Below, piece by piece: positions 1-64,000 of a stretch of 64,000 bases of DNA; position 1 is the stretch's first letter; every line of letters starts with the position of its first letter. Origin of the DNA: Isurus oxyrinchus (Eukaryota). Where the stretch lies: assembly GCA_026770705.1 (NCBI GenBank), contig JANJGN010000002.1, forward strand, positions 228,222,001 to 228,286,000. Reading direction: 5' to 3'. A model generated the notes under the pieces. It saw only the letters and a program-made list of their open reading frames with translations, was not told the DNA's origin and did no database searches. The position numbers were made by a program, and so were the translations under genes.

Positions 1-797
1 CTCTCAACCAAAAGATGCTAACTCCAACCGTTCACTCCTTCAATACTGAACCAGAGGTGTAAGCTGAGATTTTTCTTCTCAAGAACTCTAAGCCCACAAC
101 CTTTGGACTCAGAGTCAGAGTAATACCCACTGAGCCAGGAAATTGGGTGACATGAACACATTTGCACATTGTGTAGTTCACCAAGCCCTTCGATCAGGTC
201 TCTTCTTTGTGATCAATGCTTACATTTGTGTGCATGTGCATATGTGTATACCATTGATTCTCAATGTTTTGATATCACTTCCACACATTGATAGTAGTGT
301 GTTAGTACTTTTGCACCTGCTTTGCAGGGTGTATGTGCTGTATCTGCATGAAGAGATAGGAGCTAGATAAGGATTGTGTCCGTTCCTTTTTGCACAAGCT
401 TATCTCACTGCAACATACTTAGCAGCTTGACAAAGGAAACAGCTTGGGAGACTGTGGGTAGAAACCACTGCCCATATTCCAGGAAGAAGTGTCAGGTTTT
501 TTTTTCTTGCAATACCAGATGCAGCAATCAGATTAGCAATAAGGTCATGCGCAACGTGCCTCTTGATTGGTCGAATTGGTATGGTATGTTCAAGTTGGTT
601 TAAAAAACAAAAGTTGAGGAGTTGCAAGTTTCAATGAAAGTCCATTGGCGTTTTAGGTTTCCAATCTTTTCCATGCCTCATAACCATTGACGCTGCTGGG
701 CCGTTTGTACGTTTTATGATCTTCCCCAAACTTATATGCTGTCAAAGTGAAACAAAAGTCAGGCTGCAAAAATAAAAGATACATTCGAAACTGCCGG

Positions 798-811
798 GTT
801 GTCATGGAAAC
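798..811. promoter_or_regulatory. RFX X-box motif in a repeat-poor putative promoter
   Basis: GTTGTCATGGAAAC matches the RFX palindrome GTTGCCATGGCAAC at 12/14. CCAAT/ATTGG motifs lie at ~566, ~644 and 661. Confidence 0.45.
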
Positions 812-906
812 TGGCAAAAGGTTTTCTGAATGGTTAATTTGTTGTTTGTAGACCCATAGGGTTTGAAGAGCAGTTAACTCAAGTCTATCACTCCTTCCTC
901 TTCCAG

Positions 907-1042
907 CCAAACTATTTTCATCCTTTCACTCCAAAGGAAGCCATTATTCCAGGGAGCAGACAATATTCGCAGGCCTGAACGCCTCCAGTGCTGTTCAATG
1001 TTTTAAGCAAAGAGGCATCAACATCAAGAAAAGACAAAGCAG
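907..1042 (+). other. Candidate host exon (possibly 5' non-coding)
   Basis: Pyrimidine tract ctccttcctcttccAG ends at 906 and the donor CAG|GTAAGG starts at 1043. One frame is open but I do not recognise the peptide. Confidence 0.35.
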
Positions 1043-2224
1043 GTAAGGGTTAAGTAATATAAGTCAGCCTTCCACTTACATTTTTTTGATAAACTTTTAG
1101 AATTTACTGGAACATGGCAGCATTATTTTTCAATTTAATTGGGAGGGAGTATCTTGACTGAAGCAACACACTGATTGATGTAATTTCACTAACACTCATT
1201 GCCATGTTAATAATTTAAAAGAAGCTTTTGTAATGAGCACAGTCTACCAACCATTTGAAAGGTTAACCTCTACCTGTGTTGATTTACCTGGGATTCTCTC
1301 TAGTTACTTGTGCTCTGCAGAATGATCAGGCGGAGAGTTTGTTCTCTCTGTTTGACATTTTTGTCCAGGGTTAAAGATAAATATTGCCTGCATGTGTTGA
1401 AGTGGGAGGAGGGTTTGGGGGGGAGGGGGTCAGTGGCTGGTGGGAGGGCCGTCGCTGCTATTTTGGAGGGAATTCCCCGCCCACAAGAGCCATCGGTCAT
1501 GGTGAATTTGCTCTGAAGTACTGGTCTTTCAATGGGGTGAATGATGTAATTGAGTTGCACTTTAATCAAGAAAAGCTTCCAGCTAACTCCGTGAGGTGAC
1601 AGTGTCCCTTTAAAAGATGGTTTCCAGCCTCTTCAAAGTGAGATTCAACTTTTCACAAAAACCCAAGTGACAGCGCATTGCAAAATGGCAGACAGCTGCA
1701 GCTATCGCCTAAGTGTTGCCTTGTGAGGGTTTGTTCCACTGAACGGTCAGTCTCCTGTCATTTAGCTTTAGCTCTGCGCAATTAATGCATGTGAGATTTT
1801 TGGCTGGTAAACCAAGCCTTAAATAAACTCTGACTTCATTACCATCTACAAGTCCAATAGTAACTCTTTGTTTTTTTTCTAACTTTTGAACTTTCACTGC
1901 AACTGCTACAAGAAAGGGGAATATGATATTCCATTGGAGATAGTCCAAGTTACCTCAAACGCACATTTTTTTTTTCAGCATTTAGAAATATCATTTCTGC
2001 TTTTCTACTTCCCCATTGCTGGCTGCTGTCATTTTACAAAAATATTCTCTGAGAAAGACCCTGCAAAGTGTTGACACCCACCGGTGGAGTAACAATGTCC
2101 CAACTCTGTAAAAATGTCATTGCTTCACTTGTACATGATGCTGTTGCATCATAAAAGGGAATTGGGTCATCATTTTAACAGCCAAAAATGGTAATGGTTT
2201 TGTTCTAACAAGATAAATTGCGAT

Positions 2225-2612
2225 AGTTAAATGCAGAATTTGAGTGTCGCTGAGACAAACAAAAGACTTCTTTTGCCAAAGCTTTTTGTCTTGCAAGCAT
2301 CAGGGCAATTTGCAAGAAAATACCAACGTCAGATGAAAGACTATATTTATACTGGATGAGAAGAGAGTGCTGATTGGTTGGCAAGTGGACTCTGATTGGT
2401 AGAGGCACTTCTGTGGTGAATGCACCAGTTGATAGTGACTGACAGTTAACTGCTAACGATTTGAAATTTAAACCAGGCAGCTTGATTCTGATTCATTGGG
2501 ATATTGCCCTGAGGAATGGACCAGTGAATGGCTGTCACTTATTTTGTTTAGCTGAAATAGATGCAACATGGTAAAAGTTCTTTCTGTTTGCATAGAACAG
2601 GGCTCTGTATAT
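2225..2612 (-). mobile_element. Probable Penelope-like pseudo-LTR fragment with degenerate hammerhead motif
   Basis: Minus strand 2272-2310 reads CTGATGC-tt-gcaag-ac-AAAA-agcttt, a decayed CUGANGA-stemII-GAAA-palindrome arrangement. Confidence 0.4.
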
Positions 2613-3029
2613 TAGGGAGAGGTGATGGTGCTAGGGTATTGTTGCTGGGCTAATAATCCAGACAGCCAGGGTAATGCTCTGGGGAGCCAGGTTCGAACCC
2701 CACCATGGCAGTTGGTGGGATTTCAATTCCATAAAAATCTGGAATTAAAAGTCTAATGGTGATCATGGAACCTTGTCGATTGTTGTAAAAACCCATCTCG
2801 TTCGGTAATGTCCTTTAGGGAAAGCAATCTGCCATCCTTACCTGGTTTGGCCAACACGTGACTCCAGACCCATAATTCTTAAATGCCCTCGGAAATGGCC
2901 TAGCAAGCCCCTCAGTTGTAACAAACTGTTACAAAGTCACAAAAAAGGAATGAAACTGGATGGACCACCCAGCATTGACCTAGGCAGCAGAACCAACATC
3001 AGCAATCACAGCCCTGTCAACCCCGAAAA

Positions 3030-5570
3030 GTCTTCCTTACTAACATCTGGGGGCTAGTGCAATAATTGGGAGAGCTGTCTCACAGACTAGACAAGCAACA
3101 GCCTGACATAGTCATCTTCACAAAATCATACCTCACAGGTAATGTCCCAGATACCACCATCACCATTCCTGGGTATGTCCTGTCCCACTGGCAGGACAGG
3201 CCCAGCAAGGGTGGTAGAACAGTGGTATACAGTCAGGAGGGAGTTGCCCAGAGGGTCCTCAACATCAACTCTGGACCACATGATGTCTCATGGGCAAGGA
3301 AACCTCCTGCTGATTACCACGTACTGCCCTCCCTCAGCTATTGAATCAGTACCCCTCCTTGTTGTACACTACTTGGAGCAAGCACTGAGGGTGGCAAGGA
3401 CACAGAATGCACTCTGGGTGGGGGAACTTCAATGTCCATCACCAAAAGTGGCTTGGTGGCACCACCACTGACCAAGCTGGCCGAGTCCTAAATGTTATAG
3501 CTGTTAGACTGGGTCTGTGGCAACAAGAGGGAAAACATGCTTGACCTCATCCTCACCAACTTGCCTACCGCAGATGCATCTGTCCATGAGAGTATCGATA
3601 GGAGTGACCACTGCACAGTCATTGTGGAGATTAAGTCCTGCCTTCACATTGAAGATGCTCTCCATCGTGTTGTGTGGCACTACCACCATGCTAAATGGGA
3701 TAGATTTTGAAGAGATCTAGCAACTCAATACTGGGCATCCATGAGGCATTGTGGGCCATCAGCAGCAGCAGAATTGTACTCGAACACAATGTGTAACCTC
3801 ATGGCCCGGCATAGCCCCCACTCTACCATTACCATCAAGTCAGGGGATCAATCCTGGTTCAATGAAGAGTGCAGGGGGGAATGCCAGGAGCAGCACCAGG
3901 CAAACCTAAAAATGAGGTGTCAACCTGATGAAGATATAACACAGGACGATTTGCATGCCAAACAGCAAGAATGGGCAGGGCTAAGCAATCCCTCAGCCAA
4001 CAGATCAGATCTAAGCTCTGTAGTCCTGCCACATCCAGTCGTGAATGGTGGTGGACAATTAAACAACTCGAGGAGGAGGCTCCACAAATATCCCCATTGT
4101 CAATGATGGAGGATCCTAGTGCATCAGAGCAAAAGATAAAGCTGAAGCATTTGCTACAATCTTCAGCCAGAAGTGCTGAGATGATGATCTATCTTGGCCT
4201 TCTCCGGAGGTCCCCAGCACCACAGATGCCAGTCTTCAGCCAATTCAATTCACTCCACGTGATATCAAGAAATAGCTGAAGGCGCTGGATATGACAAAGG
4301 CTATAGGCCCTGACAATATTCCGACAATAGTGCTGAAGACTTGTGCTCCAGAACTTGTCAGACCCCTAGCCAAGCTGTTCCAGTACAGCTACAAAACTGG
4401 CATCTACCCAGCTATGTGGAAATTTGCCCAGATATGTCCTGTATACAAAAAGCAGGACAAATCCAACCCAGCCAATTACTGCCCCATCTGTCTACTCTCG
4501 ATCATCAGTAAAGTAATGGAAGGGGTCATCAACAGTGCTATCAAGCAGTTCTTTCTTAGCAATAACCTGCTCACTGATGCCCAGTTTGGATTCTGCCAGG
4601 GCCACTCAGCTCTGACCTCACTACAGCCTTGGTTCAAACATGGACAAAAGAGCTGAACTCCCGAGGTGAGGTGAGAGTGACTGCCCTTGACATCAAGGCA
4701 GCATTTGACCAATTGTGGCATCGAGGAGCCTTAGCAAAACTGGAATCAATGGGAATCAGAGAGGAAACCCTCAGCGAGTTGGAGTCATACCTAGCACAAT
4801 GGAAGGTGGTTGTGGTTGATGGAGGTCAGTCATCTCAGCTCCAGGACATCACTGCAGGAGCTCCTCAGGGTAGTGTCCTCGGCCAAACCATCTTCAGCTG
4901 CTTAATCAATGAACTTCCTTCCATCATAAGGTCAAAGGTGGGGATGTTCGCTGATGATTGCACAATGTTCAGCACCATTCACCACTCCTCAGATAGTGAA
5001 GCAGTCCATGTCCAAATGCATCAAGACCTGGACAACATCCAGGCTTGGGCTGACAAAGGGCAAGTAACATTCGTGCCACATAAGTGCCAGGCAATGACCA
5101 TCCCCAACAAACGAGAATCCAACTATCGTCCCTTGATGTTCAATGGCATTACCATCACTGAATCCCCCACTATCAACATCCTGGATGTTACCATTGACCA
5201 GAAACTGAACTGAACTAGCCATATAAATACTGTGGCTACAAGAGTAGGTCAGAGGCTAGGAATCATGCAACGAGTAACTCACCTCCTGACTCCCCAAAGC
5301 CTGTGCATCATCTTCAAGGCACAAGACAGGAGTGTGATGGAATATTCCCCACTTGCCTGGATGAGTGCATCTAACGCTCAAGAAGCTTGACACTGTCCAG
5401 GACAAAGCAGCCCGCTTGATTGGCACCACATCCACAAACATTCACTGCCTCCACCACTGACACACAGTAGCAGCAGTGTGTAACATCTACAAGATGCATT
5501 TCAGGAATTCAGCAAGGCTCCTTTGACAGCACCTTCCAAGCCCACGACTACTATATTCCAGAAGGACAGT
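3030..5570 (+). pseudogene. Disrupted EN-RT ORF of LINE family A
   Basis: ORF-track pieces 3066-3344, 3741-4106, 3971-4279, 4291-4656 and 4629-5213 tile one EN-RT protein across frameshifts. Confidence 0.9.
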
Positions 5571-5583
5571 CGAGAGATGGGAA

Positions 5584-5698
5584 TAGAGTCATAGAATTAC
5601 AGAGATCTACAGCACAGAAAAAGGTCTTTTGGTCCATCGAGTCTGCGCTGGCCAAACAAGTACCAAACTATTCTAATCCAATTTTCCAGCACTAGGTC
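5584..5698 (-). mobile_element. CR1 (family B) 3' tail nested in LINE A
   Basis: Reverse complement of the tail at ~22715-22830. It interrupts LINE A sequence that is contiguous in the other copies. Confidence 0.8.
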
Positions 5699-6179
5699 CA
5701 CCTGGAAGTTCCCCTCCAAGTCATTCACCATCCTGAGTTGGAAATGTATCGCCATTCCTTCACTGTCGCTGCGTCAAAATCCTGGAATTCCCTTCCAAAC
5801 AGCACTGTGGGTGTACCTACACCACATGGACTGCAGTGGTTCTAGAAGGCAGCTCACCACCACCTTCTCAAGGGCAATTAGGATGGGCAATAAATGCTGG
5901 CCCAGCCAGCAAAGCCCACATGAATGAGAAAAAAATATATAGCTTCCAGTACACTGAGTCCGACTGACAATCTTAAATTGGATGTCAGCGTAATTCTTAG
6001 CACACTGAGGATTATCTACCAAATGTTGTCCAGTCACAGAATCACATCTAATGTTAGACGGTGTGTTTTGAGTTTTGCAAGCAGGAGCTGGTTGGGTACC
6101 TTGGTCCTTGCGAACAGCTTTGACAAAAAAAACTTCTCTTTTTACAGCAACACATAACCCGTTCGGGTTCATTAACAAA

Positions 6180-6820
6180 CCTGAATTTTCCCGGCCCCAC
6201 ATGGGGCGGCTTTGTGCAGAAGTGAAAACTTTGATTGAATTGGTGGGCCAACTCTGCAAGATGCTCCTGCCTTGGCGCGCTTTTCCCGGAGCCTGTCTCC
6301 CAGCAGCAACAGACAAGGCCCCCCCCGTTGTACTACAGACCCAGGGATGCAGTGGAGGCAACTTCATAGTTGTGGGGGGGGGGCAGAGGGAGGGGGTGTG
6401 ATCTGAGCTGCAAACCCATGTGAGACCTTTTATTAATTGGCCAGCAGTAAATTGCAGTGCTCCGGTTTGCTGAAACAGAAGGAGTGCCATTGCAGCCAAT
6501 CCCATGGAGGCTGATGTCTCTGTTAATGTAACTGTTGCTGCAATGGCAGCTGGTGCCTCCTACTGGAGGTGCCCCTACAGTGTCACTAACCCCTCCCCCC
6601 TTGCCGCTGGCAGCTCACCCGCACTGTGAAGATGGCTGGTGGCTTGACCCACAGGCCATGCTGAGCAGACTTCCCGGTGTTGGAACCTGGCCACGGTCCA
6701 TTTATAATCGTTTGCGCCCCACCCCCCCCTCCCCAGGAAGAACGCACACCACCATGAACGGCCACATCCTGGAACTGAGGCCGATGAGGGGATTGCAACA
6801 TACCCAGGAAAATCCCTGGT
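6180..6820. mobile_element. Non-autonomous TIR element (Harbinger-like)
   Basis: Ends cctgaattttcc ... ggaaaatccctgg resemble the termini of the other 3-bp-TSD elements in this window. Confidence 0.45.
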
Positions 6821-6885
6821 TTGAACTCTAATTATCACAATATCATTCATCCCATATTTTTGTCATTTTTTTATTTAGAACTATA

Positions 6886-8480
6886 GGCCTGGAAAATTTG
6901 GCTTTTTTCTATCCTGGCTTTTGGGCACCACAGGTACCTTTTTGCACCTAAAATGGCCGTCGCTGCATGTGCGCACTTCTGGTGTTAGCCACACTGGACA
7001 CTATTTATGTGAGGGCATTAGCACATATGTCGGAATTATGCACAGTAGGCAGACCATGTAATGTTGATTTGAAGCTAGCATTGCCATTTTGGAGCTCAGC
7101 GCTTCAGCTGAACACCCTCTCTAAACCACCCACGGCTGAACATGCTCCTTAACATTAACCGCAGGTTTTATGGCAGGTCGGCCTATGCATCAAACACTTT
7201 CTGGTGCGTTTCCATCAGCTTTTTTCTGTACACCGCCCCATAAAACAATCTCATGTGAGTCCGCTGTGGCAGAACCCCTGTGCAGTTTGCTCCTTGAACA
7301 AGCTTGTCCCCAGCCCTAGCTGCAGGGCACTCGTGCCCAGTATCCTTGAGGTATCTCCTCTAAGCTCTCTTCCAATGTAAACACAGTGCCAGTATCTGAG
7401 CTGGTGATTGTGAGTCTGAGACTGAGTGCTGGTGTTTCTTCTTCATCACTGTCTTCCTGCTCTTTCACTTCCTTCTCCTCCACTCTTTCCTCAGCCAGGT
7501 TGCAGCGCTTGGGTATCTTAAAAAAAGGGATGGCACAAGTGCAATATTTTGTTGCGGGGTGCGGGGAAAGCAAGAGATGCATGCTTCCCCCATCTTCAGC
7601 TTGTAAGTCAAAAGGAAGTATGGCATGAGGGGGAACTAGAAGTTGTCTAGGAGGACTATGTAAAAGGATACCATCACCTTCGATTGTTGCAGCCATGACC
7701 TGAGCGATGACCAGATATCAATCACCATCTCCTCCATCAGCGTTAGGATAGGCAGCCTTGCCCATCCCCTGCCAGTTGTTGCTGCCTCTGGTTATGTGCC
7801 ACAGTGTCCTGAATGAGAGAGGGCAGCTTTGTGCGATCTGTGAGATGTTGTTGTGAGGCTTGCAGCAGTGCTAAGTGCGTGAGAGCGAAATGATGCATAT
7901 GAATGTTATGGATGAGTTGTGAATAATAAAGTTTATTGGTGGGTGAGAATTGGGGGTTTGGTATATTGAGTAGAGTGTGAGGCTGGTAAAGCAGTTATTG
8001 GGATATGGCATTAGAAGATGCGTCACTAACCTTAACCTCTTGTGTAAGATCGTTGAACTTCTTGAGGCATAGCATCCAGAGCTTTGGGACTGTACTCGTG
8101 GCATTGATCGCCATAGCTATCTGTTCCCATTATCTTTGCACAGCTTCACTGAAGGGAATCATGGCCCCTTGTGGAATTCAGTGGTCTTGCTCACACCATC
8201 TTCTACAACAAGTTTCAGCATTTTCTCCAGTCAGAATACAACTCCCCTTTAAGAGGTACAGATATCTGACTTTAATCAGTGCAGGCGGCCTTTAAGTACT
8301 GCTAGCGTCAAACAAACTTGGGATCCCTGCTGAAGTACGTATTTATCCAGCAGTGCATTTAGTGCTGGCTGCATGCAGAAATCATGCAAATCAACAAGCA
8401 GCACATCGCAAAAACGGGAGAGGTTTAATTGCACATTGCAATATCCACGCCTGCTTTCGATCCCTGACCAATTTCGCAAT
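6886..8480 (-). mobile_element. Degenerate PIF/Harbinger element carrying a Myb/SANT-like gene
   Basis: Contains a spliced Myb-like remnant (next feature). Termini are approximate. Confidence 0.6.
7320..8130 (-). pseudogene. Three-exon Myb/SANT-like (trihelix) Harbinger accessory protein remnant
   Basis: WEQIAMAINATSTVPKLWMLCLKKFNDLTQEVK|gttagt; ctctctcattcag|DTVAHNQRQQQLAGDG; acidic exon EEKEVKEQEDSDEEE after ttttttaag. Confidence 0.7.
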
Positions 8481-8544
8481 CACAGATACACCTAGTTCTT
8501 TTTGGTATAAATAATCCACATACATTAATTTGCTCAGGTAAAGA

Positions 8545-8940
8545 AAAGAGTCTTGCATTTATATTCTGCCTTTCACTAGCTTAAAACATCTCAAAGGGCT
8601 TGTGAGTCAATGAAGTACCATTGAAGTATTGTTGTTGTTGTAATGTACAAGACACAGTAGCCAAATTACCCACAGCAAGTTTTCACAAACAGCAATATGA
8701 TAATGATCAGATCATTTATCTTCAGCAAATTTAGTTTGAGGTATAAATATTGGTCAGGACACCGGGAAAAAAGTCCATTGCTCTTTTTGAAATGGTGCCT
8801 TAGGATCTTTACTGAGAGGACAGGCTGGGCCTCATTTTAACATTTCATCCCAAGACTCCCTCAGTATTGCATTAAAGTGTCATCCAAAATGTTGTGCTCT
8901 GGTCTCTGGAGTGGGACTTGAATCCATGACCACCTGAGTG
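8545..8940 (-). mobile_element. DeuSINE (SacSINE1/AmnSINE1-like)
   Basis: Reverse complement of the Deu domain and tail seen at 51135-51588. Confidence 0.75.
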
Positions 8941-9920
8941 TAAAACTGGTCGTTCAAAACTTCAATGTAACTTCATTGGCCCTAAAGACCTTTGACCTTT
9001 ATTAAGCTAGTGAAAGGCAGAATATACATGCAAGTCTTTTTTCTTTATGTGAATAAATTTGTGTGTGTGGATTATTTATAACAAAAAGAACGATATGCAT
9101 CTATGATAGCAAAATTGGTTAGGGGTCAAGAGTATCGCAATGTGTAATTAAATCTCTCCTGTTTTTTGTGATGTAGGCAGCACACAAACTTGGTGCTGCT
9201 TGCTCAGTCCCCTTCACAAACCTGTAAACAACCCCACAGTGCAGAAGCCATTAGTGGGTTTTGGAACCGAGTCAAGCATTCACAATGAGATTCCATCTCC
9301 CAAATGCGTTAACAAAAGCTCTAGAGCTGAATACATTTAAACCTTTAAAGTTGGCTGAACAAATGGTCAGCCTGTCAATCAAAGAAGATAGACATCTGTT
9401 TTGCCAGGGGGTTGAACAACCATGTGGAGAGCTTAGCTGATGTCCCAGCAAATTGAGGCGGGCCTTATAACCTGCATTCAATTGTCTCTATTGCCACCTC
9501 TGGCCTGCTTTGGGAGGCAGCAGCTCCAATTTCAGCCTGCAGCACCTGGCTTGGGATGAAAACTTTGTGTGAACGAGTTGACTTGCAGAAGTTGGCGACT
9601 CGATGTCGGGAAATGCCCCAACTTGCAATTCCCAGCCCTGAGTGGAAAGTTTGTCCTATTAACTCTGTTTCTCCCTCCACAGATGCTGCTTGAGCTGCTG
9701 AATACTCACAGCATTCTGTGTCTCTGTTAAAATTAACCACATCAGTTCATGCTGGATCATTGCAGACAAGTGCCGACCATTACTTCAGTAAATTTCAATT
9801 ACCACAAATGAAGGGCAAGTTTAAAAGCACGTGCTCCTTTAACAATAAGCAATTTCAGGACCTTTTGAGCTGAATGACCGACCTGTATTTGCTCACCATC
9901 GGGAGGGGAAAATTTGGCCC

Positions 9921-9955
9921 AATGTTTCGGGTCAATGATCCTTCCTCAGAACTGG
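9921..9955 (-). ncRNA. Minimal hammerhead ribozyme remnant in a Penelope-derived repeat
   Basis: agtt-CTGAGGA-aggatcattgaccc-GAAAC-att. Both core boxes are intact; the 3' side is cut by a TIR element end. Confidence 0.5.
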
Positions 9956-10680
9956 AAAACTTTACAGCTGTAACTGTTTTGCAGCAAAGGTTACACAGGT
10001 GAGGAAAGAAACAAGATATGAATCTGGAGGAGGTGTAAATTGAAACAGTTCAACCTTGCTGCTGTCCAGAGAAATGGGAGCAGTGGTTATAATCTGAAAT
10101 TGTTGAATGCAATATTAAGTCTGGAAGGTTGTAAAATGAAGTCAATCTTAATTCATTTTCTGAAGCTGATTTGCCATGCAAATTAGCACCGGTGTCAGAA
10201 TAATGCATAATGAATTGTAGGCTCTGTTTTCAGTATTGACTAGCAAGATCACCATCAAACTCTTTCAGTGATGGTTTGAGAGAAGTCACCACCATGTACC
10301 TCATCTCGGAATTACAGACCTAGGCTATTTTAATAGGTCAGTCATGTGATTACGCTGTTCACAGCCCAAAACTGTCAGAGATTGGAGCTCTTCGAAGGGA
10401 TCATCTCGGGCCTTAATGATCTAAAAACCCTTAGGCTTACAGACATTAGTCTCATGAGTCATTAAAAGGAGGACGTGATCTGTGCCAGATTAGTGAGATA
10501 TGCCTATGATCCCATCCCCCTCCCCCGACCAACTTCTGTCTGATGGGTTAATTTCACGAAACTCAAGTTGTGAATTTTAAAAATACAATGATAGTTTCTC
10601 CATGAAAATGACTGTGTTGAAATCGTTCTGTTGACAATGTTGGTAGCAAATGCCTGTGACTAGGGAGGAACGTGGTTAAT

Positions 10681-10805
10681 AGCCGGGATTTCCCGGCCCC
10701 TGCCATGGTGGGACTGGCCCTGGGAGATTTGGCAGTACAGCCAAAACTCCATTGACTTTCGGTGAGACTGGACAACCCTGGCCACGGGCGGGGTGGTAAA
10801 ATGCC
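10681..10805. mobile_element. ~125-bp Harbinger-type MITE
   Basis: AAT TSD at 10678-10680 and 10806-10808. Same family as 41036-41164 and 58176-58304, in the opposite orientation. Confidence 0.75.
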
Positions 10806-12207
10806 AATGTTTCAGGTCAATGACATTTTCACAAGAACTGGAAGATGTTAGCGGTTAACAGCACTTAAATGAGTACCCACATCCTGTCCCCTACGGCATC
10901 CTCCACAACCCACACCAACACCTCACTGCCCCAACTCCCCTGCAGCCAATGCCATTTTCCTTCATCTCTGCACTTGCTTCAAAGCTGTTAACCTCTTACC
11001 ATCTTCCAGTTCTCATTAAAGGTCATTGTTCTGAAACATTTAGCTCTGTTTCTCTCTTCACAGGTGCTGCCATATCTCTTGGGTATTCCCAGCATTTTCT
11101 GTTTTTGCTTAGATATCTGGCTTCTGCAATAATTTTCTTTTGTATTAGCAATAAACATGCTCATCCACTTGCATGAAAAGTCTGTTTGAGATAAGGCTAA
11201 TCTATTTAAAAGGGCTCAGATAAACAGAGAACAAAAGGTGTTTCATTGCCGTTTTCAGTATCAGACTCGCACTGTACTATTTCAACCAATAAGCTCAAAA
11301 TAAGTTCAAAAAGGAAAATAAGATTTGGTGTTCAGATATAAGACTCCATCCTGTCTTGGGTTTTGGTGAGCTCCATGTATAAAGGAGCACACTTGTAGGG
11401 GCTACCATAGATACAAAACATCATATCCTCGGGAAGTCATTGATTAAATTTGACAGATAGAGCCTATATGTGTGAAAAGTACTGCCCGTGAGATACTTAT
11501 GCTTATTCCAATTCAAATCTAATTTAATTAATTTTACTTGTAATGCTTTCATGAAGTTTTTTTTGCTTAACTCTCCATTTAAATTATGCAGTAAATGTAT
11601 ACTATGAAGATATATTATAAAAATTGCATGAGGTTTCATTCTTGAGCGTTACTACAGTCCCCATTCAACATGTCCTACCTTCCTTTAGATTACCTGATGG
11701 GGTTAGGGTTGTCAACTCCAGCTGCATATATTCCTGGAGGTTTAATTACATGGCCGCCTGCCTCCAACCATCCATCCCAACCCCCTCCTCCCCCGACTCT
11801 TATCATAGGTTGTTTGACATGTCCATCTTCATGGGGTACCATCTTCCTCGCCAATCAGGAATTGAACGGATGAATGGATTACCTGTTAGATGATTCTTCA
11901 CTCTCAGTCAAACAGCCTTCTTTCCCATGCCTGATATTCCTCCTGAGTACAGTCAAGGTGAATATAGTAAGGTAGAATTTACCTGCGAAATACAGAGAAG
12001 AAACTGAAGGTGGGCAGGTGTATTCTGTTCTCATTCAAAAAATAGCAGAAGCCAAAAATCCCAGGTTTGACCCACATTTGTGCTGAGTTAACATTTGCTT
12101 TTCCACTCTTACTCCTAGTTATGCTGAATCAATGAGGTGCTCTTTGAAGGGTTCTCAAAATTCCCACATTTTTCATATCATCAATAAGGATATGACTTTT
12201 GGACTTT

Positions 12208-13395
12208 TATGGCAGGGGACCCAACTGCTAAGTTAAGTGTAGAACCCTGCAGACAGGAGGCTAGGCCCATGAAGACCTGGGACTGGACATGCCAGGGCTT
12301 GTTGAGTGCAGTGTGGATTGTTGCCTGTAACCAAACAACGAGAGGAGACAGAATACGCATTCTTCCCTTTAAAACAATCAGCCCAGAGAAAAGACTTTAT
12401 CTTACATGAAACTAAAGCCCATCAAAATCTTGTATAAATAATCGCTACTAACTACTAAGGCAGGAAGACAGCAATCAATGCAATAATGCAAACCTATCAA
12501 TACTCCACATATACAATGGCTTTCAGTTCAAGACTAGTTACGAGGACAGGAAGACAACAATAAACATCATGCGAGCCCATTAAAAACAACGAGACAACAA
12601 TCACCTGGGAAGCCCACCAAAATCAGACAAAGAACTAACCTTGATTTGTACTGAGATAATAAATTTGAAAAAAACTGTATAACTGAGCCACCAGTTACAA
12701 AGGTAAAGCTGACACAGAAGGGTGAGCAGTTTTGGAGTGGTTGAAGCAGAGTTTAAACAGGGAGAGGTAGCTGAGCCAGGCGGAGGGAGGAGATCTGGAG
12801 GTTTGCAGGCCCGCAGGCAACATCACAGCGAGGGGCATGGGGTGGCAGGCTCAACCAAAGACAACAAGGCCGCAACCGCTATCCTCCACGAAGATCGACC
12901 ACCCCCAACTGCGCCCTCCTCCCAACTGAAGAACCTTCCCAGTTTCCACAGACCAGGACCACCTGGGGACGGCAGGCCCCAGAGGACACAAAGAGCGTAC
13001 CCCAAAACTGCAACCAGCTTACCTGGCTGATTTCGAATTGTCAAGTTGGTTGGTGAGCATGAGCCCTGACCTCTCCTAGCTCAATTTAGTTAGGTTTTGG
13101 GGGTGGGACAAGGGTAAGGGGATTAGTAGCGTGATTTTCCCTCATTATGCCCTGTGTTCCCCATTCTTAACTAAGTGTACTTTGTAGGTCTGTATAATCT
13201 CAGTGTAATCCTAATGTTATAAGTTCATTTGTGACTTCAATAAACCCAGTTTTGTTTTCTTGCACCAAAACCAGTTGTCTGCTGCACTTTGTCACAACCT
13301 CCAAATAAGTCCAAGGTCTAGAACCCAGGGAATGGGGGCGATTCGGATTGCTCAGAAGTCAGAGGTGAAGCTGACACACACCACCACCCCCTACA
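12208..13395 (+). mobile_element. Probable solo LTR
   Basis: Ends TATGGCAGGGG ... CCCCCTACA (TG..CA with one change), 4-bp CTTT on both flanks, AATAAA at ~13239. Confidence 0.5.
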
Positions 13396-13924
13396 CTTTC
13401 CTGATCATTATCCAGTGATCACCTACTGGAAAGAGTACACGTATTGACATGGGCCAAGAAGCAGTTCTGAAGAAATTTCTGGCCATGGTATGAGGACAGG
13501 TTCGGCAAAGATGCAATGGCATCTGAGGTCAATAGTATCCTGATTCACATGTGAGGAAGGGCTCTGTTTGTAGCACTCCTGCCTCTGAATCAGAAAGTCA
13601 TAGCTTCAAGTCCTGCTCCTGGGGCTTGACCATGTGATGCAAGCTGGCACTTTAATGCAGCAGGTGAAGAAATTGAGCTAGTGTATGTCAGCACAGGAAT
13701 AAAGAGTGAAAGGGGTTTGTTTTTAATGAGCTCAATTTTATGAGGCTGGAATTCCACGTGCCCAGCCGATAATTTTCCACTCATCTTAATAGCAAGTCAC
13801 AAACTATTACCCAATGCGAACTTTCTTGCACTGGGATAAGAGTATGGAAGCCAAAGATTGCCGCAATTTGGACTTAGCCTAATCAGAATTAGGAATGATT
13901 CTTGCTTGTTGACATTTGAAACGA

Positions 13925-14410
13925 ATACATGCATTTCTATAGAATCTTTAATAGTAAAAAGATCCAAAAGTGCTTCATAGGGGTGTAATCAGAGAAAATT
14001 TAAGACTGAGACACTTAAAGTGGTTCAGTGCAGGTGATCAAAAGCTTGGTCAAAGACCAAGGGGAGGGGGTGGTAGGGTGGTGGAGGGTTTTAGGGAAGG
14101 AATTCCAGAGCTCAGTCACTAGGCAGCTGAAGGCATGGCCATCAATGTTGAGGCAAAGAAAATTGGAGATAGGCAAAAGGCTCAGATTGGAGGAGTGCAG
14201 AGATCTCAGAGGATTGTAGGGCTGGAAGAGTTTATACAGATAGGTGCTGGGGTTGGGGGGAGGGGGCAGGTGGGAAGGCCCTATCAGGATTTGACAAGGG
14301 TGAAAATTTTAAAGTTGAGGAGTTACCAGTCCAGGAGCCAGTGTAGGTCAGCATGTGAAGGGTTCATGGGTGAATGAAACTTCGTGCAAATTAGGACATG
14401 GACAGCAACA
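13925..14410 (-). mobile_element. L2-type LINE 3' fragment
   Basis: Reverse complement of the 27330-27935 family, including the tail. Confidence 0.65.
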
Positions 14411-14744
14411 TTTTGCAAAGGCAATTTCAAGCATTAATTGAACATTTTGAGGAGGCCCTCCTTTTCTCCAGTTGTTGATTTACACACTGGAAAACAGGCT
14501 GAGCAAACATGAAAACAGCCTTCATTTCACACTACCAAGCGAGGATGTTTCGTAAAATCAGCCAAGTCAATTGGAGCATTATCATTGGATGCTGTGAATA
14601 TAGGGTGATTACGTTTCAGCACAAAAAAGGGAAGTTTGATCATAAAATCAAGAAGCCAATGGGGGTAATGTTGGTGAAAAGAAACTTTGTGGCGTTGGAA
14701 ATCACAAACCATTTGTTCAATTCCCAGTGAGATTGGAGAGTAAA

Positions 14745-15005
14745 TTTTTCAGTAAGTTACGAGGCCAGGTTGTACAGGCCAGGTTTTGATTCCCTTACAT
14801 ATCGAAGATGAAGGGACGATCTGACTGAGATGCTGAAGATACTGAAAGGAGTTGACAGGATGGACAGAGTGAAATTATTTCCTCTGGTTAGGGGAAATCC
14901 AAAACAAAGTGGGCATATTTTTAAAATTAGACCTAGGCCAATCAACGGTGATGTTAAGAAGTGCTTCTTCACACAAAGGGTAGTGGAATCTGGAACTCCC
15001 CCTGT
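14745..15005 (+). mobile_element. Old CR1 fragment
   Basis: MLKILKGVDRMDRVKLFPLV...FFTQRVV, the CR1 ORF2 C-terminus. Confidence 0.75.
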
Positions 15006-15249
15006 GGGAAGTAAGGTCACACATTTCAGAGCAAAAGGACGATTTTCAAACTTTTCATGCTGTGCCTAATCCTACTTCAGGATTGTGGTGGGACCAAAAT
15101 ATCTTCCCCTCCAGTTTACGCCAGGTTACGAGTTGTGTTCCACCAATTTGATTTTCCATTGTGGGCTAGAATTAATTTACCCTTTCATTCTTGTTATAAA
15201 TCAAATCTCTGGCCGTTGCGTTACTTGTATATTAATGAGTAGCAAATAA

Positions 15250-16800
15250 AAGGAAAGCCTTGCACATATTGTGTTCCTTTCATGATCTCGAAGCATCCCA
15301 AAGCACTTTACAACCAATTAAATACTTATGAAGTGTAGCCACTATTGTAATGTAGGAAATATGACAGCATACTATAACCAGCAAGCTTCTACCAGCTGCG
15401 GTGAAAAAAATGATGTTTCAGGTATTGTTTGACAGATAAATGTTGGCCAGCGCACAAAGCAGTTCCCTGCTCTTCTTTAGCTGGTGCCAAATGATCCTGC
15501 GCATCCACCTAAAAGGGCAGACAGTGGGCCGGACACTCACCATCGAGGAGGGAGGCTCAAGTCAGGAAATCTCTCAACTTAGCACACCCGTCTCCATGGG
15601 AACGGCCCACATACACACATGATTTTCGCTCTGAGGGTGCAAGGGGCATAAATGAGTCAGACCTGCCATTTCTGGAGGCAGCCATGGAGGTGGGTAAGTG
15701 ATGAGATGGCCTGGTTTGAAGGCCCCCCTTCGGTTCTCTGATGCTTTAGCCCAGTTGTATAAAAGCCTGTTAGGCCCTCTAGCCCTGCCACATACCCTTA
15801 ATGCCCCCTCATATCCATCATGCAATCACCATGCCCCCATACCCTCCATGCCACCTCTGTAGCCAAACACCTAGTATCCACTATGGTCAGGTCTCAGAAG
15901 CCATGTGTGAATGAAAACAAAAGCTTCCAGCAATCTAAGAGAGCTCTCACTCATACATAATTGATATGAAAAAACACTCTCATTCATGAAACCCATTCAA
16001 AGATTTTACATCCCCTCAAATGTCAATCTGTTGTAAAAACAAACAAACTTCTATTCACTAACACATCAAAGACAGCTAATCCTTTAATGGACTCTTAAAG
16101 CTATCAACCAAAATGCGAGTTCAGATGCCTTGCTGAGATAGATGGTTTTGGAGCTTGTAAAACTCAGCCAAGTAATCCTAATGGGCTCAGCACTAATAAC
16201 AGTCCTCAAGAAATCTCACCAATGAAACTGCAGGACAAGGTGGCTAATGAATTTTTATAAGCTACACCAGATGGCCTGTCAATCAATGTTCCAGTTACAG
16301 ATATCTGCTTTTTTACTCTAACTGACATCTGCAGCCTGCTTTTTCTTCATTTTTAAAGGGCTGGGGATTTAAAAGACTTCAGATTATGTCACTTAAACAG
16401 AACTTATCCGCCCTTCACAGCGCATATGCCTCCTCCATAAATTCGTAACTCCCACACTGCAGGTTAAGGCAATTGGAACAGTGAAAATGAGGTCTGTTGG
16501 AACTCAGCTGTCGTTTCAAATGGCCCTTCTGAACTCAGGTTTCCCACCTGTGTGATTCATGCCAAATCCCCTTCCCCCTGCCAGCAAAAATGAGATCTGC
16601 TAAAAATGGGCGTGGGACATCTGCATCCAGGTCCCAGCCACCATATCTAGAAGTCTCTGAAGTCAGCATTTCCAACAAAGCAGCACTTCCTCAGTGCTGC
16701 TTGGAGTGTCAGCCAGGATTACATGCTCAAGATGCTAGAGTGAGGCTTTAACCCCTGACCTTCTGACTCAGAGGCAATGGTGCTGCCTATTGATGCGAGA
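15250..16800 (-). mobile_element. DeuSINE split by an unclassified ~1.1-kb insertion (~15525-16665)
   Basis: SINE tail and Deu domain at 15250-15525; the SINE resumes at ~16668. The insert resembles 31707-32150 and 33605-33970. Confidence 0.6.
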
Positions 16801-16895
16801 TTAACTCCAGATGGCTGAGTTGCTCATCTGAAATTCTGGTGTCTGCTATTTCTCTGGAGCCCTGAAAGCTGTTTAAAGCAGCACGCAACATTCTA

Positions 16896-19800
16896 ACTGG
16901 AGGAGGAGGCTCCACAAATACTTCCATCCTCAACGATGGGGGAAGCCCAGCATTTCAGTGCGAAAGATAAGGCTGAAGCGTTTGCAACCACCTTCACCCA
17001 GAAGTGCCGAGTGGATGATCCATCTCAGCTTCCATCTGAGGGCCCCGGAGTCACACATGCCAGTCTTCAGCCAATTCGATTCACTCCGTGGGCGGAATTT
17101 TCCCTGCCCGCTGGTGGCATGACAACAGGGCGGGAAGGCCAAATTTCAGTTGAACACCATCGCAAAACGGGTTTGCAAACGTCTGCTCCGCCCGTCACGG
17201 GTGGGATGACTTTCCCACCGCTGCACATTGGGAACTTCATTGTAATCCATCCGCATATCAGTGCAAGCCCAGTTTGCCGGAATCATCCTTCCTCGCTGGA
17301 TCACCCGAGCATGTCGGCAAGATTGCATGCCAACGTCTTTCACAACTGAACATAAGCGACGTGCACTTGGCGAGCTGCACTTCACTCGGGCCTTGTTTAC
17401 CAACCTTGCTTCAGGCACCATTTGTGGTCATCAGCGCCAGGCTTCGCAGGCAGCACCACATCGCTTTAAGGGGGGCTCACGGGCAGGTCCCTACTTATGA
17501 AACCAGCTGTGAGGTGGGGATGGCTTTACCACTGCTGCAAGGCTATGGCTTGCTTGGGGAAGAGGGAGAATTGGCCTCAGGCAAGGGATGAGACTGCAGA
17601 GCTAGGACATAACTGGGGAAGGAGGGTATCCCAGGATGTGTGTGTGGGGGGCACGTGTCGATCTGCGCAAATGGCCTTAAGAGGGTGAGGGCTGAGGAGG
17701 CAGTCTCCAGAGGAGATGAAGCTAGATGGAGATGTGAGGGTGTGTGTGAGAAAATGGGTGGTGGTGTCCCTTGAGCTGCAGCGAGTGAGGTGCCAGTGAA
17801 TGTGTGATGGGCTTGCGAGTGTGTGAATTTAGAGTGATGAAATAGTTGCCTTACCCTGGTGGCATGGATAAGATAATTCATGCATTTTCTGCATTGGATG
17901 GTCAACCTCTTCTGTGCAGTGTTGGCACTGACCATCTCTGTCACCACCTCCAAAGCTGGGGTGGTGACACCAATGGGCTCCCTGAAGCCAGAGCAGAGGT
18001 AGAGGACGTTGTGGCAGGCTCCAATGGTGTCCAGAGGTGTCCCAGGGATGTGTCACAATCGGGTGGCTGCAATCTTCTCGCCTTTCGGGGCCGTGTCTTC
18101 TGTGCACCAGCCTTCCACTGGAAGCGCTGAGAGCTGTGTGTAGCTGCTCTCTACAGATGGTGCCTGGCGTGAGGAAGTGGCGAGGTGATGGCGTGGCGAG
18201 CGAATGAGAGCCCCATGCCACAAAACGACTTGTTTCCTAGGAATGCATGATCAATGAGGTGAGATTGGGATGAAAAGCCGCCATTGGGGCCAGCAGGGTA
18301 AAACATTCCTTTTCCTGCCTGCTACTGCACTTAGTGCAAACCTAGGACGATTCCACCCCATGTGATATCAAGAAAAGGATGAAGGCACTGGGTACTGCAA
18401 ATGCTTTGGCCCTGACAACATTCGGGTATAGTACGGAAGACTTCTGCTCCAGAACCAGGTGCGCCTCTAGTCAAGCTGTTCCACTACAGCTACAATGCTG
18501 GCATCTCCCTGACAATGTGGAAAATTGCCCAGGTGTGTCCATTCAACATAAAGTAGGACAGATCTAACCTGACCAATTACCATCCCATCAGCCTAATCTC
18601 GATCATCAACAAAGATGGAAGGGTCATTGACAATGCTATCAAGTAACACTTACTCAGCAATAACTTGCTCACAGACCTCAGTTTGGGTTCTGCCAGACCC
18701 ACTCAACTCCTGATGTCATTAGATCCTTGGTCAAACAAGGACAAAAGAGCTGAACTCAAGATGTGGGGGGAGAGTAACACTGATATCAAGGTAGCATTTG
18801 ACTGAGTGTGATCAAGGAGCCCTAGCAAAACTGGAGTCAATGGAGTCAGGGGAAAACCCTCCACTGGTTGGAATCTTGTCTAGCACAAAGAAAGATGGTT
18901 GTTGCAGGTCAATCATCTCAGTCCCGGGACATCGGTGCAGATGTTCCTCAGGGTAATGTCTTAGGCCCAACCATCTTCAGCAGCTTCATCAATGACCTTC
19001 CCTTCATCATAAGAAGTGGGGATGTTCGCTGATGATTGAACAATGTTCAGCACCATTCACAACTCCTCAGGTACTGAAGCAGTCTGTGTCCATATGCAGT
19101 AAGACCGAGACAACATTCAGGCTTGGGCTGAAAAATGGCAAGTAACATTTGCTCCACATAAGTGCCAGGCAATGACCATCTCCAACAAGAGAGAATCTAA
19201 CCATCACCCCTTGACATTCGATGACATTATAATCGCTGAATAACACCCTATCAACATCTTGGGGGTTACCATTGACCAAAACTGAACTGGACCAGCCAAA
19301 AAAATAATGACTACAAGAGCAGGTCAGAGACTGGGAATTCTGTAGAAACTCACCTCCATCTTGCCAAAGTCTGCCCACCATCTACAATGCAAAAGTCAGG
19401 AATGTGATGTAATACTCTCCAATTTCCTGGATATGTGTAACTGCAACAACACTCAAGAAGCTTTACACCATCCAGGACAAAGGAACCCGCTCGATTGGCA
19501 TCTCATTCACTATCTTAAACATTCACTCCCTCCCCCACTGAAGCACAGTGGCAGCAGTGTGTGTCATCAACAAGATGCACTGCAGGAACTCACCAAGGCT
19601 CCTTCAACAGCACCTTCCAAAACCATGACCTCTACCACCTCAAAGGACAGCGACAACAGATATATGGGAACACCACCATCTGCAAGCTCCCCTCCAGGCC
19701 ACACACCATCCTGACTTGGAAATATATCAATGTTCCTTTACTGTCGCTGGGACAAAATCCTGGAAATCACTTCCTAACAGCACCATGGGTGTACCTACAC

Positions 19801-19905
19801 CAGCTGGACTGCAGCGGTTCAAGAAGTTGGCTCACCGCCACCTTCTCAAGGGCAGTTAGGATGGGCAATAAGTGCTGACCCAGCCAACGACACCCACATC
19901 CTGTG
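16896..19905 (+). mobile_element. 5'-truncated LINE family A, interrupted at 17090-18358
   Basis: Collinear with 4070-5925, with RT motifs (MFADD) and the tail. Confidence 0.9.
17090..18358 (-). mobile_element. Non-autonomous Harbinger derivative with Myb-like exon 1
   Basis: TIR gggcggaattttcc / ggacgattccaccc and 3-bp TSD CGT/CAT. Minus strand encodes VSANTAQKRLTIQCRKCMNYLIHATR|gtaagg. Confidence 0.8.
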
Positions 19906-21589
19906 AAAGTTTAAATTTTAAAAGATCTGCTAAAATGGAGGGTAGAGAACCAAAGGTTCCTGTATCATGCATTGGTATACAGGTTATCTCATGGTGAATG
20001 TCTATACGCATAATGCACACAAGATTTTCAATAATAAATGATAAAGTCTGGAAAACATTCCTGAAAATATTGAATCACAAATGTAAATGTGGTTCAATGA
20101 GATGGGATACTATGTATTGCATAATAGAATTCACCTGACCAGCTTTTTTTTCTCATGCTCCTATCGCATCCCATCTGATCACTGCGTTATTGAATGATCA
20201 GTTCATAGACTCAAGTATCAGAATGTTTGTTGACATCACCATGACAGCTTAAAATAGGCTCTCAGTAGCCTATGTCACAGCAAAGTCTAGTTACTCAGCA
20301 AATGGAGTCTGTTTAAACTATGCGTCACAGCAAACAGTCTACAGGGTTTATTTTAAAAGAGTCTCAACAAACTACAGCAAACAGAACTCCTGACCAGTCC
20401 AGCATTTTTATTGCCCATCCTTTGAGAAGATGGTGGTGAGCCGTCTTCTTGAACTGCTGCAGTCCATGTGGCGTAGGTACACCCACACTGCTGTTAGGAA
20501 GATACTCTCTGATGTGCTTTCTCCTGATAAAAGCAGCATGTCTCCAGTAAGATGCAGCGAGTAGAGGATAATTACATCATGTAAAATTTTGTGTGCAAAA
20601 TCAATCCCAGTCACTTGAAGCATTGAATGATGGTGAGAATCATCCAATCATCTCCATGTTGGCTGGAAATGGTGGTGTCCCTTTCTGCAGTCCTAATGAA
20701 AGGCACATTGAATCCATTTTAATGCTTTTTTCTGGAATTCTAGTTACATTTTTTTGAACCATACCAACTTCTGTAGCAGTAAGCACACGGAAGAAAAATC
20801 TGACCGCTTTAAATATCACCATCACAATTCCTTCAGACCACATAATAACCCATAGCATTACGATGAATCAGCCCATTGAGCTTGTGAGATATGCACTCGG
20901 CAGTTCATATTTTAGTAAGTGACCAAGTTTGTCATGTATCTCACAGATTCAATTACAACTTAATGACACTGGAAGTGATATCCGAGACGTTTACTTTTTA
21001 TAGAATCATGGCATCATACAGCGCAGAAAGAGGCCATTCAGCCCATCATGCCGTTGCCAGCTTTCTGAAGGAGCTATCCAATTAGTCCCTCTCCCCTGCT
21101 CTTTCTCCGTAGCCCTGCAAATGTTTTCCTAATTTGTGAAGGCACTATATAAATGTAAATCTTTCTTCTTACAGCTAATAATTATGACTATAATGGTGCA
21201 ATAACAGAAACATGAAAGAACAAAAATTGATGTAATAAAGCTTAAAATGTTTTGAGAGTGTTTGGTACAAAGATCTGGAATTGTTTGTGGTTCAGAAAAA
21301 GGTCGTTTCCACATTCTTTAGAAAAGATATAATTAGATTTTGTGCTTATGCCTCTTCTGGGACAAGAATCCATTAGTGGAAATGTTGAACATGTTTCAAA
21401 GAATGTAGCAGTCTGCACATGTCAAGAGTGTTCTGATCTTATTCAATGTGATACAGGTGCAGGGACAGATTTCATAAGAAATCAGTGTTGTGTCATCCAT
21501 CTTTCTGTCGATGATCTTGTGGGCACATGATGGATAAACATGTTGAATAGTTCAGGCTGTTGCAAATACGTCAGTCAAGATTGGCTCCA

Positions 21590-22990
21590 ATCTCATGCAT
21601 TGCATCCAATTCTGGGCATCACTCTTTGGAACTGAAAAGCCTTATAGAGGGTGCAGAGGACATTCAGTAGAATTGTGCCAGGAATGAGGAACTTTGGTTA
21701 TGTGGGGATACTGGAGAAGCTGGGATTGTTCTCCTTTGAGCAGAGGAGGTTAACCGAGGATTTAGTGGAGGCGGTAAATATTATCAGGGGATTTGATAGA
21801 GTAGATAGGGAGGATGAAGGGTCATCATTGAGCTGAAACATTAAATCAGTTTTTTTCCATATATGATGCCTGACCTGTTGCATATTTCCAATATTTCTGT
21901 TTTTATTTTATATAGGGCGAAACTACTGGTTGGTTACCAGATGAAACAGATTTAAAATAATTGCCAAAAAGGCCAGCAGGGAGATGTGGAGAATTTGTTT
22001 TCCTTATTAAGTGTTAGGGTTGTAATGCCTGAAAGAGTGAAGGAGGCAGGGCAAACAAGGCACGGGAACACACGATGAATGGTAGCACCCTGAGAAGTAC
22101 CAAGGATCAGAGGGACCTTGGTGTACCTGTCCACCGGTCCCTTAAGATAGCAGGACAGGTAGATAAGGTGGTTAAGAAGGCATATGGGATACTTGCCTTT
22201 ATTAGCCAAGGCATAGAATATAAGAGCAGGGAGGTTATGCTGGAACCGTATAAAACGCTAGTTAGGCCACAGGTAGAGTATTGCGTTCAGTTCTGGAATC
22301 CACATTATAGGAAGGATGTGATTGCACTAGAGTGTGCAGAGGAGATTTACCAAGATGTTGCCTGAGCTGGAGAGTTTTAGTTATGAGGAGAGATTGGATA
22401 GACTGGGGTTATTTTCCCTGGAGCAGAGAAGATTGATGGGGGGACATGATTGAGGTGTATAAAATTATGAGGGGCATAGATAGGATAGACAGGAAGGAAC
22501 TTTTCCCCTTGGTGGAGGAATCAATAACCAGGGACATAGATTTAAGGTAAGGGGCAGGAGGTTTAGAGGAGATGTGAGGAAGAATTTTTTCATCCTGAGG
22601 GTGGTGGGAATCTGGAACTCACTGCCTGAAAGAGTGGTAGAGGCAGAAACCCTCATAACATTTAGGAAGTATTTGGATGTACACTTGTGATACCATGGCA
22701 TACAAGGCTATGGGCCTGGTGCTGGAAAATGGGATTAGAATAGTTAGGTACTTGTTTGACTGGCGTAGACTCGATGGGCCGAAGGACCTTTTTCTGAACT
22801 GTAGACCTCTATGACTCTATGACTGTATGACTCAATAGTAACTTTCAAAAGGGAATTGGATAAATATTTAAAAGGGAAACAATCTCAAGGCTGTGGGGAA
22901 ATAGTGGGGGTCTGGAACTAATTTGACAGCTTTTCAAAGAGCTGATACTGACGCTACAGGCCAAATAGCTTCCTTCTGTATAATTCTACA
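21590..22990 (+). mobile_element. Cluster of CR1 (family B) 3' fragments; younger copy at ~22070-22832
   Basis: QRDLGVPVHRSLK...KTLVRPQVEYCVQFW, with a (ctatgact)n tail at ~22809-22832. Confidence 0.88.
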
Positions 22991-23961
22991 TCCCAGGAGG
23001 GTGACATATTCGATGAGATCATTAGGATTGGGGGAATACATTTTCAAATTCCCGCCTATTTTATAATTTATATCTCGGATCTATACAGAGATGACACTAA
23101 TTTCTATGTGTGTAACAGGTTTAATTCAGTGCTTTTTTAAAATGTTTGCTACATGCTTCTCGCTCATGCTTCCAGCTCTTTTTAACAACTTTGTTTACTT
23201 CTCCCTGAGTCCACACCCAGGCTTAACCAATCAAAAACAGTGAGCATTGATAGTAAACAGACTCACTTAATCAAACACAGAATAATTCAACAATTGACCA
23301 CTACGCCACCCAGGTGTGTCTCTGGAACCTCTGTAATCCTCCATGGACAGGCACGATTCCCTTTAAATAACCTGAGAAGATCACCCACCCAAGATAATAA
23401 AGGAAACAGGAGCCATGGATGGATGGTCCTCGCAAATTTCAGGGAAACTCAAGCATAGTCTGGACTGTCTCCTTGCTCTGCTGCCTGGAAATGTTATGCT
23501 TTCCAGGTTAACATGTATATGGACATTTTGGAGTGGTGGCCACTGACCTGCAACAAGAAGCCTGTGCCAGTTGTCTTGGAGCAATATCAACACTTTCTTT
23601 TTGAAGGGCTGGACAATTGTCAGCCTTTCCTTTTCAAATGCCAAAAGCCGAAATTTTCTCGTGTAATTGGAAAAAAAAGGATTGCATTCATGTAGTGCCT
23701 TCTACCTTCATGATCTCAGGACATCTCAAATTGCTTTACAGCCAATGAAATACATTTGATGTGTAGTCACCATTGCAATGTAGAAAACAAAATACTAACA
23801 AAATGCAAGTGAGTAGGTATACAAAGGAAACTGATAATTGTGAGATTCCTGAATTTCATATTCCTCATACTATGTAAGGGCTTTTGAAACTTATGAGCCT
23901 TTAAAATCCAAGCATTTGTTTTGTCAAAGGTAGAAGATCAGGAGGTTTTTTTTTTATAAAT

Positions 23962-24307
23962 GTACTTTTTCACAGGATGTGGGTGTCACTGGAAAGGCCA
24001 GCATTTATTGCCCTTGAACTGAGTAGCCTGCCACATTGCTGTGGATCTGGAGCCACATGTAGACCAGACCAGGCAACAACAGCAGATTTACTCCCCTAAA
24101 GGGCATTAATGAACCAAGTCGGTTTTTGCTGCAATTGATGATAGCTGTCTGGTCACCATTACTGAGGCTAGCTTCATAATTCCAGATTTATTAGTTGAAT
24201 TTAAATTCTAGCTGCTGTGGTGGAATTTGAACTCATGCCTTCAGAACATTAGCCTGGGTCTTTGGATTACTAGCCCAGTGACTGTAACACTACGCTACCA
24301 TCTCCCC
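23962..24307 (-). mobile_element. tRNA-head SINE sharing head and tail with LINE A (junction variant 2)
   Basis: Minus strand has a tRNA-like head, the shared body, and junction ctcagtt|caagggcaataaatgctggcc. Confidence 0.8.
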
Positions 24308-25077
24308 AAACTAATCACAGAGCTATTTTCCTGAAATCTGTGAATAGCATTCATTCCTGGTCCCTATAGCTCTGGTTATCTTAAGAACTGCTTTCTAAGT
24401 GGGTTGGGAGCGGGCAATGTAATGCCTGTTTACTAAGTTATATTCGCTGGTGATGTTATCAAACATACATGTGTTATGCTATCACCCTTTTAAGGAAAAA
24501 GCACATGTAAACTGAAGCTTTTTTTAAAAAAATTGTGTTGATTCAGATTTGGGAATTGGCCAGTAGTGCATCTCTATAACATTCAATCAAATGCATTGTA
24601 ATGATATTACTATCCATAGTCATCGAAATGGCTAAATGGAAAGTAGTTGAATTTAAACTTTACACTATAAACCGTGGAAAAAAAAATCTTGTACTGAATA
24701 ATTCACCGTCCACCATGTCCCCATCCCCCAACGCCCCTCACTCACTGCCCCATCTACAGTATAAAGCAGTAAAGCTTATTTCAAAGAATTTCAGTAATAA
24801 GCAAGTTCCATATTTTTAGTGTTCTGGGAAAGGATGAGTTATAAGGGAAGTGGATGACAATAAAGTGCATGTAGTTTGGGAATTGAGGAGGAACAGGCGA
24901 GGGAGGTTTAGTATTGAGAACAGTCAATGATTGTTAATAATCACTTGATGTCCACAGTGTGCTAGGGCCTGCATGGTTTAATTCTAAACGATGAAGAATT
25001 GAGGTCTCACCTCTCACCTCTAACCTCTCTTTTCTTTCCCACTGAAGTAATTTCAATTTTGTTATCAGTATTCCCTA

Positions 25078-25383
25078 GGGGGGAGGTCTTGTGGTGCACT
25101 GGTAGCATCCCAACCTCTGGGATCAAATCCCATTTCAGGACTTGATAGCCATGGAAAAGTGCATTCATAACGTGCCTAACATGTTGATTATCAACCTATA
25201 AACCCCTGTAACAATATGCCTGATGGCAGGCAGTTTGGCAGGAGAGTTTCCTGGTCAGCCATACTGTTGAAGGCAATGGTAAACCACTGCAGTATTTTGT
25301 CAAGCATAATCATGGACCAATCCAATGGAAGTCCATGGCCGCCAATGCCTTCTTAAGGCATCATGGTACCTGGAGAAGGAAGG
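25078..25383 (+). mobile_element. tRNA-head SINE with RTE/Bov-A-like 3' part
   Basis: Head gtggtgcactggtagc..gatcaaatccc; gaaggcaatggtaaaccactgcagtattttg..catggac at 25269-25317; flanks attcccta/atccccta. Confidence 0.6.
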
Positions 25384-26535
25384 ATCCCCTATCGACCTAT
25401 TGGTAAGATGATATGAAATTAGGTGGAATGCATGAGAGGGCGAGAACCGGGAAAGAGGAGAGAACTTAAGTGAAATAATAAAGGATTAAGAAAGAGATGG
25501 CAGTCAGAATAAAACGCAGGGTGCGAAAGAAACCATATACAGGATAAGATAGACACTACAAGGAAGATAGGGGATAATAAAAATTAGAAAGCTAAAAATC
25601 TGAACTCAAAACCTGAAGCAAGACAGGAACAAATGCTCAAGAAGTGAAAGGAAGTGAAGGAGCATGGTGAACTGGGAGAGCTGGCCAAGGACATACAAAT
25701 GAATAGCAGGTCCACCATTATAAATCATTTTATCAGTCAACTGGGGCCATGCAGAAGTCCTATATACAGCATGATGGTTGTTCAATAAAGATGACCTGCC
25801 TTAGAATCGATGCTTATCGTTGCCCATAAGGGCCAAAGGAATATCCATTGCAAAGTATGAATGCAATTGTGTTAGATGAACACATACTACAAAAGGCATT
25901 GACTTAGAGATATTTATTGATGTGTTTCTTTGAGCTATAAAAGGTGGATTACACGGTACATTTGCAAATACTGGAAATGTACAATGGTCTATCCTCCTCC
26001 ACAGTTTTAATTGCTCGTCATCCATTCAATTCTCACACACACTCAATGTTTAACATGAAACGTTTTGAAAATAGACATAAGTTTGTGTCAGCAAGTTTGT
26101 TGGCCAGATGCTTAAGCCACAACAGTAGATGAATTGACAAGTTCTAGCAATTCCATTGGCTAATAGAATGACCACAAGAGTTAAAATTTGGTTGTCAATC
26201 CTATCTCTCTGCAAGAGGCCATATGTGCAATAAGTGACTTCAAGCTGCTTAAACCATTTGGCTGAACTAGCTTTGTAGTTTACTCATCTCCCTGTCCCCA
26301 AGCCAAAGTGATCCATATTTGTACATGGGAGGATAGTGAGTATTCAAATATCCAGGTGATCTTGCTCCCTGTTTCTGTAGATATTGTGATGGCTGCAACA
26401 AGAATAAGTGTTCAACAAGAATGCTTAATGCTGGGTTAACCATTTCGTCTCAGTGAAAGGCAGGTTAAACTCTCAGTCACGCAACAAATCTGCTGCATGC
26501 ATTTACTGATGGTCTCCAAACCTCCAAGCATCAGG

Positions 26536-26600
26536 ATAACCTACTATATAACCTAATATATATAACCTATATATAACCTAATATAACCTATATAACCTAA
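26536..26600. repeat. Imperfect (TATAACCTA)n minisatellite
   Basis: Six TAACCTA units separated by variable AT spacers. Confidence 0.85.
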
Positions 26601-26902
26601 TTCTGTTATATAAATAGAGCATATGTTTTGTGACTTGCCCCATAGCACCTGGCCACCTAGAGCTGAGTGTGGATAAGGGGATATGTTAATGGATTAACAC
26701 TTTGTGGCAAGATAGGCAAACAGCACCCAAGAGGCCATATCCTTTGATTTTACACAGTGCATAAACAGACCATTTACCCCAAAGAGCCTATGCCGGTGTT
26801 TATGCTCCACATGGGTCTCCCTCCAACCCTCTTCATCTACTTGTGGCAACATACTAATCTATACCTTTCTCCCTTTTGTGCTGATCTAGTTTACTCTTAA
26901 AT

Positions 26903-27291
26903 CAGTGATGGGCAACCTAGGCTAGTGGATGGGCCACATGAGTGGCCCTCCTTCATCTCAGTGGGCCGCAAGTTTGAAATCGGGCATGTGCACTAACCAA
27001 TACCCCATGAATAAAAATTTGTGGGGTGTGCCGATTGAACCATAGCAGCACTTTGATTGAATGCAGAGGGAGCACAAGGCTCACACGTTCAATGTTGTGT
27101 GCAATCAGCACGCACCTCACTGGCCTAGCTTCACGTGTGTATCACTTTAGTAATACTGGTAGAAAAAAAAACCAAGCAGCGGAATCTGGCAACCCGGCAC
27201 ATGGGCAATGGCCAAGAAAATGTCTCACGGCCTGCACTCAGAACCCTGATGGGCCGAATGAGGTCTGTGGTCCGCACATTGCCCACCACTG
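26903..27291. mobile_element. hAT-type MITE
   Basis: TIR CAGTGATGGGCAA / TTGCCCACCACTG; 8-bp TSD tcttaaat/ccttaagt. Confidence 0.85.
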
Positions 27292-27329
27292 CCTTAAGTG
27301 TATCGATTCCGATTGCCTCAATTATCCAC

Positions 27330-27935
27330 ACTCCACCCCTAAGCTGGCTGTTGAAATCTTCACCCATGCCTTTATTACCTCCAGACTGGACTATTCCAAC
27401 ACAATCCTGGCTATCGTCCACCCTCCATAAACTTAAGGTCACCCACATCTCTGATGCCTGCACCCTAATTCTCAATAAGTCCTGTTCAGGTATCACCCTG
27501 CTGTACTCACTGACCCACATTGGCTTCTGGTTAAGCACCGCCTTCATTTTAAAATTGTCATCCTTCTTTTCAAATCTCTCCATGGCCTCGGCCTTGCCTA
27601 TATCTGCAAACTTCTCCAACCTTACAACTTACTGAGGTATTTGCGTTCCTACAATTCTTGGCTCTTGCACATCACTGATTTTAATTATTTGATCATTGGT
27701 GACCATGCCCTTAACTTCCAAGACCCTGGCATACGCTCCCTAAATCTCTCCTCCGTGCTACCTCTCTTTTCTCATTTAAGATACTCCTTAAAATCTATCT
27801 CTTTGACCAAGCTTTTGATCATCTACTGGAATATCTCCTTATGTCGCTCGGTGTCAGATGCTGTTTGATAACACTCCTGTGAAGCATATTGGGATGTTTT
27901 GTTGCATCAAAGGTGCTATGTGAATACAAATTGTT
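27330..27935 (+). mobile_element. L2-type LINE 3' fragment
   Basis: FTHAFITSRLDYSN motif; tail tgtgaagc..tgggatg..aaaggtgctat shared with the DeuSINEs. Confidence 0.8.
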
Positions 27936-28786
27936 GATGTTGACCAAGTTCTACATTCTTAGCACCTCTCGGTAAAGAAGTTTCTTTTGAATTTTCCATT
28001 GGATTTATTAGTAATTATCTTACATTTACATGTCCACTTGACCCCACCCCCCCAACTCACAAAGGGAAGCAATCTAGACCACATCTGTCCAACCCAATTT
28101 CATTGCAAACTTTGAAAGAATAGAAAGCAGCCATTGCCATCAGTAACAAGATCCTCTGTCATATATCACATGTCCACCTTCAGAGCTGGTGATGCAACAT
28201 TTTTTAAACTTTAAAATGTTAATTAATTCACGGAACGTAATCATCGCTGGTGAGACCTAACTATCCTTGAGAAAATGGTGAAGAACTGCCTTCCGGAAAC
28301 ATTGATGTTAATGTATCAAGATACATCCATACTGCTGTTAAGTCGGGAGTTCTAGGATTATGACCCAGCAACAATGAACGACCGGCAATAATATTTCCAA
28401 GATTGATTAAGAGGGGAAAAATAGCGTATGAGAGTAAGCTTGCAAGGAGCATAAAAGTGGATTGTAAAAACTTCGACAAGTATGTAAAAAGAAAAAGATT
28501 AGAGAAGACAAATGTAAGTCCCTTACTGTCTGAAAGGGAAGAATTTATAATAGGGAACCAGGAAATGGCAGAGCAATTAAACAACTAATTTAGTTCTGTC
28601 TTCATGGAGAAAGATACAAATAACTTCCCAGAAATGCTAGGAAACCAAGTGAGAAGGTGGAATTGAAGGAAATTAGTATGACTAAAACAATAGTGCTAGA
28701 GAAATTAATGGGACTGGAAGTCGATAAATCCCCAAGGACTGATAATCTACATCCCAGAGTACTTAAGGAGGTGGCCATGGAAATGT

Positions 28787-30257
28787 AAAACAAGAACAAA
28801 AATAAAAATACCTGGAAAAACTCAGCAGGTCTGACAGCATCTGCAGAGAGAAATACAGTTAATGTTTCAAATCCGTATGACTCTTCAACAGAACTAAGGA
28901 AAAATAGAAGAGAGGTGAAATATAAACTGGTTTAAGGGGGTGATGGGACAGGTAGAGCTGGATAGAGGGCCAGTGATAGGTGGAGATTGCCAAAAGATGC
29001 CACAGACAAAAGGACAAAGAGGTGTTGACGGTGGTGATATTATCTAAGAAATGTGCTAATAGGTGACATTAAGGGTAGAAAGCAGGACGAGCAAGGTACA
29101 GATAGCCCTAGTGAGGGTGGGGTGGGCTAAAGGGAAGGGATTGGAATAGGCTAAAAGGTAGAGATAAAACAATGGATAGAAATACATTTAAGAATAATGG
29201 AAATCGGTGGGAAAAGAAAAATCTATATAAGTTATTGGAAAAAAGGGGGATCGGAAAGGGGGTGGGGATGGAGGAGAGAGTTCATGATCTAAAGTTGTTG
29301 AACTCAATATTCAGTCCGGAAGGGTGTAAAGTGCCTAGTCGGAAGATGAGGTGTTGTTCTTCCAGTTTGCGTTGAGCTTCACTGGAACAATGCAGCAGGT
29401 CAAGGACAGACATATGGGCATGAGAGCAGGGTGGAGTGTTGAAATGGCAAGCGACAGGGAGGTCTGGGTCATGCTTGTGGACAGACTGAAGGTGTTCTGC
29501 AAAGCAGTCACCCAGTCTGCGTTTGGTCTCTCTAATGTTGAGGAAACCACATTGGGAGCAGCGAATGCAGTAGACTAAGTTGAGGGAAGTGCAAGTGAAA
29601 TGCTGCTTTATTTGAAAGGAGTGTTTGGGCCCTTGGACGGTGAGGAGAGGGGAAGTAAAGGGGCAGATGTTGCACCTTCTGCGGTTGCATGGGAAGGTGC
29701 CGTGGGAGGGGGTTGAGGTGTAGGGGGTGATGGAGGAGTGGATCACGGTGTCCCGGAGGGAACGATCCCTGCAGAATGCCGCCGGGGGTGTGAAGGGAAG
29801 ATGTGTTTGATGGTGGCATCATGCTGGAGTTGGCGGAAATAGATGATTTTATCTCTACCTTTTAGCCTATTTTGATCCCTTCCCCTCACCCCACCCCAAC
29901 TAGGGCTATCTGTACCTTGCTCGTCCTGCTTTCTACCCTTAATTTCCCCATTAGCACATTTCATAGGTAATATCACCACCGTCATCACCTCTTTGTCCTT
30001 TTGTCTGACATCTTTTGGCAACCTCCATCTATCACTGGCCCTCTATCCAGCTCTACCTGTCCCACCCCCTCTTAAACCAGTTTATATTTCACCTCTCTTC
30101 TATTTTTCCTTAGTTCTGTTGAAGAGTCATATGGACTCAAAACATTAGCTGTATTCCTCTCCGCAGATGCTGTCAGACCTGCTGAGTTTTTCCAGGTATT
30201 TTTATTTTTGTTTTTGTTTTGGATTTCCAGCATCCGCTGTTCTTTGCTTTTATATTA
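28787..30257 (-). mobile_element. Penelope-like retroelement with inverted pseudo-LTRs
   Basis: ~370-bp inverted arms (~28795-29170 and ~29847-30215) around a GIY-YIG ORF; TSD tggccatggaaatgt at 28772-28786 and 30258-30272. Confidence 0.9.
29282..29746 (-). pseudogene. GIY-YIG endonuclease domain (C-terminus of Penelope ORF)
   Basis: PCNRRRCNIC..LVYCIRCSQCGFLNIRETKRRLGDCFAEH..HF..LEEQHLIFRLGTLHPSGLN. The YIG motif has decayed to NIR. Confidence 0.88.
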
Positions 30258-31706
30258 TGGCCATGGAAATGTGTTGGATGTCATCTTCCAAAATTCTGTA
30301 GATTCTGGAACAGTCCCAGCAGATTGGAGGGCGGCAAATGTAACCTCATTATCTAAAAAAGGAGGGAGGGAGAAAACAGTGAATTACAGGCTGGTTAGCT
30401 TAACATCAGTTGTAGTGAAAATGCTAGAGTCTGTTATAAAGGATGTAATAACAGGACACTTAGAAAATATCAGTGGGATTAAACAAAGTCAACGTGGATT
30501 TATGAAAGGGAAATCATGTTTGACAAGCCCACTGGAGTTTTTTGAGGAGGTAACTAGCACAATAGATAAGGGAGAACCAATGGATGTGGTGTACTTAGAT
30601 TTTCAGAAAGCTTTTGATAAAGTCTCACTTAAGACATTAGTGTGTAAAATTAAAGCACATGGGACTAGGGGTAATATCTTGTGAGCGACAAGGAGGGTGT
30701 GAAAGGACTTCAAGGTGGTTCAGACAGGTTGAGTGACTGAGCAAATACATGGCAGATGCAGTATAACATGGTTAAGCGTGAAGTTATCCACTTTGGTAGA
30801 AAAACAGAATAGCAGAGTATTATTTAAACAGTGATAGGTTGGGAAAAGTTGATGTACAAAGAGACGTGGGTGTCCTTGCAAACCAATCATTGAAAGCAAG
30901 CATGCAGGTGCAGCAAGGAGTTAAAAAGGCAAATGGTATGGTGACTTGCATTGGAAGAGGACTTGTATACCGTAAGGATGTCTTACTGCAGTTGTGCAGG
31001 GCCTTGATGAGACCACACCTAGAATCTTGTGTGCAGTTTTGGTCTCCTTACCTAAGATAGGATATACTTGCCATAGAGGGAGTGCAGCGAAGGTTCACCA
31101 GACTGATTCCTGGACAGCAGGATTACCGCATGAGGAGGGGTTGGGCCGACTAGGCCTGTATTCACTGGAGTTTAGAAGAATGAGAGGAGACCTCATTGAA
31201 ACATATAAAATTCTGACAGGCATGGACAGGCTGGATGCAGGGATGATATTTTCTTTCACTGCGGGGGGGTCTACAAAAAGGGGTCACAGGCCCAGGATAC
31301 AGGGTAGGCCACTTAGGACTGAGATGAGGAGAAACTTCTTCACTCAGAGGGTGCTGAAACTATGGAATCTCTACCACAAAAGGCTGTGGAGGCCAAGCCA
31401 CTGAATATATTGAAGAAAGAAATAGATAGATTTCTGGACTATAACGGCATCAAGGGGCAAGGGGGGGGAGCACGAGATAACGGTGTTGAGATAGAGGAGC
31501 AGCCATGATTATATGGAATAACAGAGCAGGCTCGAAGGGCCGAATGACCTACTCTTGCTCCTATTCTCTATCTTCCTATGTTTCTAAGTCAGGAAGGCTT
31601 GAGACTTGGAAAGGAATTTTGGAGTGATGGGGGTTAAAGGGAACAATACTGTTTGTTCAGTGGTGCATAGATTCACCAGTCCCAGCGAGTGTAATTTTTA
31701 CCATAT

Positions 31707-33970
31707 GGGGCTAGATTTCTAACTTTGAGGCAGGTAGCGGGAGTTGAGGAAATGCCCAGTTCGGCCAGCCTGCCTTGGAGAAAGTGCCCGCAAGGGTGGA
31801 TTTCCATTGTGGGGGTGGGTGGTGGTGGGTGTTGGGTCAGCTGACCCAGCAAAAAATTTCGGAGGCAACCACAAGGGCTGCCGGGCACGGAGGTGGGCTG
31901 TTTAAGCGGCCTGACTCTGTGCCGTGGATCTTCATCTCAGTTAAAATAAAAACAGAAAGACCCTCCAGCCCTCACCCCTCACACCCTCTCACTCCCCACA
32001 CATTCCCCGTTCCCATCTATTCCATTTCATGACCCCCACCCAAACCTTTTGGTCCCTCATTCCCCCCCCACCCCCATACCAAGCAACGCCATCTAAGAAC
32101 CCTTATGGCACCTCATGCACCCCTCATTCCAAGCTATGACACTTCCTTGCCTATTCAGTGCAGTTACAGGACTGGCATCCAAGTGGCAAAGTGGAAAATT
32201 GCCCAGGTATGCCCTGTCCACAAAAATCAGGACAAATCCAACCCAGCCAATTGCCATCCCATCAGCCTGCTCTTGATTATCAGGAAAGTAATGGAAGGGG
32301 TCATCAACAGTGCTACCAAGCAGCACTTACTTAGCAATAACCTGCTCACTGATGCCCAGTTTGGATTCCGCCAGGGCCACTCAGCTTCTGACCTCATTAC
32401 AGCCTTGGTTCAAACATGGTCAAAAGAGCTGAATTCCTGACGTGACATGAGAGTGACTGCCCTTGACATTAAGGCAGAATTTGAGTGAGTGTGGCATCAA
32501 TGAGCCTCTGGAAAACTGGAGCCAATGAGGATCGGGGGAAAACTCTTCACTGGTTGGAGTCATACCTAGCAGCAAAGAAGATGGTTGTGATCGTTGGAGG
32601 TCAATCATCGCAATTGTAGGACATCACTGCAGGAGTTCCTCAAGATAGTGTGCTGGACCCAACTATTTTCAGCTGCTTCATCAATGACCTCCATTCCATC
32701 ATAATGTCAGAAATGGGGATGCTCGCTGATGATTGCACAATGTTCAGCACCATTCACAGCTCCTCAGATACTGAAGCAGTCCATGTTCAAATGCAGCAAA
32801 ACCTGGTCAATATCCAGGTTTGGGTTGATAAGTGGCAAGTAACATTTGTGCCACACAAGTGCCAGACAATGACCATCTCCAACAAGAGAGAATCTAACCA
32901 TTGCCCCTTGGCATTCAATGGAATTACCATCACTGAATTCCCCACTATCAACATCCTGGGGGTTACATTAATCAGAAACTGAACCGGACTAGCCATATAA
33001 ATACTGTGACTGCAAGAGCAGGTCAGATCCTAGGAATCCTGTGATGAGTAGCCCACTTCCTGACTCCGCTTGTCCACCATCTACAAGGCACAAGTCAGGA
33101 ATACGAGTGAATACTTTCCATTTTCCTGGATGAGTGCATCTCCAACAACACTCAAGAAGCTTGACACCATCCAGGACAAAGCAATCCAATTGACTGGCAC
33201 CCTATCCACAAACATTCACCCCCTCCACCACCGAGGCACCTTGCCAGCAGGGTATACCATCTACAAGATGCACTGCAGGAATTCACCAAGGCTCCTCAGA
33301 CAGCACCTTCCAAACCCACAACCACTGCCATTTAGAAGGACAAGGGCAGCAGATACGAGAAAGCCACCACCTGGAAGTTCCCCTCCAAGGCACTCACCAT
33401 CCTGATTTGGAACTATATCAAGTTCCTTCTCTGTCGCTGGTTCAAAATCCTGGAATTCCATCCCAGTACTTTGGGTGTACCCACAGCACATGAATTGCAG
33501 TGGTTCAAGAAGGCAGCTCACCACCTTCTTAAGGGCAATTAGGGATGGGCAATAAATGCAGGTCTAGCCAGTGAAGCCTACATCCCACGAATGAATACAA
33601 AAAATTGCCCTCTATACATTATATAGAACCAGTGAATCCTATACTGACAATAGCATGTATAAAACAATCCTTAAGATAAACAGTTATTAATTAATCATTT
33701 TCTTTAGAAAATCACCATTGAAAATGTCAATCATCCAGATTCTTTAATGTTTTAAAGGTTGAAACTGCAAACACTTGAAACTTCTTTATCTTGCAAAAGT
33801 AAATATTGTGATACTGACAGCATAGATCAGAGAGCCAGAGCTGTCAATCAAGCAATGTTTTCTCTGGGGCTAAGGCATTTCAACAGGTTAATGGATTTCT
33901 GGGCTCTCAGCCAAGCCTCATTATGTATTATTGGCTGAGGGCCCACACATCCATTAGAGTGCTAAAACAT
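31707..33970. mobile_element. Unclassified TIR-type element interrupted by LINE A
   Basis: Starts ggggctagattt. The C-rich tract and ctgtcaatcaa motif also occur in 15525-16665. Confidence 0.4.
32155..33604 (+). mobile_element. 5'-truncated LINE family A
   Basis: KWKIAQVCPVHKNQDKSNPAN..DAQFGFRQGHS, LADD and the tail. Confidence 0.92.
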
Positions 33971-33979
33971 TTTTAATAA

Positions 33980-34245
33980 GGTTGGCTGAGTGATAAGTAT
34001 TGGCCAGGACACCATGTACAACTCCCCTGCTCTTCTTAGAAATAGTGCCACGGAATCTTTTACTTCCATCTGGGAGGGCAAACTGAGCTTTGATTTAACA
34101 CCTCATCCAAAGGTGGCACCTCCAACAGTGCAGCAGCCCCCCTGTACTGCAATGGAGTATCAGCCTGTGCTCTGAAGAGGGGCTGTGAATATAAAACCTT
34201 CCAATTCAGAGGTAAATGTGCTATGAACTGACCCAGTACTGACAC
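33980..34245 (-). mobile_element. DeuSINE fragment
   Basis: Deu domain and head in reverse orientation. Confidence 0.75.
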
Positions 34246-34774
34246 AGCACACAATTCTGCTATTGTATGCTGAGTTGTCAAGAAACTGCCAAGAAAGTGC
34301 TTGTGATGCTTTTGTTCTTGAAGATGCCATTTCACATTCAGCCTGTCTGTACAATGTATCTTTGAGAATCATCACACAGCTATATATTTGGCAATGAGGT
34401 AACCTTAGGCTGATTGCTTCAATATTGTCCAAGATAAATCTCCAAGCAAACAGTTGCCTCTTTCTGATTTTTCACCAAATATCACTATCATAGATTAATT
34501 GCTGCCCATTTAGGTGTAACATTGTATCAGTTAAAAGATAATAATCTTATTAATATTAATGATAGGCATAAGAGAACTGGCTCATCTTTAATTATTTATT
34601 GCTTGAGTTCGCAAACAAAACCTGTGAGAAGGTGAACATCTTTACATCATACATTACTATTTTGCTGGACAATTTAAAACATTGGAGTTAAACCTCTGTC
34701 ACTCATCCTCCTTTTAATCTTGACAGCAAAATTCCTTTCCTATCAAATTTCCTAGATAGCTTTATCTCCCTCAG

Positions 34775-35135
34775 ATGTCTTTTATTTCTAAAAGAGATCA
34801 GAGAGTGGGAATAGACAGAGAGAATAGTTTCCAGTTGTGCAGAAGAGGCCATCAATTGAATATAATCCCCAAGACATCATACAAGGAGATCGGGAGAAAT
34901 GTCTTTACCCAGAGAGTGTTGAGAATGTGGACTCCAGTACCACAAGGAGCAGTTGAAGTGAACAGTATTAAAGCATTTAACAGGAAACTAGATAAGCATA
35001 TGAGGGAGAAAAGAATTGAAGATAATTCTGGTAGAGTCAGATTAAGAAAGGATGAAAGAGGCTTGAATTCAGTATAAATGCCGTATGGACTGGTCAGACC
35101 CAGTGGGCTGTTTATGTGCTATAAGTTATAGACAA
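34775..35135 (+). mobile_element. Old CR1 3' fragment
   Basis: RNVFTQRVLRMW..AFNRKLDKHM. Confidence 0.7.
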
Positions 35136-36599
35136 TTATATGAGAAGTTGGGTAGTACAGTAAGGTAGCTCAGTCCCTCTGAGACCTGAGTCCAACTGAA
35201 GGTTTACCCACTCTGGGCAGTCATGGTCAGCTTCCAGTTGACATTAGGCCAAAGCTTCCTGAATTTGCATGTGTTGGCGATTTAATTGATGGTTGCCACA
35301 AGGATGTCTTATGATAAATGTGCTATATAAATGCAAGTTGTTTATACAGAAGGCAGATGCCTTAAGTGACAAAGATGTTCTGTTTACCAACACTCTCAGC
35401 ATCATGTTAATGAGCATAAAATTCACCAAAATTTGATTTGTTTCTAAAGGGTACAATACTTGTGTGTTTTGAATAGTAATCTTGCTGCTCTCCAATTCTT
35501 CCTATGGAATGTCCTTTCAATTAAATGAGTGATACTCTTGCCTTTCCAGAATTGTGGTCATTTTGATAATGCGTAGCAAAGATAGTCTACAGTCAATAAT
35601 GGGTGTAATTTATCTCTGTTCTGTAGGCAGAACCAGGACTACTAAGTGTTGGGCTTGGCTGGAATTTGGAAATATTCTTGCCTGGGGAGCTTGAGGTGTA
35701 TTAGCACACAATAAATTATTTAAATTTATTCTTGGGCTAGGGGTGACATTAATGTGGCAGTATTTATTATCTACCCTTATTGCTCTGAGGACATTAAAAG
35801 CCAAACACATAGAGCGAGGCATGGGTAAACAAACTGGATTTTTATAGCAATTTGGCAGATTTCATAATCATCTTTCCTGATGACAGCCCAGAAGTTACCA
35901 GATTTTTTGACTTAATTTCCACTTTGTGACGTGAACTTCCAGTTTCGCACAATGTAGTTCCACCTCCATTATCACTGTAGCTATGGGAGCTGGATTTTTA
36001 ATCCAGCCTGAGTTGATAAGAAATAAATCTGCTTTCTTCTGCGAAGTAAGACTCATGGACCAGGAAAAGCTGCATAATTTCAGTCCTTCTGACTGGTTGT
36101 CAAGTGCAATGAATATCATCCTCTACCATTTGTACTCTTCCATCAATTTTTTCACCAAGAAATAAGCAGCTCTCCACTGAATTCCCTGTGACCATTCACC
36201 GCTAGTGCCTGCCTGCACAGTCATTTCTATCCCTTGCGTGTAGCTCAATTTTGATTCTCGTTTCTTCTTCTGATTTTTCAGTCCCCACATCCTGATTAAA
36301 AAATTTGCCATGTGTCAAACAACCTTTATTTACTGGTACCACCTGCAATCTTGACTACTACAATAAGCTCTCCCCTGAGCTGCCTTTCATCCAGTGTAAA
36401 CATAAGTGACTTCCATAAATGCTCCTTGTCCCTATAGTCCCCAACATGAATTTATCCTTGTATTCTGTAACCCTCAAAGGCCTAGGATGGAGTTGAGAAC
36501 TAAATAGACAAAGGATAGGGTCATTTTGGTCTTTTTCTCTTTCTACAATTAAATTATTCCTCACATATTTTTCCCCATTTATATTCTCCCCTTCCCAAA

Positions 36600-37400
36600 G
36601 GGTTAATAACCAAAGGACCCAGGCTTAAGATGATTGGCAAAAGAACTAGAAGTGACCTGTGGAGAATTATTTGAATGCAGCGAGTTGTTGTGATCTGGAA
36701 TGTACTGCCTGAAAGGACGCTGAAAGCGATTTCAATAGTAAATTTTGAAAGGGAATTGGATAGATATTTAAAAGGAGAATATTTGAAGGGCGTTGGGGAA
36801 AGGCAGTGAAGTGGGACTAATTGGACAGTTCCTTCAAAGAGTCAGCACGGAAACAATGGCTTTCGACGCTGTGTAATTCTATGATTTCCTCCCTTGTCTT
36901 TCCATTTGTGAAGGTTTTGACAGTATGGGGACCAAGTCTTCCCTGAGTCATTCCTCTTTTATTCCTTTCAGATGCTTTACAAATTGTACAGTTGTTCCTA
37001 ATCTATTCTCTCTGCTTATGCTCACTTTTATTTCAAGTTTACTGTCCCAGAATCACAGAATAGCATAGCACAGAAAGAGGCCATTGGGCCCATTGTGCCT
37101 GTGTCAGCTCTTTGAAAGAGCTATCCAATTAACTCACTAGCTCCCTCCCCATATGCTTCCAATTTTGTTCTCTTCAAGTAAATATCCAATTCTCTGTTGA
37201 GAGCTATTATTGATTCTGATTCCACTACCCTTTCAGGCAGTGCATTCCATTTACTACATCAGTAAAAAAAAATCTCATCTCCCCTCTGGTTGTTTTGCCA
37301 ATTACCTTAGATCTGTGCTCTCCAACTCTCCCACCAGTTGAAACTGTTTCTCCGTATTCCCATTATAAGGAAACCCCTCATAATTTTGAACACCTCACAA
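36600..37400. mobile_element. Two old CR1 3' fragments (36600-36885 on +, 37050-37400 on -)
   Basis: Both resemble the CR1 3' ends at 22835-22990 and 50270-50540. Confidence 0.7.
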
Positions 37401-38909
37401 TTTTTTGACTTGCTTTTGTTCCCTTTGTCTCCTTGCTCCTGTCGTCCATTCTGGTTACATGACCAGCTTGCCAAAAAAAAAACTTATCTATGTTTGGGTC
37501 AAAGTCAACTTCACAGGCTGCTTTTTTCAGCAAAGACCTGAAGATGCATGCAGCTGTGTCAACAGCGTCAAAACTTTGGTGTAATCTCCATCTCCGACAG
37601 GAAATGAATGCTGATAGACAAGCTGATTGGCTCTCAATGAGCAGAGTGTGATAGGGCAAGCAAGCTCAGCCCTGAACTTGCTACCATAAGAAGTAGTTGA
37701 GGTAACCAACATAGATGATTCAGGGGGAAAGCTAAATAAACACATGAGGAAGAAAGAAATAGTAGATTATGCTAATAGGGTTCGATGAAGAGGGGCGATT
37801 GGAGGCTCATGTGGAGCATGAATGCTAGCAGAGAGCTAACACTGGGGGCGTAGACTATAGGCCCCCTAACAGTAGCTATACTGTAGGGCAGAGAATAAAT
37901 CAGGACACAATGAGGGAATTTAAGAAAGGCAGTACATTAATTATGGGTGACTTTAATCTTCATGTAGATTGGGAAAATAAAAATGGCATAGGTAGCCATG
38001 AGCAAGAGTTCATAAAGTGTATTTGGGACCGTTTTCTAGAATAATAGGTTATGGATCCAACTGGGGATCAGCCTATTTTGGATCTGGTAATGTGTAATGA
38101 GGCAGGTTTAATAGATGATCTCAAAGTTAAAGATCCCCAAGGAAACAGTGACCATAACACGGTAGAATTTAGCATTCAGTTTGAAGTGATAAAATTGGGT
38201 CAGAAACAATTGTGCTGAACCTAAATAAGGGTAATTACAAAGGAATGAGGGCAGCTTTAACTGGAGTGGACTAGGAAAGGAGTTTTGCAGAAAAAACGGT
38301 TGATGAACAAGGGCAGATGTTTAAGAAAATAATTCACGACTCCCAACAAATATATATCCCAGTGAGGAAAAAGGATTCTAGGACTGTGATAAACTAACCA
38401 TAGTTAAGCAAGGAAGTTAAGGATAGTATCAAATTGAAAGAAAAAAAAATACAATGTGGCAAAGATTAGTGGTAAACCAGAGGATTGGGAAAGTTTTATA
38501 AAACCAACAAGAGATGATCAAAAAAATATTAAAGAGGGAGAAAATAAACTTTGACGGTAAACTAGCATGTAATATAAAAATGGACAGTAAGAGCTTCTTT
38601 AAATATATAAAAAGGAAGAGAGAGGCCAAAGCGAACATAGGCCCCTTAGAGAATGAGGCTGGGGAAATAATAATGGGGAACGAGGAAATGTCAGAGAGGT
38701 TGTATCTTTGCATCAGTCTTTATGGTCGAAGACACTTATAGCACACCAAAATTACTAAATAATCAAGAGGCAAAAGAGGAGAGGAAATGAATTCCAGAAC
38801 TATCACTAGAGAAAAAATACTAGGGAAACTTACGGGGCTAAAGGCTGATAAACCCCTGGACCTGATGGGTTGCATCCTAGGATATTAAAGGAAGTAGCTA
38901 CAGAGATAG

Positions 38910-39590
38910 CGGGGCCTGCTCACATAGACAGGGGGCGGGGCCTGCTCACCGACGCACAAAATGACGTGGGATGATGTCGGGGAGAACCCCCCGATGTCAT
39001 CCCGCCCCATTTAAATTTTCAGGAAGGAGGGGGCGCAGCGAAATCAGCTGCTGGCCATTGACAGGATAATTAAAACAATTAAAGGACCTGCCCGTCCAAC
39101 CTTAAGGTTGGCGGGCAGGCCAGGAGCCCAGGCAGGCTTCTGAAAAAACATGAAACCTCATCCACCGGCGGGATGAGGTTTTATGTAGGGTTTAAAAAAC
39201 TTCTAAAAAGTTTTAGTGAAATTTATCAACATGTCCCATCTCGTGTGACATTGTCACATGAGGGGGACATATCAAGGATTTTTTTCCCTTTATTTTTAAT
39301 GTTTATGCAACTGTCAGTGATCTCCCTGAGGCTGCACTTAGCCTCAGGGAGATTTGTGCTCATTTGTGCGCATGCGTGAAAGAGTGCACTCTAGCTTTGA
39401 GCAAATGCCTCCCCCCCCACACCCACATAGGGAGTGCATAGCGCTTCCCACCAGGCATCATGCTGGGTGGGCCTTAATTGGCCCACCCACGTAAAATGGC
39501 GGCGGGGCCCGCTTCTCCGGCGGAGATTGGCTCCCTGCCCACCGGAGATTGTGTCGGGCCCACCCACTCGGTAGGCAGAAAATTCTACCC
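38910..39590. mobile_element. Multi-hairpin Harbinger-type MITE
   Basis: Ends ..gaaaattctaccc and has five internal palindromes. Homologous to the elements at 43283, 49078 and 63754. Confidence 0.8.
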
Positions 39591-41035
39591 TTGGATTCTG
39601 GAAAAGTCCCAGTGGATTGGAAAACTGCACTTATTCAAAAAGGGAGGGAGGCAATAAATAGCTAACTCTAGGCCAGTTAGCTTAACATCCATCATTGGGA
39701 AAATGTTGGAGTCCAGTATAAAGGATGTAATAGCAGAGAATCTAGAAATACATAATATAATTAAGCAGTGTCAGCATGGCTTCATGAAGGGGAAATCATA
39801 CCTGACAAATTTATTAGAATTCTTTGAGGAGATAACAAGCAGGGTCGATAAAGAAGAACCAGTAGATGTAATATATTTGGATATCCAAAAGATGTTTGAT
39901 AAGGTAACACATATAAGGCTATTTAATAAGATAAGAGCCCATGGTGTTGGGAGTTGTATACTAGCATGGTTAGAGGATCGGCTAACTAATAGAAGACAGA
40001 GAGATGGGATAAGGGGGGCATTTTCAGGGTGGCAACTTGTAACTAATGGAGCGCCACAGGGATCAGTGGTGGGATCACAATTATTTACAATATATATTAA
40101 TGACTTGGATGAGGGAAGTCGCCAAGTTTGTGGATTACACAAAAATAGGTGGGAAGGCAAGTGGTGAGGATGACACAAAGGGTCTGCAGAGGGATTTAGA
40201 CAGGTTAAATGAGTGGGCAAAAACTTGCAGATGGGATATAATTTGGGAAAATATGAGGTTATGCACTTTGGCAGCAAGAATAGAGGAGCTAAATATCTTT
40301 TAAATAGAGAAAGACTGCAGGAAGCTGCAGTGCAGAGGGATTTGGCAGTTCTTGTGCATGAATCCCAAAAAGCTAGCATACTAGTACAACAGGAATAGGG
40401 AAGGTAAATGGAATGTTGGCCTTTATTTCAAAGGGAATGAGTTATAAAAATGGGGAAGTCTTGCTAAAACTATACAAGGCACCAGTTAGACCACACCTAG
40501 AATACTGTGAACAGTTTTGGTACCGTTGTCTAAGGAAACATATACTGGCATTGGAGGCAGTCCAGAGAAGGTTTACTAGGTTGATTCCAGGTATGGAGGG
40601 ATTTTCTTATAAGGAGAGGTTGAGTAGGTTGGGCCTGTGCTCATGGGAGTTTAGAAGAATGAGAGGCGGCCTTATTGAAATATATAAGTTCGTAGGGGCT
40701 TGACAGGGTAGATGCTGAGGGGTTGTTTCCCCTTATGGGAGAGTCTAGGACCAGAGGGCATAATCTCAGAGCAAGGAGGTCACCCATTTAAGACAGAGAT
40801 GAGGAGGAATTTCTTCTCTCAGAGGGTAATGAATCTGTGGAATTCTTTACCACAGAGGGGAAGCTGGGTCATTAAGTGTATTCAAGGCTGAGATAGACAG
40901 ATTTTTAATCAGTCAGGGAATCAACGATCATGCAGAAAAGGCAGGAGAGTGGAGTTGAGGGTTATCAGATCAGCCATGATCTCATTGAATGGCGGAGCAG
41001 ACTTGATGGGCCGAATGGTGTACTCCTGCTCCTAC

Positions 41036-41164
41036 GGGCAGGATTCTCTGCACCCGCCCGCCGCCAAGATCTTCTGCTCCCGCTGCAAGTCAATAGACTT
41101 CTGGCTGGGGCGCCGCCTCCCTCTCAGCGATTCCTGCCCATGGAGGGGCCGGAAAATCCCGGCC
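41036..41164. mobile_element. 129-bp MITE in the CR1 tail
   Basis: TIR gggcaggattctc / ggaaaatcccggcc; flanks TAC/AAC; interrupts ctcctgctccta-gtcttatgg. Confidence 0.8.
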
Positions 41165-42209
41165 AACGTCTTATGGTCTTATTTGGACCAAATGGCCTGT
41201 TTCTGTGCTGTATGAGCTACGTAATTCTAAGGGTTAATCAATTCTCCAGAGCTGCTCTTGCCAAGTGGAAAATATCGTCTTTCGAAGTTATTTTAATGCA
41301 GAGGTGGAGTCTTAAAATGAAGTAGCAACAGGAAGTCGATGTTGGAGAAGTGTGTTGTGTTTTAAGTAGAGGTTTGGAGTTGGGAATTTCCCTTTAATTG
41401 GATGAACAAGGCTTAGAGCATAAAAATGAAACTTTTCAAATGAAATAGAAGAAATCTGCAACGCTTACAGATGCTCAGAGATTCAATCTTTAGCAGCCAG
41501 TGGCTAGAAACCTGTAGCAAGTTGAATAGCTTCTGAAAGTGAAAATTAGATTCACATGAACAAGGCCCACCTAAATTAAATCTCCAAAATCCTGATCCTA
41601 ACGTTGTTTTCCTATTCACCTTCCAGCTAAACAAGGCTTTGGTCAAACATCTCATAGCAAGTACGGCAGCCCTGACAATGGAGCATTGCCAGCTTCAGTT
41701 TCCATCTTGGGGCTCAGACGCCCACAAGGTCCTTCTGATGCGGAGGTGAGAGTGCTACCAACAGAGCCAAGCTGGCACAACTTGCAGCCCAAAAGAATGA
41801 ATGGTCTACAAACTCAAATATCAACCTTTCTTTCCCCTGTCAGATCTTGTACATTTTCAGTGTTCACTGTCAAATTCCCTGTATTCATTCTTTTTCTCAT
41901 TATGCCCACCTTTAATTTTAATTTTGGAGCATGAAAAAGTGACGTAAGGAACTGGAGCTACCACTGCGGGCTGATTAGTTTTTCACACTTTGAGCCGCAT
42001 TACCGGCCTGACTTTTATTTTTTATCGAAACCCAACCCAATGTCAATGCGTAGGCGGATTAGTCGAGCTGGAATGTGTTACAGGGCAGTAGCACATCGAG
42101 ATGACGTTGACGGCTCAGATAGAAATAAATACCTATGACCTGATAGCCCTTGCAGAGATGTGGCTGCAAGGTAACCAAGGCTGAAACGTGATAGTCAAGG
42201 GTACTTAAC

Positions 42210-43282
42210 AGAATCACAAATTGGTGCAACACAGAAGGTGGCCATTTGGCCCATTGTGTAAAGCACTGGCTCTCCGAATGAGCAATTCACCTAGTGCCCC
42301 TCCCCCGCCTTCTCTAAATAGCCCTGCACGTTCTTCCTTTTCAATTAACAGTCTAATTCCCTTTTTAATGTCTAGGTTGAACCTGCCTTCACTATACTAT
42401 CAGACAGTGCGTTCCAGACCTTAACCACTCACCGCGTGAAAAAGATTTTCCTCATGTCCCTACTGGTTTTTTTGCTACTTACTTTAAATCTGTGCCCTCT
42501 CGTTCTCGATCCTTTCATGAGTGGGAACAATTTCGCTCCATCTACTCTGTCCAGACCCCTCATGATTTTGTATAGCTCCATCAAATTTCCTCTTGACCTT
42601 ATCTTCTCTGAGGAAAACAGCCCTAACTTTTTCAATCTAACTTCATAACTGAAGCTTCTCTGGAACCATCCTCGTAAATCTTTTCTGCTCTCTTTCCAAT
42701 GCTTTCACATCTTTCCTGGAAGTGCGGATCCCAGAACTGGACGCAATACTCTAGTTGAGGCAGAACTAGTGTTTTATACAAGTTCAATATAACCACCTTG
42801 CATGTGTACTCTTAATAGAGCATAGAATGTTGTATGTTTTATTAACCACTCGCTCAACCTTTCTGCCACCTTTAATGACTTCTGCACATATATACTCAGG
42901 TCTGTCTGCTGCTGCACCCCCTTTAGAGTTGTTCTCTTTATTTTATGTTGCGTCTCCATGTTCTTAATTCTTACCAAAATGAATCACTTCACATTTCTCC
43001 ACAGTGACCTCTATCTGCCACTTGTCCTCCCCTTTCCTTCAACTTCTCTGTCCTTTTGAAGTTCTACACTATCCTCCTCGCAGTTCACAATGTTTCCAAG
43101 TTTCATATCATCCACAAGTTTTGAAATTGTGCTCTGTCCACCAAGGTCTAAGGTCACTAATACACATTAGTAAGAGGAAGTGTCCCAACATTGATCCCTG
43201 GGGAACTCCACTACAAACCTCCCTCCAGCCTGAAATACATCCATTAACCTCTTTCCTGTCATTCAGCCAATTCTGTATCCAT
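42210..43282 (-). mobile_element. CR1 3' portion
   Basis: SGVPQGSMLG and GNLMELYKIMRGLDRVD on the minus strand. Confidence 0.88.
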
Positions 43283-43880
43283 GGGGCTGCATCTTCCAGT
43301 TGGCAAGTGGGGGCGGGGCCCGCTCGCCGATGCATAAAATGATGCGGGGTGATGTCAGGCGTGCGTCCCGAGGTCACCCCACGTCATTTAGAGTGTCAGT
43401 TTGGCGGGCGCGTAGCTGATTCGGCTGCGCACCCGCTGAACTGTCAAAGGCCTATTAAGGCCATTATAAAAATAATTAACATGATTAATGGACCTGCCCA
43501 TCCAACCTTAAGGTTGGTGGACTGGCCGGGAACCCAGGCGGGCTTCTGAAAAAAACATGAAACCTCATCCACGGGCGGGATGAGGTTTCATGAGGGTATT
43601 AAAATTTTAATAAAGTGTTTAAATAAAAGAAATTGACATGTCCCAGCTCATGCGACAGTGGCATGAGTGGACATGTCAGTCATTTTTTTCCCCTTTATTG
43701 AAACGTTCAAACCTGAGCCGACCTCCCTGAGGCAGCTGTTTGCCTCAGGGAGATCTGTGGTGCTCCTTCACGGGGGAATCCCCCCTCTCCTGCCGGCACA
43801 GGGAGCGCATGGCGCTTCCTGGCAGATGTCACGCTGGGCGGGCCTTAATTGGCCGGCCCACGTAAAATGATGGTGCGCGC
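43283..43880. mobile_element. Multi-hairpin MITE (right end lost)
   Basis: Homologous to 38910-39590. Confidence 0.8.
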
Positions 43881-43889
43881 ATTTCACCT

Positions 43890-44272
43890 TGAGTGGGTCC
43901 AGCAATCCAGTGCTTTAGCACGATAATCAAGGTTGACACTCCAGTGTGGTATTCAGGGAGTGCTGCACCACTGGAGAAGATGTCTCTTGGATGATATGTT
44001 AAACTGAGGTCTCCCAAGTCGACGAAAAAGATCCCAGGACAGTATTTCATCACAGGGCAAGGGAGTTATCCCTTATGCCCTGGCCAATCCCTCAATCAGC
44101 CTCATGCAAGCAGGTTATCTGGCTATTGCTGTTTGAGGGAGCTTGCCGTGCGCACATTGTCTGCCGTGTTTCCTACATTGCAACAGTGACTGCACTTCAA
44201 AAGTATTTAAATGGCTGTAAAGCCCTTTGAAATGCCACGAGGTCATGGTAGGTAATATATGAATGCAAGTTT
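43890..44272 (+). mobile_element. DeuSINE
   Basis: ggagtgctgcac..gttaaactgagg..aaaagatccc..ggccaat..ctgtaaagc..aatgcaag. Confidence 0.82.
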
Positions 44273-44761
44273 TGAAATAACTACTACTTTTTGATGATTT
44301 TCTTGAAAATGTGGAGTGTGAAGAAGTGACTGGTCGCTGACTGACTTTTTGTGTGTTTTTATTCATCAAGGGGTATTTGGATGTTCTGATGAATGGTAGA
44401 CTTTCACTTTCAGAATTAAGCGGCAAGCATGCTTCATAGGTCAGGTGTCACACAGTTTGCCGGGGACTGAATCTCCCTCTGTCTCAACAATATCCCTCAA
44501 TCCCAACCTCAGAGAAACAGCCTCTGCTTATTCCCAGTTGGATATTTTTCCAGTTCTCACAGAAGCCACCATGTGGTCACTCGAGTAAGAGTATGTGAAA
44601 TTGGTCTTTGGTGAGAAACTCCTTGCGTATCCCACACAATTTTCCACTGCACATTCCCAATTACAGTTTGCGTAAATTAATTTCACTCCCAGAGATTCAA
44701 ATTAGGGCCAGTTTTGTGCGACAGGCTCAGGCCTACTAGATTGAGCTAGATTTGAACCATT

Positions 44762-45240
44762 GAGTCATAGAAATTTACAGCACAGAGGGAGGGCAGTTAG
44801 CTCATCGTGTCTACACCAGCCCACAAGTAGCTCTGCAGTCTAATCCTATTTTCTAGCTCTTGGTTTGTAGCTTATGGCACTTGAAGTGTATAACCAAGTA
44901 TTGTTTTAGATGTTATGAGGATTTCTGCCTCTACTGCCCTTTGAGGCAATGAGTTCCAGATTCCTACCAACCTCTGGGTGAAAATCTTCCCCTTGAATCT
45001 CCTCTAAACTTCCTAGCTCCTACCCTAAATCTAAGCCCCTTATTCGCTCAAAGAAGGGGAATAGGGCTTTCCTATCCATGCTAGACGCCCTCATCATTTT
45101 ATACACTTCAATTAGGTCTCCCCTCAGCCTCCTCCATTCCAGAGAAAACAACCCTAGCCTAACCAATCTCTCCTTGTAACTAAAATCCGCAGAAGTCTCC
45201 TCTGTACTCTCTCTAGTGCAATCACATCGTTCCTATGGTG
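44762..45240 (-). mobile_element. CR1 3' fragment
   Basis: Reverse complement of the family at 22310-22830. Confidence 0.8.
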
Positions 45241-45243
45241 CAT

Positions 45244-45725
45244 GGACCAGAATCTGAGTTGCAGAGGTTGAGAGTCCAGCCTCCGACAGACTCCACTAAA
45301 GGTTTCCCTTCAAGAACTGACCAGTTTTGATTTGGGGCTCAGTCGGAGGTCAGGAATCTCGGGGCTGGGTGTTGCAAACATCAGGGTGGTTTGTTGATGT
45401 GCTCGCTTCCTGCCCCATGTTCAGTAATATACTCTTTCTGATGCAATTGTTCCGCAGTGCTGGTTTCCCTGAGCGCAACCAGCAATGGCATGGGCTACCT
45501 CAAGGCAAACCAGTTACTGCGGGGACCTCAAGTGGGTGATAGGCCGCTTATTTGCATATGCAAAGGCCCCAGTGTCTGCTGCAGGCATGGGTAAAGAATA
45601 TCTCTTTGTCGTTATTCAATATAGCGGGTGGTGTATGTCCAATCGAAAACAGAGAAGCACTTCCTGTTCTTCGGTACCTAAATAACACTGGAGAAACAGA
45701 TGCTGCATGGACCAATTTTTAGGCC
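45244..45725. mobile_element. Non-autonomous TIR element with 3-bp TSD
   Basis: CAT on both flanks; degenerate TIR ggaccagaatctg / caatttttaggcc. Confidence 0.5.
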
Positions 45726-47019
45726 CATACCCTGCACTCCCATGCAAGAACTGATCAGTTTTAAGATCAGGTATCAGATTTGCAAGCATTCAAATCTCTT
45801 TCACAATCAGTAGCTGAATGAGCACCCAACGGCAAATAGGCACAAGTAAACTCAGGTTGAAAATAAGTAGTCCACCTCACTAAAGGTAGCACACTGCTTA
45901 ACGAGACATTTGCTTGTACATGGAAAGCTTCTGTGGGATTGAGGTTTTCAGTTGATGCTAAGCACTCTCAAACCCTTTGAGCTGCAAATGTGTTACTAAA
46001 ACCTTGTGGTTTCTATGCTGGCCATGCTTTTCTTAAAATTACTCAAGAGCGTGACTTTCCGTTGATTTTGTGTATTGAAAAAGAAACAAATTTTGGTAGA
46101 TGTGTTCTTTTTTTTTCCGAAGCCCTGACTCAAATCGTTGGAGCCTTTCTGAAATAAAAGCCTGGCCAGCTGGCCAGTCTCTGGATGTGCTGTAATATCC
46201 CACTCACTTGAACAACATGGTCGTGGGCCAGTGTGATGCAGCATATGAGGCTCTTCTAAGAAAGCACATTTGCACAACCAAGTAGATAATTACTTAGAGT
46301 TTGTGCCATAGGAATAGGCCATTCGGCCCAACTGCTCTGTGCCTGTGTTAATCCTCCAAACGAGCCTCCACCCCCACTTCATCTAATCCTATCAGCATAT
46401 CCTTCTATCCCTTTCTGCCTAATATGCTTATCTGGCTTCCCATCATCTATTTGCCTTAACTACTCCATTTGTTAGCCAGTTTCACATTCTAACCAGTCTC
46501 TAGATGAAGCCGTTTCCCCTGAATCCCTTATTGAATTTTAATCATGATTTGAAATTGTGCAACTTAGTTGGCCTCTTTAAACCTAAAACAGGGTGCATGC
46601 CCCATAGCTCAATATCTAAATATGTAAAGGAAGCAAAATCCACACAGCCTTTTCACATTTTAAAGCGATTCACACAGAATTAATTACTTTGAAAAGTGGA
46701 GATAAGTGTCATATAGGCAAATACGCAGCGATATCATTTGAAAAGCAAGCAAAATGAATCACCAGGTAAAATTTTAGATAATGTTGATCAGTCACAACTT
46801 AATGGTTAGCAGCACCGTTGTTCTTCTTTGAATCATACCCTGGGATCTTTAACAGGGAACTGTGGCTTCATGCCTCATTGAAAGTGCAGCACTTTAATGC
46901 AGCACTCCCTCAGTATTGCTGCATTGGAGTGTCAGCTTAGAGTCAAAGCATACATATTGTATCAATAAGATTGGCGCAATAAGATTTGCAATGGTGCTGA
47001 GAGACCACATTAACATTAT

Positions 47020-47810
47020 TAACAGATGCAAGTAACTTTTGTGTGTCACACAAAATAATGACCATCTCCAACAAGAGACTTTCAATGGTGTTACCATCGC
47101 TGGATTCCCCACTATCAATAAGCTGCTGGTGACTACTAACCAAAAAATGAGCTGGACAAGCCATATAAATACTGAGGCTATATGGACAAGTCAGAGACTG
47201 TGTGAATTCTGGGGTGAGTAGCACCTCCTGACTTGATTCAGGTACTGGTGTGGGGTGTGAACACATTACCTTCTAACTCAGAGGCAGGCAAGCTACCAAC
47301 TGAGCTAAACTGACAATAGCAGAGTGGAAGGTTTAATCCCTCCCAATAACTGAACAAGGTTGCAATTTGTTACCTCTCTGTAGTTACCCTGGGAAGGTCA
47401 ACCACCACAGTCCTTGTGGCGATGATGTTCCCACAGTGGCGTTAGGTAGGGAATTCGGAAATATTGACCCACTGATGATGAAAGAACAGAGTGATACATG
47501 TTCATGTCAGGATGCTATATATGTCTTGGAAGGGAATTTGGAGACAATAGTGTTCCCATCTCACAGGAGTTCTTGTCCACCTCACTGTTAGAGGTTTCAG
47601 GAAGGTATCAGCACCTGTTGTGCTGCTATGCATCTTGTACTTTCTGCATAGTGTAGCCATAGTGCATTGGCAAATTAGAGGGAGCAAATTTTGAATCCTG
47701 GGGCAGAGGCATTGTTAATGCAAACTTGGATGGCTCCAAGTTTCTTGGCCATTATTGCAACTAGACTGCAGGTGAGCAGTGAATAGCTGTTCATACTCCT
47801 GACTTTGGGA
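47020..47810. mobile_element. Old LINE A-related fragments (47020-47235 on +, 47400-47810 on -)
   Basis: atgaccatctccaacaagag..cccactatcaa matches 5095-5290. Confidence 0.65.
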
Positions 47811-48659
47811 AAAGGCTCTTTCCTACCCAGTTGGATTAATTCTCACTTGTTCATGAAACAACTTGTCTTCCCCACCTCCAATATTTTTTTTAACTAATAA
47901 TGAAAATGAAAAAAAGAACAACAATTTTGTGACTGTTTCTATTATTTGTCTCCAAGTCTTGTGTGCAGCATGTCCTGGAGATTAATCTTCAATTCCTGAA
48001 GTCTTCAGGATACTGGAGGGTTGGCAATCTTACTTGAAGTTGGTAGGGAGAGGGTCTGTGGGATCAGGAGGTAGCAAATGAAGGTGTTTTCCTGCCACCA
48101 ACAGTAACATCAGCAGAAGATTAATAAAATTTTTGGAAGTCATGGGAAAACACCATAAATGCTGCTTACACTATTTCTCTGGAATTGCTGGGGATTTTCT
48201 GTTGAAGCTTTTGTCTATATTTAGGAGAATCACCCTGCAGAAATTCAGCTTGCAGTCACTATGTGTCTAATCCAGTCAGCTTCTGGACAATGCCATTTCC
48301 CAAGATGATGATACTGAAAGGGGAGTGGGCTGATTTCAGTGACAATAATACTTCTTGATATATATTTGTTTTTTTTTAATGAAGGGTGTAATCAATGCAT
48401 CATTTAAAGTGGATCTAAGGCCACTCCTTGAGTAACATTACTCGATCTTCTCAGTTTGATCTCAATATATCCTTTCAGACTGTCTGTACGGTTTTCCCTA
48501 ATTCTGCAATTATTAGGGTTAATAGGATCCAATTATTGCATCTGCAATTATTTGGATGCAATTATTGCATCCCTTCCTGCACTGAATACTTTATTGAGAA
48601 CTCAGTAACGGGAGGTTAAGGTTTGCATACATGCCGTACAGCCACATGGACATCATTTA

Positions 48660-49850
48660 CACATGCAAGTAACATTTGCATCACACAAGTGCCAGGCATT
48701 GACCATCGTCAGCAAGAGACAATCTAACCATCTCCCCTTGACATTCAATGGCATTACCATCACTGAATACCCCATTATCAACATCCTGAGGGTTACCATT
48801 GACCAAAAATGAACTGGACTAGCCATATAAATGCTGTGACTACAAGAGCAAGTCGGAAACTGTGAATCCTGTGGTGAGTAACTTGCCTCCTGACTCCCCA
48901 AATCCTGTCCGCCATCTGCAAGTCACAAGTCAGGAGTCTGATGGAATACTCTCCACTTGCCTGGATGAGTGCAGCTCCAACAACACTCAAGAAGTACAAC
49001 ACCATCCAGAACAAAAGAGTCCACTTGGCACCCCATCCTTCAATTTAAACATTCTCTCCCTCCACCACTGACACACAGGCCAGAATATTGCTGTTGGCGT
49101 GCAGGCCCGACGCGCAAAATGACGCATGGTGACATCGGGCGTGTGTCATTTAGACATTTTGTTCAGCGGGTGGGATGAGGTTTCTTGAAGCTTTTATTAA
49201 TTAAATGGAAAAAATGTCCTAAATATATAAACATGTCCCAGCTCAAGTGACACTGTCACATGAGAGGGCATGTTTAAATAATTTTGTACTTTATTTTTAA
49301 TAAAATTTTTTTATCAACTCAATCTCCCTGAGGCACGGAGCTGCCTCAGGGAGATTGCTGTGCGAAAGAGCGCAGACCCCCGACTCTCCCTCCAGCCCCT
49401 GCCCCGTACAGGTAGCGCGCTACCGGCCGTGCGTCACAGGCGGTGATCGGCTCCATGCCCACCCTGGCCCAGCCTGCCCGACCTAGCCACAGTGGCAGAG
49501 CCGTGCACCAAGTGCTAAGATGCACGGCAGCAACTCATCAAGGCTCCTTCAACTTCCAAACCAGTGACCACTACCACCAGGAAGATCAAGGGCAGCAGAT
49601 GGATGGGAATACCATCACTTGCAAGTTCCCCTCCAAGGCAAACACCATCCTGACTTGGAGCCATATCACCGTTCCTTCACTGTCGCTGAATCAAAATCCT
49701 GGAACTCCCATGCTAACGGCAGTGTGGGTGTACCTACACCACATGGACTGCTGCGGTTCAAGAAGACAGCTCACCACCACCTTCTCAAGGGCAATTAGGG
49801 ATAGGCAACAAACACTGGCCTTGCTCATGACGCCTACATCCTGAGTAAGA
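48660..49850 (+). mobile_element. LINE family A 3' fragment with nested MITE
   Basis: Collinear with 5060-5925. Confidence 0.9.
49078..49488. mobile_element. Internally deleted multi-hairpin MITE
   Basis: ACA TSD at 49075-49077 and 49489-49491; removing the element restores LINE A gacacacagt. Confidence 0.82.
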
Positions 49851-49869
49851 ATATATTTTTAAAAAGATG

Positions 49870-50048
49870 AAAGCGAAATACTGCAGATGCTGGAAATTTG
49901 AATTAAAACAGAAAATGCTGGAAAAACTCAACAGGTCTGGCAGCCTCTGAAGAAGAGTCATATGGACTCAAAATATTAACTCCATTCCTCTCTTTACAGA
50001 TGCTGCCAGACCTGCTGAGCTTTTCCAGTATTTTCTGTTTTTATTCAA
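49870..50048. mobile_element. Miniature Penelope foldback with hammerhead remnant
   Basis: Inverted arms ~49899-49945 and ~50000-50048. The loop has CTGAAGA-a-gagtc-atatg-gactc-AAAA. Confidence 0.75.
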
Positions 50049-50269
50049 AAAAGATCCGTTGCGAGCAAATGATAGGACTACCCTGGGTGGTATAATTAAT
50101 AAGTCTAGAGCTTATCCAGGGAGTTAAACGGTACTTCTAATCTAGTGTAAACCAAACAGAAGAAGTCAGACTTCTATCCTTCATCTCAGTTTCATACTTA
50201 GTGGATATTTTTAGCCTAGATTTATTCAGCGACTTTATCATCCATTACTCAAGGAGAAACGAAAGTACA

Positions 50270-50540
50270 GAATTGTGAAAGAGCTGAAGGGAGATGAGGA
50301 GAATTTACTTTAACACAGTGAGTTGTTATGAACTGGCACGCGCTGCCTGAAAGGATGGCGAAAGCAGATTCAATAATAAATTTCAAAAGGAAATTGTTTA
50401 AATACAGTAAAAGGGAAAAAATTGCAGGACCAGGGGAAAACAGTACAGGCTAATGGGACTAATTGAATAGCTCTTTCAAAGCACCTGCATGGTGCAGGAT
50501 GGGCCAAATGGTCTCCGTCTGTGCTGTAAGATTCTATGAC
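50270..50540 (+). mobile_element. CR1 3' fragment
   Basis: CR1 3' end with tail gggccaaatgg..gattctatga. Confidence 0.75.
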
Positions 50541-51134
50541 CCTAGCCTGTTTGAAATGAGATCTATCAGACGTCTGCCGGAGAAGGTCCAACATTTCCAT
50601 CTCTCCGTTGACTAGTTATGACTGCTTCTTGAATCTTTAGGGGCTTTTTTGATGTCTGGATAAAAGATTTCTAAAGTAACCCGGTGCAGCATGTCATATG
50701 GCCCTACAGAAGCATCGGGTTTGCATTAGCAACCAGTCATTGAAGTCCTGTGTAAGTACCCAGCACTTTGAACCACTTTCCAGCATTTTAAAATCTAACA
50801 GCCTATTAAATCCATTAGCTACATCTTTGTGAAAGTAGTTGGCAAATTAGACCTTGATCTCTCGGTTCTGACCTATTATAAAGGGACTTTCCTAGCTGAA
50901 CTCTACCCGTTCTAATGAACGGTTGCAGATTGAATGTTGAACCATCTTCTTCGAAACTGTTGTGGATTTCTATAATTCTGTGATTATATATCAGATTTAC
51001 AGCATTCATGTCTTTTTTAAATCCCCTTGATTTTTTGATGAATTGCATCCTTTCATTTACTTTTGGAGTGTTCTAAAGCTTAATAAAAATCACTCCAACT
51101 CTCAGTATTCTCTCTCCAGCACTGGAGGATGGTG

Positions 51135-51588
51135 TCAGCCATGGCTTGGTGGTAGCACGCTTATCTGAGTCAGAAGGTCAGAAGGTTTTCAGTTCAAATC
51201 CCACCCAGAGTTGCAATCTTTTCATTGGAAAGTACTCAGGGAGTGCTGCGCTGCCAGATGTGCTTATTTTCAAATGAGCGGTCAAGTCAAGGTCTTGTCT
51301 ACCCTCTCAGGCAGACATAGAAGATCACATAGCAAGTTTTCAAATAAGAGCAGGGGTGTCATTCCCAGTGCTCTGGCCAATATTTATGCCCCAGCCAACA
51401 TTGCAAAAAAAAAGCAGGTTAACTGACCATTATCACATTGTTGTTTGTGGGAGCTTGCTGTGCACAAGTTGATTGCTGTGTTTCCTACAACCGCAGCTGC
51501 ACTTCAGAAGTATTTAATTCACTGTAAAGCATTTTGTGACACCCTGAGATCATGAAAGGCATGACATAAAGGCAAGTCTTTCTTTCTT
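51135..51588 (+). mobile_element. Near full-length DeuSINE
   Basis: tRNA-like head (tggcttggtggtagc, gttcaaatccc), Deu domain and L2-like tail. Confidence 0.82.
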
Positions 51589-52137
51589 TGACAGCGTATG
51601 CTGTCAGGGTATTCAACTGTTGGTGTAGTGGGATGAGGGAAATAGAGTTGGTGTAAGGTATCCCAAAAAAACCCCATCATTCTTGACCTTACATCCACAA
51701 ATCAACATTTGAGGCAGGAATTACAGGATTATAACATGGAGCAGGCAGCCTAGTCAAGTGTAGTCCTCCTGACTAGTTTTGGAGTCATTGTTTCTAAATG
51801 GATTATGGTCTGATGTCCAAGCTTGAAATAGAAGAAACGAGAGGGAGGCTTTAATATTTAATTGTATGTTCAAAGTGAATTTTGTTGCAATTTTGCAGAG
51901 CTTTCACCATTTTTACCCAGCTTGCTGCGGACCCTTATTTTGTGTTACAACTACATTTCCCAGCGTTGTTTTGCGCATTACCTGAGTTCATAAAAAATAG
52001 CCATCGATTGAAAATACCAGTTAAATTGCTCAATGCAGAGCTCTTAACCTTGAGGTGGCTATGGTAACCTGATACTGGCAAAATAGTACACTTGTCTATT
52101 GGCCTTTATTTCCAGTTATTCCTTTTTTGAGTCCAGA

Positions 52138-52415
52138 AACAGCAGATGGTAGAATTTGAATCCAATAAAAAAATCTAGAATTAAAAGCCTAATGATGACC
52201 ATGAAATCATTGCTGATTGTTGTAAACACCCATCTGGTTCACTAACGTCCTTTAAGGAAGGAAACCTGCTGTCCTTAACTGGTCTGGCCTATGTGTGACT
52301 CCAGACCTACAGCAATGTGGTTCACTTTTAAATACTCTCTGAACGAGGGCAATTAGGGACGGGTAAGAAATGCTCACTGAGCCAGTGATCCCACATCCCA
52401 TGAACGAATAAAAAG
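52138..52415 (+). mobile_element. 5'-truncated SINE sharing head and tail with LINE A (junction variant 1)
   Basis: Body matches 2705-2894; junction ctctgaa|cgagggcaattaggg. Confidence 0.85.
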
Positions 52416-53784
52416 AAATGGATTTATTCATTAACACGTTACCCATTTACTTTAAACATCTCAGCTAAAACAACGTTGGAACATTGGAAAAGGAACGGGT
52501 CATTTCGCCCCTTGAGCCTGCTGTGTCATTCAATAAGATCGTGAACTACCTACACCTTAACTCCATTTATCCACCATTGAACATCCTTCTCGAACAAAAA
52601 TCTATCAACCTCTGTCTAGGATGCTCTAATAGTCCCCCAGCATCCACAGCTTTTTGGAGAGGGAATTCCAGATTTCCATTCCCCTCGATGTGAGGACATG
52701 CTTCCTGGTTTCTTCTAAACAGCCAACTCTGGTTTTAGGATTATGCCCTTCTTGTTCTTGGTTCCCGCTTCAGAGGAAATAGTTTCTCTATGTCTACCCT
52801 TTCAAATTCTTTTATTGTTTTAAATGCCTCAGTGAGATCACCCCTCAATCTCCAATACTCAAAAGAATACAAGCCAAGTTAATACAGCGGCCCTCACAAT
52901 TTAACCCTTGTACTTGAAGAGCTGTCAAAGGCATTTGGGCTGATTTTCAACTTGCTGAAAAGCCAAGATGAAAATTGCATAGTTTTATAACAGGTGGCCA
53001 ATCCATAATGCCAGTTTTATGCCCAGGTGACATGATGAATTATTAATGTTTAACCACCTGTATAACCACAAGTTATGTTTAGGAATTGCTGACAAAATAA
53101 ATCACTCATCATAAAATAGTATTGAAAACAAACAAACAAAAAGTCTTGTTTTAAATTGCCACAAAAGCCTTATTAATCTTCTTCACAAGATGGCTGCTTT
53201 AGGAACTTCTATTGTAATTATTCTGCTCCTTCGGTTAACAGGCAACTCTTCACAATTGGGCTTTGATCCAAAGCAAAAGTAGATCAATATTATTTAGTCT
53301 CATCTGATGAATATTAAATGAAAATCATGCTTTACAGGGAGGTTGGATGCAAACAGAAGTATATAGCACAGAAGGAGACCATTTGACCCACTGGATCCCC
53401 GCTGGTCTTTTGAAAGAGCTACCAAATTAATGTCACTCCCCTGCTTTTTTCCTGTAACCCTGCAAGTGTTTGGGGTATGGTACAAGTGCATCTCATTCAG
53501 AAATCAGATGACAGATTTGAGCAACAGTTGTGAAAATATCAACAGACGGGCCAGTTATCTATTGGCATGTGCTCAGCATATTGATATTTATGTCCATTTA
53601 TGCCAATTTTATGTTAGGATGCATTCTCATGAGATTGGGTGAATACTTGGGCATAACTTGACATCAGCAAAATGGGCATTCATTGTGTTTAACTTAAATA
53701 GGAACATAGGAATATAGGAACAGGAATAGGCCATTCAGCCCATCGAACCTGCTCCACCATTCAATAAAATCACAGCTGATCATC

Positions 53785-55500
53785 CAAGAAATGGCGGAGG
53801 AACTGAACAGGTATTTTGCATCAGTCTTCACAGTGGAAGACATGAGTGACATTCCCAAAGTTCAAGAGAGTCAGGGGGCAGAGGTGAGTACGCTGGCCAT
53901 TACCAAGGAGAAGGTGCTAGGAAAACTGAAAGGTCTGAAGGTGGATAAATCACCTGGACCCAGATGGATTACACCCCAGTGTTCTGAAGGAGGTAGCTGA
54001 AGAGATAGTGGAGGCGTTAGTGGTGATCTTTCAGGAATCACTGGAGTCAGGGAGGGTCCCAGAGAACTGAACAATTGCTAATGTAACACCCTGTATAAGA
54101 AGGGAGTGAGGCAAAAGACGGGAAATTACAGGCCGATTAGCCTGACCTCAATCGTTGGTAAGATTTTAGAGTCCATTATTAAGGATGAGATTTCAGAATA
54201 CTTGGAAGTGCATGGTAAAATCGGGCAAAGTCAGCATGGTTTCATCAAGGGGAGGTCATGCCTGACAAATCTGTTAGAATTCTTTGAGGAGGTAATGAGT
54301 AGGTTAGACATAGGAGAGCCAATGGATGTTATCTACTTGGACTTCCAGAAGGCCTTTGACAAGGTGCCGCACAGGAGGCTGCTCAGTAAGATAAGAGCCC
54401 ATGGTGTTAGAGGCAAGGTACTAGCATGGATAGAAGATTGGCTGTCTGGCAGGAGACAGAGAGTGGGGATAAGGGGGTCCTTCTCAGGATGGCGGCCGGT
54501 GACTAGTGGATTTCTGCAGGGGTCAGTGTTGGGACCACAACTTTTCACTTTATACATTAATGATCTAGATGAAGGAACTGACTGGCTAAGTTTGCAGATG
54601 ATACAAAGATAGGTGGAGGGACAAGTAATATTGAGGAGGTGGGGAGGCAGCAGAAGGATTTGGACAGGTTAGGAGAATGAGCAAGGAAGTGGCAGATGGA
54701 ATGCAACGTGGGGAAGTGTGAGGTCATGCACTTTGGTAGGAAGAATAGAGGCATAGACTATTTTCTAAATGGGGAAAGAATTCAGAAATCTGGAGTGCAA
54801 AGGGACTTGGGATTCCTAGTCCAGGATTCTCTTAAGGTTAACTTGTAGGTTCAGTCGGTAGTTAGGAAGGTATTTATTTTGAGAAGGCTAGAATGTAAAA
54901 GCAGGGATGTGCTGCTGAGGCTTTATAAGGCTCTGGTCAGAGCACATTTAGAATATTGTGAGCAATTTTGGGCCCTGTATCTCAAGAAGGATGTGCTGGC
55001 CCTGGAGAGGGTCCAGAGGAGGTTCACGAGAATGATCCCAGGAATGAAAGGCTTAACATATGAGGAACGTTTGAGGACTCTTGGTCTATACTCGATGGAG
55101 TTTAGAAGGATGAGGGGGGATCTGATTGAAACTTACAGAATACTGAAAGGCCTGGATAGAGTGGACGTGGGGAAGATGTTTCCATTAGTACGAGAGACTA
55201 GGACCCGAGGGCGCAGCCTCAGATTAAAGGGAAGACCTTTTAGAACAGAGATGAGGAGAAACTTATTTAGCCAGAGAGTGGTGAGTCTATGGAATTCAAT
55301 GCCACAGAAGGCTGTGGAGGCCAGGTCATTGAGTGTATTTAAGACCGAGATAGATAGGTTCTTGATTGGTTAGGGGATCAAAGGTTACAGGGACAAGGTG
55401 GGAGAATAGGGTTGAGAAATTTAATAGCCATGATTGAATGGCGGAGCAGACTCGATGGGCCGAATGGCCTAATTTCTGCTCCTATGTCTTATGGTCTCAT
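53785..55500 (+). mobile_element. Relatively young 5'-truncated CR1 (family B) inside an antisense CR1 tail (53700-53784 and 55505-55750)
   Basis: Long ORF pieces 54106-54612 and 54879-55373 with [22 protein letters not shown] and KFADD. Confidence 0.93.
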
Positions 55501-56714
55501 GGTCACTTCAATGCCTTTCTCCCACACTATGCCATATCCCTTTATGCCATTTGTATTTAAAAATCTGTCAATCTCTGCTTTAAGCACACTCAATGACTGA
55601 TCTTCCACAGCCCTCTGGGGTAGAGAATTCCAAAGATTCACAACCTTCTGAGTAAAAATATTTCTCCTCATCTCAGTCCTAAGTGGCTTCCCCCTTAATT
55701 GTGTCCCCTGGTTCTAGACTCCCCAACCAAGGGAAACATCTTACCTGCATTAATTGTGCCCACGAAGGAACCTGCAAGCCCATAAGCCTGGTGAATCAAA
55801 TGGACCTCCTTTCGTCCAAGGAGAGAAGGCATTGATGTCACAGATGCACTTGATTCGGCTGTCACCCAGAGTGAGGAGTGCACGTTTTCGTGAGAGAATG
55901 CATTCAGAATATTGATAATGCCACTGGATACAGTGTCCTGGGAAAATCTGTACGCACCTTCTTTCAGAGGCTCCCAGGAGCCCCCTTCAATGGAGAGACG
56001 AGCACTGAAGGACCCACATGTACCTATCAGCAGAGTTAGTGCTACTGATTTGGGGCATAGTTGGTTCACGTTACATGGCTGAGCGTAACTATGCTGCTGC
56101 CAGCTACGATGCCGCTTGCTGCGTTTGCCAGCCATGCATACAGCACAGAGCTCAGCTTGAATCCTCCGCTACTGTACGAGCCACTGAGCAACATTTTGAC
56201 CCACTGACCCCTTGGGAAATTCCACATTTGTTCACCTTTCTAAGATACATCCTTACATCTTCCGGCTTTGTCAAAACGCATTTGCTGACAGGAGACTTAG
56301 ATAATTACGTTGTAAACAACACTGTTTCTTGTACTGCCACAGCAAACGTTCATGTGCAATCCTTTAAAGGTTCATTGTTGCATTTATTTGGCCACTTTAC
56401 ATAGTTAAAAGGCACATTTGTAACCTCATCTTGATGTGCCTCTGGAACGTACTGTATCCCTTAAGATAAACTCACGCTTCCTTTATCTAATACATTGCAC
56501 ATTTTTGCACATTTACCACGAGGAACAGTCATGTGTGGGCAGAAGTCTGGAGTCACATCCCTATCTAAAGGGGAAGACAGAATTACAAAATTCTAACCGT
56601 AATCCCATTCTCTGTAATCTCATTAATTGTAGCAATGGTCAATGCACAAACCTTCCAATTCACCCCCATTTCTGATTAAGCAGCCGTTTAGCAGTGGGTA
56701 GCTTTCTCGTCTCT

Positions 56715-58045
56715 GGGTGGAATCATCCCAGATTTGCATTAAATGCGTTACGGGCGGATAAAACGATGTGCTACCCACCAGCCCCAATGGTGGCTTCTCA
56801 CCCCATGTTGTCCCAAACCCGCCGCATTGATTAGGCATTCCCTGGAAAACTGTGCTTCAATGGTGGTGATGGGGGGGTGGGGGGCCTCCAATTTTCCAAC
56901 TTGCTCACTGTGCCATCACCTTGCCGCTTCATCATGCTGGGCACCACATTTACAATCCAGCCATGCGCACAGCTCTCCGTGCTTCCAGCCCAGGACTGCT
57001 GCAAATAAGACATGACCCCAGAAGACAACAAGACTGCAGCCCCCAGGTTTAATGATGCTTCCCTCAAGCAACTTTTGGACGCTGTGGACGCCTGCCGTGA
57101 TGTCCTCTGCCCCCACTCTGGCCACAGGAGGGGCAGCTACATTACCACTCCAGCTTGGTGGGCGCTGGCAGTGGTGATCAGTGCCAATGTTGTACAGAAG
57201 AGGTTGGCCATCCAACGCAGATAGAGGATGAAAGATCTCATCTGTGCCGCCAGGGTATGGAAACCATCTCATCACTCTAAACTCACACTCACAAGCCCAT
57301 CACACATTCACTGGCATCTCGCTCACTGCCAGCTCAAGGGACGTCACCACTCACCCCTTCACACACATACCCTACCCTCACACCTCCACCTGCACTCATC
57401 TCCTGGGGAGACTGCCTCCTCAGCCCTCACCACCTTGAAGCCACTTGCACAGATCGACTTGTGCCCCCCCCCCACCCCCCCTACACAAACCATGGGAGAC
57501 CCCCTTCCCCAGTGCAGCCCTCACCCTGCAGCCTCTTCCCTTGCCTGAGAGCCACTTCTCTCCCATCACAAGCAAGCCCCAACCCTGCAGCCATACAACG
57601 CCACCCCGCTGGGCTGGTCTGGTGGATAGAGACCTGCCTGTAACCCCCCCCACCCCCCCCCCCCAACACCCCCACCCCCACCTTCCCCCACCCCCCGGAA
57701 AGTCTGCGAAGCCTGGCGCTGTTGACTGCGAGTGTTGCCTGAAGTAAGGTGGGCAAACACGCCTCAAAGTCCCAAGCGGAGTGAAGCTCGCCAAGTGCAT
57801 ATCACTTATGTGCAGTTATGACGCCGACGTGGGCGGACGATCCAGCTTGGGGGGGGGCGATGAGTCCAGCAGAGTATCCTTATAATGATGTGCAGATGTA
57901 TTACAATGAGGTTCCCAACGTCTGATGGTAAGAGACGTGGCCTGCCATCAATGGGCCGAGCGGACAATCGCAAACCGGTCTCACGATGTCGCGAAGCTGA
58001 GTTTTGACCTTCTCGCCATATTGTCCAGCGGGCACGGGGAAAACC
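56715..58045 (+). mobile_element. Non-autonomous Harbinger derivative with Myb-like exon 1
   Basis: Same family as 17090-18358, inverted; starts gggtggaatcatccc. Confidence 0.8.
57012..57254 (+). pseudogene. Myb/SANT-like (trihelix) domain exon with a premature stop
   Basis: AAPRFNDASLKQLLDAVDACRDVL..AWWALAVVISANVVQKRLAIQRR*RMKDLICAAR|gtatgg. Confidence 0.8.
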
Positions 58046-58175
58046 AGAAGCTTATACGCTCCCAATCCCACTCCGGAGATCCGAGCGGAAAGTTATAAAC
58101 TTCCGTGCAGTGAAACCATATTCAATAAACTATCGCTTCCTTTACCCGTCAGCATTGCCAATTTTGTAAGACTTA

Positions 58176-58304
58176 GGGTGGGACCTTCTGGTCCCGCCCA
58201 CTGCCAGGATCGTCTGGTCCTGCCGAAAGCCAAACGGGCTTTTGGCGGGGCTGCCGCACCTCCTGCGGCGGGTCCTGCCCTAACCGGGCCAGAAAATCCC
58301 AGCC
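58176..58304. mobile_element. 129-bp MITE
   Basis: Homologous to 41036-41164; flanks TTA/TCA. Confidence 0.75.
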
Positions 58305-58329
58305 TCAGACGATGGACTGCTAAATGGAA

Positions 58330-59045
58330 TGGGGTTCCGACTTTTGGGTATGAGGTTAAATCAAGCCCATTTAAGACAGGGATGAGAGGAATTTTTTTCT
58401 CCAAGAGGTTAGCGAGTCTTTGGAGCTCCCTTCCTCAAACGGCAGTGGAAGCAGAGTTTGAATATTTTCAAGGCAGAGGTAGATATGTTCTTGATAAGCG
58501 AGGAGGTGAAGGGTTATCCAGGGTAGGCAAGAGGTTACAGTCAGATCAGCCATGATCTTATTGAATGATGGAGCAGGCTCAAAGGGCCTAGTGGCCTACT
58601 CCTGCTCCTAACTCGTACGTTCAGATGTTAAGGCCCCGTCTCCACTCTCAGGTGGTTGCATCAATTTTATTATATTCTTTTTACAGGATGTGGGCATCAC
58701 TGGAAAGGCCAGCAGCTATTGTCCATTCCTAATTGTCCCAGAGAAGGCGGTGGTGAGCTTTCTTCTTATAGTCTGTGAGGTGAAAATGCTCCCACACTGC
58801 TGTTAAATAAGGCGTTTCAAGATATTGGCCCAGCGATGGTAAAGGAATGGTGACAAATTGAATGGTGTGTAATTTGGAGCCGGTGGTGTTCCTATGCGTT
58901 TGCTGCTCTTGTCCTAGGTGGTAGAAGTCACAGGTTTGGAAGGTGCTATCAAAGGAGCCTTGGTGAGTTGCATCTTGTAGATGGCACACACTGCTGCCAC
59001 TGCATGGAGAGATGTTTAAGGTTATAGATGGGGCACCTGTTAGGC
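58330..59045. mobile_element. CR1 3' fragment (58330-58620 on +) and LINE A 3' fragment (58680-59045 on -)
   Basis: PFKTGMRGIFFSKR plus the CR1 tail; then the reverse complement of the LINE A tail. Confidence 0.8.
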
Positions 59046-59834
59046 ATAAAGGATTAGACTTAGCACCCCTGAAGATGCATGTGGCAGGCAAAGCACATGC
59101 TTATATCTGTTTTCCATAGCTTGCTTTTCCTGGAGCAGGTCACTAACTGGAGACTATAGTTTGAAGGGGCACCACTCCATATCAAGCATAGCTGACCAAG
59201 AGTCTCCCCCATCCTTACAGGCAGCTATAAGCTTACAGGTTAATAATTAACCTGTTTGGCCACGTTATGTTCCTTGGCCACCAAGTCCTGAAGTGGGATC
59301 TGAACCCAGAGCTTCTGGCTCAGAGGCGGGAATGCTACCCACTGTGCCAACAGACCCCCTTACAAAAGACTCTATGGCACTATTTTGAAGAAATGCAGGG
59401 CAGCCCAGGCCAATATTTATCCTTCAAACATCCTCAATAAAAATAGATTTTCTGGTTATCGTCTCGTTGCAGTCCATGGGACCAAATTGGCCGCCATATT
59501 TCCGTTAGTACAAGGTAAAAAAAACTTTGGGTATGAAATGTGTTGGGCGTTCTAATATTCCGAAGATGCTTCCTGAAAGGTCTTTTTCCCTGTGACAGAG
59601 CGAGTTCCTATCTCTGTGCTATTTATTCAACCGCCTTCTGAATCAGTGTGCTCCTGAGTCATGTTGATCTGTCAGGTGCTGGATTCTTCCCTGCCTGTGC
59701 TAAATTAGCTGCTGGCAACTGCAGCAAGGGTGTTGCAATTGGCAGCAATATTCCTGCCCCAGGGGGCAGAAGAATCAGTTTCACTCTAATCACTTTCCGC
59801 CAAGCCGCGCAATTAAGATGGAACTAGAAAATGT

Positions 59835-60210
59835 ATTTTTAAATTCTCAACCTTGAGCTCAAATCCCTCGTTGGCCTCGTTCTTCCCCACGCCTGTAAAG
59901 CCCCTCCAGCTCTACAACCCTTCGAGATTTCTGCACTTCTCCAAATCAAGCCCCCTGCGCAGCCTTGATTTTAATCTCTCCTAGCTGCCTAGGTCTGAAT
60001 TTTTCCTTGAATCTCTCACCCCTCTTCCTTTCTGACACCCTCTGCTTCTATGAAATGCTCCTTAAAACCTACCTCTTCACCCAAGCTTTTGGTCAGCAGC
60101 CCTAATACTGCCTCATGTAGCTCAGTGTCAAATTCTGTGCCATAATGCCTCTGTGAAGAGCCTTGAGGATGTTTTATTATGTCGAGGCACTATATAAATG
60201 CATGTAATTG
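59835..60210 (+). mobile_element. L2-type LINE 3' fragment
   Basis: Matches 27545-27935, including the tail ggcactatataaatgca. Confidence 0.7.
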
Positions 60211-60547
60211 TCATTTAACCCACAGCAGGCTGAGGCTGATCCTCAAGACTAGGCCTCAATGCCTAGAGGGATCAAGGAGGATCAGTGCTATGCCATAACC
60301 ATTGCCGTTGTGAGCTGCTGTGTTTTTACCATGCTGTGATCAGGACAGTCACAATGTGAGCCCATATTATCTTGGACGGTGACCAACCATTGTAATCTGT
60401 CAGATGTATTCCGAGAGTCGTTGGAGAGCACCTGCTTCTCTCAACCTGGACTAGACCAACAACCCATACTCTCAATGATCCTAATTCCATTGACATTCAG
60501 TTTTTTGGGGATTATTTGCCAATTTCCATTACTGATGGGAGTAAACC

Positions 60548-61597
60548 CTCCTAACATTAGCCCTCATACACTTACTTCATAACTTACTTCGTAACATTAC
60601 ACATGACTTCAACAGGTAGAATAAATGGAGTTTGAGGTGAGGGGGATACTTAAAGTCTTTAGAGTCCCAAGGCAAATTCCAATCCCCATTAAAAGATCTT
60701 TCCCAATTTTCTGCCCACCTGACCAATCCATTGATATCTTCCAATAGTCTACAGCTTGCCTCCTCACTTTCAGGCACACGGACAATTTTTGTATCTACAA
60801 ACGTTTTAAGTGAGCCTCTACATTTAAGTTTAAATCATTAATATGCACCACAAAAAGCAAGGGTCCCATTACTGAGCCCTGCAGAACCGCAGTGGAATCA
60901 ACCTTCCAGTCACAAACGTATCTGTCGACCATCACCTTCTGCTTCCTGCCACTGAGGCACTTTCGGATCCAACTTTACCACGTTCCCATGGCTCCCATGA
61001 GCTTTTACTTTTCTGTTCAGTCAGCCATGCAGGACCTTGCTAACGCCGTGCTAAAATCCGTGTAGACTACATCAAACATGCTCCCCTCATCGACCCTCCT
61101 TGTCGTCCTCTCAAAAATTCCAATCAAGTCGGTCGGACAAGATATTCCCTTAACAAATCCATGCTGACTGTCTTTGATTAATCTGTGCCTTTCTAAATGA
61201 AGATCTTTCCTGCTTCTCAGGTTTTTTTCCAATAATTTTCCCATCACTGAGTTTAGGCTTACTAGCCTGTAATAATCTGGACTCTCTCTTCTTCCCTTTT
61301 TAAACAATGGCACAACATTTAGCCATCCTCCAATCCTCCAGCACCACACCCGTAGCCAGAGAGGATTGGAAAATGATGGAAAGTGAGGACGAAAGCTGTA
61401 GACTATAGGAGGATATCAATGGATTGGTCAGGTGGGCAGAAAAGTGGGAAAGATCGTTTAATGGGGATTGGAATTTGCCTTGGGACTCTAAAGACTTTAA
61501 GCACTCCCTCACCTCAAACTCCATTTATTCTACCTGTTGAAGTCATGTGTAATGTCAAGAAGTAAGTCATGAAGTGTATGAGGGCTAACGTTAGGAG
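60548..61597. repeat. ~220-bp inverted duplication (60548-60771 and 61379-61597) around an antisense CR1 RT fragment
   Basis: The arms align by eye with high identity. The spacer encodes YYRLVSLNSVMGKLLE..SQHGFVKG on the minus strand. Confidence 0.9.
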
Positions 61598-61724
61598 CCT
61601 CTGTTATTCCCTCCCTTGTTTCTCTTAGCCACCCGGGTTACCTCTCATTCGGGCCTAGTGATTAATCGACTTGTCAGTTTGACAGGTCCAATCCTGTCAA
61701 AATTAGCAAGGAACAGATTACTGG

Positions 61725-62565
61725 AAGCTATGGTATGGTCATGCAGTGGTTATGCTCCTGGACAAATAATCCAGAGGTCTGGACTAGTGACCTAGTAGGA
61801 CAGGAGTCAAAATCCTATCATGGAAGTTTCAGAATTTGAATTTATTTTAAAACACTCTGGGATTAAATAGTTGGTACCAGCAAAGAATGACCGCGAAGCT
61901 GCCCGATTGTTGTACAAACCCATTTAGTTCATCAGCGTCCCTTAGGGAAGGAAATCTGCCATCATCAGCCAGTCTGGCCTAAAAGTGCCCCCTGGACCAC
62001 CACAATGTGGTAAAAGCAAAAACAGAAACAGAAATACCTGGAAAAACTCAGCAGGTCTGGCAGCCTCGGCGGAGGAGAGCACAGCTGACTTTTCGAGTTC
62101 TCATGACCCTTCAACAGAACTAAGTAAAAATAGGAAAGGAGCGAAATATAAGCTGGACTAGACACTTTACAGCCTTCCGGACCTAATATTGAGTTCAACA
62201 ATTTTAGATCTTGAACTCTCTCCTCAATCCCCACCCCCTTTCTCTTTCTTCCTCCTTTTTTTGTTTTTTCCAATAATTTATATAGATTTTTCTTTTCCCA
62301 CCTATTTCCATTATTCTTAAATGTATTTCCACCCATCGTTTATCTCTACCTTTTAGCACTTTTAGTATTCGCCACCCCACCCCCACTAGGGCTATCTGTA
62401 CCTTATCTGTCCTGCTTTCCACTCTTAATTAGCACATTCCTTTAGATAATATCACCACCTTCAACACCTCTTTGGCCTTTTGTCTGTGACTTCTTTTGGT
62501 TATCACCACAACGTGGTGCTCTCTAAGCTGCTCTCTGAAGTGGACTACCAAGCTGCTCAGTTGAA
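61725..62565 (+). mobile_element. LINE A-head SINE interrupted by a Penelope foldback fragment (62012-62503)
   Basis: TSD caccacaatgtggt at 61998-62011 and caccacaacgtggt at 62504-62517; the insert matches pieces of 28787-29340. Confidence 0.82.
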
Positions 62566-63422
62566 CTGGTCCACGACGAAGCATATCGCACAGAATGGAA
62601 AGATCCAGGAAGACATTCCATCTTCCGAAAGAAACCATGGATGGCAGTAGCTGTTCGTTTTGCCAATGATCTCCCATTCCAAGAACAAATATTAAAAGAA
62701 AGATGTAGCCTTGTTTAAAGTGCTTTCTCGGTCATGTCACTCCATCTACTTCCACTGACACCATGCAAGTGTGAGCAGTGGAGACATTTGCCTCCATGCA
62801 ATTCTGTCTCCTTCTTCTTAAAAACCTGAGCTTAGATTTCAGCTGAGACTTCACTGAGCTCTGTTAGAGAATGAATCCTTGCAGCCACCCTGCCTTTCAG
62901 ACAGAGGCAGCCAAATGCGATAAAGAGTAGGTTGGGCAATTGAGTGTCACAGCCTGTTTCTCCTCACATGTGCAACTATTTATTTTTTGCTTCTGACCAG
63001 CGTATGGCTCATATTCCTGCAAAGAAGTGGTTCTTGTTTCAAAGTGCACAGCCTTATGATAGGCAAAACCAAACCTTTCAATATCATGCTCGCAACTGTA
63101 CTGAATTAATCATGAAGCTTTGAGTCCAGGGATGATTGAGAAGAACACTCAGATAGTTTTAAGGCCGGGTGTTTTGGAAAGATCTCTTATATTTTACAGC
63201 GATAATAAGTTAAAACATTCCTCGGTCTTAAAGGGGGTGTGAGGTGGAGGCATGTGGATGGGTGATCAGCCGCTGGCATTGAAATCACTCAGTTATCATC
63301 GGTCATTTCCTCCTTTTTCTCTGCTTGGCCTTGGTTTTAACTCCCTCCACCTGGCAGAAACTCAGGCTGGGGTTGTAGCAGGTGAGGGGGTAGTCGAGGG
63401 GGAGGAGGTGGTGGCTGAGAAA

Positions 63423-63722
63423 GGGGAGGTGGTGGCATAGTGGTATTGCCACTGAGCTAGCAATCAAGAGACCCAGGGCAATGCTCTGGGGACCCAGGTT
63501 CAAATCCTACCAAATCTGCAATCAAAAGTCTATTGATGACCATTAAAAAACAATTGTCATAAAAACCCATCTGGTTCACTAATGTCCTTTAGGGAAGGAA
63601 ATCTGCCATCCTTACCTGGTCTGGCCTACATGTGTCTCCAGACCCACAGCAACGTGGTTGAATTTTAAATGCCCTCTGAACAAGGACAATTAAGGATGGG
63701 CATTAAATGAATGAATGAAAAA
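63423..63722 (+). mobile_element. Full-length tRNA-head SINE = LINE A head + LINE A tail
   Basis: A box TGGCATAGTGG at 63433-63443, B box GGTTCAAATCC at 63497-63507, junction gccctctgaa|caaggacaatta, (tgaa)n tail. Confidence 0.88.
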
Positions 63723-63753
63723 TACAAGTTCTGCGGCCTTCCAGTTGTGTCCT

Positions 63754-64000
63754 GGAGCTGAATTTTCACCTCAGTTTGCGGGTGCACGCCCAACGCACAC
63801 AAGCATCAAATAGCGCACGATGATGTCAGTCGCGAGTCCCAACAGATATCGCCCACTCGTTTGATATTTTGATGGGTGGGGACATGTTTCCCTTTCTTTC
63901 AGAACCTTATTTTTTTATGTGAAAATTCTTCGGCTCCCTGAGGCAGCCCTGTGCCTTCAGGGACCATTCAGTGAGCGCGCCCATGGGCGTGCACTGACTT
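63754..64000. mobile_element. Multi-hairpin MITE relative, running off the window end
   Basis: Terminus ggagctgaattttcacc; hairpin ctccctgaggc..gccttcaggga. Confidence 0.65.

Follow-up and report, generated by a model that had tools for sequence, protein, structure and literature searches.

A shark LINE that may carry the tRNA-derived head and body of its partner SINE as its 5′ untranslated part

Positions 2615-5935 (+) of the window, i.e. of the whole 64-kb stretch of DNA analysed, are tentatively explained as a decayed yet full-length copy of a highly abundant shark LINE of the CR1/L2 kind, with a single ORF (EN + RT) and a 5′ untranslated part that would consist wholly of a head derived from a tRNA plus a body. 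The same tentative grade covers the best explanation as a whole, namely the anatomy, the relationship with a partner SINE and a working model in which Pol III may produce the RNA of the element. Classically, LINEs are regarded as Pol II genes and SINEs as Pol III parasites that have just the tail of a LINE in common with it. If the explanation is true, a LINE starting with the tRNA-type promoter of a SINE would blur this division between LINE/Pol II and SINE/Pol III, all the more with a SINE that is simply the LINE minus its ORF, a SINE would have been born by ORF loss and not by a tRNA joining a LINE tail by chance, the origin of a conserved vertebrate SINE body would lie in a LINE, and Kojima's concept of LINE 5′ parts in SINE bodies would be widened past the RTE and Vingi clades. 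Whether vertebrate Pol III can produce a functional messenger longer than 3 kb, a long-open question, would also become testable.

Along the plus strand, a tRNA-like head is followed by a SINE-type body, a single EN-RT frame and a short tail, with the following features:
2615-2710 (+), tRNA-derived head (ARAGORN, B box, and SINE-copy alignment from 2614); 5′ limit between 2601 and 2616
2711-2894 (+), SINE-type body, common to free SINE copies (nhmmer and alignments); 12 bases are absent after 2872 in this copy
2895-3026 (+), stretch behind the SINE break, with candidate starts at ATG 2895-2897 and ATG 2950-2952
3027-3917 (+), APE-type endonuclease region, decayed (tblastn of P0016, P0020 and P0006)
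3705-3708 (+), sole sense-strand TTTT outside the nested insert (T4 count); the other copies in the window do not reach this site
4075-5372 (+), reverse transcriptase region (Pfam RVT_1, tblastn)
5377-5881 (+), C-terminal part of the ORF, split by a nested repeat; stop codon TAG at 5879-5881
5583-5700 (no strand assigned), nested short repeat, foreign to the LINE family, with two TTTT inside; copies at 22828-22711 and 41229-41184
5869-5935 (+), 3′ tail common to the SINE, comprising the final codons with the stop, ~50 bases of 3′ UTR and an A run at 5929-5935

This copy is dead, with numerous stops and frame shifts; three-frame translation of 2895-3026 shows the endonuclease frame to be broken by three stops and by local frame shifts. 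Contigs of sequencing runs skip 5539-5698, the place of the nested repeat, and have a loose-end consensus behind 5921. No target duplication was detected around the whole unit (the best word common to both flanks has 5 bases, P 0.84), and an 'empty site' comparison found no further copy of the flanks within the 64-kb window. Neither a SINE remainder nor a tail remainder was found 3′ of 5935; a LINE nested inside a SINE, or a target-specific LINE, was therefore rejected, the rest of the target being missing there.

The head is a genuine tRNA-type module that adjoins a complete single EN-RT frame. ARAGORN predicted a tRNA-Ile-like gene at 2622-2710, its sole call in the window, and the perfect B box reported by the initial annotation was recovered at 2690-2700 (GGTTCGAACCC), which fits the B-box consensus (GGTTCGANNCC) and is the only match in the window (0.18 expected; at least one match in 18 of 100 shuffles). 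The A-box region of the element (~2626-2637) is degenerate and the element has no exact match anywhere to TRGCNNAGTGG, the A-box consensus, to which the window has seven matches (1.1 expected). The perfect A box that had been ascribed to a sister copy at 63433 does exist (63433-63443), but the copy that holds it is a free SINE and not a LINE. The Rfam tRNA model gave nothing on the head at E up to 1; no Rfam family reached its gathering score, and four weak unrelated matches were obtained at E up to 1. The folding of the head was no better than that of shuffled sequences (z -0.15). The ~13 bases located 5′ of the head likewise resemble the SINE copy 24305(-).

The coding part was delimited with protein relatives of 941-983 aa that have EN and RT domains (Exo_endo_phos, Exo_endo_phos_2 and RVT_1 in Pfam). 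In tblastn, the alignments of two of these, P0016 and P0020, begin at residue 25 (window position 3027) and residue 28 (window position 3030), so that endonuclease homology begins at 3027-3030 with 280-335 bases upstream of it. Because this space is so short, there is no room for ORF1, as had been concluded initially from an endonuclease motif reached by ~3030. The N-terminus of the ORF is complete. Pfam RVT_1 matches 4578-5210 (E 6.7e-20), whereas the decayed endonuclease pieces of the element have no Pfam match of their own at E 0.01; P0016 residues 829-890 match 5377-5544, and residues 804-958 of its 962 match a sister copy at 19377-19847 (tblastn). The stop codon 5879-5881 is kept in all four family copies of the window. 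Taken together with the colinear order of the tblastn matches, the reverse transcriptase and the APE-type endonuclease lie in one ORF, and the LINE is putatively assigned to CR1/L2 on the basis of its tail type and of the literature on shark SINE partners. No intact protein of the family was found among 1.84 billion representatives; the proteins matched at more than 60% identity were fragments or a chimeric model, and identity was 39-40% for those full-length relatives that were examined.

The relationship with a SINE is documented by four further loci in the window:
63423-63720 (+), free SINE copy in which element 2614-2894 runs on into the tail, with a perfect A box (63433-63443)
52130-52425 (+), free SINE copy, 5′-truncated, with the identical break, 2894 joined to the tail
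61739-62610 (+), older relative, with head and body at 61739-62011 and a nested insert at 62012-62502 that has a 14-base target duplication
23950-24305 (-), further SINE copy from this group, whose junction with the tail is longer or different

Copies 63423 and 52130 correspond to the element minus its ORF, 2614-2894 being joined to ~5869, 10 bases ahead of the stop codon. The nhmmer matches stop at query position 281 (window position 2895), and the SINE tails align to LINE 5863-5945, so that SINE and LINE have a 3′ tail in common. A SINE joint from 2872 to 5885, with 39 letters between, is present in contigs of three of the four sequencing runs. From these alignments, the SINE is best read as a bipartite deletion derivative of the LINE, made of its 5′ end and its 3′ end. 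Since the partner SINE equals the element without its ORF, it is plausible, if not quite probable, that head and body are the LINE family's own 5′ module and that the tail, common to the SINE, is the part recognised by its RT. In copy 24305(-), a short stretch ahead of the tail resembles either 2907-2920 or the 3′ region of the LINE near 5830.

LINEs of the UnaL2/ZfL2-2 type are ~3-4 kb long. The initial annotation had held that CR1/L2 LINEs normally carry ORF1, which is too broad, as two members of the L2 clade, UnaL2 and ZfL2-2, are described with a single ORF in the available part of PMC1636434. Like the shark LINE, eel UnaL2 (with UnaSINE1-2) and zebrafish ZfL2-2 have one EN-RT ORF without ORF1, and a short conserved 3′ tail that is common to tRNA-SINEs and required by the RT (PMC1636434). 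In the same portion of that article the 3′ tail alone is described as common to these pairs, whereas the shark SINE also has the LINE's entire 5′ UTR, i.e. 280 bases of its 5′ end. In sharks and chimaeras, SacSINE1 and CmiSINE with L2-2_CM combine a tRNA head, a conserved body and an L2-type tail (PMC5499810, PMC3747384); homology to a LINE is reported at the tail only, and a head-carrying LINE is unmentioned, in the accessible part of PMC5499810. The shark SINE studied here probably belongs to the same group as SacSINE1 and CmiSINE, judging from descriptions and without a reference sequence.

The ingi/RIME elements of trypanosomes are an example of bipartite LINE derivatives. Such derivatives, of which the Ingi clade is among the producers, are short elements composed of the 5′ and 3′ ends of an autonomous one with the coding part gone (Kojima 2018, PMC5786205), which is also the case here. 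In the sections of PMC5786205 available, LINE 5′ parts in SINEs concern the RTE and Vingi clades only, and a small-RNA head upstream of the LINE-derived part is an addition to the SINE alone, whereas here the autonomous element itself is headed. Chimeras of U6 or tRNA with LINE-1 have a small Pol III RNA fused 5′ of a LINE, as here; according to the part of the preprint available, these are unique and their LINE parts are truncated (bioRxiv 10.1101/2025.02.02.635956), whereas the shark LINE has a full head and body in sense orientation, a complete ORF and a recurring break. No LINE with a tRNA-derived head was found in the titles and abstracts of the papers listed, and a Repbase or Dfam consensus with such a head may have been deposited.

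Several lines of evidence bear on whether the fusion of head and LINE extends beyond this locus. Copy 61739 tracks the element at 62503-62610 across the 2894|2895 break to ~2960, after which the DNA is unrelated and no LINE follows. For this passage across the break, 19 of 24 positions match in register (P 5e-5), the local score is 37 (16.2 ± 3.0 in shuffles, 0 of 2000 of which reach 37) and 31 of 41 positions match, the background maximum being 23. This copy could be a member of a SINE subfamily with a longer body. Furthermore, residue 1 of the whale-shark gene model P0154 lies at ATG 2895 and the model continues into the endonuclease; P0151-P0154 share 68-79% identity with window 3066-3341. 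A search with P0154 residues 1-45 returned P0154 alone, and one with an 82-aa frame spanning the head-ORF junction gave no candidate. Base 2993 is covered by 101-123 contigs per DNA run (24 in X15), with contig ends up to 80-86 letters away, these depths being figures per contig and not copy numbers or a genome-wide count of the junction. Among the contig pieces listed (32 of more than 1 million), none bridges 2872-3040. Because copy 61739 crosses the break, P0154 starts at 2895 and many contigs cover 2993, the head-LINE fusion is probably a family trait rather than a one-off chimera, and we infer that most full-length copies carry the head. A fusion occurring beyond a single locus is thus borne out in part: another copy of the window continues over the identical break, although the LINE is absent behind it, and the stretch from 2895 is joined to the endonuclease in the whale-shark model and in many contigs. 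Material for a genome-wide test exists, because contigs point to a very high abundance of the family in two or more shark organisms, and the whale shark has it too. In metagenome, prokaryote-genome and viral contigs, all five scans for shark DNA gave 0 matches.

The scarcity of TTTT (T4), the second feature stressed initially, was partly confirmed as a count. Outside the nested insert 5583-5700, which adds two, the element has a single T4, at 3705; the stretch 18359-19905, announced as T4-free, has none (0 counted in 18354-19905), and the two T4 of 32155-33604 are absent from sister copies, as stated, T4 in family copies being private to single copies. The interval 48660-49850, also announced as T4-free, was found to contain five, all within ~540 bases that do not align to the element. 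Overall, three T4 occur in 5,834 bases of family copies versus 15 in 3,032 bases of the other LINE families of the window (many TTTT had been noted initially in family B CR1 copies), so that T4 per kb is ~10 times rarer in the LINE family. The AAAA runs are indeed common (16-17), but just at the level expected from shuffles.

Compared with null models, the avoidance of T4 held only partially. For the element without the insert, one T4 was observed versus 6.0 expected from mononucleotide shuffles (P 0.014) and 3.2 from dinucleotide shuffles (P 0.13, not significant). Synonymous-codon shuffles of four pooled family copies, which are related and not independent, gave 5.96 expected versus 2 observed (P 0.038). 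The proposed check of Phe codons revealed a bias towards TTC in the LINE family (TTC 31 : TTT 13), as opposed to 13 : 34 in the other families, and 32% of its third codon positions are C. Dinucleotide and codon usage account for most of the T4 paucity, and the remaining depletion is borderline.

The architecture hints at the possibility of Pol III copying a protein-coding jumping gene, and from the sequence we infer that Pol III may be the polymerase for the template RNA. In the working model, Pol III would initiate at the first bases of the head from the internal A/B-box promoter and could read through to the tail, because the ORF holds almost no T4; the resulting RNA would be translated inefficiently and reverse-copied into DNA without an ORF1 protein. 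Pol III RNA, being uncapped, serves poorly as an mRNA, which speaks against the model. R2 has a single ORF and an uncapped RNA; it borrows a host gene promoter by insertion and is released by a ribozyme, whereas the promoter-like module of the shark LINE would travel along with it. In contrast to rDNA-specific LINEs, the shark LINE has no target-gene remainder behind its 3′ end. R1, R2 and R4 LINEs probably need their target rRNA genes to be transcribed, so that their template RNA comes from a polymerase other than Pol II, in parallel to the Pol III reading (PMC5786205, available part), and Pol III transcripts do without ORF1p in L1 assays (PMC2666806, available part). In its most complete form, the proposal would be that of an autonomous coding retrotransposon family with its own tRNA-derived Pol III promoter, ~3.2 kb being transcribed, T4 having been purged from the ORF, ORF1 being absent as Pol III transcripts need none, and the SINE being born by ORF loss; this form is considered rather unlikely. 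The T4 at 3705, the degenerate A box and the lack of an Rfam tRNA match and of a target duplication in copy 2615-5935 count against the explanation favoured here.

A possible alternative, which we regard as doubtful but of real weight, retains the same family architecture and has the 3.3-kb RNA made by Pol II, from an internal 5′ UTR promoter or by read-through, with Pol III acting for the SINE only; the head would be kept with the module or for another role (5′ end definition, or ribosome or protein binding), and low T4 would result from C-rich third positions. The fall of the expected T4 to 3.2 versus 1 under dinucleotide shuffles and the 32% C at third positions agree with it, as does the sole AATAAA of the tail (5889-5894), which is conserved and lies ~35 bases ahead of the A-rich 3′ end. 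Moreover, L2 LINEs with a single ORF function without a tRNA head (PMC1636434), and Pol II is assumed for autonomous LINEs and their bipartite derivatives (PMC5786205), in the parts of these articles available. However, an internal A/B-box promoter would fire on a headed LINE as on the SINE, T4 is ~threefold under the synonymous null (P 0.038) with A4 at expectation, and the ~7 upstream ATGs read in the 280-base 5′ UTR are ill-suited to cap-dependent scanning. The conserved AATAAA is also compatible with Pol II 3′ processing.

It is improbable that the headed LINE copies are non-propagating chimeras, formed when the RT, near the 5′ end of the LINE RNA, switches to abundant SINE RNA, either once here or repeatedly within ~2895-2960, which some SINE bodies have in common with the 5′ end of the LINE. 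Chimeras of a small RNA with LINE-1 are well known as unique, non-propagating events (bioRxiv 10.1101/2025.02.02.635956, available part), and copy 61739 is a head-bearing element without LINE that carries 2895-2960. In the element, however, the SINE part is without its own tail, the LINE part is intact up to the start codon with no random truncation, and the SINE deletion and copy 61739 use the identical break; in the available part of the L1 study, the tRNA parts are mostly half-length and antisense. The probability of a chimera confined to a single locus was lowered because of the SINE alignments, the start of P0154 and the passage of copy 61739 across the break. Finally, two unrelated insertions, a 3′-truncated SINE and a LINE lying side by side by chance, would fit a genome crowded with both repeats and a unit without target duplication, but they are very improbable, as a SINE tail is missing both between the two parts and 3′ of 5935, and the junction coincides exactly with the break between SINE body and tail, next to the start of a complete ORF, and recurs in copy 61739.

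Downstream of its head, the element (2615-5935, +), a dead but full-length shark LINE copy, carries one long reading frame, which is broken in this copy. The Pfam reverse-transcriptase domain RVT_1 was found on 4578-5210 (E 6.7e-20), and three full-length relatives (941-983 aa) have endonuclease and reverse-transcriptase domains. Their colinear alignment runs from residues 25-28 at 3027-3030 up to residue 890 of 962 at 5544, that of a sister copy (19377-19847) extends to residue 958 of 962 of a relative, and four of four copies keep the TAG stop at 5879-5881. Since the ORF is complete and only 280-335 bases lie upstream of it, there is no space for ORF1, which bears out the initial annotation of an ORF1-less LINE. 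Translation could start at ATG 2895, which is in the endonuclease frame in the element copy yet is followed by three stops, or at ATG 2950, in the frame backed upstream of 3030 by the related protein P0153, compared with which the element has lost one base near 3030; each start would require one private indel in some copy, and in either case the protein would measure about 940-960 aa, in line with the relatives. A foreign repeat is nested in the C-terminal region, and contigs of all four sequencing runs skip 5539-5698:

5583-5700: nested foreign repeat of about 118 bases, holding two TTTT
22828-22711 (-): further copy of the repeat
41229-41184 (-): further copy of the repeat

A tRNA-Ile-like gene at 2622-2710 is the sole tRNA-like call by ARAGORN in the whole window, and the B-box pattern has its single window match at 2690-2700, as initially annotated. 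The A-box pattern has no match inside the element; the perfect A box attributed to a sister copy is indeed exact (63433-63443), but that copy is a SINE, from which the LINE ORF is absent. Because Rfam gave no tRNA match to the head at E up to 1 and its folding was no better than that of shuffled sequence, the head is best read as a decayed, SINE-like, tRNA-derived one. The roughly 13 bases directly upstream (2601-2614) resemble 24306-24320 (-) beside the SINE copy 24305, so the unit may in truth begin as much as 14 bases upstream of 2615. The flank 2400-2614 is high-copy, the DNA runs having 85-128 contigs over positions 2486 and 2519, with no second copy within the window. Exact A-box matches number 7 in the window versus 1.1 expected from shuffling, which suggests several further tRNA-derived SINE heads; other exact pattern matches are:

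127-137 (-): A box
23298-23308 (-): A box
47317-47327 (+): A box
59339-59349 (-): A box
63449-63459 (-): A box

Four other copies of head and body were found in the window by BLAST and nhmmer (63423, 52130, 24305 on the minus strand, and 61739), with 64-80% identity to the element; the LINE 5' region has no other copy within the window, the remaining family copies starting at 4065 or later. Copies 63423 and 52130 match 2614-2894 of the element and then resume at about 5869, with the last LINE codons and the 3' UTR. The same SINE joint, leading from 2872 to 5885 across 39 intervening letters, is present in contigs of three of four runs, and a short CT-rich microhomology is found at both break points. 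Because the 5' break sits directly before ATG 2895-2897 and the 3' break 10 bases upstream of the stop codon, the SINE is the LINE's 5' UTR plus its 3' end.

The head-LINE fusion is probably not confined to the element locus. Copy 61739 is older and split by a nested insert of about 490 bases (62012-62502) with a 14-base target duplication; at its start the insert is similar to the arms of a long palindrome (49921-50025), for which the Rfam matches to a plastid 3' UTR model, on both strands, were weak and at chance level. The copy resumes at 62503 and tracks the element rather than the SINE across the break, with 19 of 24 bases identical in register (P 5e-5), a local score of 37 versus 16.2 +/- 3.0 in shuffles (0 of 2000 as high) and 31 of 41 matches across the junction (background maximum in the window, 23); similarity wanes near 2960 and unrelated DNA follows. 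The whale-shark model P0154 (EukProt) starts at the counterpart of ATG 2895 and stays in a single frame as far as 3293, inside the endonuclease. Base 2993 is covered by 101-123 contigs in each of three DNA runs and by 24 in X15, a run presumed to be RNA; these contigs carry a different letter there. Since they are so many and continue for as much as 80-86 letters before they end, about 2907-3079 is a high-copy contiguous stretch. Together these results make an overlapping chain: two copies carry head and body as far as 2960, and many copies continue from 2895 into the endonuclease. No contig bridges 2872-3040 among the pieces listed from the runs, and five scans of metagenome, prokaryote-genome and viral contigs yielded no shark DNA. 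A family-level head is likely.

The TTTT counts given initially held except in 48660-49850, which has five, in a stretch not aligning to the element. Without its nested insert, the element has 1 TTTT versus 6.0 in mononucleotide shuffles (P 0.014) and 3.2 in dinucleotide shuffles (P 0.13), its AAAA count being as expected (16 versus 15-16.5). Four family copies hold 3 TTTT in 5,834 bases versus 7.2 in dinucleotide shuffles; neither of the two in copy 32155 is found in sister copies. Other LINE families are rich in TTTT, as had been noted, with 15 in 3,032 bases of five fragments versus 13.9 in shuffles (window average, 6.1 per kb); their sense strand is C-poor (13-15% C), with Phe as TTT over TTC and about 5 TTTT per kb:

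30283-30681, 37856-40113, 54091-55367 (+): fragments of other LINE families
60807-61316 (-): fragment of another LINE family

Synonymous-codon shuffling gave 5.96 +/- 2.0 versus 2 observed in the in-frame family pieces (P 0.038), and 12.5 versus 16 observed in the other families. The suggested check of Phe codons showed TTC favoured over TTT in the element family (31 : 13 versus 13 : 34 in other families). The scarcity is genuine and specific to this family; codon and dinucleotide usage carries most of it, and the residual depletion is about threefold and borderline, with P values that are generous because the copies tested are related.

In the favoured model, head and body would belong to the family itself, as its 5' module and promoter. 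Since an internal A/B-box promoter is indifferent to downstream sequence, headed LINE copies would be started by Pol III in the same way as the SINE, and an ORF free of TTTT could let the polymerase reach the tail. The missing ORF1 would agree with L1 assays, in which Pol III transcripts are described as requiring only ORF2p (PMC2666806), and R1, R2 and R4 LINEs are described as likely dependent on transcription of the target rRNA gene, i.e. on a polymerase other than Pol II (PMC5786205). Pol III as the productive polymerase of the family is nevertheless a tentative reading, held at less than even. An uncapped RNA is a poor messenger, the element tail has a conserved AATAAA, and the TTTT signal is mostly explained by composition, all of which count against it; the same architecture transcribed by Pol II is almost as likely. 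Headed copies could also possibly stem from recurrent template switching. The initial observation was thus largely right, and its interpretation as Pol III read-through is only partly supported.

If Pol III transcription were true, the family would be categorically new. Like the element, the L2 LINEs UnaL2 and ZfL2-2, already known, are described as having a single ORF and tRNA-SINE partners, and shark SINEs of the SacSINE1 type as having a tail in common with L2-2_CM. In the relevant passages of Kojima (2018; PMC5786205), LINE 5' parts in SINE bodies are reported for RTE and Vingi only, the head is treated as an addition to a SINE, and SINEs are stated to be unable to encode protein; here the LINE itself opens with the head. 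Small-RNA/L1 chimeras are described as non-propagating (bioRxiv 10.1101/2025.02.02.635956). The literature search, with Repbase, Dfam and supplements outside it, found no paper on a LINE itself opening with a tRNA-derived head.

Elsewhere in the window, 31377-31425 (+) scored weakly against the histone 3' UTR stem-loop, at 20.9 bits where the gathering score is 34 (E 0.38). Outside the window, 7% of the sampled words of the shark repeat stretch were present in a coral metatranscriptome run (X20).
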